Shown here in pieces: positions 1 to 64,000 of a DNA stretch of 64,000 nucleotides. Under the pieces are notes generated by a model that saw only the letters and a program-made list of their open reading frames with translations, did no database searches and was not told where the DNA came from. Positions within the stretch are counted from its first letter, which is position 1; each line of letters opens with the position of its first letter. The DNA is from Amphiscolops sp. MND2022 (lineage: Eukaryota), in contig OZ076412.1 of the NCBI GenBank assembly GCA_964187785.1, positions 46,934,001-46,998,000 on the forward strand, given 5' to 3'. Made by a program: the position numbers and the translations under genes.

Positions 1-55
1 CAATTTAAGTTTTGTAGTTTTTGATATTTTTTTTGACGCGGGGTATAGTTAGCCT

Positions 56-170
56 TTGCATGATCTTGCATGGCCATGGTATCCTTGCCAAGATCATGAC
101 AAGATCATGGCAAGATCTTGGCAAGGCTAGCAAGGAACTTGCCATGGATCTTTGGCAACGGTACCATGGC
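56..170. repeat. Short degenerate minisatellite built from CAAGATC / CATG / GGCAA words, with local palindromes (e.g. CAAGATCTTG)
   Basis: Repeated words seen directly in the sequence. Confidence 0.6.
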
Positions 171-3100
171 TTCGAACAGTGGGAAGAAACATTGTCCATA
201 AGTGCGTCACTTATTTTCTTAATATTTTGACATATAAGTTAAACAACTCACGAATAGCATCACGGTGTTAGTATTTTGCACTTTAAATGTGCGAATTTTA
301 TATATAAACTTGGAAAGATATAAAGATTCTAACCATGCGGATGAACTTGCGAGGTGGTAAGAAGAATTCGTTAGGGAACTGTTAACAGATAAGTTCACTT
401 CAATTACGTCACAATTGGTACTTGTGAGGGAGTGAGATCCGTTGCTGTTGATGGAATTTGATGTGAAAAGCACTTAAATTGCCGCATACCTTCGACCTCT
501 CTCTTGTATTTTAAAAATTCATTCCTTCTGAAATTGAATTCCAACGAGCTGACCAAAATTCCTTTTCTAGAAGTATTGCTTAAAAAATTGACTCTAAAAA
601 TGTAGTTTCAATTGGCAGCATAGTTATCAAAATTATTTGCGAGAACAAGCGGGAAAATTCTTTGAACGACTAAATTGCAACATCGTTATACAAACCGTAG
701 TTTCCATCTTTACAGTCAAAGCGATCAATTCTGATATCAAACAAACTGGATCAGATCTGTATTTTATAAAATCCGCAAATGAAATGTGTTTTTTATGTCT
801 TTTTGCTTATTGTGATTAACAAAGATATTTTTTACACATTGCCTCATCAAGTTTCGATGAATTGTGTATTTTAACGATCATGGAACGTAATCAAAATATA
901 ACGATCCATTTTATGAAATTTTATAGCCACGAAACTACTAAAATCGGTCGAGATTGAAGAGAATGCCGGACCCTGGTTGAGAAAAAACGCACTCTATGGT
1001 ACAAAGACAGCTAATATAACAAGTGATAATTTTAAAACGCATTCTTTCTTAGGATATGCATATGACAAAAAAGCCCCAGTTTCTCAGATTTTTATGAAAA
1101 TTACAACGGATAGAAATATAAAACGATGTATCACATGTTTCAAGAAAATTGAAATTAGTGAAAAGCAAAATTAGAAAAATATTGAATTCAAGCTGTAGCA
1201 GATCTGAGTTGCCCAGGTATGAAAAATGCCCAATTGGCTTCGTCGGTTTGTTCCAGCACATTTTTGTTCCAGGGCAAAGCAATACATTTGGCACCAGGTT
1301 GACTGCCGGAGTGTCTTTCAACAAGCAATAACGATTACATTGCTCCAGTCTTGAATTGGCCAGGTTTACTTTCGATTAATTTGTTTTCACATTTTGTTTA
1401 ATTCAAATTTACTTTCGATCATTGAGTTGGTCGTGGAAAATTTCAGTTTGGCCGTTTGGCAACTATCGCAGTTCATCCGCATTCCCGGTGCACTGCCGGA
1501 AACGGCTCAAGTCGGCGCCCCGCTCAAGGTTAAAAAACGAAAACGCGTAAAACTGGGAGACCGCTTTTCCCCCAACTGGAAACATCAAAAATTGAATTTT
1601 CAAAAAACAATGAATTTCAGAAATAGGCCCCTCCGGGGCTCAGTACTACTTCTACTTTAGTCTTTCATTAATGAAAGAATCATAACTGGAACACTCTGTT
1701 TAATCATTATTTAGCGCACAATTAACCACTGTACAAGTTTACACCGCCTTTAATTCTTCTCGGACTAAAGAAAATATAACTACTAAGCGTAGACGAAGTT
1801 TCGCGTTCGAATTTGAATGCAGGCGAAGCTCTCCGTGAACGAATAATTAACACTCATTCGCTTCATCTCAGAAGCTCGGGGCAACGAAAGCACAATTACG
1901 AACATTCGCTAGCTTCATCTCAATGACGTCAGCATTCGAATGGATAATTACCACTCGCTCGTTCCATCGCACTAGAATTGAAATGTCGTCGGCAGCTTGA
2001 GAAATTCAATTCCCACGCGTACAGTCACTGCCGAACATAATATCTGAACTATTCAGTATCACGACAAGAATTGTACTGAACAAAAAAGTAGACAGTTTGG
2101 GATTTCAATAATATTCCTGCTAAAGCAGAAATTAAAAAAACATTTATACCCAAAGGAACAGTCCCATAGTACCGAAAAAGGAGCTATCTAACAGAAACGA
2201 ATACAAATAAAAACCAAAAGTCAAATTTATTCAAGCAACCCAGAGATTTCGTCGTCTGGGGTCATAGCTGTGCGCTCAGACTAAAAAATCACTGCTCCTC
2301 GGACTTTCGGTCTCATGTGATAAGGTTACTATGAAGGAATGCAGACAACATCGTGGCTGTCAGCCTTGGGCGATGAACAATAACAAAATGCTTCTAAACA
2401 GTTGGGAAACACTCTTTGCTTGGTGAGGTTTGATGGCATTGTCACAGGCGTCCGCCTGCAATGGCAACTGGTATTCAATTACCTATAACTTTGACTGAGC
2501 CCTACCCGGAACAATTCCATTGGACTAAAGGGCGTATAGACTTTTACAAACACAATTTATTTTCAATAATAATATAAGTATTCGCAGTTATAAGGTTGCT
2601 AATTTTGTAATTTGTGCGTTTTGTTTCATAAATATACTAAAATTGTGCTAATAATTGGACACCAAGGCGAACAGGCAAAAGAAACGGGTTCAAATGTTTC
2701 CTTCCCTGTCGCCGCAGACAGCGAGTCCCATTTTTTTATCAGCCAAACACAATCGATTATTCAATAATATAGCGATGCAGTTGTTTGTACATTAATTAAA
2801 GGCCAAGTACGGCTACGCGTCTCACTGAGACGGATAATTGAGGCAGTTGGCCGGACAAGGCCTCTTTTGAATTTGGATGAAAGTTGCCCACATTATATGA
2901 AATGAATTACTAGTATGATGCTTTTACTTATCAGAATAACATTAAAACCTTCCCACTTTCAGTTTTGAGCTGAAATATATTCGGACCAACAGAACTTCTG
3001 TCCTATGTAATATTAATACGCCATGTATTAGAACTTGTATTCAGCCAAATGTTGACGCTAGATGTATACGTTTGTGTTGTTGTCTGGATAGGTATTTTGT

Positions 3101-4208
3101 TGATGAAGCGCTCTTTCAAGGCTACATTAACAATTCTTTGCCGCTATGTTTTGATGTCTATTTTTAGAAGGATTGTGTCATCATGATGCTATTTTTAACA
3201 GTTTCTGATCAAACAAAAGCTGAATGATGTGTAATGGCACCCTCTGAGACAGCAAAATTAGTCGATATTGGAATTTTGGAATTTTGACCCGTTTAGAAAT
3301 TTTGTCAGAAATTCTAATTCGATGTTTGACGTGGCACTGAGCATGTGATTGCTCTTTTCGCTGTTTCAACGAAATTAGCAGGTACTTCGACAACAAAGAG
3401 CAAGATCGAGAAAAAACATAAGGCCAGCCGCCCGAACAGACGCCAGAGACTGCAAAAACCTCTGAAATTAGACTCTTTTGAAAGTGTAAACCTTGTTTTC
3501 AACAGTATGCTACCTTAAGTATTGAAAACCGTAAAATTGAGTCTTTTCGTCTAATTCACAAATCTGTGCCTGTGGTGCCCCAGCTTGCGAGCTGAACAAA
3601 TGTGGATGTTGCCAAATCGCTGTTGTGGACGAAATTGCTGTACATTGCTGTAAGTTTATGGCTACTTTGACAATTTTAGATCTTATTTCGTAATTTTAGA
3701 TATTATTCCCCAAGTCATCCTGAATATTGAAAATTTAACATAATTTCCTTTCGGAACGTTTTTAAAGGCTGTCTAAGTGATGGTTTTGAAGAAAAAGCGT
3801 AATTCGCGCTACTGACAGCAATTAAAGACTGGATCAGGCCGGCGAGCACTTCACAAGAAGCGGAATCCTCCTCTGACGGGACAGTTTTTACCCGAAAGAG
3901 GCAAAATGAGCTCATGGTCATGGGCGCCTGTCCCGGGCAAATACCCATGCCATGTGTTCCTCCCACTCTCATGGCCACGGCGACAGTGGTGAGAGCTTGT
4001 CGCTACAATGTTCTGTATTTGGGATGTCATCCTAGTCTAGCTTTAAATAACCGGGACACGAGGTTCCAAGTACAATAATTTTTCAAGTTGCAATAACATC
4101 AGTTGCTACTCTTTGTAGCTCACTGAACAAAACTTGTTAATAACGAAAGCTGTTAATAATATTTGCTAGAGCAATTCAAATATTTCGTCTAGCACGAACA
4201 TTTATGCC

Positions 4209-4499
4209 TTGGACAAAGAGACAAAACCCAAACGGAAAAAGTCTACCGAAATGGATATGATGTCTGATTTTGACAACATGGATTTGATGATTGGAAATGA
4301 CAGTATTAATCCCATTGAAACAGAACTAGCGAATATACTTGAAAGATCAGCAATTCATTATGAAACTGAGCCCGAATCCCTTTCTAGGAGAAATTCTTCT
4401 CAGGAGAATGAACTTAGAGATTTTGGTCTTGAAAACACAATTCCTAGGAAGGATAGATTCCTTGAATCCATGGAAAGATTCACAAATGAGATTAATTAG
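4209..4499 (+). pseudogene. Possible remnant of an LTR-encoded Gag N-terminal segment from another Gypsy-like family
   Basis: Basic N-terminus followed by an acidic/helical stretch, similar in composition to the LTR-embedded Gag N-termini of A and B. No direct alignment and no downstream gag-pol. Confidence 0.25.
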
Positions 4500-5918
4500 A
4501 TGTTTGTCAGTCACGACCCGCTCCCAGTTGTTGTTTTTCTTGCTGTGCTGGCATACCAGGGTTCACGAGAAGACTTGGACTTGGTTATAGCGAGTACTTT
4601 TAAAACTATGGTTCCAATAAACAACTCAAATTTTACTTACAGTACAGCTAAACAATCTTGTGGACAATTTTACTGGATAACAAAACTTACGTAAGCGGTA
4701 CGGAGTATTTTTAGAAATGATTTTGATCTAACTAAAATTTCCGGTCCAACATCCTACGCGTGATCCTTTTTTACTTCCGTTTCATCTTCTGAGATTCACA
4801 TACTGATCTAAATAGTAAAACAGAGAGGAAATCCGTAAGAGAAGTTCTGTTCTTTTTTTCCACCCTGAAAGGAAACATTAGGGATAAAATTTAACTCCCT
4901 AATCTCAACGGAATTCATACGATCCAAAATGAAAAACATACAGAATTTTGGAGTAGATTGTTTTCCAATATTAAAGTAGTTGTCAAAATTCACTTAAATT
5001 ACAGTCAAGTATGTTAAGAGAATAATTACAACGTTATGGCAACGTCACTCAGCGGAGCTAGTAACCGGTGTTTCAGTTTTTAGGGACCAAAACCGTCTCC
5101 CCTTGGCTGAGTTATTTCCACTCAGTCCAAAACGAATGATTTCTTTTGACGTCATCAGCTGAAAGGAAAAGATCGAACGCCTACGCTCTCGGATGTCTCT
5201 CCGTTTGCCGCTGTTCAGCTATACCTAATCTTAATACGTACAGAGACGTTACGGAGCAAACTGTAAGATTAAAATTGTAGCAGCGAGATGGCTTTTTGAG
5301 CTAGTTTTGGAAAGAATTCCTTCAGGAATAGAAAGTACACGACAAAAGCTGTACTGTAGGGGAGGATTGTGAAATTGTGTTCGAAATTTAAATGTTTTGG
5401 ATATGTACTGAAATTTTAATCACGGAATTCCGTTCGGTTCAACTTACGTTTTATGTGAAATTTCTAATAAATCCAATTTGGAAGCTTCACCTCAAATATG
5501 GTTCATGATTTAACAGAGAGAGGATCCCATCCAAACAAATGTAATTACATATCATGCGTTCTTGTTGAATCTCTAAATAAAAACAAAATTGTTGTATACA
5601 GGGTGACAAAATATTTTTGTAACTATTCGTGTCTTGGTGTTTTATACTCATTTACTATGAAGAGAATTTTGTTAGCCGCAAGGCTTCCGTTTGAAGTTGC
5701 TCAATTATACATGAATTTTGCAAATTTTGTCAAACTAAACGCATTTGCAATCTCCAGTAAACAACACTGGAACATGTAACATTTAGTATCATTTGTTCCC
5801 TTTCACGCATCTCGGTATTTCCTTCACTCTCGAACAGTTTCGTTCCGTTTCAGTTACGTCATCATTTTTGCGTGTCATTTTTTATCCTAATCTTCAAACT
5901 TTCCAACTTGGAAATTGA

Positions 5919-8900
5919 CTAATTGATCCCGCAGCTGTGATAAGTACGATGCAAAACCAAGAAAAAAAACTTGGTGAAGTTGATGGGGAAGTCGATTGCT
6001 TGTGTGAGTTGAGAGCGGCAGGAAATAGCATTGATTTGTTTATCGGGTATGGCTTGTTGCGAACAAGTTTGTACTTTGACGGTAGGCCAGTTTTCAGGCG
6101 TCTTCATTAGAAAAGATGGACCTGTAAACCAGCGGCAATGTTCAGTTAGATCGGCGATGGGTATGCCTTTCTAGCGTCATCAGCGGGGTTCATGTCGCCG
6201 GGACAGTGACGCCACTGATGTACAGCAGTTGTTTCGAGAATTTCGGAAACACGGTTTGCGATAGAATTTTGTCGTCGTTTATGTGAATTTCGGATCCATT
6301 GAATGACGGTGCTGCTATCGGACCAATAAAGTGTTTGAGTTATCGAAAAGGTTGATTCTCTCTTGACGAAGTTGGCGATACGCGTGCCAAGCACGGCTGC
6401 TTGGAGTTCGAGTTTTTTTAATTTCATGTTGCTTGGGAGGAGCAACACATGCTTTCCCTAAAAAATGTGGTTTAAAAAGTGTCAGTGATGGGTAAATCGT
6501 AAACGAAAAAAGCAACGGCTGCGAAAGCGGAGTACGAAGCGTCGCAAAACATGTGGAGAGACAATTGTGTCTAGTCATGTTTGAATAAACGTCGAGATAA
6601 AATTCTGAAACGAAGAGTGTCCAGTTCTTGAACGAAGGCGTTGTAATCCGGCAGATCTTCGTTAGCGATTTGGTCATCCTATTTATAATTTTTTTTCCAG
6701 AGTGACTGTTGAATGATTCGCAAGCGAATGACAATACAATTGGTGCGGCTATTCCTTACAGATCGAATTGGGAGGAAATGATGCGGAGTACGGTAAGTTG
6801 GGACTGTGGAAGTTCCTTAAACTCGAAAAGTTTATGAACGTTGGCAGACACGGTGTCGTTTTCCAATGTTAACGGTATTCCTAAGATACGTTGTTCGGAG
6901 TGCGGTTTGTCGGTTGGCGATAGAGCACGATGTTCAGCGGGAACGGCTGTCAAGAAAATTTCATTTGTGGAGACCCATTTAGTGAAGTTGAAACCACCTT
7001 TTTGTAGCACACAGCGTAAATCTTCCATGTGCTGAATGGTTTCTGAGACAGTGTCTGTTGATAGGTAGAAGTCGTCCATATAGAAGTTTTTGTGAACAAG
7101 GCGCTGAACGGACGGGTAGGCAGATGCGTGGTCTTTGAGGCATGTCTGAAAAGCGTGATTAGGGCATGTATGCGAGCATTTTGCCCCGAAGACATGGCGG
7201 ACGTATTAGTTTGTTTCGGGAGCATCTGTTCCCCAGAGGAAACGAAGAAATTTTCGATCTCGTTGGCGGACCGAAACTTGCATGTACATTCCTTCGACTT
7301 CGGCGGAGATTGGGAACATCTTCTGACGAAAGCGTAAAGTCTCCCCAGCAAGGTTTGCGAGGAGGTCGGGACCTCTGAGGAGCATGTCATTGAGACACGT
7401 TCCTTTATAATTTGCGGCGGTGTTAGTTACTCAGCGGAGTTTTGCTTTGACATGACTATAAACACCATGCTCGGGAAGGATCCATCCAGTTGAAGGAGTT
7501 TCATTCCAGTTTACGAATGTATCCCTTTTCAATGTCTTTGTCAGTGGTGTCTTGGTACTTGGTTTGTAGATCGAGTTGTTGCGAGAGGCGATGTTTCATT
7601 TTTTTGAACTGTTGTATTGCAGCTGTGAAGTTATTCGGTAGCGAGGCATTGGGGTGCCAGAGAAGACCAACTTCGCAACCGCCAACCTTTAAGGTTGTTG
7701 TTCTCTGTACCGTTGACAGAGCGTGTCGTTCTTCTTTAGACATGGTGATTTCGGGCGAATTGACATAGTTTTCGGTTTTCCAAAAACTTACGAGGAGTTC
7801 GTAGAGTTGATCATCGTATGTCGCGGGGGCGTTAATGATTGTCGCGCGGAAAGTGAAATGTGATGAAGTTTGATCACCATCGACGATGGTCCACCCAAGT
7901 TTCGTTTGAAAGGCTCGACGTGAGTTGTTATGTTCTTTGATGACCAGTTCTGTTGTGATGAGGTCGAAGATACCGGGGAGCACTGTAACTGAGTTTTCGG
8001 GTAGTATCGGAGTGCTGACGTCTTCAAGATGTTGATCTTGTTGACAAATTAAGCTGAAAACTTATGGTTTAGTTGAATTGAGATTGAGATGATCGACAAC
8101 AAAAATGTTATGGAGGTTGAAAACTTCGTTGTTGTTTCGAAATGGATGAATTTTGATGTTTACAGGGTGGGCAGGATATTGAAGTCTTTGGTGAAGTCCT
8201 CCGATTAAAAGTTATTCTTACTTCTGATGAAAGGGCACGTGAAATTGTTCAGCGATGTTTTTCTGGAAGTAACTGCAATTACTCCCCATGTCCAAAAAGG
8301 CGTAGGTGCTGACAAACTTGTTGTTGAACTCTGAGACACCGGGACAGTGACAATAATGGAGTTTAAGTTCGTATTTTTGCTCCGAGACTGGTCTGGTGTG
8401 GTTGTTGCTGTGGTGTGAAATGGTTCTGTGAAATTGATTGGGGTAGTGCGTTTCGTTGCCTTGGATATTTTTGTCGTGTAAGGCAGTGTGATGTTTGCAT
8501 TGGCACTTCTTACACGTTACTCTTGACGGCAATCTTAGATGAAGTGAGATCCTAGACAGTTCAAGCACAAGTTGTGCTCTTGGAGGAGCTTCCTTTTGAC
8601 TCGCAGGGGAGACTCGAAGAAGATAGTGTAATGAGATGGGTGGTGTGATTGCTTGTCGAAAGGACATATCTGGTATGGTTGCTTTTGATTGGATGTCGAC
8701 GTGTTTGGTGCTCTGCTGATTTCTTTTGACTGTTGTTCTTGGTGCTTTGTTGTACGATTGTTGGTTGAAATGTTTGCGGGCATTTGATCGCAGGCATGGG
8801 CGAAATCACGTAACCAGGTGTTGAAAATGATGATGTTAAGCTGAGTGATGTGGTTCTGAATGACGTATTGTGACCATTGTAGTTTTTCTTTGTGTTGAAG

Positions 8901-9517
8901 TTTGTTCAAGACGAACTGAACATAGACTGTGGAATGGAGATCATGGTGAACACCTAGAGACTGAAAAATTTCCAATAAATTGTTCAGAAAGGTTGAAAAT
9001 TCAATGAAAGAGACTTTGTGATGTTTTGAGTGCGGTCTTTGTGCCTGTAGTTGGGCAAGAAAGTTGCTAACAATGATATCTGGACGTCTAAATTGTCACT
9101 TAAGTTCTTCCATTGCAGACTGGTACAGATCATTTCTTCATTGGCTTTCCCTTTTCCCAGTTGTCAGTGTTTGTATTTGCGTCATATTCTCGGCTACTGA
9201 AAGTGGTTGTTTGGCAGTCATCGTGGTGATGAGTCTATGCCATGTGTTTCATTTCATGGGATCTCCGGTGAAAGGGTCGATTTTTATCATTGGTCGTGAC
9301 ATTGGTAATGCTTAAACTTGCGGCGGATCGAAATTGTAGGTTGCAGTGAAGACGTTAAGTTCTGATGGGCGAATTGGTCACTTAACGAATAGGGAAATTG
9401 TGGCAATGCACTCGATGAAGGTTGATTGTTCTGACTAGTTGGTTGATTATGGCTAGAAGGTGGCTGTATCAGTGTATGTTTTCCTGGATCAATGTGTTGA
9501 TTCGTTTCTTTCAGCAT
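5919..9517 (-). pseudogene. Fragmented BEL/Pao gag-pol polyprotein (gag, PR, RT, RH)
   Basis: Domain motifs are spread over many short ORFs, indicating multiple frameshifts and stops. Confidence 0.85.
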
Positions 9518-10218
9518 TTGTTTGAATTTCTTGACTGTGTCATTGATTTCGTCCTGTAAGTAAAACTATTAAACTAGATAAAACTGATAATAGTCAGTGA
9601 TGTCTTCAGGCAAATGATCAACAAGATACATTTTCATCTAATCAGTCTCGGCAAAATGATCTTTCAAACTGCGTTGTGCCTGTTGGAGGTTAAAACAATA
9701 GTATTTTTCTTCGACTGCAGGAAAGATTGCGTTGCTTAGACGCCGAATTTTAGCGAAAACAAAGTTTCGTTGACTGTTGGAAGGCTTGGATTGTTGGCTT
9801 GGCATGACTGAATAACCTAAACTGAGAAAACAGCGCAGCAGAGAAAACATGGGGGCAAACTAAGTAAACTGTGTGAATTGTAAACAACAAAGCAAGCAAA
9901 TATAACAAAATGAAACAAAGAACTATGTTTAAGCCAGTATGGAGTGTCAAAACTAGGCACACTAGAAAACCTGAGCTCAACAATCTAATAACCTAAGCTT
10001 AGTCTAGAGAGAATTTAAGTAACTAGAAAAACTAGTAAGTTCAGACTAGGGTGAAGTTTAGAAACTAGGCAAGCTAGAGAACTTAAGATCTTATGTGAGA
10101 AACTGTAAAATTAGGAGTAGCAAGCAATGTGATTTTAATTTGTTCAAGTAGCAAGCAATGTGATTTGTTTTTATCCTTGAGTTTGAAGGGTGTAGTTTGA
10201 ATCCAGTTGCTGCAGAAT

Positions 10219-10228
10219 TTGGGCGCCA
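10219..10228 (-). promoter_or_regulatory. Candidate primer-binding site of element D (TGGCGCCCAA, tRNA-Lys-like)
   Basis: TGG-starting 10-mer directly after a CA, upstream of gag. It matches the start of the well-known tRNA-Lys PBS. Confidence 0.5.
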
Positions 10229-13200
10229 TGATAATTTCTTGCTGGTAATTTTTCACTTTCTTTCTCTAAAAGAATTATTGGAATTGTCAAGAATGTAAGT
10301 TTATTAAGTTTACTTTTGAGTCTTTGCTTGGGTGGTTGTTGGTGGTGATTGTTGAAAAACCAAAGATTGAGTCAGTCTTGTGAATGAAAAGTCGTAATGC
10401 AAAGTTGTAATTGTAGTGAGTCATTGACTTCTCCATTACAGGATCTTCTGGATGAAAAAAGAACCTCATCACTTTCGGGAATGTTATCTTGAGGTGGTAC
10501 CTGAGTACATCGACCATTCCGAACGTATTACAGGCTTTACTCGAAGTGTGTGGTGGGATCTGTTATGTTGTGTTTTTGAAAATGTGATTCTTCCTGCTCT
10601 GAAGTCAGCGACCCAGATCTGCTCCAAAAGATTGGATAATTTATCGGAGATGAATTGTTAGTAGAAGGAAAACTCTGATCTAGATTCAGTTGATGGCACC
10701 TTGGAGGAAAAATTCAAAACTTTGGCAAAGAAAAATTGTTTCAAACTAACCTGGGTTTTTCAAGATTGAATGGTAAGGAACGGAAGCGATTTGTCTGAAC
10801 AGTTAAACATACTGCACAGTCAATGCAAATGACAAAAGAAAAAAAAACATTCTAGAAGGCAGCAACAAAAATTTGGGGCCGCCATCGGGAATATGCAATT
10901 CTGTTTTGTTTGACAAAGTGCTCCAGAAACGATCCATCAATGTCCATCAAACATTTACTTTTAACGATTTGTTCATAGTGATGGTGTTACAACATCCCCA
11001 ATAAATGTTGATAGTGAAGGTGAAAACACAAAAAACCGTTTGACATTCCTTTGTTTTTCAGGTTCTGAGCTTAGTAAGTTTTCAGAAATGAATGAGATTA
11101 CGAAGACGCCGTCGGCATGCATAGGCATCGCCGAAGACAAGCATTTATTCGTTTATGTGAAAATTTGAATTTTATCCAGCTAGAGATAGAATGCAGACTT
11201 TTGACGCCGTTATCGTTCTGTTCCAGTGTCACCTCTTCGTAATATCAGCTCAGTTACTGGACGTTGTAATGCTCCTCAAAGTAGCACACGATAAGAGGAT
11301 GGTTTCCTGACGAAGCTGAATATAAAGTTGATGAGAAGCTCTAGGAGAAACTGTCCTTAGAGGTTAGGAAAAACAGTGTCTAATGGAACTTTAAGGATGA
11401 TAAAGTTGTTTGCCACCCAAAAACCTTCCACAAATACCTCTCCTGGACAAAGTTTGAACGTAGAAATGGGTTTCTCTGGCAGTAATATTCAGGGATTGAA
11501 CAAGGTTACATTTGAAAGGAGCAGCTCGCAGAGCACGAACTTAGACATAGGGAAACATGTGAGAGTGAATGATTTTTTGTCTTATCCGTTTCCAACTCAA
11601 AAATATTGGTGATACAAAAAAGCTTCATACTTAGGAAACGCAAGACAAAACATGGAAGTTTGCTGAATTGTTTCTTCATGTAGTCGACTTATCGGGGAAA
11701 CCACTGATAACAATGGAAGTTTTGGAGACTCCAACAACGCTTGATAAACAGTTTGAATAAGTATCGAAGAGTATAAAAGGACCTCCAAAGTGGAGAGAAA
11801 ACTACTACAACTCATCATCAAGCATCAAGTCTTTGATTTCATAGCCTCGGTGTTTTGCAGAACTTCCAGAATTGTGGCTCATTTTTTCAATATCCATTTG
11901 TCTTGTGTCGTGAATACAAGAAATTAAAACTCACGTCTGAAGTTTCATGGACCCACACGTTTGACCTTTTTTGTGTTGGATAATCTTTTTGTTTCGCATT
12001 GCCAAAAGCGTACCTGTCGTAGAAATGCTATTAAGTTTTTAAATAAGTTGAGTTTCAAACCTGCATAACATCAGATCCGACTAAAAAGACACCATGTGAG
12101 AGAATTAGGATTTGTCCACAGCCCTACTTTGTGACCAGAAAAACTACCTTCTTTTATACTCGGTTGTTGCTTGACTGAATGGAAATAAAATGTTCCACTT
12201 TTGTTTATCTCTCTGTCTCAACAACCAAAGTACTTTAGTGTCCGAGACGTTATTTTTAGTTTTTAGTCAGCCCTCTGTGAATGTTCGGTTGTTTCATGTT
12301 CGGATGTTTCATTTTCGTGTCACATTTTTAACGTAAATTAGTAATCGCAATATGACAAAAGATGGGTTTTCGCTCAACCCCCCTAGAGTGCCACGTTTTT
12401 CTACTACTGGCGTGATATAGCCGCTGAAGACAATCGAATAATTGAGTACAGTATGTATGTCTTTTGGGTGCAAAGTTCTTCTACTTGTGCCAGTTAGGGG
12501 TTCCAAAAGGGCGGAAAAGACATTGCCTGTATTGATAAGTTTGATTAGCTCCTGGGTATCATTGTTTAGTTTGAAAAAAATCCGGGAAATCTGTTTCTAC
12601 AAGCTTGCGTTCGATGAACGTTGAAACATTTAATGGTTTGTTTCAATTATGTCTGCAAAGACGACGTTACCCGGGCTAAATTAGTATTGTCGCAGCCCCA
12701 GCAGTGCTGCGAGACTCCAAACATCAGAGGAACGCCTAAGGAAGAAAACGGAGAAGATGACCGAGGAGAAATTAACAAATCACCATAAAACCTGAAAAGA
12801 AACAACCAACAAGGAACTATTGATATGAATAAAAAACTATATAAAATTACAATTAATGATAATAACACCATTCTGCAGTACCTGAATTACATACTTATGT
12901 AAATAATTATATGTTAAAAAGTGCGTTTTTTACAGTCATACAGCTAGCGCGTTGACTGGAGTGCTGCCCCAACGGCAGCGGCTAACAGCAAATAGTCATA
13001 TTTGATTTTATTTATTAACCAATCTGCGTCGAGCGCAACTGACAATAATAATGAAGCAACCTCCCAGTCAGCATACCAGTTGAGCAAAGCTGGGACGCAC
13101 TCTCAGTCGCTCGACTGAAAAATCCAAAATGTGAAGTTAATCAAACAATGCTAAATATAAGTTTAATAGTATTACAGAGCTTGAAAGAAGCTTACTCCCA

Positions 13201-14395
13201 GAAAAAACGTCGAAAGTAAATCTAAGGAATATTATTAGTGATGATTCGATGCTATGAAAATATTCTCATCAATTTCAAAACTGGGTCAACCGCCTGGGCA
13301 GCCAGCTAAAATATTCTGGCTAGATCGACAGCCGGGGCAACCTATCAGTTCAAATGGGTAGACGAATGCATCATTGTGTTGTTAACCATTGACTATTCCA
13401 CCTACTGTGCGCTGTTGTGTTAAACTAAACATGTTCATAATATTCCATGCGATTTGGCCATATAAGTTGATGTTGTTTGAAATTGAATCTGAGTCAACCA
13501 TCATGGTGACCAACATGTAATTGCAAATAAATCACTTTTCACTAACGAATCCGAGTGGAATTGTTCATGTAATCAGTTAAATCACGAGCCTTGAGAAGTA
13601 CCTTAGTTCATATCCGTTGCCTTTGACCATCTTTCGTATTTATTCAAACCCCACCACCAGTAATTTGGGTCATCACTCTGGACAACTATCCAAACTTCGT
13701 CGATCTTGTACAATTACCTGGCTCACGACCAGAATCTGTCCTGGCAATCTTGTCCAGAATGTTAATTGCTTGAACTAATGTCGATGTTTGAAATTTATTT
13801 AATTGTCAATCATTTTTATTGAGTGCAGTTCTGTGACCCAATGGATTGGAACTTTTTTATCGAGGAAATTTTCATTTCCTTTTCCCGCTTCAATAGCTAG
13901 TTTCATGAATTTCAGTGCCAATTTTGACTCGGCGTCTTGAATAGGCGGGGAATGAAGATGATAGGGACGCGGAATTGGGAAGCGGCAGGAAGTTGATTTC
14001 CACTTTTCCTTAAAAGTGAGATGAAGCCGAATGCCGAGTTCCGAGGAAGGTTACCTTATTTGGATTTCCCCGCTTTGGAAAATACGCCGAGTTGAACGAG
14101 GTGTGAATTCACGCGCGAGGTTTTTAACGCGTGTCTAGCTTAAAGTATATATTCCTGGAGCGGGATTAGGAAAGGACACTATTTTATTTTCAATTCTCGA
14201 GTAAACTTGAATTCGTTAAGTGATAAAGCCCAATGCCATTGCCTTAAACTTCCTACTTTGATCAGTTCCCATCTTTTGTTTGTATTACTATGGTTTCAAG
14301 CAGTAGTTTGCCAGTTGACAGACTGAATTGTTCCTCTGCTTCTGAAGGATCACTCGTATAACTAAACTGTTACCTGGAACTTGTTTTCGTCCAAA

Positions 14396-14739
14396 TTATG
14401 CCGGAAAAATCTCACAGGGTGAGCTAAGAAGGACCCTTCAAGTAGCCACTCAGATGTGGAAGTAACAAATTTGTCTAACGATGATAAACTCCAGTTGTCG
14501 GAACGAGATTTCGAAAATATCTTGAACAAAATCGAAAACAAGATTTCTAAGCGTTTACGAGATGCTGAATTTGGTCAAAGAGAAATGTTAAGGCTGATTG
14601 AGAATTTATCCTCCAAGGTAGATAACCTGTCCAGCACTTCGCCAGAACAAGGATGTTCAGCTGTTAGAATCGAACATAACGAAAATGCTCGGGAAGAGGT
14701 AGCTGAAACTAACTTTTCAAATAATCTAAACTCCAACAA
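14396..14739 (+). pseudogene. Possible remnant of an LTR-embedded Gag N-terminal coiled-coil ORF (solo-LTR-like)
   Basis: Heptad-like helical stretch (LNKIENKISKRL...LIENLSSKVDNL) downstream of a GC-richer, TATA-containing segment; coding character ends near ...CTCCAACA. No TSD found. Confidence 0.25.
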
Positions 14740-16562
14740 GTATCAAGTTTAAAAAACTCATCAGGTCGAGACTTCATTTTGAACCACTGAGTTCAGTGAT
14801 CATTTCAAATTCCATTAACCTTCACTTAATTTTTCAGGTTTGTACTGCAGTCGCTCTATATACGCGTCGTTGTAAATGTCAGTGGAACCATTTTCCAGTT
14901 GCCATCAGTTCTCCTAGCCATATAAATTCCGAAATCGCTCATCATTCAGGTTCGCAAGTTGAAAACGTACCTGATTATCAGCTGTTTCTCTTCATGACTC
15001 GTTTTCAGAATTTGAGACATGGCGAAAATGAAAGTTCAGTGCTTCCTGTTGACTTCTATGGCCACAACATCTTAATGTAGAAAAACCTCAGAAATAATAG
15101 TAGTCATCGAGTAGTCATCAAGAGTTTGGAAACCGACAAAGACGAGTAAACTGGGCTTCAAGCGTACTAAAATGAAAGTTTCATATATTTTCAAACAGAT
15201 GAAAAACTAGGAAAGTAATTTTTCCTATTTGAAAATGATTTGTAATCAAAATTCCAGATTTTTGGCTTTTTAAAGATCCAAGACTTGGACTATAAGATTC
15301 GTTATTGGATTGAAAGTACTATTAGTAAACGAAAAATACCGTTTACATCCTTTTATTGTAGTCGAAATTCCCGGCAAACGGCGAAGACGCATTCTAAACT
15401 GCTAAGGGACCTGCTAAAGTTACCATCCAGTTGGACAAAAACTCAAGCTGCAATATTCCGTTTGGAGAACTGTACTCACTGGTTCCAGAAAAAACAAGGT
15501 TTTCACGAACAATAGGAAACTACTACCCAATGGATGTAATTTTGGGGGTGTATGCGCCACGAGCCATTGTTATTGCGGAAAGGCCGAACAGACAGTGAAA
15601 ACGACATTGAAAGCCTGGAAACATAATTTGAGAGTCAGTTTACAGATTCTCACAACGGTTTTTACTTAGCATCAGAAACACGACAATTGCACATGCTAAT
15701 GCTATTGCACGAATCATGTTGAAAAAGCTTCTAAGATTACCCGAAGTGTTTTGACTTTGAACACGGTTGATAGATTCTCTACAAACCCAGATTCTTCTGC
15801 AACCTGTATCATGATATGAACGAAGCTGCCAATGCTAACAATACTCTGAAAGTTTCTCAGAACCATGATCTTGCACTCTTGGCTTGTATGGTCCGTACCT
15901 ACATCTTGCACTCGTATATCGCGCATTGTCAGTTGTTACACTGAAGATCTCTAAGTATTGGTGATCTTGGAGGCTTAGGTCAGACCACCAAAATCAAGTC
16001 AAACACCTGTGGAGAATCTATAACATAAACGTTATGTAGCCTTGAAGTGACCTCGAGGTGCGTACCACAGTAACCCAGAATTAACGGTCATCAAAAATGG
16101 AGAAATATGTAATGAAAAATCCATAGCTCATGGGCTATGAACGAAATTAGTTTTAGTTTTTCATTTGAGGGAAATGTCGCCTTGAAAATGCCAGACAAAA
16201 GAAAATCACTTTTTCACAAACATCGTGTTGATCTGTTTCATCTTTCAATAGATAGATTTCAGTATATTCCTTCTACATAACAGTTACTCAAAAATGATTA
16301 CATTCTTGAAGTCAAGTCATCGATAACAACTCGTAAAAACGTCTTCGAAACCAAAACGGCATTCAAAGATCAAAAAATGTCTGGAGTTTTCAAAAGACGA
16401 ACTATCCGAAGCATTTACGGTACAGTAAAATGTTAGCAATCTGGGCGCTTCAGTCGTGATAGCAATTCTAAATGCATCCAAGTGTGCTTCCACTGGGTTT
16501 TGGATTCATAAAATGCACTTTAAGTGAACAAGTAGCTTTAGCAGAGGGCTCTCATTAGTTTG

Positions 16563-16718
16563 AATTTCGTTCTTTTCATCCAACTCACAAAGTTTTCACT
16601 GAAGTTTCAAATGAAAATTTTTTTTGGTAGAGAATTTCCGAAATTCTCTACCAAAAAAAAAGATTTCCATTTGAAACTTCAGTGAAAACTTTGTGAGTTG
16701 GATGAAAAGAACGAAATT
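16563..16718. repeat. Near-perfect palindrome of about 156 bp, centre 16639
   Basis: AATTTCGTTCTTTTCATCC... pairs with ...GGATGAAAAGAACGAAATT. Mismatches or indels only near the T/A run. Confidence 0.95.
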
Positions 16719-16919
16719 TTTCATGGTTGTTTCTGCCACAATATCCGCTTGAGGAGTATTTTTTCCATTCAATGTTCGTGAGAGATAACCTGCGCCTAAA
16801 AAACGTTTTTGATTGAGTCAATCAAAAACGTTTTTTAGGCGCAGGTTATCTCTCACGAACATTGAATGGAAAAAATACTCCTCAAGCGGATATTGTGGCA
16901 GAAACAACCATGAAAAATT
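16715..16919. repeat. Perfect 205-bp palindrome with a 1-nt centre (16817)
   Basis: The two arms are exact reverse complements around ...GATTGA-G-TCAATC... Confidence 0.95.
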
Positions 16920-17522
16920 CGAGAGCCTTCGAGTCTCCAGTAATTTTGAGGATGTTTGTCTGATTGTCCAAAATGCAGGATACAAGTTTTGTGTACCTAA
17001 TACGAGTACAAATTTAGGGCAAGATTTTATGTTTAGAGATTTCTAGCTGACAGAACTTGATTCTGAACAACTTTCCACCCCCGAAAAAAACTTGGAGAAA
17101 AGATATAGTAAAAAGGCCATCATTTTAAACCAATCTATAATCAGAATTGACTAGAAAGGAGTTGGCATTTCCCCAGTTTTTTGAAGAGTTTATTCCTCGG
17201 AAAAGAAACTTGTTTCCATTTTAAAATTTAAATTTTAAAGACGAAAAAAGAATCTGGATAACAAGAGATCATCACGCTTCGTTTCGCGCGTGGTTTTTCG
17301 TGTTTGGAACAATCACCTTCGAAAGATAAAATACATACCTGCACTCTGGGACTTGCTGTTCCACCCCAGAGAAAGCTGTGTTCGATGCTCACTGTGAAAC
17401 CCAACATACAGCATTTTTTTCAGCACTCTGCAATTTTTTCAAAAATTCCAAGTTATTCAAAAGGTCACCTATTGTTTTTAGTCAGCGTATTATGCTTCAA
17501 AGGAAAAATTCACTTACAGTGA

Positions 17523-19262
17523 TTTCGCCGGGCTTCCCCTGCGAGATGTCCGGAGTGCAGCATCGATGATCAGTTCAACTTGCTCCTTCCTACCGCCTTA
17601 GATCCGAAGATCCGAATCAAATCGTCATCAGTGGTACAGGCTTCAAAAACATTTAAAGTTACCATAAACTGAGATAATTGTTTTGAATGTTTGTTCTTGT
17701 TGCTAAATTTTTAGCATTCGTTTGTGTTATAGTGTTCGTTAATGTTAAATTGGATGCCCTATTGCCTTCATTGATTTAATTGTAACAACGGTCTGACCGT
17801 TGGCAAATCGAAAGAAAAAGAAAAACTTTGACCAAATAAATTAGTCTCTAGTGATAATGTTACTAGCTGACCCAAGCCAAGCCTTTATTTTTACTCCCAC
17901 TTTACCTTATAAGAGTGTACTGTAGTTTGATATAGCTTTCAAAATAATAGAGCATTTGTAGCAAGACTATGTAGGAAGCTTTCATAATCTGCATGATGAA
18001 TTATCCATGAAACAGCATACTGTGCTCATACTTCTTTTCATTGAGAGTTTATACTGCTTTGTGCAGTTCTTACTAAGCCACATATGCGGCTTTAGCTAAA
18101 AAACAGTATGATGACTACATACGTGCGGATAGTTATGCTACTTACCGCATTATGCGGAAGTATTGTAAAAACATCATGATGATTACATCCGTGTGCACGT
18201 TTATACTCCTCACCGCATTATGCGGAAATAACTCAAAACAGCATGAAGTTTAATTCATAATTAACATAATGAACAGCACCGATAAATTATACTGCATTAT
18301 GCGGTTCCCATAAAACAGTATATATGCGGATATGCTGACAAAACGTCATAATCCGCATATTGCTTCTACAGTAATTTACTGATGTAGCAGTTCTATATTT
18401 AGACCTTCTAGGGATATGACGTTATGAAGTATTTTTAATCCCTGACCCTAGAAACATGACGTGATGATGATTTGTATAAAATTGATTGTCATGCTACTAA
18501 AAATACCAACCAATAGAATCATTCGAAGCGTGTCCCTAAGAAATCATTATTCCCCACATGCATTCGAAAACAATTTCACGCAGAACACAGTCACTCAATT
18601 TCACAAACTACCCACAGTTCTCAAACTTGGCAGTTTTCTTCCTTTGTAAAGATAACTTCCACGATTTCATTTCACCAAAATATCTTTGTAATTCAAAGAT
18701 TTCTACACTCAACACTGTTTTCATCATGGGAAATAAAAGAAATAGACGTTCAAGAAGGACAGAATCTCAGTCATCGGACAGAGAAGAGAACACTTCAGAA
18801 ACAAGCTTCACTCAAGGTAATGCGACTTTAGTTGATGTTTCTGAAAATGTTTATAACATTTTTGACAGGAACTTAGGTAGCGAACTGACAGAACCTTCTC
18901 AAATCAGCAAAGAAATAGAAGTAATATCCCAGAGATTATTTGAACAGAACAGTAACAAGATGACACAAATCGAACAGCAACTGAATAGTATATTCGAAGA
19001 GATACTTAGAGAAATTAGAACAAGTAGAGAAAGCAATTTGGCAAATGATGAAGAGGATGCCGAGAACAATAGGCCAGGTCCATCTAACTCGAAAAATAGA
19101 AGTCTCAGGAACAATCACGCATCAAATACAACATTAGACAAAGACAAAAATCAGGATGATCGGTTTTATCCATCTGAAATGGGTGAATTAAGACAACCAA
19201 TGAAACACTAAACGAAACCATCATTATAAACGAAAACAGACAGGAGAATGCCGATCATCACA
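17523..19262 (+). repeat. 5' LTR of element A (about 1.74 kb)
   Basis: Nearly identical to 32393-34158. Starts TT (TG in the 3' copy) and ends CA. Has a 22-bp deletion near 19200 relative to the 3' LTR. Confidence 0.95.
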
Positions 19263-19273
19263 TGGTGACAGGA
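19263..19273 (+). promoter_or_regulatory. Primer-binding site TGGTGACAGGA (tRNA-Leu-like, unverified)
   Basis: Immediately follows the LTR-terminal CA. The same 11-mer is present in element B at 59209-59199. Confidence 0.8.
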
Positions 19274-20361
19274 CCTATCAAGAACATCCTGAGACAAAGC
19301 TCTACTAACTCTAACACAACAAATACAATTGGACCACACGCAACAACCCTTCTCGAACATCCTGAAACATCAGACCCTGTCAGCCAAATTGCATTAGCAA
19401 TTGAAAATCTGGCACGAAAAAACCCAGAACCCTCACTCTATCACCCGAAAAACACACTCACTTTTAACGGTAAATTAGAGAAAAATGAAAAGTTCGAGTA
19501 CTTTGAAGACCTTTTTCATACCACGCTCAGGATGCAACCTCATCTCACTGAAGAGATGAAAATAAACCATTTTCACGCCCATCTCAGAGGACTGGCGTTA
19601 AAAACCTTCAAAAACATACAACGCACACCTACCACAACACTTGAAGACATCTTGGTAGTATTCCGCAGAAAGTATGTCAAGCCTGAATCTAGTGCTTCAG
19701 CCAAACATAGATTCAACAGGCTTATGTTCCAACCCGAAAACCAGAAGCTGCCCGACTTTCTCGAAGATCTACAAGAGAGTGCTGAAAATGCCTTTGGGGA
19801 AGCAGCGCCACAGATGATCGAAAGTCTCATATACGCAAAAATGCCTCCCCATCTAAAGAAATTAATCAACCAAGCGTACCTTGAGAATGGTACCTACGAC
19901 CAAATTGTACGACACTTAGAACGCGAAATGGAACTCAATGGACTCGAAGCAGATGAGCCATTAGTCAAAACACAAATGACAGCTGTAAAACAGCAAACCA
20001 ACACATAAAACACTAAAAGTTCGACACAAAACACAAAATCTAAAACCAAAACTCCCAACACAGTTCCCAACAACACTCTACAAAACAACCAATGTCGTTA
20101 TTGCAAAGAAGAAGGTCACATGGCGAAGGAATGCCCAAAACTTGCAAAACGGCAAAAACTCGATAATTATCCAGATGCACCACGATGCTCCCATTGTAAC
20201 ACTACAGGACATGAAAAACCCAACTGTTACTTAGGAGCTAAAATGGAAAATCGTCCACCCAAATGGACACTGACAGAAAACCAACAAAAACTCATTGACG
20301 AGTATAAAAAATCAAACAAACCCATCAACCCACGAAACACGAAACCTTCAACATCGAAGGA

Positions 20362-20368
20362 TTTAAAC
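20362..20368 (+). promoter_or_regulatory. Candidate -1 ribosomal frameshift slippery heptamer T TTA AAC at the gag/pol junction
   Basis: X XXY YYZ pattern in the gag frame just before the gag stop. The -1 frame is open and continuous with pol ORF 20437. Confidence 0.75.
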
Positions 20369-23300
20369 TAATACAGCCACGCCTTCAAGCAGAAACACCA
20401 CAAAAACAACACTCTACTGATGACTGGCAGCATCAGTTGAGTCCCAAACCAACAAAAATTACAGTCTTTGATCATAAAACCAACAAAACCGACTCTCACA
20501 CTACAGACACATCAACTACAACTCCAGATACTCAAACGGAGGATCTATATGACCTACTCAAGGATGCTCCTGATAACTACATCCTACGACAAATCTTTGA
20601 ACCTGCAACCGAAACAGAAACACAAAATCAACACCCTAACACCTCACAACCTCAAGAAACACAAACTGATCACCTAAACACACAATCCACATCGACAACT
20701 CAAACCGACGAAGACGTCACCTCAGAATTAACCAAAACTCTCTTTTGTGCATCACCTGGAAAACAACCCCTCCTTGATAATGATGTTTTCAATCATCTAA
20801 CTACAGATGAAGGCAATAACATCATGTATTTGAACCTTTCTACAAACCTTACACTCAAAAAGAAACGTCATATGTACTATTTCCCAATGGATTTCGAAAA
20901 ACTAACTCTGGATGGACTCATAGATACAGGCGCCTTAACAAGCGCGATTTCAGAAGCTGATCTTAATAAAATCAAACGCTTATCAAACGAAGCAATCAAA
21001 GACACTGGCCCAGCACCTAACTTCCAAATTATGGTGGCGAACGGTCAGCTTGAACGCCCCATTGGAACCGTCCTCCTCGAAGTCGAGGTAGCAGATTTCC
21101 AATTTCAAGAGAATTTCATAGTAATGAAGACACTACCAAACCCACTTATTGGCCTGTGCTTCTTACAAAGACACAACGCTCTTTTCGATATTCGACAAGG
21201 AATCATTACATTCCCATACTTGTCAATGCAATTGCGTCCCGAACACACAACAAACACCCGAACAGCAACACCCTTGCTGACTGAAACCACTTATACCCTA
21301 CAACCCGGAGAAACTCTTGCAATTTCCAGCAAAATGCCACACTTGATAGACCACAATGCAACAGGAATTGTTACTCCGTCATCACACATGGAGGAACATG
21401 AGAGCATTTTCATTACCTCATCATTAAGCACAGTCAACAACAACGCAGTGGGTTACCAAGTGATCAATTTCTCGGATATGCCTTACACCCTTCCAGTGGA
21501 CACACACATGGCAGATTTCCGAGTCCTCACACCAGAACAAATCAAACACATCAAACCAGTTGATCCATCAACCCTCACCTTCATGATGCATCAACATATG
21601 GAGAACACCGACCTTTACCTCAACCAACTGATGAAAACAAACCATTCATCTGATGAACAAGAAATGTATTGGTTTCCGACACCTGAACAACCTGGGGATC
21701 CAGAAACATACACACCCATACAAAAACGAATTTACGACGAACTACTGGAGCTCAAACAACTTGAACAATTCAACCCAAACGACAACGCAGAATCTAGAAA
21801 GCAATTCCTTGACCATTTCGACTGGACCGATACTACCCTAAGCCCATTCGAAAAACAGCACATTGAAGACATCCCGGTGCAATACCATGATATCTTTGCC
21901 AGACATCGGTTTGATATTGGCACCAATAGAGAATTTAAGGTTAAATTGACTCCTAATGATGATAGGCCTGCCTACAGTCAAAGTCTCCCTACGCCAATCA
22001 ACCTCAAAGACGACATAACTGTTGAACTAGCCCTTCTCCATCGTTATGGTATCATCACAACATTACCATTCTCTAAGTACGCAAGCCCTTTTTTTGCCCA
22101 GAGAAAACCAAATGGACGCCTTCGTCTCCTGGTAGATCTGCGCAAAATCAACAACCTCATCACCCAAGATTACGTAAACAACAACCATCCAGTTAGCACA
22201 TTGTCAGATGCTGCACAGCACATGACCGGAAAGAAGCTTTTCTGCAAACTCGACTGCTCACAAGCATACCATTGTTTGCAGATGGCCGACTATCAGTCAA
22301 TACAAATGCTAGCTTTCAACTTCGCAAGCCGAACCTTTGCATACAGACGTCTTGCTCAAGGTCTTCGTCGTTCATTATCCGCCTTCTCTTCCTTCATGAG
22401 AGAATATCTAGACAAGGCCATTAAGGCTGACCAGTGTGCACAATACGTTGATGACATTGGCATAGCTGCGAACGATTCAACACAACTCTGCATCAACATC
22501 AAAACAGTCTTTGAATGCATCAGAAATGCAGGACTTAAGCTTACAATGGCTAAATGCCATTTTGGTGTCAAACAGGTCGACTTTTTGGGATGAACAATAA
22601 CCCCACAAGGAGTCTCACCACAAACCGAGAAGTCAAACTATTTCTTCAAAAACTCAAATTCCCGAAATCCAAAAAAGCCCTTCAAAGGTATATTGGGTTT
22701 CTTAACTACTACAGAAACTACATCCCTCGTTTATCAGAAAAACTGTCGCCTTTCTTCAAACTACTCAAAGAAACATCACAATTTTGCATACCAAACACCG
22801 TTTTGGACACATTTAAAGAACTAAACCAACAACTGGAGGAATCATGCAACCTTGCTCTCAAACAACCACTACAGAACAAACAACTCATTCTTATGACAGA
22901 CGCAAGTTTCACAGCAGCCGGTTATGCCATCATGATTGAAGATGACCCTAACCAGAAACTCCAATCCAGAAGAAAAACCTATGCCCCAATTGCGTTTGGG
23001 TCAAAAACGTTCAACCCAACACAACTCAAAATGTCAATTTACGCGAAAGAATTCTTAGCAATTTATTTCGCGTTTTTCGAATTTGAACACCTAATGTGGG
23101 GAAGCATCTTTCCTGTTATAGTCTTCACGGACAACCGTTCAGTAACACGCTTCTTTCAAACAAAAATAATACCACCACCCCTCTGGAACGCCTGTGACTA
23201 TGTACTGCAATATAACTTCGTCATAGCACACGTTGCAGGAGCTATGAACACAGCTGCTGATTTCCTTTCAAGAGCGGAAGTAAACCCGAATGAAAAACTC

Positions 23301-25354
23301 GAAATGAACATCCGAAATGATGTTGCAACCAAAGCAATCGAAGTCAATATTCAGTCCACAGGAGTTGCTGAGGAAGAAACTCTTTACATCCTTCCGGACG
23401 AATCCCCCACAGAACAGCAAATGTGGGAAGAGAAAAACACAATACGCTCTATGGCAAGAACGGAAACCCACAATGATCCAGAAAACGAAGTGTCAGACCT
23501 CTAAACTTTCCACAAACCCACAGCGGGCACAATCAACTACCGCGAAGGACACTTCAAAGACAACGCCAAAATCCGCTTGGAACAAAACAATGACCAAGTA
23601 TTACGCAATCTTCGATATAAACTTGAAGGTGAACCTTACGACGAAACAGAGTTTACGCAAGATTATCGCTACAAACACTATTTACAAAATATCACCAGAA
23701 TTGAAATTAAACAAGATGTCTTAACACGAAGATACTACAATGATACTGGGATGATATCACATTACCAGATACTCTTACCAAAACAACTACTAGATGAATT
23801 CCTTCATGCACTCCATGGACATAACGCAAATCATCCTGGAAAAACAAAGATGATCCAAGAAGCCCGGCAGAAGTATTACTATCCCTGCTTAGCCAAATAC
23901 ATTCGAACTTGGGTCACAAAATGCCAAATGTGTATACAAAATAAACGCATCAACAATGACCTCCTGAAAACAGAACTACTTACTTGCCCAGACTGGGATT
24001 TGGGCCCAGAAGACATTCTACAAATGGACATTCTCCCTAATCTCCCGACAAGCGGAGGTTATGACAACATCATCACAGCAATAGACGTGTTCTCACGCTA
24101 TTTGTTTGCCTATCCAGTCACCAGGATCACCGCCCCAGCAGTAGCAAAAGTCATTATGGATATTTTGTGCAAACACACATACCTACCCACAACAATCATT
24201 ACAGATATGGGCACTCAATTCAACTCACAGGTTACCAAAGAAGTTGCAGCAGTCCTAAACATAGAACTCAAACACGCAACGACAAAACATGCCCAATTAA
24301 TTGACTATTAGAACGTACCCATGCATCGGTTAAAGCGCATCTTAAAGCAGCCACTGGAGAATTCAGAAACAATTGGCATAAGTTTCTACCATTGGCAGTC
24401 TTGAACCATAATACAACCTACCATGCAACACTTGGTTGCAAACCTACACGGGTCTTCCATGGAAGAATCCCGCACAATATACTCGATTTCAAGTTGGGGT
24501 ACAATCCAAACCCTAGATTTCAACCCCAAACTGAGGTAGCAGAAGAGGTACAAAGACGGATTGCATTACTTCATGACCAAACAAAGAAAAACATTATGCA
24601 ATCCTACCTTAAATATAAAGCATACTACGACAGGAAAGCGGAAGCAGCACCCCTTACAACAGGGGATTATTGCTTTATCTTGAATCCGAAAGCAGACACA
24701 CAGGCAACCAAAATCCCCTTCAGAGATTTCCGCTGGGTTGGCCCTTACAAAGTCGAAAAAGTCCTACCGAATAACAATTACATTGTTCGTCGTTTGGGCA
24801 CAAATAAAACCCAATTGCTTCATCGTATACGACTACGTATATACATTCCACAAGCACCTCTAGCTGACAATTTTGTCAGAGAGTCTGAATGGCAAAAAGA
24901 AGATACACTTATCGCTCGAGATGACTTATATGCCCACACCTGGGACACAAATTTAGGATCGAGCCCATTTGACACTGACCATGAAATTAATGATCAGCAA
25001 GAAGACATGGTAGAATATGAGCCTACTTCTCAACCTGGAATAAACCGCCCTCCCACCCCCGATAATTCTCAAAACAGTGGGGGGACCCCAGCAGAACAAC
25101 CTGCTGTGACCGACAAAGAACCCCAGATAATTGATAAAATCATTACAAGAAACGAAAATCAAGAGCCCATACCAGAAATTTCAAGAAATCCAGAAACTTC
25201 CCAAGAAACCTCAACCCAAAAGTCACCAAAAACTCCCGAAAATAACCCAGAACATGATGCACTAGAAACACTAAAAACAGTTAACACGAGAGGTGAAAAG
25301 TACAACTTACGCCCGAACCCTAACCCTAACTACTCAGACTCATACAGATACTAA
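20362..25354 (+). pseudogene. pol: Element A pol (PR-RT-RH-IN, GPY motif), disrupted
   Basis: PR LIDTGALTS; RT YVDDIGI; RH TDASFTAAGY and TDNRSV; integrase HHCC plus DILPNL / DMGTQF / ERTH; WVGPYKV. Frameshift near 22590 and stops at 23502 and 24309. Confidence 0.95.
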
Positions 25355-25629
25355 AAAAGACAAAATCAAGAGACTCAAAGACTTTAACTAAACACAGTCT
25401 CCGTTTATCTTTTGCTCTCACATCTTTTCTCTTCACTTTTTCTTTCCCAATCAGTTACTTCAGTAACTGTTTTGAGAATTGATTTACTGGAATCAACAAA
25501 ACTAACTAAACCAAATCAGGTGTAACCAACCTGAAGCAAAGCAAACAAAGTATACAAAGAACAAAGCAACAAATAAATGGATTACAAGCAACACCGCAAT
25601 CTATAGAAACAGTAATAACTTGACGTCTC

Positions 25630-28600
25630 TCATTTACCACCGGGAGATGGTCTCTTCTTTATAGAAAGCTTCTTCGCAGATTTAGTTTGGTCAGGGGGTA
25701 GAAACGGAACCTCGCTGACGAAGCGCGGAACAGCCAAAGTAGCAGTAGCCAATTGCAGAGTCTGATCGAAACCTCTTGATGACCCACCGGAAGGCCCAAC
25801 CGGGATTGGCCCTGGAACAGCAAACTTCGAACTGGGTAGAGGAGTTTTGGGCGATTTACTAGTAGAAGAAGTGACCCGATGAGTTGGCGAAGAAGAAGTT
25901 GAACCAGAAGGTTTAGGATCAACATCCAGAGGAGTCCATGCCCTTTCTTCATCAGTAACCGTGCAGGTGAAACGGGACTCAAATTTATTCTGTAGTCGTA
26001 GTCGGCGAGATGAACAACAGGAACTAACGTCCCAAACAGAATAATCGAGATTTTCCAACAAACTCCTCCCTTTTCCGAGCAAGGAAAAAATAGGGGCAAC
26101 AGTTCTAGGATTGGAAAATAACACCAAGACGTTGGGAATGCCGACCAGAGAAGACTGAACACTCCTAACTGAAGAAGTGAAATCACAGTTGTCAGAAGCC
26201 AAGTCAGGTAATGCAACGGTGAAAACAGGTGGAATGCAAATAGAGCTAGAAATTCCAAGACAACACAACTTGAATACAGAGAATAAATTGGTGCGACATT
26301 GGAGCTCATAATAACCGGACATGAAGGTAACCCAGTCTGTATCGTACTGTACTTCGCAAGACCTGAACTTCTCAACAAAAGATCAGTACTCACTCAAGAT
26401 GAGTGGCTTGATGGAACTTGATATCCAGTCCCGCTGTATGAGGAAATCGCACAATTGGTCTGATTCTTCTTCGTAGTCCTCCTCTCGCCCATGTAATATC
26501 ACAGCTTCGTCGAAAACAGACATTCCTCGGATAAGCTTCGACTTGCGAATGCTGTGTTTCAGAAGCAAAGTACATAGACTTTTATAGAAACACAGTGCTT
26601 GTTCGACGAAATGGGTCGGTAGATCACTCTTATTAACTAAGTCGGCAAAGTCTTTACTACGAAGAAAATCGGTGACGCTTTTGAAAGGAAGATCAGAAGA
26701 CAAGTCAATAGACAAGAATCGGTCCCAGTCAGAGATGTCCCCCAAGAAAGAATCTGGCAAGATAGTCTGGAGCTGACAATACACAAATGTGGCGTAGGAA
26801 CTGTAGAGTCGGAAGCCGTCTGAGGCGATCCCAGTGACTCCTTTGAAAGCCGATTGGTCTGAAGCATTTTCAGATTAAGAAAAGGAACCAGACATTAAAA
26901 GAATGGAAAAAATAGAAAAGGCTAACAATGAAGAAGCACATTTCGTACTAGAAACAACTTGGCGGGATAAGTCTTGTCTTTAAATATCGTCTCATCCAAA
27001 CTTTTTGGCTGAAACATCAAAGATTGGCCATTAAGGCCATTAAACCAAGTCAGAACAACGATATCTGGAATTTCGGAAACGAATATTACCTCTTTCATGT
27101 GGTATTTGAAAGCCTTGATCCGGTCAGTGAGACGGAGATGAGCAACCACATGATGCCAATTCTGGTACAGTTGTCCAAGAAGAATAGCGCACTTGTCATA
27201 ACTGTATTCGAAGCTACAGAGCGCCTAAAAGAACAAATTCATGCCTGTGAGAACTAATAGCATTGGAAATGAACTTAAGACATGACGCATTATGATGTCT
27301 TCCAAATACAGTATAGGATGCTGAACAGCATGCAGCATAAGATATGCGGACTATGCGGATTAACCGTGAAACCAGCATAATTCAAGAAAAACAGTATAAA
27401 AGAATAAATCACGCTGTTTCAAGAGAAAACAGCATAGAAGAAAAGTTCATGCGATTTTCAGGAGAAAACAGCATAGAAGAAAAGTTCATGCGATTTTCAG
27501 GAGAAAACAGCATAGAAGGAAAGTTCATGCAACTTTCAGGAGAAAACAGCATAGAAGAATAGTTCATGCGATTTTCAAAAGAAAACAGCATAGAAGATAA
27601 GTTCATGCGGTTTTCAGAAGAAAACAGCACAAAGAAGTATCCAAGCGGTCTCAGTAAAAGAGTCAGCATAGAAGAAAAGTATATATGCGGTTTTTGGAAG
27701 AAAACAGCATAAAGGAATACTCATGCGGTTTTCGAAAGAAAACTACATAAAGAAGCACCCATGCAGTTCCCGTAATGGAATGGCATAGAAGATGTGATTA
27801 TGCGGTTTTCGGAAAAGGTGGCATAAGAAAATACCCACACAAGCGGAATAAAAACAGTATGAAGATAAAATCTATGCAGTTTGCAGAAAACAATGGATAA
27901 TGAAATGAAGAAACTATGGTCAAGATCCAACAAAGTATGCGGTAATATGCGGTTTTCTCAAGACGTCTTAGGAGTGTTGATTACGGTTAGGAAGGGACAT
28001 AATAATAGTTAAACAATAGAAATGCTTACTTCTCGAAGCTCCCGCAAGTTGTTGAGCCAAGCTGATCCCAAAGCTGTCCGAAGTTTCATCAAAAGAAATT
28101 GTAAAACGCTGTGTATGTCATAGCGGTCCAGGATTTTGACACATGGGCCCGCGAGCATTTTGTATAAATCTTCATAGCCGAAAGTAGCAACGACGCAAAT
28201 GGGTGTGGATTGGTTCAGCTCAGTAGTCAATGTGTTACTGACCCGTCCATCAAACCCGAGCAGAGAAAACACAGTGGGTGGATTGCTTGTAACAGCAAGG
28301 AAAGAAGAGATGGCATCGAGGACTTTTGGAGCTGTTTGGAGACTGTTGGGAAACTCGGAAAGGCAGATACTATTGTACACATTCCCGGACCAGAAGGCCA
28401 AATTAACCTGAGCAACTTTAGTCGAGGAAATGAATTGAAGGGAACACAAGCCTCGCTGACCAATAGATGTGACAGAATATCGTAGTAACTCGTGAAACAT
28501 GTAGACGAGTATTCCCTGTGAAACATACGAATTAAATATATGATAGATAGATGCCCAACTCAGTTAGATAACAAAAGATACTTACAAAAACACGTTCCTG

Positions 28601-30260
28601 TCTCCAGTCGTACTGCGGGAATCTAGTGGGCCCCTGTGCCTCGACATTCAAATTGGATAAGAGTGAAGTTAATAGGTCCAACTCTCCGCCAGACTGGAGT
28701 CCTAACAAGAGGAGCCTCATCTGTGAGCATGCGACTGATGAGGGATAAAGAATTTCTGTGTCTTTTGGCAACTCTCTCTGTCCTGGCAGCAGGTGACATT
28801 CGCCCAAAGTTGGAGTGATTGGAAACGTCTGCTCCGCTTTTTCCCGTGCTTCGTCTAGAGCAACTCCAGTTATCTCTCGCTCATTTTTGTCATAGAGTGG
28901 AAGTCCTGGTGTTTCTAATCTAATTCGATGCTCTCGAACCCAGTGGGCATCAGTACGGTAGTGCGATAAAATTTCGAGCGATCCTTTCGTCTTTAGAGAC
29001 AACTCTACTTGACACACTCTACAGCGCCACTTGTGAGGATTCTCGTTCGGGTCAGCTGGACGTGTGACGAAGAATTTGAACACGGGATGCTTTTTATACA
29101 TCTGAGCAGAAAGCTGCATTCGGGGTCTTGGTCTTTTGCTAACCACAACTTGTTCATCGGATGTTGTTTGGACCGGGTCAGAAGTTTCGGTGTTGTATGA
29201 ACGCCTGAGAGAGCGTCTTTTCCCCGGAGATGTAATTGGAGTCCGTTCTGGGGCACTACGTCGTTGATTTGCCCGTGTGGATTCACCCCCAGAAGGGCCC
29301 GTAGTGGGTTCGGATCTTTCAACAGCGTGCGCAGACATTGATTGCTCAAGCTTTGTACTGACAAGAGTTTCAAGTCTCTGCTCCAGTGCCTCTAAGTCGG
29401 AACATGTGACGAAATTGCCAAATTGTGTTACTGGAAGCGATTGAGCATTGGTAGCTGGTCCGCGGCTTTCTTGCTCGTTGGGGGCTCTCACTGCAAGTTG
29501 ACCTAAGTAACGTGTGGTAGGAGATGTTCGAGAATGGACCCCTTCCAACATGGGAGTAGTCGCCCGTGAGGAACATTCATCTGGTAGAGACTTTTTCTCA
29601 CCTGCAGGAGCGATTGAATTGAGGCAATCGGGTTGCTCTCCAGTCACATCAAGAACGAGTTGAAGATTAGAATCAACGGAAGTGGCAAGGAAACTAACAG
29701 GTTCTTTGGGACTTGTCATGCTGTGGTCAAACGAGTGTTTAATCCCGTCTTGGTCGAGAGTTACATTAACAGTTTCACAGAAAGAACGCTCTGGTTCAGG
29801 AGTAGATTGATGGAGGGGAACAACAGACGTCAAAACCGTCAATTCATTGGAAGATGGTTGTCTTTGGTGAAAGGATTGAGAATCGGTATGAGCTAGAACA
29901 CATAAAGAATTGGAAATAAAGATGACATAGGTCGATGAAAATCAACCTGAAAACGGATATTATCCGACTAAATTGTGGGAAACTGATCACTTCCTACTTT
30001 AAAATCAGAGTTAACTCGAAAAAGTGTTCACAACTTGAAACAGAAAATCCGAAAATGGACCTGTGGAGAGCGGATGTGAAAATGAAATTTGTTCAGCGGC
30101 GGAAACAGGAAGTCTTCAAGCGACACTTGTGAAAGTCCAATGTGAAACCAAATACCGAGATATTTTCATCCATTAATTAAAGGCTGAAAATATACAAACC
30201 TTGTGTTGGCAAATCGGTTCCCTCCTTGTAGCCAGACATCGTTTCACCCAGTGGATCCAT
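25630..30260 (-). CDS. Element A antisense cargo gene, six exons (30260-30200, 29892-28586, 28515-28030, 27224-27090, 27008-26927, 26858-25630), 1,099 codons; zinc-finger, hAT-transposase-like protein; one internal TGA at 26383-26385
   Basis: All five introns are GT-AG. Exon lengths sum to 3,300 nt in frame. Intron positions and phases match the element B gene. Finger CRVC-x16-H-x5-H. Confidence 0.85.
27340..27950. repeat. 39-bp tandem array (GAAAACAGCATAGAAGAAAAGTTCATGCGATTTTCAGGA) inside cargo intron 3
   Basis: About 5-6 well-conserved units from 27424, plus degenerate flanking units, each with a GCAT...ATGC inverted core. Confidence 0.9.
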
Positions 30261-30574
30261 AAGACAAACTGCGAAAGGCTGTAGTCGATTGCAAAACAAA
30301 GAGTCCGTGAGAATAGCAGTGTTGGAAGAATGAAAACCAAGTGAAGATAATTCAGGATAACGAATCAGGAAAGCGGAGTTGGATAATTCGAACGAGAAAT
30401 GTGAGAAACTAAAGATGACGGAACTACAAATGACTTGAAGACTCTGAAAAATGGTAAAAACTATGAAGACTGAGAATTAATAATGTAGATTGAAATTATC
30501 AAGAAATCAAAATTATCAAAGCAACTGGAAATAGAAGGCGTGGCAGTTAACGAGAAGGCAATAACGCAAATGGA

Positions 30575-30620
30575 TGACGTCAATAATGGCGTTTTCAGTG
30601 TATCTCAAATCTGATTGGTC
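30575..30620. promoter_or_regulatory. CRE-like palindrome TGACGTCA (30575-30582) and CCAAT box (GACCAATCAG on minus, 30620-30611) upstream of the cargo gene
   Basis: The same GACCAATCAG lies at a similar distance (about 330-350 bp) from the cargo ATG in element B. Confidence 0.5.
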
Positions 30621-31492
30621 GAGAGCAAGTACTCAGTTTCGCCATTTCTGCCATAATGACTAAATTGGAGGAATCCATACCATATAAGGAAACTGACAGA
30701 CTTTGCGTATTAACACGCAACACACCGCTGCAGTGAAAGTGCACTATGCTGTTCTGCATTAGAAACCGCATAATGGTCCAGCGCTATCGATCGTGAACAA
30801 CAATCTGTCATAGTATAGAGAAGAAAATGTAACAAGGCAGCATAAAGGGATTATGCGGGATTAAAAGTGAAACTGCATAAAGTGTTCATGCGAAAAATAT
30901 CAAAGACAGCATGGTGAAGTAATAATGGCAATATGAGAAATTATGATGCATTATGATGTTTTCTGTAAGCAGTTTATGATGTGAATCATTATTAACACTG
31001 CTGATTTGAATATTACACATTTACTAGTGAAAGAATGAAATTCCACACTTTTGAGAAAGATGATTCATACAACAAAGTGTGAAATCTTCACATGATGAAT
31101 CTGAATGGACTACAACCATAATGTATTTTGATGATGAGTAATTAAAATTCAGTTACCCTTTATGGGGTAGCTACCGGCGATATATGAAAGAAACTCTGGA
31201 AATCAATAGTTATTGATGATCAATTAAAGAAACTCGATGATGCTAGATTTCCATAAATTATTTGATAATTACCCAAAAACCCCGGGAAAAGGGTAACGCG
31301 AAAGTGTGTTGGAGCAATTTATATAAAACCCATAAACCTACAAAAATCTAGAAAACCTCACCATTTTGGTCCTAAATTTTCAGAAAACAGTTGATCTTCG
31401 CCTTACAACTTCCTAATCTTGTAGTAATTCTTGATTCAAAATTGTATAACAATTTGAACCGTTTATACCATTTGATTTCAAAAAACATAAAA

Positions 31493-32439
31493 ATGGACAG
31501 CACACCTGTGAGAAGAAACAATAACACGAGGGACCCAATGTTAATTGACACTGCACTGGACCTAATAAATATCTCCAGTAGCTCTGAGGAAGGATTTACG
31601 GTGGAACGTTTCTCCTTGCCCGAACTAGAAGATAGGTTCAGAGTTGCACCATCATCAATCACGAACATGCCAACTGCTTTCATGGGGTCGGCAGAGGCCT
31701 CATTATTCGTGACCAATTCAATTGATGCCAGGTCAACAGGATGTATAGACACAAGAGGAACGTCCATTGAAACTGAGCTGATGGATCTATTGAACGACAT
31801 ACCGGATAGTTCACCCACAACGTTCATCGATACCTCCGACGAAGAAATGAACCCCTTCCCAGAGGCTAATTTCGCGAATGTACAAAGGAACGCGTATGGT
31901 CGCCCTACTCAGAGAGTGTGCCCTATGCCCAGACAACAACAAGAGACACAACCTCCTAATGCGAACCTACCAACTATACCCAGCCGAACAAGCGCTTTTA
32001 CAGCGTATACAGCACCACAGCAGAGAACAACTGACCCGAATCCTCGTCCTACACAACAAGCACAGTATTTGCCGATGCCCATCCCGTTCTACCCTATTGC
32101 GTGGAACAATGTGGGATATGGGACATTGGGTCATAATATGCAACACCACCATCAAGCAACGTTCCCGCTCATAACGGAACCTTGTTGCAAATGAACCCTC
32201 CAGTCATGCCCGAAGTCGCAGGTTATTGCCCAGGTTGCACTAAAACCTATGACCAAATTGCAGTAGAGACATTGACCCACTACGTTGCTTGGTCCGAGTA
32301 TCCTGATGAAACAATCCGCGACAGAAACGTCAGATCAAGGGCTTTTGTGGACGGATTTGGAGCTGCGTTGATCTGCTTCAAAAATGCTGGACTGTCGCCG
32401 GGCTTCCCCTGCGAGATGTCCGAAGTGCAGCATCGATGA
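31493..32439 (+). pseudogene. Element A ORF3 (about 315 aa, unknown function), one frameshift near 32185, stop inside the 3' LTR
   Basis: ORFs 31391-32194 and 32182-32439 are together homologous to element B ORF3. Shared motifs: ISS.S.E.FTVE, N.YGRP, CxxC..TYDQIA, DRNVRSRAF, FKNAGL. Confidence 0.8.
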
Positions 32440-34158
32440 TCAGTTCAACTTGCTCCTTCCTACCGCCTGAGACCCGAAGATCCGAATCAAATCGTCATCA
32501 GTGGTACAGGCTTCAAAAACATTTAAAGTTACCACAAACTGAGATAATTATTTTGAATGTTTGTTCTTGTTGCTAAATTTTTAGCATTCGTTTGTGTTAT
32601 AGTGTTCGTTAATGTTAAATTGGATGCCCTATTGCTTTCATTGATTTAATTGTAACAACGGTCTGACCGTTGGCAAATCGAAAGAAAAAGAAAAACTTTG
32701 ACCAAATAAATTAGTCTCTAGTGATAATGTTACTAGCTGACCCAAGCCAAGCCTTTATTTTTACTCCCACTTTACCTTATAAGAGTGTACTGTAGTTTGA
32801 TATAGCTTTCAAAATAATAGAGCATTTGTAGCAAGACTATGTAGGAAGCTTTCATAATCTGCATGATGAATTATCCATGAAACAGCATACTGTGCTCATA
32901 CTTCTTTTCATTAAGAGTTCATACTGCTTTGTGCAGTTCTTACTAAGCCACATATGCGGCTTTAGCTAAAAAACAGTATGATGACTACATACGTGCGGAT
33001 AGTTAGTTATGCTACTTACCGCATTATGCGGAAGTATTGTAAAAACATCATGATGATTAACCCCGTGTGCACGTTTATACTCCTCACCGCATTATGCGGA
33101 AATATCTCAAAACAGCATGAAGTTTAATTCATAATTAACATAATGAACAGCACCGATAAATTATACTGCATTATGCGGTTCCCATAAAACAGTATATGTG
33201 CGGATATGCTGACAGAACGTCATAATCCGCATATTGCTTCTACAGTAATTTACTGATGTAGCAGTTCTATATTTAGACCTTCTAGGGATATGACGTTATG
33301 AAGTATTTTTAATCCCTGACCCTAGAAACATGACGTGATGATGATTTGTATAAAAATGATTGTCATGTTACTAAAAATACCAACCAATAGAATCATTCGA
33401 AGCGAGTCCCTAAGAAATCATTATTCCCCACATTCATTCGAAAAAAATCTCACGCAGAACACAGTCACTCAATTTCACAAACTACCCACAGTTCTCAAAC
33501 TTGGCAGTTTTCTTCCTTTGTAAAGATAACTTCCACGATTTCATTTCACCAAAATATCTTTGTAATTCAAAGATTTTCACACTCAACACTGTTTTCATCA
33601 TGGGAAATAAAAGAAATAGACGTTCAAGAAGGATAGAATCTCAGTCATCGGACAGAGAAGAGAACACTTCAGAAACAAGCTTCACTCAAGGTAATGCGAC
33701 TTTAGTTGACGTTTCTGAAAATGTTAATAACATTTTTGACAGGAACTTAGGTAGCGAACTGACAGAACCTTCGCAAATCAGCAATGAAATAGAAGTAATA
33801 TCCCAGAGATTATTTGAACAGAACAGTAACAAGATGACACAAATCGAACAGCAACTGAATAGTAAATTCGAAGAGATACTTAGAGAAATTAGAACAAATA
33901 GAGAAAGCAAGTTGGCAAATGATGAAGAGGATGCCGAGAACAATAGGCCAGGTCCATCTAACTCGAAAAATAGAAGTCTCAGGAACAATCACGCATCAAA
34001 TACAACATTAGACAAAGACAAAAATCAGGATGATTGGTTTTATCCATCTGAAATGGGTGAATTAAGACAACCATACATGCCAGTCGGAACTGCTAATGAA
34101 ACACTAAACGAAACCATCATTATAAACGAAAACAGACAGGAGAATGCCGATCATCACA
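32393..34158 (+). repeat. 3' LTR of element A (about 1.77 kb, TG...CA)
   Basis: Direct repeat of 17523-19262. Contains the ORF3 stop and an open 186-codon Gag N-terminal ORF (ATG at 33600). Confidence 0.95.
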
Positions 34159-34668
34159 AGTGACTTCTTTCTTCAGACCATAGACGTCACACTGATCGGT
34201 CCATTTTTTTGGAGAAGAAGCTACTAAAACTACTCAGGCCAAGTCCGGCTAGGGCAAACTTAGTGCAAAGATTCCCCCTTTCATTTTTTATTTCAAACGT
34301 AACCTACAATCCTACATAACCGGAAGAGTTTAAAGGTTCTACCTTTCGAGTTTTTCGGCTCTGTGCAACTTTTGTTGTCTGACGAAAAAAAACTGTTACT
34401 GTAATAGTCGGGCTCTTTCCATTTAATTGAAAAGGCGCCGACTAAAAAACACTTCAACAATTTTGATTTTTTCCGGGCTTTTGTGCCCTAAGTGCAGCCT
34501 CGATTTGTTGTTACTCATGACAGAAACTCGATAAATGCGTGGTATAGTAAATAAACGTTTATGTCCAGAAGTTTGGTCCGGGAATTTGACTTTTCTTTGA
34601 ATTCGAATTTTTTCTCGAAATTTTTGGTGCATTTTTATATCACAATTTTCATTTTTCGCATAGACTTC

Positions 34669-36151
34669 TGTGATAATCCTCCACTTCAGAGTCTTCATTT
34701 GAAACTATTGTTTCATCTAATTCGAATCTATTTTGACAAAATGGTTTTGCTGGATTCCTTAGTTCATGCATATTTGATGCTCTGATAGGGTGACTATCTT
34801 CATTTTCAGAGTCTGAGTTATCATTTACTGATGCGTGAACTCCTATAGACCTATCTCTGGATCCCGATGGTTGAGTGTTTTGTGTTTCATTTGTGTTCAA
34901 CCTCGGGTTTGTTACTGTCGATAAGCGTTTGTTAGGTTTTATCTCTCAGAATCGCTTCTAATTTGTTATCCATTTCTTCTCTTTTCAATTCTATCATTAC
35001 TCTTTTGTTCCATTATTTGGGTCGAAACTTGTATCTCATTGCTAACTTGGCTGGGTTCATTCAACATGTTCTCAGAGTTTTTTTCACCTAAATTACTTTG
35101 AATAGCTGTATTATTATTAGTTAAGGTCACATTACCTGAAATTGGTGTCTCTGTCTGATTCCTCTCTATCTCCCACTCTGGGGATGGAGTTTCTAGCCTT
35201 CTAGATCGTCTATTTCTTTTATTTCCTATCTTTTCTCAGTTGAAAACGAATTGCAGTTATTGGGGAAGAATTTGCATTGATCCTTTTCTTTGGCAAAACC
35301 AAATTGGAAATGGAAAAAGATTGGGGAAGTGAAAATTTACAGAAGAGAATTGTTGATTTTAAAGTGACTGCACTTTAGTAGGGTTGAAAAAGTTGTGTGT
35401 TTTCAAGTTACCCTAGCTGTCTATAACAATCATGACATCCTCCCTTTTTATGGACATCACCCTCTGGGAACGTATAAATAGAATTACATCACAATTACTT
35501 CAATCTAATTATAGTACAAAGCCCCTAGAGGAATGACAATCAAATGCCTAACAATAAGGTCTAGGAAACCCTAGAAGAGAGTATGAAATTACTTAAGAAT
35601 ATTATTTGCATGACTAATCAACGCTAAAATTTACTACAGCATCAATTTGGAGAACAATACTGCTAAAACCGCATGATGACTAGTATACATTATACATCAA
35701 AACGCATGTTACCGCATGCAAGCGCTTATGCGGAAATACCGCATTCTGACGTATATACATTTCCACTCGAAACGTATGTTGACGCATAAACGTACTATCT
35801 TGAAATGTATGTTACCGCACAATGATCAAGACATATTGCCACAGTGTTTCCAAATGAGATTGTGAGTCACATATTACATAAATCTAAACTCCATGACTCA
35901 TCAACTTGAATAACGAACATGAAAAACTAAATCCCAATACAATCTAATATGTATTAAATCATCTAAAAGAACAAAATCAACAGAACTAACAACTTTACCC
36001 AAAATAGCATTTATACATGACATCAATAAAACAAATGCAAAACAAACATAACATATCATAAAACCAGTTTCAAAGTTTTACATTATTTCTAGTCCTCATT
36101 CACCTTTTCAAAGTTGCACTCCGGATCCCATGCAGGTGCTGGGCTGCAACA
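34669..36151 (-). repeat. 3' LTR of element B (about 1.48 kb)
   Basis: Direct repeat of 59210-60674. Confidence 0.95.
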
Positions 36152-36557
36152 GTCCCGCATTTTTAAAGGTGAATAGGGCTGCTTCGAATCCATTTATGAA
36201 AGCACGGGAGCGTACATTTCGATCGCTCACTGTTTCGGCTTCGTACGATGTAACAAGGAGGTACTCACCTAATATTTCAAGTGCTATTTGATCATAGGTT
36301 TTACCGCACCAATCGCAGAAACCTGCGATGTTAGGCATAACAGTTGGAGACAATTGGTAAACATTCCTTTCCTCTGCTGGTAAGAGCAATACATTTGTAC
36401 TGTGTGCCATATGTACTACGTAGGCCTGTTGTAAAAATGGTGGTGCTTGGGGGTCGTTGTGCACTGCCACAATGTTGGGTATGACCGATGGAATTTGTAT
36501 CATCAATGGTACTGGATTTGCTGATCGATTTGGATTCGCAAGGTGTGAGTTGGTAAT
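36108..36557 (-). pseudogene. Element B ORF3, C-terminal half (downstream of the BEL insertion)
   Basis: GFCDWCGKTYDQIALE...DRNVRSRAFINGFEAALFTFKNAGL aligns with element A GYCPGCTKTYDQIAVE...DRNVRSRAFVDGFGAALICFKNAGL. Confidence 0.85.
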
Positions 36558-37507
36558 TGTAACGGCTGCTTGCCCTGATCCTGCGCTGAGGCTTGACAAG
36601 CTTTACGCCGCCCTGATCCGTTGCTTAGTGCTGTGGACTGTCACTAAACAAATCCTGGTTTTCTTGTTTAAAGGACTGTATCTTTTGGCTTGATGGGTCC
36701 GATGTGACCCGTGGAATCTCCTGCGATTCCGCTTTGTACTGAATTGGATCCGATGTGATCCGTAACACACTTCCTTTCCTGTATCTTCACGCGCTCCGGC
36801 TCTCCAACTATGAGAGTAGCTACTTAGTCGCTCTGACTCTAGCGAAAAGTTGTGAAGATTGAGAAGTTGATTAATTAGTCTCGCGGTCCTGAGACCCAAC
36901 TTGACTATAGCTATTCAGTGGCGAAAATCTCTATCTAATAATGGTATAAATGTGGTTTACAATTCTACAGTAAATATAAGCAAATATTAGTTGAAATATG
37001 TTGTATAAATAAATGACATTTATTGCAAAAATGAAGTTATTGGCTAAGTAAACAACTATGTGGTGGTTTTGGCATGTTGGTTAGGTGGTCTAGAAAGTAT
37101 GTTTACACAATGTAAATATGATAAATGTCAACGGAGTTACATTTCCTTCAAGGTCAAATGAGAAAATAACATAATAATTAATACATCAAATTTGGGTAAT
37201 TCATGGGGTCCGACCTAGGTCACTTTGGGTGTTAATAGCTCGGAACCCAGGGGAGATACGGGGTTGGTTGTTCCTAGTGAAAAGTTAGGATAGCACCACC
37301 ACTATATGTGTGGCGAGTTTCAAGATGATTGATGAAGTGGTTCATCGGGACGGGGGGGTGGCCCAATTTGTCTCAGGCTCATTTCTCCTGAAACTCGTAA
37401 TTTTATAACTAAATTTTTGATAGAGTTTTCTAAGTGTTTTGAGTTACAAGTTTCATCAGTCACGTTCAAAGTTGCGTTTCTGATCTCGCAATTGACTGGC
37501 GTCAACA
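36558..37507 (-). repeat. 3' LTR of element C (950 bp)
   Basis: Direct repeat of 45810-46766. Confidence 0.95.
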
Positions 37508-40500
37508 TTGCCGGCCCTGTTTTTCTCCCGAAAAACACTTTCATAGAACAGGGGTGCTAATTTCACTACCGGTCTTTTGAGTTTTCCATCTTCCGTTTTC
37601 ACCAGCGCAGATCTCACTCGCCCATCGCTTCCATGATAGACTTCCAACACTCTACCCATCTTGTAGTGTGCTCTTTTCACATTCTCATCTACTATCCAAA
37701 CCAAATCAGTGACTTCAAAGTGTCTAACTTCTTCTTTATTCCATTTAGATCTCTCATTCCATTGGGGTAAATATTCTCTATTCCATCTGCTCCAGATCAT
37801 ATCTGCATATGCCTGTGATACTCTGAATACTCTTCTAAGATCTGTGTATCGCTGAGCGTCAGGAATAAATGAGGTTGCTGGACTCGCGCGTCCTAGCAGG
37901 AAGTGGTTTGGAGTCAAAGCTTCCAAATCTTCAGGATCATCACTGACACTAGTCAGAGGTCTCGAATTCAATATCTGCTCGACCAGGCACGTTGTTGTGA
38001 ATAACACATCATCTGTCAGTGTTCTGTTTCCTACAATTGCCATCATAGCTTTCTTGCAGCTTCTGACCATTCGCTCCCAAACACCTCCAAAATGCGGAGC
38101 TCCTGGGGGGTTGAACTTCCATTTTATTTGCTTTTGAGCCAAAGACTGCCTAATGTCTGATTGATTCCAAGCTTCTATCCATTCTCGCTTTTCTCTCGCT
38201 GCACCCACAAAACTTGTTCCATTATCACTTATGAGATTCGGTTTTCCTCTTCTTGCGATGAATCTCGTAATTGCAGCAAGACATGCGTCGGCTTCCAGGC
38301 TGGGCACAACTTCAACATGCACAGCTCTTGTTGTCAAACATGTGAATAGACAACACCATCGTTTCATTGATTTCCTCATGAATCTCACTTCGAATGGTCC
38401 AAAATAGTCTACTCCAGTGTTGGCAAATGGGAAAACTCTTTCTTCCAATCTTTCTTTAGGTAGGTCTGCCATGAAAGGTTGAACTCCTCCAACTTGTTGC
38501 TTTCTACACTTAACACACTTTAGCTTCACATTTCTAAGCGCGTTTCGGAGTCCAATTATCCAATAATTCTGCTGCAAAATACTGCGAACACACTCTGTTC
38601 CTTCATGAGCATCTTCAATCAATTTCCTCACTATTGGATGCTTCGCAGATAGCAAAAGTGGATGTTTCATTTCATAACTCGCATCAGCAAGACGTAGTCG
38701 TCCTTTTAATTGCATTAGGTTCTGATCGTCCATAAATGGTGACAGTTTGTTCAAGTGATCAGATGCAGCCATGGGTTTACCTACGGCCAATGCTTGATAC
38801 GTTGGACCAAAGCTTTCCATCTGGCTCTTCCTCAGAAACAGTCGGATCACTTGCTTCATTTCTTCTGTTACTACCACTTTTCCTTTGCCTTTTGATTTGA
38901 ACCGAAGGCAATAGGCGAAGATGCGGGTCATTCGTCTGAAAGAACCGAACTTCTCCCAATCAATGTTCTTTTCTTCTGGCACGACTTCAAAGACTTGCTC
39001 TATGTCTTCTGTTTTCTGCTGAAACAACTGTGGTGAAGTTTGTGGCCAAGCATCTTCTTTCTCTCGAAGCCATACCGGCCCTGTGAACCACTCGCTCTTT
39101 TCTAATTCATGGACGGATTTTCCTCTTGTTCCGATGTCGGCAGGGTTTAAGGTTCCTTCGACATGTCGCCACTGATCAATGGTTGAACTGTCAAGGATTT
39201 CGGCGACCCTGTTCGCCACAAACACCGGTTGTTTCTTATCAGCTTCATGCAACCATTGCAAAACAGTTGTCGAGTCCGTCCAAAAGAAAGTTCGTTCAAT
39301 TTGAATGTCGTGTTCGTCTACGATCAGTTGTTTTAATCGGGTTCCATACATAGCTGCTTGTAGCTCTGGTCGGGGAATTGATTGTTGCTTCATTGGCGCT
39401 ACTCGGCATTTCCCTACCACATAGGCAAGCTCTCCAGTTTGTTGATCTCGAAAGTAGGCAACTATGCACATGGCGTCCAGGGATGCATCGGCGAAAATAT
39501 GCAAGTCCACTACTTCAGCAATTTTCGACAAATACTTTCTTTTGATAGCCATTTCATTCATGTGACTCAACTCCGATGCCCAATCCTTGATTTCTACCTC
39601 GTCCTCTGGAGATAACTCTTCGTCCCACGATTGCCCATGTTTCTTCCAAAATGCGGAGCTCCTGGGGGGTTGAACTTCCATTTTATTTGCTTTTGAGCCA
39701 AAGACTGCTCAATGTCTGATTGATTCCAAGCTTCTATCCATTCTCGCATTTCTCTCGCTGCACCCACAAAATTTGTTCCATTATCACTTAGAATGATATT
39801 CGGTTTTTCTCTTCTTGCGATGAATCTCGTAATTGCAGCAAGACATGCGTCGGCTTCCAGGCTGGGCACAACTTCAACATGCCCAGCACTTGTTGTCAAA
39901 CATGTGAATAGACAACACCATCGTTTCATTGATTTCCTCATGAATCTCACTTCGAATGGTCCAAAATAGTCTACTCCAGTGTTGGCAAATGGGAAAACTC
40001 TTTCTTCCAATCTTTCTTTATGTAGGTCTGCCATGAAAGGTTGAACTCCTCCGACTTGTTGCTTTCTACACTTAACACACTTTAGCTTCACATTTCTAAG
40101 CGCGTTTCGGAGTCCAATTATCCAATAATTCTGCTGTAAAACACTGCGAACATACTCTGTTCCTTCGTGGTAGTTATTTTCATGCGCATCTTCAATCAAT
40201 TTCTTCACTATTGGATGCTTCGCAGATAGCAAAATTGGATGTTTCATTTCATAACTCGCATCAGCAAGACGTAGTCGTCCTTTTAATCGCATTAGGTTCT
40301 GATCGTCCATAAATGGTGACAGTTTGTTCAAGTGATCAGATGCAGCCATGTGTTTACCTGCGGCCAATGCTTGATACGTTGGACCAAAGCTTTCTATCTG
40401 GCTCTTCCTCAGTAACAGTCGGATCACTTGCTGCATTTCTTCTGTTACTACCACTTTTCTTTTGCCTTTTGATTTGAACCGAAGGCAATAGGCGAAGATG

Positions 40501-43500
40501 CGGGTCATTCGTCTGAAAGAACCGAACTTCTCCCAATCAATGTTCTTTTCTTCTGGCACGACTTCACAGACTTGCTCTATGTCTTCTGTTTTCTGCTGAA
40601 ACAACTGTGGTGAAGTTTGTGGCCAAGCATCTTCTTTCTCTCGAAGCCATGCCGGCCCTGAGAACCACTCGCTCTTTTCTAATTCATGGACGGATTTTCC
40701 TCTTGTTCCGATGTCGGCAGGGTTTAAGGTTCCTTCGACATGTCGCCACTGATCAATGGTTGAACTGTCAAGGATTTCGGCGACCCTGTTCGCCACAAAC
40801 ACCGGTTGTTTCTTATCAGCTCCATGCAACCATTGCAAAACAGTTGTCGAGTCCGTCCAAAAGAAAGTTCGTTCAATTTGAATGTCGTGTTTGTCTACGA
40901 TCAGTTGTTTTAATCGGGTTCCATACATAGCTGCTTGTAGCTCTAGTCGGGGAATTGATTGTTGCTTCATTGGCGCTACTCGGCATTTCCCTACCACATA
41001 GGCAAGCTCTCCAGTTTGTTGATCTCGAAAGTAGGCAACTATGCACATGGCGTCCAGGGATGCATCGGCGAAAATATGCAAGTCCACTACTTCAGCATTT
41101 TTCGACATATACTTCCTTTTGATAGCCATTTCATTCATGTGACTCAACTCCGATGCCCAATCCTTGAATTCTACCTCGTCCTCTGGAGATAACTCGTCGT
41201 CCCACGATTGCCCAGGTTTCTTCCAAATTCCTTTGAGCAGCAATCGCATTCTCACTGTGAAGGGGGAAAACAGTCCCAACGGGTCAAACACAGAGTATAC
41301 GTGAGATAGAACAATTCTCTGAGTGATCTTGGCAGGCACCTCCTTTCCCGTACCGCGGCAAATCTCAAGACTGTCTGACTACACATTCCATTGAAGTCCT
41401 AAGATTGAGGGTGCCAAGGGTTCAGCTTCGAATGTTTTGCTTAGCGCGACTGATCTATCTTCCGGGGATATTTCTTCCATCACTTTCTCGGAGTTGCAAA
41501 TCCATTTGGTTAGTTGGAATCCACGATCCGCTAAGGATTTTCGGAAGCACTTGTACACTTCCTCAGCTTCTTCCCTGAAGCTACTGACTTCACAAAATCG
41601 TCCATATAGAAGTTTCTGTTGATCAACTTTTCAACCATCCCATTGTCATCTCTGCTGTCTCGTCTGACTTGTTGCAAAGCGTAGTTGACACATGTTGGCG
41701 AGCTCTTAGCTGCGAAAATGTGTCTTCCATATTCATACACAGAGATAGGGTCAGTGTGGTTTTCTCTCCACAAAAATCTGAGCACTTTGCAATTAGCAGG
41801 GGGTACTTTCACTTGGAGAAACATCGCTTCGACATCTGCTGACAAGGCAATTTGTTTCTCCCTGAATCTGAAGATAATTCCTATCAGCGATTGTAGGAGG
41901 TCTGGACCGGCCATCAAGTTATCATTCAGCGAAACACCTCCGAACTTTGAGGCAGCGTTGCACACTCGTCTCACTTTGTCCGGCTCGTTCGGGTTCAGCA
42001 CTGGAAGATGCGGAACGTACCACTGAAGGTCTGTTTTGTGTTTTCAAGTTGTTCTTCATCCAGAATTGTCACAAACCCCTTTTGTACGTCCACATCAATT
42101 GTCTCTTTGTAGCGTTGTTTCAAGTTCTCATCCTTTTCCAGTCGGCGCTCGAGAGACTTCAATTGAGTTACTGCCGAACTGTAATTGTTTGGCAAATGCG
42201 GCTTTGCATGTTTCCAAAGTAGCCCAACCTCGTATCTCTCTCCATTGAAATTTGTGGTTGCCTTGAGCATTTCGAGGGCTCGCTCGTCTTCCTTGGACCT
42301 TCCGGATACGCTGCAGTTTGAAGCTTACGATTCCATGCTCCACCAAGACTTCACTTGACACGCTAACGGGTCCACTTCTGCTGCAACTAGACTTTCAGTT
42401 GCGAGCTTTGCTGTCTCTTGTTGGATAATGGTCCACTGAGCATCCATCCCAGCTTCGTTCGCACTGCCCAAGGCTTGGCGTTTCCACACTTTCTGTATTC
42501 GATTGCCCTATGCAAGTGGTAGCAATGTTGGCCTAAGATAACTTTGACATCTTTCAGGTTGATGGTTGAGTCTTTCAAAACTGACAGGTGAGGATATGTT
42601 TCTTTCAATTTCTTGAGGTCGTACGTTCGATTTCCTGCATTTACGTGGGGATGACTATAGGCCATGATATCTTCATTGACCTTTCCGTCTTGATCTCCAA
42701 TCTTGACTCGAAGTCGTTTACTTTTAATATCTGACGTACCATGAATCCCTGCAACATTCAAATCCACTGGCTGTCCCGTCAGATTTAGCGCTTTTATCAG
42801 GCTCTCGTCCACAAAGGACAGGCTTGCTCCAGAGTCACACAAAGCGAACGTTTTCACATTTTTGCTCCCACTCCCTACCGTTACTGGAATGACGGGAAGC
42901 ACTCCACTGCTTCTCATAGAGGACAGATTTGAAACCTCCTCAACATTTTCAACATTTTTCTTTTGTTCCACGTTCTTGTATGGTCTGTGCAGCAATCGGT
43001 GATGAGGTTTTCCGCAACCATTGACGTCACAGAGTCTACCAGAGCAATTTCGCATCTGATGTGCGTCTGACAAGCATTTGAAGCACAGCTTCAGTTCTTT
43101 CGCCTTTTGTCCTCATTCTTCGACGTTCATCTTCTTGAACTTCCCATATTTCCATATGGGATGTTTGCCATCTTTCAGCGCACACTCTCGCTGGTATTTC
43201 GAGTTGTCACTGGCTGTGTTTGTTGTTGATGTGGCAAACGTGGAGCCTTTGGCCTTTTTCTTGTAGTTCGACTTCGCGCGATCAGCATTCGGGTTTGAAG
43301 ACAAAAGCAATTCATCTTGAACATCTGCTATATCATTGAGCCATTCACTGAACACAGCGAGCCCAAGTTGATACAGATTCATTTGCTTGACATAAGTGAG
43401 CCACTTTGTTTTCATGTCCAGTGTTAACTTCCTTGTGGCGCTGCCCAGAACTCCTTCTGAGTTTAGGTCTCCCACGTAGTTGAATTGTATCAAAATAATC

Positions 43501-45403
43501 ACGCAACTCGACACTATTCTCGCAAACTTGATCAATGCTGCTCCGTCATACGGCTTCATCGGTGGAAAGGAGTATATTCGCTTCAGCTGAGCATTCACAA
43601 CCATTTCAGGTTTTCCAAAGTTTCGAACTAGAACGTTTCACGCCACATTGTACATTTCAGCGGTGTACCCAAGGCCAGCAATCGCCTCTTTGGCTTTGCC
43701 CGTGACCGTTGTTTTCAGGTGATTCATCTTTACACTTTCGTCCATGTTTGCTGCGTGGACGGTTGCTTGAAACAGTTGTGACCACTCTGGCCACTCTAAT
43801 GGGTCACCTGAAAACTCTGCCAGCTTCAGTTTTGGCAAGCTGGATCTGATGAAATAGTCATCTCTCGCATATGACACTATGTTATGCCCTTGAAACGGCT
43901 TCTGCGTGTTTTCAAGCTGTGGCACTTGAAATGCACCACTCGGGATGCCTCCTGACGTAGGCGGTAACCCGTTCTGGTCTGCCATAAGGGTCATAGACGG
44001 CTTCGTCGAGGCGAACTCCACTTCTGGTTGTGCTGTTGCTTTTTGCCTGCCAACTCCTATGGCAGTCTTTGTTCTGTCCACTCCAAGACCTCGCACAGCG
44101 GCTTCTGTGGATATGACCGTTTTCAATGAGGACTTCAGGTCCCTCACTTGCCCGGAGCATTGTCCTCCATGAGTTGATCGTACTGTAATCACTGGTGCTG
44201 AGGCGGACGTTTGCTGGTATACAGATGGCCCGTTAATCGGCGATGCCACGTTTTCCGCTTCTTCGGTCTTGTCCATCTAATCTGAGACTTTCGTCAGATT
44301 GTTGTTGGGGTCCCGACTGGTGAGATACTCCGGAAACTAGACCCACAACTACTCGGAACTTTCGCCATCTCTATTTCCTTTTCAGCAATTCTGGCCCTGC
44401 AGGCCTCCTCTTCTTGCAAGTCTGCTCTCTCCTTTTCTTTTGCCTCTCGTTCCAGTTGTTTTGCTTCTCGTTCCAGTTTCTCCAAGCGCTTTTGAAGTTC
44501 TTCGTGCCCTTTCAGAGCTTTCAGTTCTAAATGCATAACTCGTCTTGCACTTGAGGTTTTTGAAATCACTGAGGTTTTGTTGCTCTTGGCTCTTTCACTT
44601 CGCGAATGTATGCTCAATTCTTCTATTGGCAATGATCTAGCTCCATCTCTTGGCTCTTGGCTGTCATCCGCGTTGTGACCATCGTGTTCCTTTTCCTCAT
44701 CATCTGGTTGCGGCTCCTTTTGTGGTGAAGTGCCATTTTTACTTGATTTGTCTGCAGCTACGCTTGCGCGAACGTCTGCTAGTCTTTGTTCGGCGTCTAC
44801 AAGGCTTCGCAAAATGGCTCCAGGTTCTCCTGACTTCAGGAGAGCTTCAATTTTCAGTTTGAGGTCAGACCTCTCTTGAAGCAATTCTTGACATGCCGCT
44901 GCATAGTCTGCTTCGGCGTCCTCGCCGTTTTCCATTCGTTCATCGCGCAACTTTTCGTTGTGGGCGATCTTTTCATCAATAGCACGTTTCTTCTCTTCTA
45001 GATCCAAATAGTTTAGTATCTTATTTTCAACTTGCAATGCTGACATCAGTAATATCACCCTTCCAGTGTTAGAGTCTTGTCGCTGCAACTCAACAAATTG
45101 ACTCTTCATCGCTTGGATCACTGTTGAGAACATTTCGGGTATCTGGGGTTGGTACTTGATTTTGATTGCATTTTGGATTGCCTTAAAGAGTCGTTCTCGC
45201 CTGTTTATGACATCTATTCGTCGTAACAGTAGCTCTGCTATCTGTTTGTTGTCATCATTCCTAGCTAGGTTTTCATCAATTGCTCTGATCGTCTTGCCGT
45301 GCTCGACAGCTGCATTCCAATGACTCAAAATTTGGGCCTTGTCTGTAGAGTTCTTCAGAAAGTTTTCAACTTTGTTGATATCAAACCGTTTTGGTTGAGC
45401 CAT
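37456..45403 (-). pseudogene. Element C gag-pol polyprotein (long coiled-coil gag, PR, RT, Pao RH, IN), frameshifted, with an internal duplication
   Basis: Gag LPKLKLAEFSGDPLEWPEW; PR ALCDSGASLSF; RT FYMDDFVKS; RH FADASLDA and WTDSTTVL; IN GVDYFGP, SDNG, ERMVRSCK. Confidence 0.95.
38086..41227 (-). repeat. Tandem duplication (about 1.56-1.58 kb) of the RNase H to partial integrase region in element C
   Basis: Units 38086-39644 and 39645-41221. TCCAAA is present at all three junction points. The 18-nt length difference is explained by 15-nt and 3-nt deletions. Confidence 0.93.
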
Positions 45404-45441
45404 TTTTCTCTTCTTGGTTGAACTCAGTTCCCAAAGTCACA

Positions 45442-45681
45442 ATAGCCCAAGCTCCCAGAGACACTATAGCCCAATCTCTCAGAGACACAGTAGCCCAATC
45501 TCCCAGAGACACAATAGCCCAATCTCCCAGAGACACAATAGCCCAATCTCCCAGAGACACAATAGCCCAATCTCCCAGAGACACAATAGCCCAATCTCCC
45601 AGAGACACAGTAGCCCAATCTCCCAGAGACACAATAGCCCAATCTCCCAGAGACACAGTAGCCCAATCTCCCAGAGACACA
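45442..45681. repeat. 24-bp x 10 tandem array (ATAGCCCAATCTCCCAGAGACACA) in the element C 5' leader
   Basis: Counted directly; lies between the PBS and the gag ATG. Confidence 0.95.
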
Positions 45682-45790
45682 AAATCAGCAACTTCAAGAT
45701 CCAGACACTTGTTCTTCTTGGGCAATCTTCTCAGTTGTCCACCAACGAGTCGTCTTCGTCTTCTAGTCCGGGTCGTCCACCAACGAGTTG

Positions 45791-45807
45791 TCCGGGTCGG
45801 CGGACCA
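45791..45807 (-). promoter_or_regulatory. PBS of element C (TGGTCCGCCGACCCGGA, tRNA-Tyr-like)
   Basis: Starts 2 nt after the 5' LTR; resembles the tRNA-Tyr PBS TGGTCCTTCGAGCCGGA. Confidence 0.6.
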
Positions 45808-45809
45808 AA

Positions 45810-46766
45810 TGTAACGGCTGCTTGCCCTTATCCTGCGCTGAGGCTTGAAAGCTTTACGCCGCCCTGATCCGTTGCTTAGTGCTGTGGACTGTCACTAAAC
45901 AAATCCTGGTTTTCTTGTTTAAAGGACTGTATCTTTTGGCTTGATGGGTCCGATGTGACCCGCGGAATCTCCTGCGATTCCGCTTTGTACTGAATTGGAT
46001 CCGAAGTGATCCGTAACACACTTCCCTCCCTGTATCTTCACGCGCTCCGGCTCTCCAACTATGAGAGTAGCTACTTAGTCGCTCTGACTCTAGCGAAAAG
46101 TTGTGAAGATTGAGAAGTTGATTAATTAGTCTCGCGGTCCTGAGACCCAACTTGACTATAGCTATTCAGTGGAGAAAATCTCTACCTAATAATGGTATAA
46201 ATGTGGTTTACAATTCTACAGTAAATATAAGCAAATATTAGTTGAAATATGTTGTATAATTAAATGACATTTAAAGCAAAAAATGAAGTTATTGGCTAAG
46301 TAAACAACTATGTGGTGGTTTTGGCATGTTGGTTAGGTGGGCTAGAAAGTATGTTCACACAATGTAAATATGATAAATGTCAACGGAGTTACATTTCCTT
46401 CAAGGTCAAATAAGTAAATAACATAATAATTAATACATCAAATTTGGGTAATTCATGGGGTCCGACCTAGGTCACTTTGGGTGTTAATAGCTCGGAACCC
46501 AGGAGAGATACGGGGTTGGTTGTTCTTAGTGAAACGTTAGGATAGCACCACCACTATATGTGTGCCGAGTTTCAAGGTGATTGATGAAATGGTTCATCGG
46601 GACGGTGGGGGGGGGTTTGGCCCAATTTGTCTCAGGCTCATTTCTGCTGAAACTCGTAATTTTATAACTAAATTTTTGATAGAGTTTTCTAAGTGTTTTG
46701 AGTTATAAGTTTCATCAGTCACGTTCAAATTTGAGTTTCTGATCTCGCAATTGACTGGCACCAATA
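45810..46766 (-). repeat. 5' LTR of element C (957 bp)
   Basis: Direct repeat of 36558-37507; the outer terminal dinucleotide is mutated. Confidence 0.95.
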
Positions 46767-47380
46767 GTAATAGCATCAGGAGGTCTGTTTTGAATGTAGT
46801 TGTTTACATTATTCTGACCTGCCGTTTGAACTTCTGCGACGTTGTCTCCTAGGTTGGTAAAATTACTGTTTTCAGCACTAAATCCCTGCGGGTAGTTGGG
46901 TTGTGGCCTTCCTGGTAGCCCTCTGCCCCTGACTCTTCCCCTCGGGGTGAGAAGGATTGCTGCTGATGGTCTGCCATATCTATTTAGTGGGGGTTGTTGG
47001 GTCGTTTACTGGTCATCTGGAGACTCGGGTGATTCTTCAAATTCCGAACTCACGAAAGAAGAGGGTGTCATTGAGTGATTGCTCTGGTGTTCGTCAATTA
47101 AATCAAGTAGTTGTCTCTATTTTGGGACCCTGCAGTATCTATCACTTCTGTATCTGCTTGTTGAAATGTTGATTGGGGAAAAGGGTAGTGGCTGCTGCCC
47201 CTACAAAGGCAAACATTGCGCTTGATCCTGGAGCTCCCGCACGGAATCTTTTTTCAATCGCAACTACATCCCCTGCTTCAACAGTGAACTCTTCGCCACT
47301 TTCGCTGGAGATATCTATTATAGAGGGAGATGATCCAAGGTGTCCATCAGATCGTCCAGTCTGAATTGTAGTCTATCCAT
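46767..47380 (-). pseudogene. Element B ORF3, N-terminal half (degraded)
   Basis: IIDISSESGEEFTVE...IEKRFR...AFVGAAATTLF aligns with element A LINISSSSEEGFTVE...LEDRFR...AFMGSAEASLF. It joins the 36557 half in frame across the TSD (...PDAIT|NSHLANP...). Confidence 0.75.
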
Positions 47381-48180
47381 TCTCACTTTAGTGTCGAGTT
47401 CGTGATGAGAGTAAGATTATGTTTTGAATGACTAGTTCTGCTGTGGATTATTCAGCGAAGTTTTATCTGAGCGACTGGTTATGATTTAGTTGTAGACCAT
47501 ATGGTTGTTAGTTCGAGATTTCCTGGTGAATAATAAGGAAACCCCGCGAAAAAATGAGTGTCATGTCAACAATAATCCATGATCCCCTTATAAGGGTTTC
47601 CTTTGCCATGAAGCAATTGGTTCGATCATCATCCAGGTGTAAACAAGCCCTTTTAAGGTGATTCTTCAGGGTTTACCCGCTATCGACCCCTTCTATGTTC
47701 TCTTCACAGCGTTTCATTGTCATGTTAAATGATAAGTAAACAAATCTAATATAACTTCAAAAGAAATCCAACTAACGACTCAGAACTTTATCAATGAAAA
47801 TGCTCAATCAATTCTACATTTAATCAATTTTCATGACTAGAACCAATGGAAATACAAAATGGTATAAAAAACATTTATTGAAGTTTCTTCGATTTCCTAT
47901 GTGTTGCTTTTCGGAGTTCTGTTTAGGTGTAGTCCCGCATTTAAAAAGGGTGTTAGAGCAGAAAAACATGAAACATATATTTAGGACATATGTGTTCTTT
48001 CTAAATGAAATGGTGACGTCGAAGTTTCATCAGAATCAGTTCAGTTTTATTCATTTCATAGTGACGTCATCTTTGTGTATTTACGCATAATAATATGCTG
48101 TAATACGTTGCTCGTTCATTTAATATCATCTGTCAGTGCTGCATTCATTTTCAGCCTCATATATAGCGAGAAACGCAGGT

Positions 48181-48290
48181 TGCCGCATGCTCGAGTCCAC
48201 TCGATGCGTATGTTGACGAGTATGCGTCTTCACTTGATCCGCATGTTGACGAGTATGCGTTTTCACTCGATCCGCATGTTGCCGCAACTC
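48181..48290. repeat. About 33-bp array (GATCCGCATGTTGACGAGTATGCGTTTTCACTC) in the region between ORF3 and the cargo gene
   Basis: About three units seen, each with a CGCAT-N9-ATGCG inverted core. Confidence 0.8.
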
Positions 48291-48478
48291 AGTCTTTGCT
48301 CGATATGCATATTATCGTATACTTGTCTTTGTGCTGCATGTAGTTCATTGTGTATTTGCTTTCCGAATCTCTTTTGCTTCCACTGTGTAATTAACGTCAT
48401 TTGCGCACGTGTCATGCATATTGTCTCGCATCAATCAATCATACCAAGCACTCTGGCAGCATTGAATGGCATTTAATT

Positions 48479-48488
48479 GACCAATCAG
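48479..48488 (+). promoter_or_regulatory. CCAAT box GACCAATCAG upstream of the element B cargo gene
   Basis: Identical 10-mer at an equivalent position and orientation in element A. Confidence 0.5.
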
Positions 48489-48815
48489 CGATCAGTACAA
48501 ACTTCACCAATTTCTAAAACTGGATTTCACTTTGCTCTTTTGCCTTTAATCGTTACGCCACGCCTTTTGTTTGATTTAAAATTGTTGAAAATCTGTTAAT
48601 TGTTAATTCTAAAAGTCACTGTATATTAGTGTCAGTTTCCACTTTTTAGTGTTTTTGTTTTCTCCTTGATTCGATTCCTCTCAGCAGACTGAAGTGTACT
48701 TCTTGTTTCATCACCACCATTAGAAATTGTTTTCCTTCCATTCATATTATCAATGTTCTCCTCTTCTATTGATTATCAACCAGGTTATTCATCTTTGCAA
48801 TTGGATTCTTTTATC

Positions 48816-51800
48816 ATGGATTCTCCTAGCCGCAGGAAGACAAGGAAAGATCAGCTATCTCGTCGGGAGACTGCTACTCCTGGTTAGTTCAACTCAATTT
48901 GTTTCAGATTTTCAATTTTGAAATAAGGTTTGGTGAATTTTCAATGATAATTAGTTTGCCAGACTAATATCAGGGTTGATCAGATTTAAATCTTGATCAG
49001 ATTTGAGAGATTTTTTGAACGTTTCCGTTCTTGGTTTAGAGCGACTTCCGTTTTCATTTCCTGTTTTCGTATCCAAAAACTAGTAATTGTCAAACGGTTT
49101 CCGCCCATTTGATCCATTTTTTGAAACGGATAGTTTGTTTTAGTTGAACTTGGATCGACCCAAACGTCTCCTGGTCGTTCACCAACGAAGATATATCATA
49201 CTCTCCAAGTTGTTCCCCCTGGCGAACAGCAACAAGCCGACTGTCCAGAGTCACCAGATTTTGCTCGGTTACAAATTGATGAGGCCAAGAAATCTTCTGC
49301 CATTGAAGTACATGAAATTACTGTACAAGGATCAGAAGTCACCTTGCCAACTGTGTATGAACCCACTTTCTCCGCCACTTCTTTGGTTCGTCAGATCAAA
49401 ACTTCTAAAGTGACTGACATGGATCTTACTCCTAGTCTCTTTAATCAAGACATTGTTTCAGAGGAAAATGTCCCCTCTTCTTCTCAGATCCCTTCACCTC
49501 AATTCTCTCAGTTCCTTTCGAGGGATACCGAGCTCAATCCCCCATCACCACGAGTTATAACCTTAGATGCCCCCGAGCAGGGACAAATGGGTAACACTAC
49601 CAACGATGATGTAGAGAATCCCCCCGCTAATCTCTATGCCACAGCTGAACCAAGTGGACTCAGTGTCACGCGGCAAGAAGTTATGTTGTTATCCAACATG
49701 CTTGGAAGGATTCCTCGCAGTTTCTTGGCCGGCGGAGGTGAACAAGGAGAGTCTCTCCCTTTGAATGTCGTCGAGAGTCCTTCTGCCTTTGGCACAGCGT
49801 TACCTTTAACATCCAGTCAGGAGAAAGGTAACACACAATCCTCGCCCGGAGCTTTTATGCAGGATCCTCAGAATCCCGAGCACTCATCTTTACGGAAAGG
49901 GCAACGACCGAAGTACTGCCTAAAGACTCATATGTTCCACAAACATCCGTTTTCAAAATTCTCAGCTACTGGACCAATTGATCCTGAGAAAACACCATAC
50001 AAGTGGTGGTGTCGAGTTTGCCGCTCTGAATTGTCTCTGATGAGTAGGGGAACGCTTGAATTGATGGCACATTACCGATGCGATAGTCACCTCATCAAGG
50101 AACACCGTATGAGGATGGAAATCCCTGGGATGGCCCTATTTGATAAAAACGAGCGTGAACTGCAAGGAATGGCCTTGATTGAAGCCAAAAGGATTGCTAA
50201 GAACACTCATCCGATTGCTCCAGAATTAGATGGCTTACGGCCTTTGGTGGGGCAGCACTCGGTCCCGGATTTTGCGTCATCAACTAGTCCAACTGAAGGA
50301 GTTTTGTCGTTGATCTGTATCCTCGAGTATGGTCTGAAGAATGGTGGACATCTGTACAGTTTGACGGGGATTTTTGACGGAATCTCTCGTTTATACAGGA
50401 ATAACCAGCTGCCAGTTCAGAACTGGGATCACCATCGTCTTTATGTAAGTATTGTTTTTAGGTTTTCAATTTGCAAGTTTCATTTGTTGGGGTGATTATT
50501 CTGGTTCAAACTGGATAAAGATAGTTAACCAAGTTTTAACAACTTTGCTTTTGAGGTTATCTCACGTTATTCGATGTTCCTATGTGTTCACAGGGAGTCC
50601 TGATACACATGTTCCGCGAGCTCATTGATTATTGTGTGACGGCTTGTGCTACTTCTGGGATCTACTCGCTATCTCTCGAGAGGACACCTACAAATGACCT
50701 TGTTATTATTTCATTCTGGAATGGCAACGTCTTCACAGAGTCTGTCTTGGTACAGGGCCCCGCGGCCTACTAATCCCGAAGAAGGTCCTTGGTTTAGTGT
50801 TTTCATTCATTACCCTTTTCGAGAGTCCTCCAAACTGTGTTTGTCTCGTTGGAATGGGTGATAAGCTCAATCAATGCTTCTCTTCAGCCCTTCCTGGAAC
50901 TAAACGCCCTAACCTAGCCCACTCTTTTGGACTAGCTGATTTTGAGAAATGTCTTTCTGCCCCCACTGTAAACATCATCGAGCGTCATGATTACCGGTCT
51001 ATATAGGAATTCCTCCTCATGAAGCTAAGGACAGCGCTTGATCGAGACTGGTTACAGTCCCTCCCTCTTCTTCACAAGGTTTTTTTCTTTTTATCTTCTA
51101 TTTCATTTCCAGTTACATTTATCGTTAATCATCGTTCTTGCTTTGTCTTTTAGTGTGTTCTAAGCCTTCAGTATTCTCTCTGCGAAGCATCAGGACTCAT
51201 TGAGTGTCTCTCCTCCAATTGGGACCGGGTACGCGACCACTTAGCAAAAGTTTCAAGGCTACCAATGTACCGATTTCACATGAGAGAGGTTAATTCGAAA
51301 ATCACATTTAATAATTTACCCTTTGACTGCGTTATTTTCATTGTTTTGAGTGTTGTTTTAGCCAAACCCCCCCGTAAAGTGTTTCAGGCTAGACACCGCT
51401 TACCTGGCCAGATTGTTTATCATCCGATGTGCCATTGACCACTGTTAGTGTACTCCTTTGTTGCTCAACTTTCTTTTCAGTGCCTTTACACCACGTTCGT
51501 TATTTTCTCAGGTCGCACGAAAAATTGCATTATGTTTTCACTAATTCGGGTCATAAATAATCGCTTTTTAACAGCATCAGATCTAAATCTTCATTTTCTT
51601 CCGTTCGGATCTTGGAGAATGGTATTTGATTGTTTTCGTTCGTCATCTTCTTCAATTTAGCTATTTATCGTCGCTACTTCATTTATACAGAAATCTCTCC
51701 TTTTCCGCATAGTGACGTATGATCTGATCGTCTCGATCCGCATAATGACGTATATACGGATTTCCTTGATCCGCATAATACCGTATGTGCGGTTTACCTC

Positions 51801-53046
51801 AAACCGCATAATAACGTATATGCGTATTATCTCAAACCGCATCTCAGCGTATAATTTCTCCTTGTTAGCAATAATCTGATGTTTGTCTATTACGTCATCG
51901 TTATTCAGAGTTGCAATAGCGTTGTGTTCAGATAATTCAGTCTTTTCTGCCATTGAGACACAAGCTGTATATGGATTCAGACTGTTCAATCAGTATTATG
52001 TGTTTCTATGTAGTCAGTTGCAAAATATCCTTCCTGATAGTTCTCTTGGGGCTATAACAGATTAGGATAGATACTTGTCACTTGATTTCACAGATTCTGC
52101 TTTGCCATTTAAGTCGCCTGACGAAGTTATTCTGAATGAAGATTTCCACAAATTGGTGTTAGCTAGCAAATTGCCACGTCCCAGCAAGTTTGTGGAACAA
52201 TCCATTTCTTTCTGCAAGGCTTTTTGCAAGGATTTGTTGGATCATGAGTTGGTTCAATCTAATTTGACACGTCGTATGGCTGCATTTGATTTAGCAATGA
52301 TGGTGGAGGGTCCGGAGACCAATTACGTCAGTGCCATTGAAAAGTTAAGCACTCATTTTGTGTCGACTGGATGGTTGTCCCCTAGTGAGAAAGTCAAAGT
52401 GGTGAGCCAGTACAGGGCTTTTGTCACTCTGTTGCGAGCCAACCCTTTGCCCGAGATCAACGATTTGGTTCAATTTCTTGCTGCACACTACGAGATGCAG
52501 AACAGGCCTGAGTTATATCAATTATTTCGATATTCTTGTCTCTATTTGCCAAGCAATGTTACCTTGCCCATTTCGTATGAAGTACCTATTATCCAGTTGG
52601 AGTTTGGCATTGAAGTGTTGCGTTCTTGTATTACAAGTTTACAATTATCCTACCAGACTGTACCAAATGTTTCTAGTTTGTACCGGGATTCTCGTACATT
52701 CAATCGCTTGTTTCGACTCTTGGGGAGGGGGTCCGAATTGCTCACAGACAGGAAGTTCTCAGTGTGGAATTTCCTCAAAAGTAGTGGGCCCAAACGAAAC
52801 AATCTTCAGGGGAAATTTGAAGCAGCTTACCGAAAGGCAGTGCTCAAAGTGGACAATCCGGTGGTAGCTTCTGGCACTACGACCCCAAGTATCAGCCGTT
52901 CCAATAGTGGTAGCAGGTCCCCAATTTCTGGTCCTGCTTTGAGACAGGCTACAATTTCTGTGTCCCGGTGTGTTGGTAACATCGAAGAAAGAGGAAGTGC
53001 TTCCAGAGGGGCGAAAGGTAAAACTGCCCGAGGGAAACGAAGTTAA
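48816..53046 (+). pseudogene. Element B antisense cargo gene, six exons (48816-48882, 49144-50444, 50594-51078, 51154-51288, 51362-51443, 51932-53046), about 1,061 codons; 1-nt deletion near 50760, stops at 51004-51006 and 52063-52065
   Basis: GT-AG introns with phases 1,0,0,0,1, as in element A. Exons 4 and 5 have identical lengths in both elements (135 and 82 nt). Confidence 0.85.
51700..51845. repeat. About 33-bp array (GATCCGCATAATGACGTATATACGGATTTCCTT) inside the last cargo intron
   Basis: 4-5 units, each starting with CCGCAT. Confidence 0.85.
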
Positions 53047-53226
53047 TTTAGTTGTCTTTGTTCTGCTACAAACTATTTATATATTATAGCTGTTTGTTGT
53101 TTTGTTGATTGATTAGACCAATGGCATTTCTATTATTTATCTGATGTCAAATTGGCAAAGTTCGCACATTATTAAAGTACACTCAACGTGCAAGAGGAAA
53201 AGAAAAGAGATTGTTTGCTCTTGTTT

Positions 53227-56200
53227 TCAGTATCTGTATGAGTCAGAATAGTTTGGGTTGGGATTAGGTCGTAAGTTGTATTTTTCACCACGGGTGTTTA
53301 TGGGTTCTTCTTGCAATAGGGTGTTTTGGGAATTTTCTGGGGTTTCTTGAATATCATCATTTGTTGAACTATTTGTGTGTTTTGGGTTTTTTGAGTATTA
53401 TTATCATCATTATTTAATTGTTGTGGAATTTCATCAGCATGATTTTCGTAATTTTGATCTGGTACAGTGGTCTGTTCCACTGGACTCCCCCTATTATTTT
53501 TTGAAGATCCTGGGGAGGGTGGGCGGTTTTCTTCGGGAATTTGTATTGGAATGTATTCTGTATCATCTGTATTTAGTGAATATTCCGGAGGACCATCATC
53601 AAAGGGGTTTGAACCAAAGTTCGTGTTCCATGATTGGGCATATAGATCATCATTTGTTATAGCCATTTGGTCATCTTTTTGCCACTCAGATTCACGAACA
53701 AAAATGTCTGCCAAAGGGGCTTGCGGGGTGAATTTCCGCAAGCGGATTCTGTGTAGCAGTTGCGTTTTGTTTGTACCTGGTCTCCGTACAATGTAATTAT
53801 TGTTAGGGAGAACTTTTTTGACTTTGTATGGACCACACCAACGAAATTCCCGAAATGGAAATTTCGTTGTTTGTGTATCAGCTTTTGGATTGAGAGTATA
53901 ACAGTAATCTGTTGTTTCAAGCGGTGCTGCTTTTGCTTTCCGGTCATAGTATGCCTTATATTTGAGGTACGATTGCATGATGTTCTTCTTAGTTTGGTCT
54001 AGGAGAGTCTTCATGCGTTTCTGAATTTCTTCTGCTACATCAGCTTGTGGTTGGTATTTTGGGTTAGGGTTATATCCCAGTTTATAATCGAGTATATTGT
54101 GTGGTATTCTACCATGGAAGACTCGTGAAGGTTCATAACCGAGTGATGCATGGTATGTTGTGTTGTGATTAAGGACTGCCAATGGGAGATATTTATGCCA
54201 GTTTTTTCTAAATTCTCCTGTTGCGGCTTTTAGGTGTGTTTTGATTGAAGCATGAGTTCTCTCAAGGAGTCCTATCGTTTGAGCATGTTTAATTGTTGCG
54301 TGTTTAAGTTCGATTCCGAGCACTGCTGCGACTTCATGAGTTATTTGTGCATTGAATTGAGTTCCTAGTTCGGTGATTATTGTTGTTGGAAGGTATGTGT
54401 GTTTGCATAATATTTCCATGATAACCCTGGATACTGCTGTTGCGTTAATTCTTGTGACTGGGTAAGCAAATAGGTATCTAGAGAAGACATCTATTGCCGT
54501 GACAATGTGATCGTAGCCTCCACTGGGTGGAAGGTTAGGTAAAATGTCCATTTGTAGAATGTCTTCTGGGCCAAGATCCCATTCTGGACAATTCAGAAGT
54601 TCGGTTCCAAGGAGATCATTGTTGATGCGTTTCGTTTGTATGCATACTTGGCAGTTACTAACCCATTTTTTGATGTATTTTGCTATACATGGGTAGTAGT
54701 ATTTTTGTCTGGCTTCTTGAATCATTTTAGTGATTCCTGGGTTGTTTGAGTTATGGCCATGTAGAGCCTGAAGAAAGTCCTCAAGTAGTTGTATCGGGAG
54801 GAGGATTTGGATTAGGGAGATGGTTCCTGTGTCTGAATAGTATTTACGTGTGAGAACTTCTTGCTTAATCTCTATTCGCGTTATGTTCTGTAGGTAATGT
54901 TGGTATCTGAAATATGATGCTATTTCATTTTCGTCAAACCGGTGACCTTCTATTTTTGCTCTCAGGTTTCTTAAAACTATGTCATTCTTCTGCTCAAGGC
55001 GAATTCTAGCATTGTCCCTGAAGTGACCTGAGGAGCAGGAGATCAGACCGGGTGTAGGTTTGTGAAATTGTTGTAACTCAGAGACATCATTCTCTGGATC
55101 ATTGTGGGTTTCGATTTGTGCTTGATTGCGAATGTTTTGTTTTTCTTCCCATAATTGATTTTCGTCAATTTCTTCATCGGGAAGGATGTAAATGTGTTCT
55201 TCTTCAACAATGCCTGTTGATTGGATATTGACTTCGAATGCTTTCGTGTGGATGTCATTACGAATGGTCATTTCTGGTTTTTCAGTTGGGTCAACTTCTG
55301 TTCTAGATAAGAAATCGGCAGCGGTATTCATTGATCCAGCAACATGGGCGATTACAAAATTGTATTGCAAGACATGATCGCAGGCATTCCAAAGTGCTGG
55401 AGGGATCATTTTTGTTCGAAAAAAGCGGGTCACTGAACGGTTGTCTGTAAACACAATTACTGGCAAGGTGCTTCCCCACATGAGGTGTCCAAATTCAACA
55501 AATGCAAAATAGATGGAAAGAAATTCTTTTGCATAAATTGACATTTTCGTCTGTGTTGGGTTGAAGGTTTTTGAACCAAACGCAATGTGTGCAAATGTTT
55601 TACGTCTGGATTGGAGTTTTTGGTTTGGGTCGTCTTCAATCATGATTGCATATCCTGCTGCAGTGAAGCTTGCATCGGATATGACTATAAGTTGTTTGTT
55701 TTTCAATGGTTGTTTTAGAGCTAATTGACATGAATTTTCCAGGAGTTTGTTGAGGTTTGAGAAGTCTTCTACCAAGTTTGTTGGTACGTAGAATTTAGAA
55801 GTTTTTTGAGGATGTTGAAGAACGGAGAGAGTCGTTCGGAAAGGCGTGGTATATAGTTTCGGTAATAGTTTAGGAATCCGATATACCTTTGTAGCGCCTT
55901 TTTTGATTTGGGAAAACGGAGTTTTGAGAGGAAATCTTTGACTTTGTCGGCTTGGGGAGCTACACCCTCTGGTGTGATGGTGCGACCCAGAAAGTCAACT
56001 TGTTTGACTCCGAAATGACACTTTGACATTGCGAGTTTTAGTTTTGCATTTCGGATACATTCGAAGACAGTTTTGATAATGGCACACAATTGTTTTGCGT
56101 CGTTTGCGACTATGCCGATGTCATCGACATATTGGGCACATTTGTCTGCTTTTATTGCTTTATCGAGAGATTCTCGCATAAAACTTAAAATGCAGAAAGT

Positions 56201-58112
56201 GATCTGCTGAGACCCTGGGCAAGGCGACGATAAGCAAATGTTCCGCTTGCAAAATTGAAAGCGAGCATTTGAATGGATTGGTAATCAGCCATTTGGAGGC
56301 AGTGGTAAGCCTGGGAGCAATCCAAATTGCAGAAAAGTTTTTTCCCTGCCATATGTTGGGCTGCATCGGATAGAGTGCTTACCGGGTGGTTGTTGTTTAC
56401 GTAGTCTTCCGTGATCAGGTTATTGATTTTTCTGAGATCAACGAGGAGTCTTAGGCGCCCGTTTGGTTTGCGTTGTGCAAAAATTGGGCTAGCATATTTC
56501 GAATTGGTAAAGTTGTAATGATACCATACTTATGTAGCAGTGCAAGTTCTACAGTGATATCATCTTTGAGGTTGATGGGGGTTGGTAGACTTTGACTATA
56601 AGCAGGTCTGTCATCATTTGGCTTTAGTTTAACTTTGAATTCACGATTTATGCCTATATCGAAACGATGTCTGGCAAAAATGTCGTGAAATTCAATCAGA
56701 ATCTCTTGAATTTCATATCGTTCGTCTGAGCTGAGCGTTGTGTCGGTCCAGTCGAAATTTGATAGGAATGTTTTCCTGGACGTGTCGTTGTCATTTGGGT
56801 TGAGTTTCTCGAGTTCTTGTAATTCAAGAAGCTCTTTGTAGATACGTTGTTGAATTGCGGTATAAGTCTAAGGGTCACCTGGTTCTTCAGGAGTAGGGAA
56901 CCAGTATTTTTCCTGTTCTGAATTTTGTTGTGGTACTTTGAGAAGTTCATTTATGTAGACTTCTGTTGTTTCTTCATGTTGTATCATGAAAGATAGCAAT
57001 GCTGGGTCTACTGGTTGTATGTGTTTGATTTGTTCTGGGGTTAAAATCTTGAAGTCCGCTAGATGTGTGTTCATTGTGATTGTGTAAGGTAATTCAGAGA
57101 AATTGATGTCTTGGTACCCAATAGCATTATTATTGACAGTGCTGAGTGACGCTGTGATGAAAATGCTATCGTGGTTTTCAAATTGTTGTGATGGGGTTTC
57201 TATTCCGGTGGCGTCGTGATCCACCAAATGGGGCATTTTGCTTGCATTGGCAAGTGTTTCGCCTGGTTGTAGTGTATATGTATTTTCTGCGAACAAGGGC
57301 GTTGCTTGTCGTATTGCTGTTTGTGTATCTGGTTTAAGTTGCATTGATAGATAAGGAAAAGTTAAGATGCCTTGTGTGACATCGAAGATTGCGTTGTTTC
57401 GACGAAGCAAACACAATCCTAATAATGGGTTCGGTTGATTTTTCATGATGATGAAGTTTTCTTTTAACATGAAATCGGCCACTTCAAATTCTAGTAGTAC
57501 AGTGCCAATGGGAACCTCTAATTGTCCGTTTGCCACCATGATTTGGAAGTTAGGTGGAGGACCAGTTTCTTTTATTGCTTCGTTGGCTAACAACTTGATT
57601 TTGTTGAGGTCTTGTTCAGAGATTGCACTTGTAAGAGCTCCTGTGTCGATAAGACCATCAAGCGTGAGTTTCTCGAAGTCCATTGGGATGTAGTACATGT
57701 GGCGTTTTCGTTTCAATGTCAAGGAGGTTGAGATTGGAAGATATGACAAGTTTCGTTCCTTGTCAAATTGTATATATTCAGTGAGGTCTTCATTCAAAAG
57801 AGGTTGTTTCTCATCATTGCAAGAAGTTTGTATCGTAACGTGGTGTTTTGTTGTGTGTTGAATTTCTGAGTCTTGGTCGGGTTCAGGGTTGTTTGGTGGT
57901 TGAAGGAAATAGTTGTCTGGTGCATCATGTAAGAGTTCATATAAGTCTTCGTGTTGAGGTTCTGGTGATTGTTGTGGAGAGTTTTCTGTTGTGAAGTCAG
58001 TTTTGAAGGTTAGTGTTTTTGTGGTTTTTGGGCTCAGCGGATGCTGCCAGTCATCTGCTGAGTTTTGTTTTTGTGGGGATTTTGTGTAAATGCGTGGCGA
58101 TTCTAGTTAAAA
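53227..58112 (-). pseudogene. pol: Element B pol (PR-RT-RH-IN), disrupted
   Basis: LIDTGALTS, YVDDIGI, SDASFTAAGY, DILPNL, ERTH and WCGPYKV. Ends ...PNPNPNYSDSYRY as in element A. Several frameshifts. Confidence 0.95.
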
Positions 58113-59776
58113 TCTTTCGACGAGGATTGTTGTTGTCGTTCCATTTTTGGTTTGACGAGTTTTTTGGCTTGTTTGTATTCTTCTATGACTTTCTTTTGTG
58201 TCTCCGTTAGTGTCCATTTTGGCGGACGTTTTCCGCATTGGCATCGAAATAACAGTTTTCTTCATCATGACCTGGGGTTTCGCAATTGTGACATTTTTCG
58301 GCATCCGGATTTTCCTCAAGTTTACGCCGTTTGGCTAGTTTAGGACAGTCCGACATCATGTGGCCTGTCTCTTCACAGTAACGGCATTGGTCACTGGTAA
58401 CGGCATCTGGTACTGTTTTTGGGGTTTGTTTTTTAGTTTTGTCATTTTGTTTTTTGTTGGATTTGTCGGTTTTTTCTTCCTTTTTGGTAGCTGTCATTTG
58501 GGTTTTGACGAGCGGATCGTCTGCCTCTAGACCGTTAAGTTCCATCTCTCGTTCAAGATGTTTGACTATTTGATCGTATGTCCCATTCTCAAGGTAGGCT
58601 TGATTAATGGACTTTTTAAGGTAGGGAGGCATTTTTGCATAGAGCAAGTTCTCTATCATGTGGTGAGCGTTATCTCCGAACGCTTTCTTTGCACTTTCTT
58701 GGAGTTCTTCTAAGAAATCCGGAAGTTTCTGGTTTTCTGGATCGAATGAGAGTCTGTTAAATCTGTGTTTTGCAGAAGCGCTAGACTCCGGTTTTACATA
58801 TTTCCTGCGGAAGACTTTTAGTATGTCTTCTAAGGTTGTTGTTGGTGTTCTTTGTATGTTTTTAAATGTTTTGAGGGCCAAACCTCTAAGATGGGCGTGA
58901 AAATGGTTAATTTTCATGTCCTCTGTTAGGTTTGGTTGCATTCGAAGTGTTGTATGAACGAAATCTTCAAAGTATTCAAATTTTTCGTTTTTCTCGTTTT
59001 TTCCATTGAAGGTGAGTGTATTTTTGGGATGGAATAGTGATTGTGGGGAATTTTTGTTTGCCAGTTTTTCTATGGCAAGTGCGATCTGGTTAACTGGGTC
59101 AGTGGTTTTGCTGTCAAGTTTGACAAGTTGTGGTCTGCGTGGGATCCAGTTGTGTCGTTTAAGTTTTGGGAACTTTGTCTATGGAGTTGTCGGTGGGCTC
59201 CTGTCACCATGTGATAATCCTCCACTTCAGAGTCTTCATTTGAAACTATTGTTTCATCTAATTCGAATCTATTTTGACAAAATGGTTTTGCTGGATTCCT
59301 AGTTCATGCATATTTGATGCTCTGATAGGGTGACTATCTTCATTTTCAGAGTCTGAGTTATCATTTACTGATGCGTGAACTCCTATAGACCTATCTCTGG
59401 ATCCCGATGGTTGAGTGATTTGTGTTTGATTTGTGTCTGACCTCGGGCTTTTTTACTGTCGATATGCTTTTGTTAGTTTTTATCTCTCTTAGAATCGCTT
59501 CTAATTTGTTTTCCATTTCTTCTCGCATCTTTTCAATTCTATCATTACTCTTTTGTTCCATTATTTGGGTCCAAACTTGTATCTCATTGCTAACTTGGCT
59601 GGTTTCATTCAACATGTTCTCAGAGTTGTTTTCACCTAAATTACTTTGAATAACTGTATTAATATTAGTTAAGGTCACATTACCTGAAATTGGTGTCTCT
59701 GTCTGATTCCTCTCTATCTCCCTCTCTGGGATGGAGTTTCTAGCCTTCTAGATCGTCCATTTCTTTTGTTTCCCAT
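58103..59776 (-). pseudogene. gag: Element B gag, starting inside the 5' LTR (MGNKRNGRSRR), disrupted
   Basis: Core is nearly identical to element A gag (KINHFHAHLRGLALKTFKNIQRTP...). Knuckles CRYCEETGHMMSDC and CHNCETPGHDEENC. Confidence 0.9.
59199..59209 (-). promoter_or_regulatory. PBS of element B (TGGTGACAGGA)
   Basis: Abuts the LTR-terminal CA; identical to the element A PBS. Confidence 0.8.
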
Positions 59777-60674
59777 CTTTTCTCAGTTGAAAACGAATTG
59801 CAGTAATTGGGGAAGAATTTGTATTGATCCTTTTATTTGGCAAAACCAAATTGGAAATGGAAAATGATTGGAGAAGTGAAAATTTACAGAAGAGAATTGT
59901 TGATTTTAAAGTGACTGCACTTTAGTAGGGTTGAAAAAGTTGTGTGTTTCAAGTTACCCTAGTTGTCTATAACAATCATGACATCCTTTTCTATGGGCAT
60001 CACCCTCTGGGAACGTATAAATAGAATTACATCAATCTATTTATAGTACAAAGCCCCTAGAGGAATGACAATCAAATGCCTAACAATAAGGTCTAGGAAA
60101 CCCTAGAAGAGAGTATGAAATTACTTAAAAATGGTATTTGCATGACTAATCAACGCTAAAATTTACTACAGCATCATTTGGACAACAATACTGCTAAAAC
60201 AGCATGATGACTAGTATACATTATACATCAAAACGCATGTTACCGCATGCAAGCACTTATGCGGAAATACCGCATTCTGACGTATATACATTTCCACTCG
60301 AAACGTATGTTGACGCATAAACGTACTATCTTGAAATGTATGTTACCGCACAATGATCAAGACATATTGTTTCCAAATGAGATTGTGAGTCACATATTAT
60401 ATAAATCTCAACTTCATGACTCATCAACTTGATTAACGAACATGGAAAACTAAATCCCAATACAATCTAATATGTATTAAGTCATCTGAAAGAACAAAAT
60501 CAACAGAACTAACAATTTTACCAGAAATAGCATATTTACATGACATCAATAAAACAAATGCAAAACATACATAACATATCATAAAACCAGTTTCAAAGTT
60601 TCACATTATTTCTAGTCCTCATTCACCTTTTCAAAGTTGCACTCCGGATCCCATGCAGGTGCTGGGCTGCAACA
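59210..60674 (-). repeat. 5' LTR of element B (about 1.47 kb)
   Basis: Direct repeat of 34669-36151. Confidence 0.95.
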
Positions 60675-62039
60675 ACTTCAAACACAAATGCTAGCAAAAG
60701 GCACAATCATTTCAATTTTTGCAGCTTCTCTTATTTTGTTACGAGTTTCAATCAAGAAAAAAATCTAGTTTTCAACCAATTTGTTGACTACTTTGCACAC
60801 ATAGACTATTTGTTTAATTCATTTTGCAGTGTCTGCAGTTACAAAGAATAAGGTTATGCAAGCGAAAACGTTGAAATTTTTGAGTTGAATATTCTTTGAA
60901 TTTTTGGATGTTGCTCTGAACATCTGTAAAGAAAACCTAATAATTACCTGAACAAATAGCCTTGCATCGAGGAAGTTTTATCCATGAATTATTCTCTATG
61001 AAACTCCCAAAATCATGCAAAAAGTGTTTGGCAACCTTAATGAACATATAAAATTCCCCAGCAGATTCAACTAGGGCGGCAAACTGTTCAAAAAGTGGAC
61101 CGGTAGATGTGACCTCTGTGGTCCGGAGAACATTTTCTATGAGATGCGCTTTTAAATGGCATGCAAAATTTTTGCAGCAGGTTTGATTACTAAATGAACC
61201 CAAGAAAAACCGAACGCACAAATTATTCACTCTTCAAAATTTAAATATTTGGAAATTAAAAAAATTTTAATCTCTGACATTCTTTGTCAAGCATTCTCTC
61301 AAGTATTCAAATATTCAACAAAAAGCTTCCAGAAAAAGTCTAGATCTCTAGATACCAACCTTTTCGATCACACTTCTCATTTATGAAAGTTCTTTTGCTT
61401 CGAAGAAAAGTTTTCAAAGTAAATGACTGACAAGCTGAATAGCAATGTTCTGAATTCCTTTGAAACATCTGTTGAAACATTCTTTGAAACTTTGCGAAAT
61501 TTGCATGCGTTTTTCGTTTTTCATGGTTCACCTAGAACGGTTTCATCAGTTTTTAAACGGTTTATAGGCAATTGTTCGGTTAGAAATGCTTATTTTTTGG
61601 GTACCAATTTGATAATGCGTAAACTGTCCCGAAAACGGAACGCCTAAAATTCTCTGGATTTGATTGTTTGCCAACAAGCGACTGGAAGTTCATCACATTT
61701 CGCTCTCAGTCTATCGGAATTGATTGCTCAATTCGTTGCAAACATTCATTTTTTGACGTTTCAAGGGTTCTTAGAATGTCTTATGAGTCGAAAGTTACAG
61801 CCTGTTCCTTCTCATTCTTGATGTGGAAAGTTCATTCAATTCGAACACGAGTTATCCCATCGAATTATTGACAATGAGAAAACTGATATTGCTTAGAATA
61901 AAATGAAACTTGATTCACAGCTCGAAAAATTTGGAAAGTTTAATTTTTAAGGACATCTAGTATTGGTATAGTATATGACATTTTACTTCTAAACTCTTTG
62001 GCTATCAGTCAGCTACATCATTCATCAGTACATTTGAAT

Positions 62040-62400
62040 GGAATTGCAAAAAAATCTAATTACAACTCCTGAAAAACAGCTCAATTGGGCTATAAAAGCC
62101 TGCTTCAATAGAGTAAAAATACAACCAGCTCACGACCTTAGAATAAGATACAATGTTTTACCAGTACGATATCTTTCAGACATCAAATCCATAGACTTTT
62201 TTTCGAAATGGAAACACAACCTACTACCAGCTTTTTCAATGCTGAAAAAACCAACTCATATAAAATTGAAAGGACTTCTAATCTTGTATACACTGCGTTT
62301 ACAAAACATGAGCTTTTGAGAAATAACATCTTTTGCAGAGTAGTGCCCTTGTCGAACACCATCCTGCAGAAATACACAGATAGTGCTCAAAGTCATGTAA
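62040..62400 (+). pseudogene. Probable 3' fragment of a CR1/L2-type non-LTR retrotransposon ORF2
   Basis: ...NNIFCRVVPLSNT resembles the F..RV...WN.LP C-terminal signature of CR1/L2 ORF2. It is preceded by the helical segment QLNWAIKACFNR. Confidence 0.4.
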
Positions 62401-62705
62401 ATATGAAAAGAAAAATGACACAACACTTCCACCGGAAGTTCATTGATCAAGCAGATTGGCCTCAATTTGTTCATTACGACGCATAACCCTACACTTTTTG
62501 TGCAGCTCAAAGTTGAGCCGTTTGAGCAGTGGAATCCTGGGCCAAGCTTTAAAACATGCCAACCGCAAAGAGCGAAATTCGCCGCGTGGAATTCAGGGAC
62601 AAATACCGCAGTGTATAATCTCTCGCGATTTCAGTTGACGATAAGGCAAAATCGCGGAATCCGTTGCATTGGTCAGCTCGAAATCGTGGAATCCACTGCT
62701 TCCAC

Positions 62706-62878
62706 GTTGGGGTGAGTATCGCTTCAAATAGGAAACGGACAGCTATCCTATTTTTAGTCGGCGCTTCATGATGTGAAACGCGACTATTCACCCAAGTTGG
62801 GGTGAGTATCGCTTCAAATAGGAAACGGACAGCTATCCTATTTTTAGTCGGCGCTTCATGATGTGAAACGCGACTATT
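62706..62878. repeat. Exact tandem duplication, 90-bp period
   Basis: GTTGGGGTGAGTATCGC...CGCGACTATT occurs at 62706 and again at 62796. Confidence 0.95.
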
Positions 62879-63011
62879 ATAGTGACTCTTTTTTTCTATC
62901 CACACCAACTGACGAAACTAGTTCTTAAAAGTTTTACAAAATATTATTGCACCAAATTGCACCATTTGGCCTAGCGAACTGAGCCATAAAGGTTTTTCCT
63001 GTTTTTCCGGG

Positions 63012-63621
63012 TAACATGCCATACCGGGCGAGACTAAAGGGTCCCCCTTTCAATTTTTTTCGGCACTGCGAGACTTTTTTTGGAAAATTTTTTCCCCAAA
63101 GGCCCCCTTCAATTTTTTTGCTGTTTTGCGTCAGAATTGATGTTGGAAAATCCCAAAGGCCCCCCTTTCAGTTTTTTGCGGCACTGTGAGAATTTTTTCC
63201 GAAAATAAATATTTTCTCCCCTTCAACTTTTCGATGTTTTGCGACAGAATGGATGTTGAAAAACCCCAAAAGGTCCCTTTCAGTTTTTCGGCATTAGGAG
63301 ACTTTTTTTTCTAAACTTTTTTCTCTCCAAAGGGTCCCCCTTCAATGTCTTTGATATTTTACAACAGATTGGGTGTTTAAAAAGCCCAAATGGTTCCCCT
63401 TTCAGTTTTTGGCATTTCTCCCTTCAACTGCGATAAAATGTTGACAATTTCGGAAAAGTGTCCCCCTTTTAGCGCCCCAGGGACTCGCGCTAGCGGGCCC
63501 CGGCGCGCCACTCGGTCCATGTTTTTCGATTTTCGAGTACTGTAAATTGACACTTGGAAGTCCTTTTGCTATTTTTGAGCCTTGGATATGGCGCCGACTT
63601 GGGCCGGTCCCAGCTTGTTTG
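63012..63621 (-). mobile_element. Non-autonomous repeat with internal degenerate subrepeats (AAAGG(GT)CCCCCTT), possibly Helentron/DINE-like
   Basis: Five to six subrepeats and a GC-rich core; minus-strand start AACAAGC. The terminal motif CAAGTCGGCGCC also occurs at about 1508, suggesting a dispersed family. Confidence 0.4.
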
Positions 63622-64000
63622 AAACTACTGTTTGCTGTAATTTGTCCCTGTTGTGCTGTCTTCTTTTTGTAAAACTAAATTTTTACTATTTTTAGGTACA
63701 TCACCTCTTGTAAATGAAAAATTATTTTAAATTTTATTTAACAAGGGGAATCTAGTGTTTTTCTTCTTTTTATAGTGCTGTACTTCCGAATATTGAATTA
63801 GTGAAACATGCAAAGTTTTTGAGGCACTCTTTTGCTAACGAAAATTTGAAATCAATAAATTTTTTCACAGCTTTAATCAATTGACAAATATTTCTGAGTC
63901 AAAACCCTTTCAAATTTTGAAATCAAACAAAAATATTTAAAAAAAAAGATCACTTCGTTTGTTTTACTTTTTAACTTTTCAGAATTTTTCATGCAAACAT

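Follow-up and report, generated by a model that had tools for sequence, protein, structure and literature searches.

Two related Ty3/gypsy retrotransposons of ~16 kb each, found in a 64-kb stretch of a 1.07-Gb assembly (the whole stretch analysed, hereafter the window), carry on their antisense strand a six-exon gene that we read, with a probability of roughly 0.55, as a hAT transposase that is dead as an enzyme and has been retained to regulate its own element by binding DNA. The genes of LTR retrotransposons, which pass through spliced RNA, are thought to be intron-free. Because the predicted antisense protein resembles the transposase of a DNA transposon without the residues that cut DNA, the present case suggests that an element copied through RNA took over a multi-intron gene, which is now its own regulator.

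The two carriers, referred to as A and B, are laid out as follows.

17523-34158, plus strand: element A, LTRs of ~1.75 kb, target-site duplication AGTGA
17523..19262, plus strand: A 5' LTR, 1,740 nt, CA end, first ~540 nt of the gag frame inside
19263..19272, plus strand: PBS-like sequence that begins TGG, directly after the A 5' LTR and within the gag frame
18726..25354, plus strand: A gag-pol, with Ty3 capsid, protease, RT, RNase H and integrase (Pfam), frameshifts and stops
30261..31492, no strand: A intergenic region from the antisense gene to ORF4, divergent arrangement, CCAAT- and TGACGTCA-like sites, CCGCAT copies
31493..32420 (end approximate), plus strand: A sense ORF4, two frames, crossing a purine-rich tract into the 3' LTR
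32393..34158, plus strand: A 3' LTR
60674-34669, minus strand: element B, LTRs of ~1.47 kb, target-site duplication GAAGT, nested Bel/Pao
59210..60674, minus strand: B 5' LTR (LTR comparison)
53227..59776 (ends approximate), minus strand: B gag-pol, broken (Pfam, frames)
36558..46760 (ends approximate), minus strand: Bel/Pao element nested in the ORF4 of B, separate from the antisense-gene finding
34669..36151, minus strand: B 3' LTR (target-site duplication GAAGT)

With two LTRs, 5-bp target-site duplications in A and B, a PBS-like site (the same 10-nt sequence in both elements, its role suggested by its position) and the domain order gag, protease, RT, RNase H, integrase (Pfam), the carrier is a member of Ty3/gypsy. 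The 5' LTR of A starts with TT instead of TG. The LTR pairs are 96.8% (A) and 94.5% (B) alike, and since their mismatches are few (32 at 1,740 aligned positions in A and 50 at 1,459 in B), both are fairly recent insertions, but decayed. Each element has the same order, i.e. gag-pol, the antisense gene, ~1.2-1.4 kb of intergenic sequence, which in A presumably acts as a promoter, and a sense ORF4 that reaches into the 3' LTR. ORF4 of A has no Pfam family and no transmembrane segment, and its maximum 19-residue hydropathy (0.77 and 1.13 in the two frames) is not that of an errantivirus-like envelope; the antisense exons peak at 1.83, within the modelled globular core, and hydropathy rules out an envelope reading of either gene. 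A tandem LTR-internal-LTR arrangement was considered for 32395-34158 and rejected, as the target duplications show that the entire stretch is LTR.

A sequence-only reading of this DNA had proposed, from hand-spliced models, a six-exon gene antisense inside a retrotransposon, with five introns common to both elements. This structure was reproduced, with GT-AG throughout.

30200..30260, minus strand: A exon 1, 61 nt, ATG at 30260, phase 1 out
28586..29892, minus strand: A exon 2, 1,307 nt, a long Ser/Thr/Pro low-complexity stretch, basic patch, CxxC...H...H zinc finger and helical region
28030..28515, minus strand: A exon 3, 486 nt, putative RNase H-like core
27225..28029, minus strand: A intron 3, 805 nt, 39-nt tandem array with CCGCAT
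27090..27224, minus strand: A exon 4, 135 nt
26927..27008, minus strand: A exon 5, 82 nt, phase 1 out
25630..26858, minus strand: A exon 6, 1,229 nt, an all-helical region with a basic disordered tail behind it
48816..48882, plus strand: B exon 1, 67 nt, against 97 nt in its close relatives
49144..50444, plus strand: B exon 2, 1,301 nt
50594..51078, plus strand: B exon 3, 485 nt, frameshift, stop
51154..51288, plus strand: B exon 4, 135 nt
51362..51443, plus strand: B exon 5, 82 nt
51444..51931, plus strand: B intron 5, 488 nt, 33-nt tandem array with CCGCAT
51932..53046, plus strand: B exon 6, 1,115 nt, one in-frame stop

The spliced model of A comes to 3300 nt, i.e. the 1,099 codons first claimed plus a stop, with five of five introns GT-AG and phases 1,0,0,0,1. 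For B, 3185 nt were likewise obtained with all introns GT-AG, but the ~1,061 codons attributed to it do not form an open frame, given the frameshift in exon 3 and the stops, and the phases, said to be the same in both elements, hold for B only exon by exon. Exons 4 and 5 are indeed 135 and 82 nt in both, and the last junction does make a Tyr codon (T joined to AC in A, and to AT in B). What the hand-spliced models had missed is that both window copies are broken, A by a TGA (26385) in the frame of exon 6 and B by its frameshift and stops. Intron 4 of A, which is 81 nt long and stop-free in the window copy, measures 73 nt in the two other A copies in which it is readable. When A and B are compared in translation, homology is confined to the exons, with 33-51% identity per block.

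The conservation of the introns extends well past the two window copies, to 19 further copies, to A-type loci and to a far clade. From the 149 exon-6 matches listed (149 scored of 6,053 candidates), 20 copies spanning 58-93% identity to B were hand-picked, one of which (L029, exon 6 only) was dropped, leaving 19 for analysis. At positions projected from protein alignments and left unrefined, GT/AG is found at 146 of the 152 ends of introns 2-5, against a background in which GT and AG each occupy ~6% of positions. Adding intron 1, whose ends were located by searching and hence make no blind test, and one 1-nt adjustment, 185 of 190 ends are canonical, as are 90 of the 93 readable ends in A-type loci (20 partial loci, window copy included), although these counts are not independent events, the copies being related by descent. 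Retention would break the frame for 90 of the 95 introns in the 19 copies, and eight of these copies combine correct phases, a stop-free frame of 1,072-1,100 codons and GT-AG at every intron.

Selection is seen in the same material. Across eight lineages, synonymous sites are saturated and protein identity is 38-76%. In a set that excludes frameshifted copies, dN/dS is 0.06 in two mid-distance pairs, which indicates strong purifying selection on the exons, and 0.12-1.17 in five young pairs, which matches expectation where post-insertion decay dominates; at the protein level, selection is strong over ~740 codons. The short introns are 46-65% identical between lineages, close to the 45-58% of shuffles. 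The sequence-only reading had named exons no more conserved than introns as refuting evidence, and this was not seen between lineages. AATAAA is depleted on the gene strand of ten representatives (2 vs 11.1 +/- 3.3 expected) and not on the genomic-RNA strand (34 vs 29.5), which may be an indirect sign that the gene is transcribed antisense. Library matches with N-terminal extensions were considered as spliced products and rejected, these being gene-caller read-through of introns.

How deep the family goes was gauged with exon 6, for which a profile-free search of 1.84 billion representatives returned 207 relatives. One of them (P0144), ~20% identical to exon 6, has many near-identical copies in the Amphiscolops genome, and a single copy of its clade (L042) repeats the layout of the window elements, with what looks like the beginning of ORF4, the antisense gene and an opposite-strand pol that is 46-54% identical to those of A and B. 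Counterparts of introns 2, 4 and 5 are present in that copy at matching codon positions and phases, exon 1 ends in phase 1 and exon 5 is 82 nt (matched by length, phase and position, its sequence similarity being undetectable). Intron 3 is missing, exons 3 and 4 being fused into 621 nt (486 + 135), and there are seemingly additional introns in the 5' part; since this one far clade is without intron 3, intron loss or gain does occur. A view in which the introns are unspliced, and the exons are separate ORFs or decayed remnants that merely resemble exons, could draw on the broken state of both window copies; it is scarcely credible given that GT/AG keeps its codon positions between lineages whose synonymous sites are saturated, given introns of 62-946 nt next to exons 4 and 5 of constant length, and the recurrence of the 82-nt exon and of three intron positions in a ~20%-identical clade. 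We are therefore highly confident that this is a real gene, with its splicing predicted from sequence.

The gene also travels with its carrier. In 19 of 20 loci, pol follows immediately downstream in antisense to it, and across 15 copies the identity of the integrase rises and falls with that of exon 6 (r 0.62). Together with the deep clade, this makes the antisense gene a long-term cargo and no one-off capture. Another relative (P0123) probably belongs to another species, because its best identity in the Amphiscolops genome is just 29% (100 scored places). Cluster records of 20 relatives yielded no useful name or taxon. No full-length spliced relatives were found among longer proteins with one exon-6 query and a profile of distant relatives, which is weak evidence; viral contigs held no relatives, and JGI metagenomes a single weak locus (L041) that is probably unrelated.

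As for the identity of the protein, exons 3 and 6, folded separately, align in order to the Hermes hAT transposase, each with a modest structural score. The exon 3 model, made from the homologous exon of another copy, would be an RNase H-like core equivalent to Hermes 153-267, and the exon 6 model would be the insertion plus C-terminal part, equivalent to Hermes 368-609. A language-model search also points to hAT. In exon 2, a W-x-C-x-x-C...H...H pattern, which the far clade carries too, is invariant and would form a BED-like zinc finger (zf-BED matches it in only one of 13 members, at E 0.25). Other searches were empty: Pfam on single exons and alignments gave no significant family, a PDB sequence search nothing below E 0.1, Foldseek, run with the exon-6 model on PDB and on viral models, no hit at E <= 0.001, and an atlas search with exon 3 an unrelated top hit scoring 0.83. 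No inverted repeat of at least 40 nt, as could mark hAT TIRs, flanks the gene (short ones would have decayed). The gene might be a real spliced one of non-hAT descent, i.e. a captured host gene or some other RNase H-fold protein for which the Hermes matches reflect generic fold likeness. This is improbable, since two independently folded exons and the language-model search indicate hAT, in the right order and spacing and behind a CxxC...H...H finger, and since integrases span only ~80 residues of the exon-3 model, compared with 96-142 for Hermes. A hAT origin of the antisense gene is accordingly what the models make likely.

It is as a transposase that the protein appears to be dead. The catalytic residues of Hermes are given as D180, D248 and E572 (PMC6027215). 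With equivalence to Hermes taken from the aligned ranges, and not from residue-level superposition, the strand-1 Asp position is Q in 75 of 98 rows and the strand-4 position is G in 51, D in 25 and N in 17; for the Glu, the expected region of this alignment has no acidic column at >=70%, and the third residue is not placeable. The two placed Asp positions thus look degenerate, and the protein, as modelled, is not an active hAT transposase. Apart from the catalytic residues, hAT transposases conserve R318/W319 and a CxxH; here the alignment rows have no conserved C or H after strand 5, and a W is invariant in exon 4.

Its candidate targets are CCGCAT repeats, which are enriched ~20-fold in one intron and in the upstream region. 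In nine B-type lineages, 45 copies are found in intron 5 (2.4 expected) and 75 in the 1.2 kb upstream of exon 1 (3.5 expected), with none in introns 1-4. The B-type copies are carried by 32-33-nt tandem units, and the array of A consists of 39-nt units in intron 3, its intron 5 being short; because the arrays sit in different introns, they must have arisen or moved at least twice. There are 3-8 CCGCAT per LTR and 0-1 per 6 kb of gag-pol, and the far-clade copy has no array and five upstream copies of a related but different motif. A short motif tandemly amplified in the non-coding parts of a TE is a VANC/TnpA-like trait. Since the repeat units also contain TGACGT, which we take to be a CRE-like site, host factors are a real alternative as their binders. 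The BED domain of Hermes is described as binding short repeats in its own transposon ends (PMC10368747), and VANC targets, which are not the same from family to family, as forming tandem repeats in TE introns (PMC5735166). Whether the protein is a self-regulator acting through these repeats is, in our estimate, an even bet.

Two other roles have to be weighed for the same gene. It could act in integration targeting, as a tether of the cDNA/integrase complex to chosen DNA or chromatin, or in nuclear import of that complex, roles that a DNA-binding finger and basic patches on a hAT scaffold would suit; tandem copies ~15 kb apart exist, which could reflect targeting near own copies, and nuclear import has been proposed for plant antisense ORFs (PMC7264820). 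This is nevertheless unlikely, as the enriched motifs sit in an internal intron and the promoter region, beside the LTRs, the gene is separate from pol and comes with a divergent upstream region of its own, and copies are spread across all large contigs. Transposase-derived binders can also act as repressors, and the product could dampen the element as a self-repressor or copy-number control protein, or the antisense transcript could do so via double-stranded RNA. Convergent transcription with pol could yield such dsRNA (PMC7264820), as is also discussed for the intron-bearing antisense RNA of TART (PMC1636488). We hold this to be rather improbable, because an RNA-only role leaves the strong protein-level selection unexplained and the very large family in this genome fits a factor that helps the element.

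The preferred reading, a dead hAT transposase retained as regulator, would work as follows. An intron-bearing hAT transposase gene would have entered an ancestral element in antisense; its introns being opposite to the genomic RNA strand, the spliceosome would leave them and reverse transcription would pass them to each copy, a sound logic, in line with the finding that A- and B-type copies show no intron loss. An internal promoter adjoining ORF4 would yield a spliced mRNA and, judging by conservation, a protein of ~1,070-1,100 residues that would still have the hAT architecture, from zinc finger and helical region through the RNase H-like core and insertion domain to the C-terminal region, and, with its catalytic acidic residues lost as the two structure-placed positions suggest, would not cut DNA. 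It would most likely be a nuclear, sequence-specific DNA-binding regulator of its own element, either activator or anti-silencing factor, with binding sites in the short motifs that recur in its long intron, in the LTRs and in the divergent promoter region. Binding would promote expression of the element or resist silencing, a route proposed for transposase-derived regulators (bioRxiv 10.64898/2026.08.24.746577). A bolder version is offered only tentatively: a class I element would have domesticated a class II hAT transposase as a multi-exon factor of its own, sequence-specific and either anti-silencing or activating, antisense orientation keeping the introns, introns serving as landing pads for amplified motifs, and protein and motif diverging together across the clades of a radiation in more than one host species.

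What is at stake is (i) a natural experiment on the rule by which strand determines whether introns survive, offered by a five-intron protein-coding gene kept over deep divergence, (ii) a probable origin, the hAT transposase, for a member of a class of antisense accessory genes whose origin and function were called unknown in a 2020 review (PMC7264820) and (iii), if the protein binds the repeats, an extension to retrotransposons of sequence-specific self-activation of the VANC/TnpA kind, which could help explain the very large family in a 1-Gb genome. Since annotation based on ORFs picks up such genes just in fragments, there may be further cases that have gone unnoticed.

Among known systems, the closest in position are the antisense extra ORFs of plant Ty3/gypsy elements (Grande gene23, RIRE2, Retand, PvRetro13) and of fungal Boty (PMC7264820). 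Like them, the present gene is an extra antisense one, conserved, located between pol and the 3' LTR and kept in most copies, and it is a member of this class (aORF-3R); the plant ORFs have their own upstream promoter, shown for Grande (PMC7264820). Retand ORF4 has a Transposase_28 domain, for which Pfam searches gave no match here, and the review, in its account of the class, describes ORFs and no multi-exon genes, whereas here there are five conserved introns, a predicted product of ~1,080 residues and a whole hAT-like scaffold; the same review called for a search for antisense and spliced transcripts (PMC7264820). In the literature covered by title and abstract start, outside which most subscription papers and Repbase lie, we found no report of an LTR retrotransposon with a multi-exon (five-intron) protein gene in antisense, nor of one with a gene derived from hAT.

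With Hermes and domesticated hAT proteins (FAM200 and GTF2IRD2 types), the gene appears to share a zinc finger, an RNase H-like core with a large helical insertion and a C-terminal region, in the same order; ZBED is likewise a type of domesticated hAT-derived protein. Unlike hAT transposases, it has degenerate catalytic Asp positions and a long low-complexity N-terminal region, and unlike hAT transposons, it lies inside a high-copy class I element with LTRs and 5-bp target duplications, with no transposon ends seen. TART resembles it as a retrotransposon whose antisense strand bears spliceosomal introns, these being of like size and spacing from one subfamily to the next, but is a non-LTR element whose spliced antisense RNA is described as having no long ORF (PMC1636488). 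HTLV-1 HBZ and other retroviral antisense genes share with it a spliced antisense gene for a nuclear regulator (predicted here) in an LTR element. HBZ is spliced, with one intron, a short bZIP protein and a promoter in the 3' LTR; the present gene differs by its probable internal promoter region, five introns and transposase-like scaffold. An HTLV antisense promoter is also mentioned in the 2020 review (PMC7264820). Finally, VANC of VANDAL and TnpA of Spm (the latter derived from a transposase) are, like the protein predicted here, TE-encoded regulators with intron-containing genes, with short motifs tandemly amplified in the introns and upstream regions of the TE itself (PMC5735166; bioRxiv 10.64898/2026.08.24.746577). 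Both come from plant DNA transposons, whereas the carrier here is an LTR retrotransposon; by this analogy, the antisense-gene protein may work like VANC or TnpA.

Intron 1 of the antisense hAT-transposase-like gene, whose length is held at 257-307 nt, is far better conserved than fourfold sites in one mid-distance pair of copies, with 16/251 differences in the intron vs 95/277 at fourfold sites. Conserved blocks within it are common to the B-type lineages, and intron 1 may carry a cis element. In the far clade, represented by the single copy L042, intron 3 is missing and the low-complexity 5' part of the gene apparently contains at least two extra introns, differences that amount to gain or loss of introns within a retrotransposon.

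Introns of the antisense gene
L021 (another genomic copy, as an example) 2274-2538: intron 1
window 30199-29893 (element A): intron 1
L042 1003-1938 and 2693-3313: regions with altered introns

On the sense strand, the gag frame of elements A and B starts about 540 nt within the LTR and reads on past the LTR boundary and across the primer-binding-site-like sequence. The N-terminal part of gag is therefore present again in every 3' LTR. At the other end, ORF4, which is arranged divergently to the antisense gene, spans the purine-rich tract and continues into the 3' LTR. It is conserved in A, B and L042 (acidic motif N-terminal, CxxC region C-terminal), and searches found no Pfam family and no transmembrane segment.

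Sense frames
A 18726-19272; B about 59776-59200: gag N-terminal part over the LTR end
A 31493-32420; B about 47400-46760 and 36557-36111; L042 3-392: ORF4

Within the nested Bel/Pao element (36558-46760), a 1.56-kb segment is duplicated (38086-39650 and 39645-41227), and the first ORF region holds a 24-nt tandem repeat (45381-45740). Decayed Bel/Pao-like fragments (about 6300-9100, minus strand) include a DUF1759 match (Pfam, E 8.5e-4), and directly left of element A are adjacent near-perfect palindromes (16563-16919), one with 102-nt arms of 100% complementarity.

Elsewhere in this genome (G000), matches at 16095105, 16110266 and 16125427 on C13, and at 25841910 and 25856912 on C6, are spaced by about 15.0-15.2 kb, which suggests tandem head-to-tail elements with shared LTRs. 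Distant relatives of exon 6 (P0122, P0123 and P0134) are located on short public contigs, and since P0123 reaches at best 29% identity to anything scored in this genome (100 scored places), the antisense-gene family probably extends to other species too.

Follow-up and report, generated by a model that had tools for sequence, protein, structure and literature searches.

ORF3, a frame at the 3' end of a 16.6-kb retrotransposon in a 64,000-nucleotide stretch of the genome of Amphiscolops sp. (the window), is a regulatory accessory gene that is found throughout a clade of giant Ty3/Gypsy elements and is inherited together with them. The disordered part of its product is kept free of lysine by selection. 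The motifs of the protein suggest that it may be a disordered adaptor for SUMO-marked chromatin, on which it would dock to promote expression of the element, a reading that we place ahead of its rivals while giving it somewhat less than an even chance.

The host elements and their copies of ORF3

Element A (17523..34157, plus strand) is an LTR retrotransposon with LTRs of about 1.75 kb each (17523-19258 and 32393-34157), which are 98.2% identical over ungapped columns, and it is flanked by a 5-bp target duplication, AGTGA. Pfam matches to gag (weak), protease, RVT_1, RNase H and rve follow each other in the order of Ty3/Gypsy elements, that is, gag and then protease, reverse transcriptase, RNase H and integrase, between LTRs and with a target-site duplication. 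Element B (60674-34669, minus strand) adjoins element A; its pol DNA is about 72% identical to that of A, and it likewise has LTRs (the 3' LTR at 36151-34669) and 5-bp target duplications. ORF3 lies at the 3' end of element A, and its parts in both elements are as follows:

31493..32194, plus strand: N-terminal part of ORF3 of element A, 233 aa with a premature stop; acidic, predicted to be disordered, lysine-free
31562..31591, plus strand: SIM-like motif LINISSSSEE with two CK2-type sites
31766..31798, plus strand: amphipathic, LxxLL-like helix IETELMDLLND, conserved; the sole notable predicted helix N-terminal to the domain
31823..31846, plus strand: second acidic-hydrophobic motif FIDTSDEE, conserved, non-canonical as a SIM
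31889..31906, plus strand: NxYGRP motif, conserved
32191..32439, plus strand: C-terminal domain of ORF3 of element A, with a predicted CxxC knuckle and two helices, the second Arg-spaced, and a third, mostly conserved Cys
32377..32394, plus strand: FKNAGL codons overlapping the plus-strand primer position, which has no classic purine run, and the first two bases, TG, of the 3' LTR
46760..47380, minus strand: N-terminal part of ORF3 of element B, frameshifted, with IIDISSESGEE at about 47321-47289
36108..36554, minus strand: C-terminal part of ORF3 of element B, with the CxxC domain and a stop within the 3' LTR of B
36555..46759, minus strand: BEL/Pao element nested in ORF3 of element B

An earlier note on this DNA had described 31493..32439 as one open reading frame. 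The parts that it named (LINISSSSEE, FIDTSDEE, a P/Q/N-rich linker and the CxxC domain) are all present in that interval; the single frame is not. The N-terminal part of A runs for 233 aa up to a stop codon at 32192-32194, diverging from the reading of an open copy at about residue 218, and the CxxC domain (32191-32439) lies in a different frame. In element B, ORF3 is frameshifted and interrupted by the 10-kb BEL/Pao insertion (36555-46759). Because the frame of A is broken and that of B is both frameshifted and split, the two copies in the window are dead. A programmed frameshift was considered and rejected, as most sister copies are open. The note had also placed the stop of ORF3 inside the 3' LTR of both elements, and this holds: the stop codon of A is at 32437-32439 and its 3' LTR starts at 32393, so that the final 47 nt of ORF3 lie within the LTR, and the stop codon of B is at 36110-36108, within its 3' LTR.

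Some further features of these elements deserve mention. The gag frame opens inside the LTR (18558-19300 and 33600-34163) and runs across the primer-binding site TGGTGACAGG, so both LTRs hold a gag start of about 190 codons. Directly ahead of element A are two neighbouring near-perfect palindromes, with arms of 63 and 102 nt (16563-16919). Within the nested BEL/Pao element, 1.56 kb are duplicated (38086-39650 and 39645-41227), and a 24-nt unit is repeated in tandem at 45429-45682. Elements of the BEL/Pao kind are essentially restricted to animals, in line with an animal host.

Conservation, selection and inheritance of ORF3

The genome searched, of 1.07 Gb, contains many young, near-identical copies of ORF3 with open frames. 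First-look candidates numbered 3,070 for the domain of A and 4,579 for that of B, and the best 150 of each were scored. Of the top 30 matches to the A domain, 23 lie in stop-free frames of 315-351 aa; the top 30 for the B domain likewise include 23, in frames of 348-380 aa. Subfamily representatives, six of the A type and 12 of the B type, were used to measure selection. The proportion of synonymous differences (pS) among them is 0.72-0.80, which is near saturation and makes a dS correction impossible where it applies. Nonsynonymous differences (pN) amount to 0.05 in the C-terminal domain of A-type and 0.12 of B-type proteins, to 0.23 and 0.32 in the N-terminal block, and to 0.33 and 0.47 in the linker. 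For the N-terminal block, the linker and the domain alike, pN is below pS in all 15 A-type and all 66 B-type subfamily pairs. ORF3 is under strong purifying selection in these other copies, and neutral evolution, which the earlier note had named as an outcome that would count against it, does not describe the gene.

The gene travels with its element. Integrase, an antisense gene (see below) and ORF3 occur in the same order in ten of ten long loci, and the identity of the ORF3 domain tracks that of the integrase (Spearman 0.82; 36 pairs from nine loci, with one locus left out in which the integrase segment was not found). At the LTR edge, the DNA itself is constrained: synonymous divergence falls to 0.35-0.50, and all 18 copies examined have identical bases, GGA-CTG-T, around the TG of the LTR. 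The end of the FKNAGL sequence is therefore held in part by DNA function. FKNAGL had been put forward as a conserved protein motif; it is indeed present, with the reservation that its final GL owes part of its conservation to this invariant DNA. The plus-strand primer position (32377-32392) is A-rich and ends in GGAC rather than being a purine run, and is kept in this form across families.

Homologues of ORF3 in the databases are, among the matches listed (the best 150 of 286 and the best 120 of 483), all unnamed ENA/JGI proteins without Pfam domains. The distant relatives, which retain the domain residues C, C, Y, ET, R, F, G and G, are probably proteins of other hosts: P0057 and P0040 have matches of only about 40-48% in the host genome, and for P0243, P0248 and P0298 no host-genome match was obtained at E ≤ 1e-25, 1e-40 and 1e-60 among the best candidates, which were the ones scored. 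In metagenome contigs, 419 pattern matches were found, none of which was confirmed. In two of the distant relatives, P0257 and P0258, the domain continues into an unrelated sequence of about 200 aa that both have in common. This extension is possibly a read-through into an LTR-encoded frame of another family; that of P0258 did not match the LTR-encoded gag start of the present element.

Anatomy of the protein and searches for relatives

Alignment, together with a domain model of moderate confidence, depicts ORF3 as a long, acidic and predictedly disordered region with short motifs, followed by a small domain with a Cys knuckle and two helices. The model of the full-length protein, built on a shallow alignment of 21 sequences, is mostly of low confidence (mean pLDDT 48.9), with a helix at residues 91-100 and two helices at 253-298. 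When modelled alone, the domain forms a CxxC knuckle with helices at 20-34 and 42-64 (pLDDT 72, pTM 0.56). The net charge over the first 130 residues is -15 to -23 in 15 of 15 proteins, and the C-terminal domain is about neutral (-4 to +1). Conserved blocks comprise the SIM-like motif, FxVE..RFR, MxAFxG, the amphipathic LxxLL-like helix, which all 23 copies have, the second acidic motif and NxYGRP. Several Arg residues on the second helix of the domain are also conserved. Each protein has three to six Cys residues, of which only the CxxC pair and one further Cys are conserved. No clear basic nuclear-localisation signal is present in family A.

The conclusion that ORF3 is not an envelope protein, already drawn in the earlier note, is supported here. 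By hydropathy, none of 15 proteins has a signal peptide (best value in the first 40 residues at most 0.97) or a membrane segment or anchor (best 19-residue value 0.71-1.50), three to six Cys residues per protein do not make a Cys-rich ectodomain, and 21 family members gave no match to a Pfam env family; nor was a match to a host family obtained. More generally, profile and structure searches with the C-terminal domain gave no acceptable match to any family or structure. Pfam scans of pieces of the window, of 21 family members and of eight distant relatives returned nothing above the cut-off for ORF3, and a tblastn search of phage sequences gave no match. In the ESM Atlas, the full protein had no usable match and the domain had one, at 0.75; a BFVD fold search with the low-confidence full model gave none. 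In further fold searches, the PDB yielded nothing at E ≤ 0.001, and the best match by Z score (Z 6.0, rmsd 2.8, 52 residues aligned) stood among generic helix pairs. Two cofilin-like chains that came up in a domain-profile search of the PDB (E 0.03 and 0.14) were rejected, as they lack the first Cys of the CxxC motif. At the level of the predicted model, the fold searches thus identify neither a new fold nor a known one.

A lysine desert kept by selection

The lysine desert of ORF3 is an observation that goes beyond the first reading of this DNA. The region before the CxxC motif, of about 270 residues, contains 14 Lys in 6,266 residues over 23 copies, where about 278 would be expected from base composition, and 299 Arg; in 14 of the 23 copies it contains no Lys at all. 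The shortage does not simply follow from a base-poor, acidic character, since the linker has three Lys and 176 Arg. Among the 97 private substitutions in three sets of young copies, ten create a Lys codon. Lysine is thus easy to reach by mutation and is removed by selection in active lineages. The longest lysine-free run is at least 150 residues in 22 of 23 copies (range 148-333); by one of the criteria cited for lysine deserts, a continuous lysine-free stretch of at least 150 residues (PMC13696103), ORF3 is such a protein. Among further database proteins, some of them fragments, 17 of 18 have at most two Lys ahead of the CxxC motif. For comparison, the integrase contains 5.7-6.6% Lys, and its disordered tail has two to six Lys per 120 residues. 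The disordered part of the antisense protein is also poor in Lys in three of seven loci (one to three Lys per 230-254 aa).

Lysine deserts are reported to be enriched among proteins of the ubiquitin system (PMC10169902, PMC13696103), and in the SUMO-targeted ligase Slx5 the desert, of 398 aa, protects the protein by limiting its self-ubiquitylation (PMC13696103). According to these papers, viral proteins may avoid lysine merely to escape degradation. The desert of ORF3 points toward the ubiquitin/SUMO system, and it would do so independently of the SIM-like motif.

A candidate SUMO-interacting motif

SUMO-interacting motifs consist of a hydrophobic core of the V/I-V/I-x-V/I type with an adjacent tract of Ser and acidic residues. 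A SUMO gene of the host, L119, was recognised by eye. Other host genes (L103:955-2487, L105:949-2466 and L107), present in several copies on contig C11, encode two or three ubiquitin-like domains joined to a C-terminal domain in which a PARP-type ADP-ribosyltransferase can be discerned by eye (YHGT..GxGxY). The earlier note had pointed to two SIM-like motifs in ORF3. As a sequence pattern, the first of these stands up well. Of 23 copies, 22 have its core (two hydrophobic residues, D or N, and another hydrophobic residue) and 16 the strict pattern of core plus acidic residues, which seven lack; the strict pattern has one match in 83 control frames (26,702 residues). At least one CK2-type S/T-x-x-D/E site falls within a 12-residue window in 20 of the 23 copies. 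Thirteen of 27 cluster representatives, several of which are truncated or decayed, have the SIM-like pattern, against 0.12 expected from shuffled sequences. As the copies share ancestry, these counts measure conservation and not independent origins. Similar motifs, LITLSSDSEE in P0260 and IYLSSDESE in P0324, occur in relatives, among them P0260 and the family of P0324, of which the domain is only about 42-53% identical and the N-termini are otherwise hard to align. Residues 1-40 have a pLDDT of about 41-50, which would place the motif in disorder, the shallow alignment of 21 sequences making this weak evidence. The second motif did not fare as well: FIDTSDEE lacks the fourth hydrophobic residue, is replaced by FIGSS or FVSSE in other subfamilies and is non-canonical as a SIM. 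The first motif looks like a phospho-SIM and is a candidate SUMO-docking site; CK2-regulated SIMs have been described in PML, Daxx and PIAS1 (PMC4276917).

The region upstream of ORF3 and the antisense gene

Three features upstream of ORF3 in element A bear on its expression:

31359..31393, plus strand: conserved YY1-like and initiator-like sequences in non-coding DNA, some 135 and 107 nt ahead of the ATG and forming a candidate internal promoter for ORF3
30535..30619, no strand assigned: conserved sequences resembling a GC box and a CCAAT box, in the DNA that separates the antisense gene from ORF3 (in element B at 48557 and 48480)
25633..29941, minus strand: antisense gene, apparently spliced, coding for a BED/C2H2-like zinc motif; head-to-head with ORF3

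Of 21 copies, 16 have a CACCAT..GGTC block about 90-150 nt before the ATG and 15 an initiator-like CAG(T/C)(T/A)G block at about 65-107 nt, counts that are descriptive, as the patterns were derived from the same sequences. The spacing of the upstream motifs is fixed across families of which the synonymous sites are saturated. Splicing to ORF3 is another possible route to its expression, though by eye no conserved splice acceptor was evident ahead of the gene in 19 upstream sequences. ORF3 is probably expressed from an internal promoter directly upstream, head-to-head with the antisense gene, and this promoter is possibly a two-way one that both genes share.

Between pol and ORF3 lies the antisense gene, which is conserved and has about 1,000 codons (25633-29941, minus strand, in A; 49134-53046, plus strand, in B; also in loci L109-L118). 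A GT(A/G)AGT donor-like site closes its first frame in seven of seven loci, and its last frame starts at a pyrimidine-rich AG in eight of eight. Its introns would survive reverse transcription. The protein combines a BED/C2H2-like motif, CxxC..H..H, with a basic tail at its C-terminus; it had no Pfam match above the cut-off, and profile searches of the PDB with two exons returned nothing. Clusters of ATGCGG/CCGCAT are present at 18083-18253, 27378-27814, 32953-33240, 48198-48281 and 51732-51842. They are located in the LTRs, within an antisense-gene intron and some 0.6-1 kb ahead of ORF3, and not in gag-pol or ORF3: eight sites occur in the 5' LTR of A, against 0.5 expected, and none in the 6.1 kb of gag-pol. 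These clusters resemble the motif arrays of VANDAL transposons.

Possible functions of ORF3

In the reading that we favour, a CK2-phosphorylated SIM would dock ORF3 on repressor complexes that are marked with SUMO, at element copies under silencing. Silenced copies are the most plausible site of action because SUMO is a scaffold in Piwi-guided transposon silencing in flies, as described in PMC8490990. There, the amphipathic helix and the C-terminal domain may recruit a host co-factor or the zinc-finger protein of the element; silencing would be weakened and the LTR expressed. The most likely reason for avoiding lysine would be that ORF3 works beside SUMO and ubiquitin ligases, the desert sparing it from tagging and destruction. 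Against the docking of ORF3 on SUMO stands the fact that there is a single good SIM, the second motif being non-canonical. Neither Pfam nor fold searches revealed a RING or other ligase domain in ORF3; it is thus not a SUMO-targeted ubiquitin ligase.

Acidic-hydrophobic motifs like those of ORF3 also typify activation domains. ORF3 could accordingly be read as a transactivator or co-activator of the Tas/Tat kind, of which the acidic N-terminal half and the LxxLL-like helix form the activation domain and in which the SIM-like motif is incidental or has a tuning role; the protein would be brought to the LTR by its C-terminal domain or by the antisense zinc-finger protein. The strongly negative charge of the first 130 residues in all 15 proteins and the helix found in all 23 copies suit such a role, and the ATGCGG clusters in LTRs, intron and intergenic DNA suggest a regulatory circuit encoded by the element. 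The 3' position and the candidate internal promoter recall Bel1/Tas of the foamy viruses (PMC517496). The near-neutral C-terminal domain (-4 to +1) is, however, unlike a DNA-binding domain, and an activation domain alone leaves unexplained why lysine is avoided in a linker that is not acidic and keeps its arginines. We regard this transactivator reading as rather unlikely, the first of the alternatives all the same; it and docking on SUMO are not mutually exclusive.

The two genes may also form an anti-silencing cassette with a shared internal promoter, in which the antisense zinc-finger protein finds the element through the ATGCGG arrays and ORF3, as a lysine-free SIM adaptor, dismantles or out-competes SUMO-dependent repression. 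As a whole, this scheme is unlikely, a little more so than transactivation.

An element of 16 kb makes a long RNA that has to be exported, and ORF3 might serve as an exporter of unspliced genomic RNA in the manner of Rev or CERV, its Cys knuckle and Arg-spaced helix binding RNA while the disordered part recruits export factors. Several Arg residues on the second helix are conserved, and the Cer1 element encodes the accessory protein CERV, which is nuclear and has a Cys-rich loop (PMC10309623). The domain of ORF3, though, is not basic; the protein has no sequence in common with Gag, its model shows none of the H, M and G domains of CERV, and export would explain neither the SIM-like motif nor the lysine desert. 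We consider this improbable.

Slightly less probable still is that ORF3 restrains its own element, the SIM recruiting SUMO-dependent co-repressors so as to limit activity to favourable times. The same motifs would be used, and the SIM-bearing proteins PML and Daxx are repressive (PMC4276917), but the 3,070 and 4,579 first-look candidates and the young open copies fit a gene that helps the element to spread better, suggestive as such numbers are at most. As small a chance is given to a cytoplasmic degradation adaptor resembling Vif, Vpx or Nef that brings a host restriction factor into contact with a ubiquitin ligase and lacks lysine so as to escape destruction itself: the desert, the Cys motif and the short linear motifs would suit it, and ligase receptors are a known class of lysine-desert proteins (PMC10665810), but no ligase-binding box was recognised by eye in the alignments, and the SIM-like motif points to the nucleus.

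Comparison with known systems

Extra genes after pol, in sense or antisense orientation and kept in most copies, are known from retrotransposons of plants and rotifers (PMC7264820), and gene23 of Grande has its own promoter and a nuclear product (PMC7264820, PMC5408684). The lineage of ORF3 has such post-pol genes in common with these elements; it differs from them in pairing a sense gene head-to-head with a spliced antisense gene. The ORF3s of rotifers are env, GDSL esterase or DEDDy exonuclease genes, none of which the present ORF3 matches. The word SUMO is absent from the plant review of extra retrotransposon genes.

CERV of Cer1 in Caenorhabditis elegans is, like ORF3, a non-env regulatory protein with a Cys-rich motif that is encoded by an animal Gypsy element. 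It is phospho-regulated and is described as having no homologues outside its own clade (PMC10309623). CERV is spliced from gag exons and has 517 aa and three folded domains (H, M and G), whereas ORF3 forms a gene by itself at the 3' end, with an ATG of its own and a product that is predicted to be mostly disordered, with one domain of about 65 aa. Bel1/Tas lies 3' as ORF3 does, and its activation region is acidic. Unlike Tas, which binds directly to DNA elements, ORF3 has a neutral domain, and no link in sequence or fold was found; the regulatory gene of the foamy viruses is tied to an internal promoter (PMC517496).

With Slx5, RNF4 and the viral protein ICP0, ORF3 shares a SIM-like motif within a long disordered lysine desert; unlike them, it has no RING, only three of its Cys residues being conserved. 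One convincing SIM stands beside the non-canonical second motif. Nef is myristoylated at Gly2, and its frame, like that of ORF3, ends inside the 3' LTR. The analogy with nef that had been drawn for ORF3 extends to this position and no further: the overlap with the LTR is only 47 nt, there is no homology, and residue 2 is Gly in one of 23 copies, so that a conserved myristoylation site is lacking. The VANC proteins of Arabidopsis VANDAL elements are transposon-encoded anti-silencing factors, and the short motifs concerned have accumulated in non-coding parts of the elements (PMC5735166, PMC10398659). VANDALs are plant DNA transposons, and motif binding as in VANC fits the antisense zinc-finger gene better than ORF3; homology was checked by Pfam scans only.

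No description of such an element or protein was found in literature searches or in passages of a survey of errantiviruses (PMC13524379), a review of giant transposons (PMC6431247) and a paper on an acoel genome (PMC9911081); repeat libraries such as Repbase may hold the element. Extra ORFs after pol in plants and rotifers, and CERV as a regulator in an animal Gypsy element, are already known. Judged by its sequence, ORF3 rates as a new protein family within a known class of roles, with an unusual signature of a SIM-like motif combined with a lysine desert.

LTR retrotransposons reach thousands of copies in animals in spite of silencing by SUMO and piRNAs; how they do so is an open question, and few counter-measures encoded by transposons are known from animals. 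The ORF3 family, which has no match in the libraries searched, bears two independent signs in its sequence of work at the SUMO/ubiquitin interface and is a small, directly testable candidate. Its conserved lysine desert, together with the ease with which lysine arises in young copies, offers a clean natural test of selection against this residue. If real, the two-gene cassette would give a transposon in an animal the means to counter SUMO-based silencing, with a build of the ICP0 type without the ligase domain.
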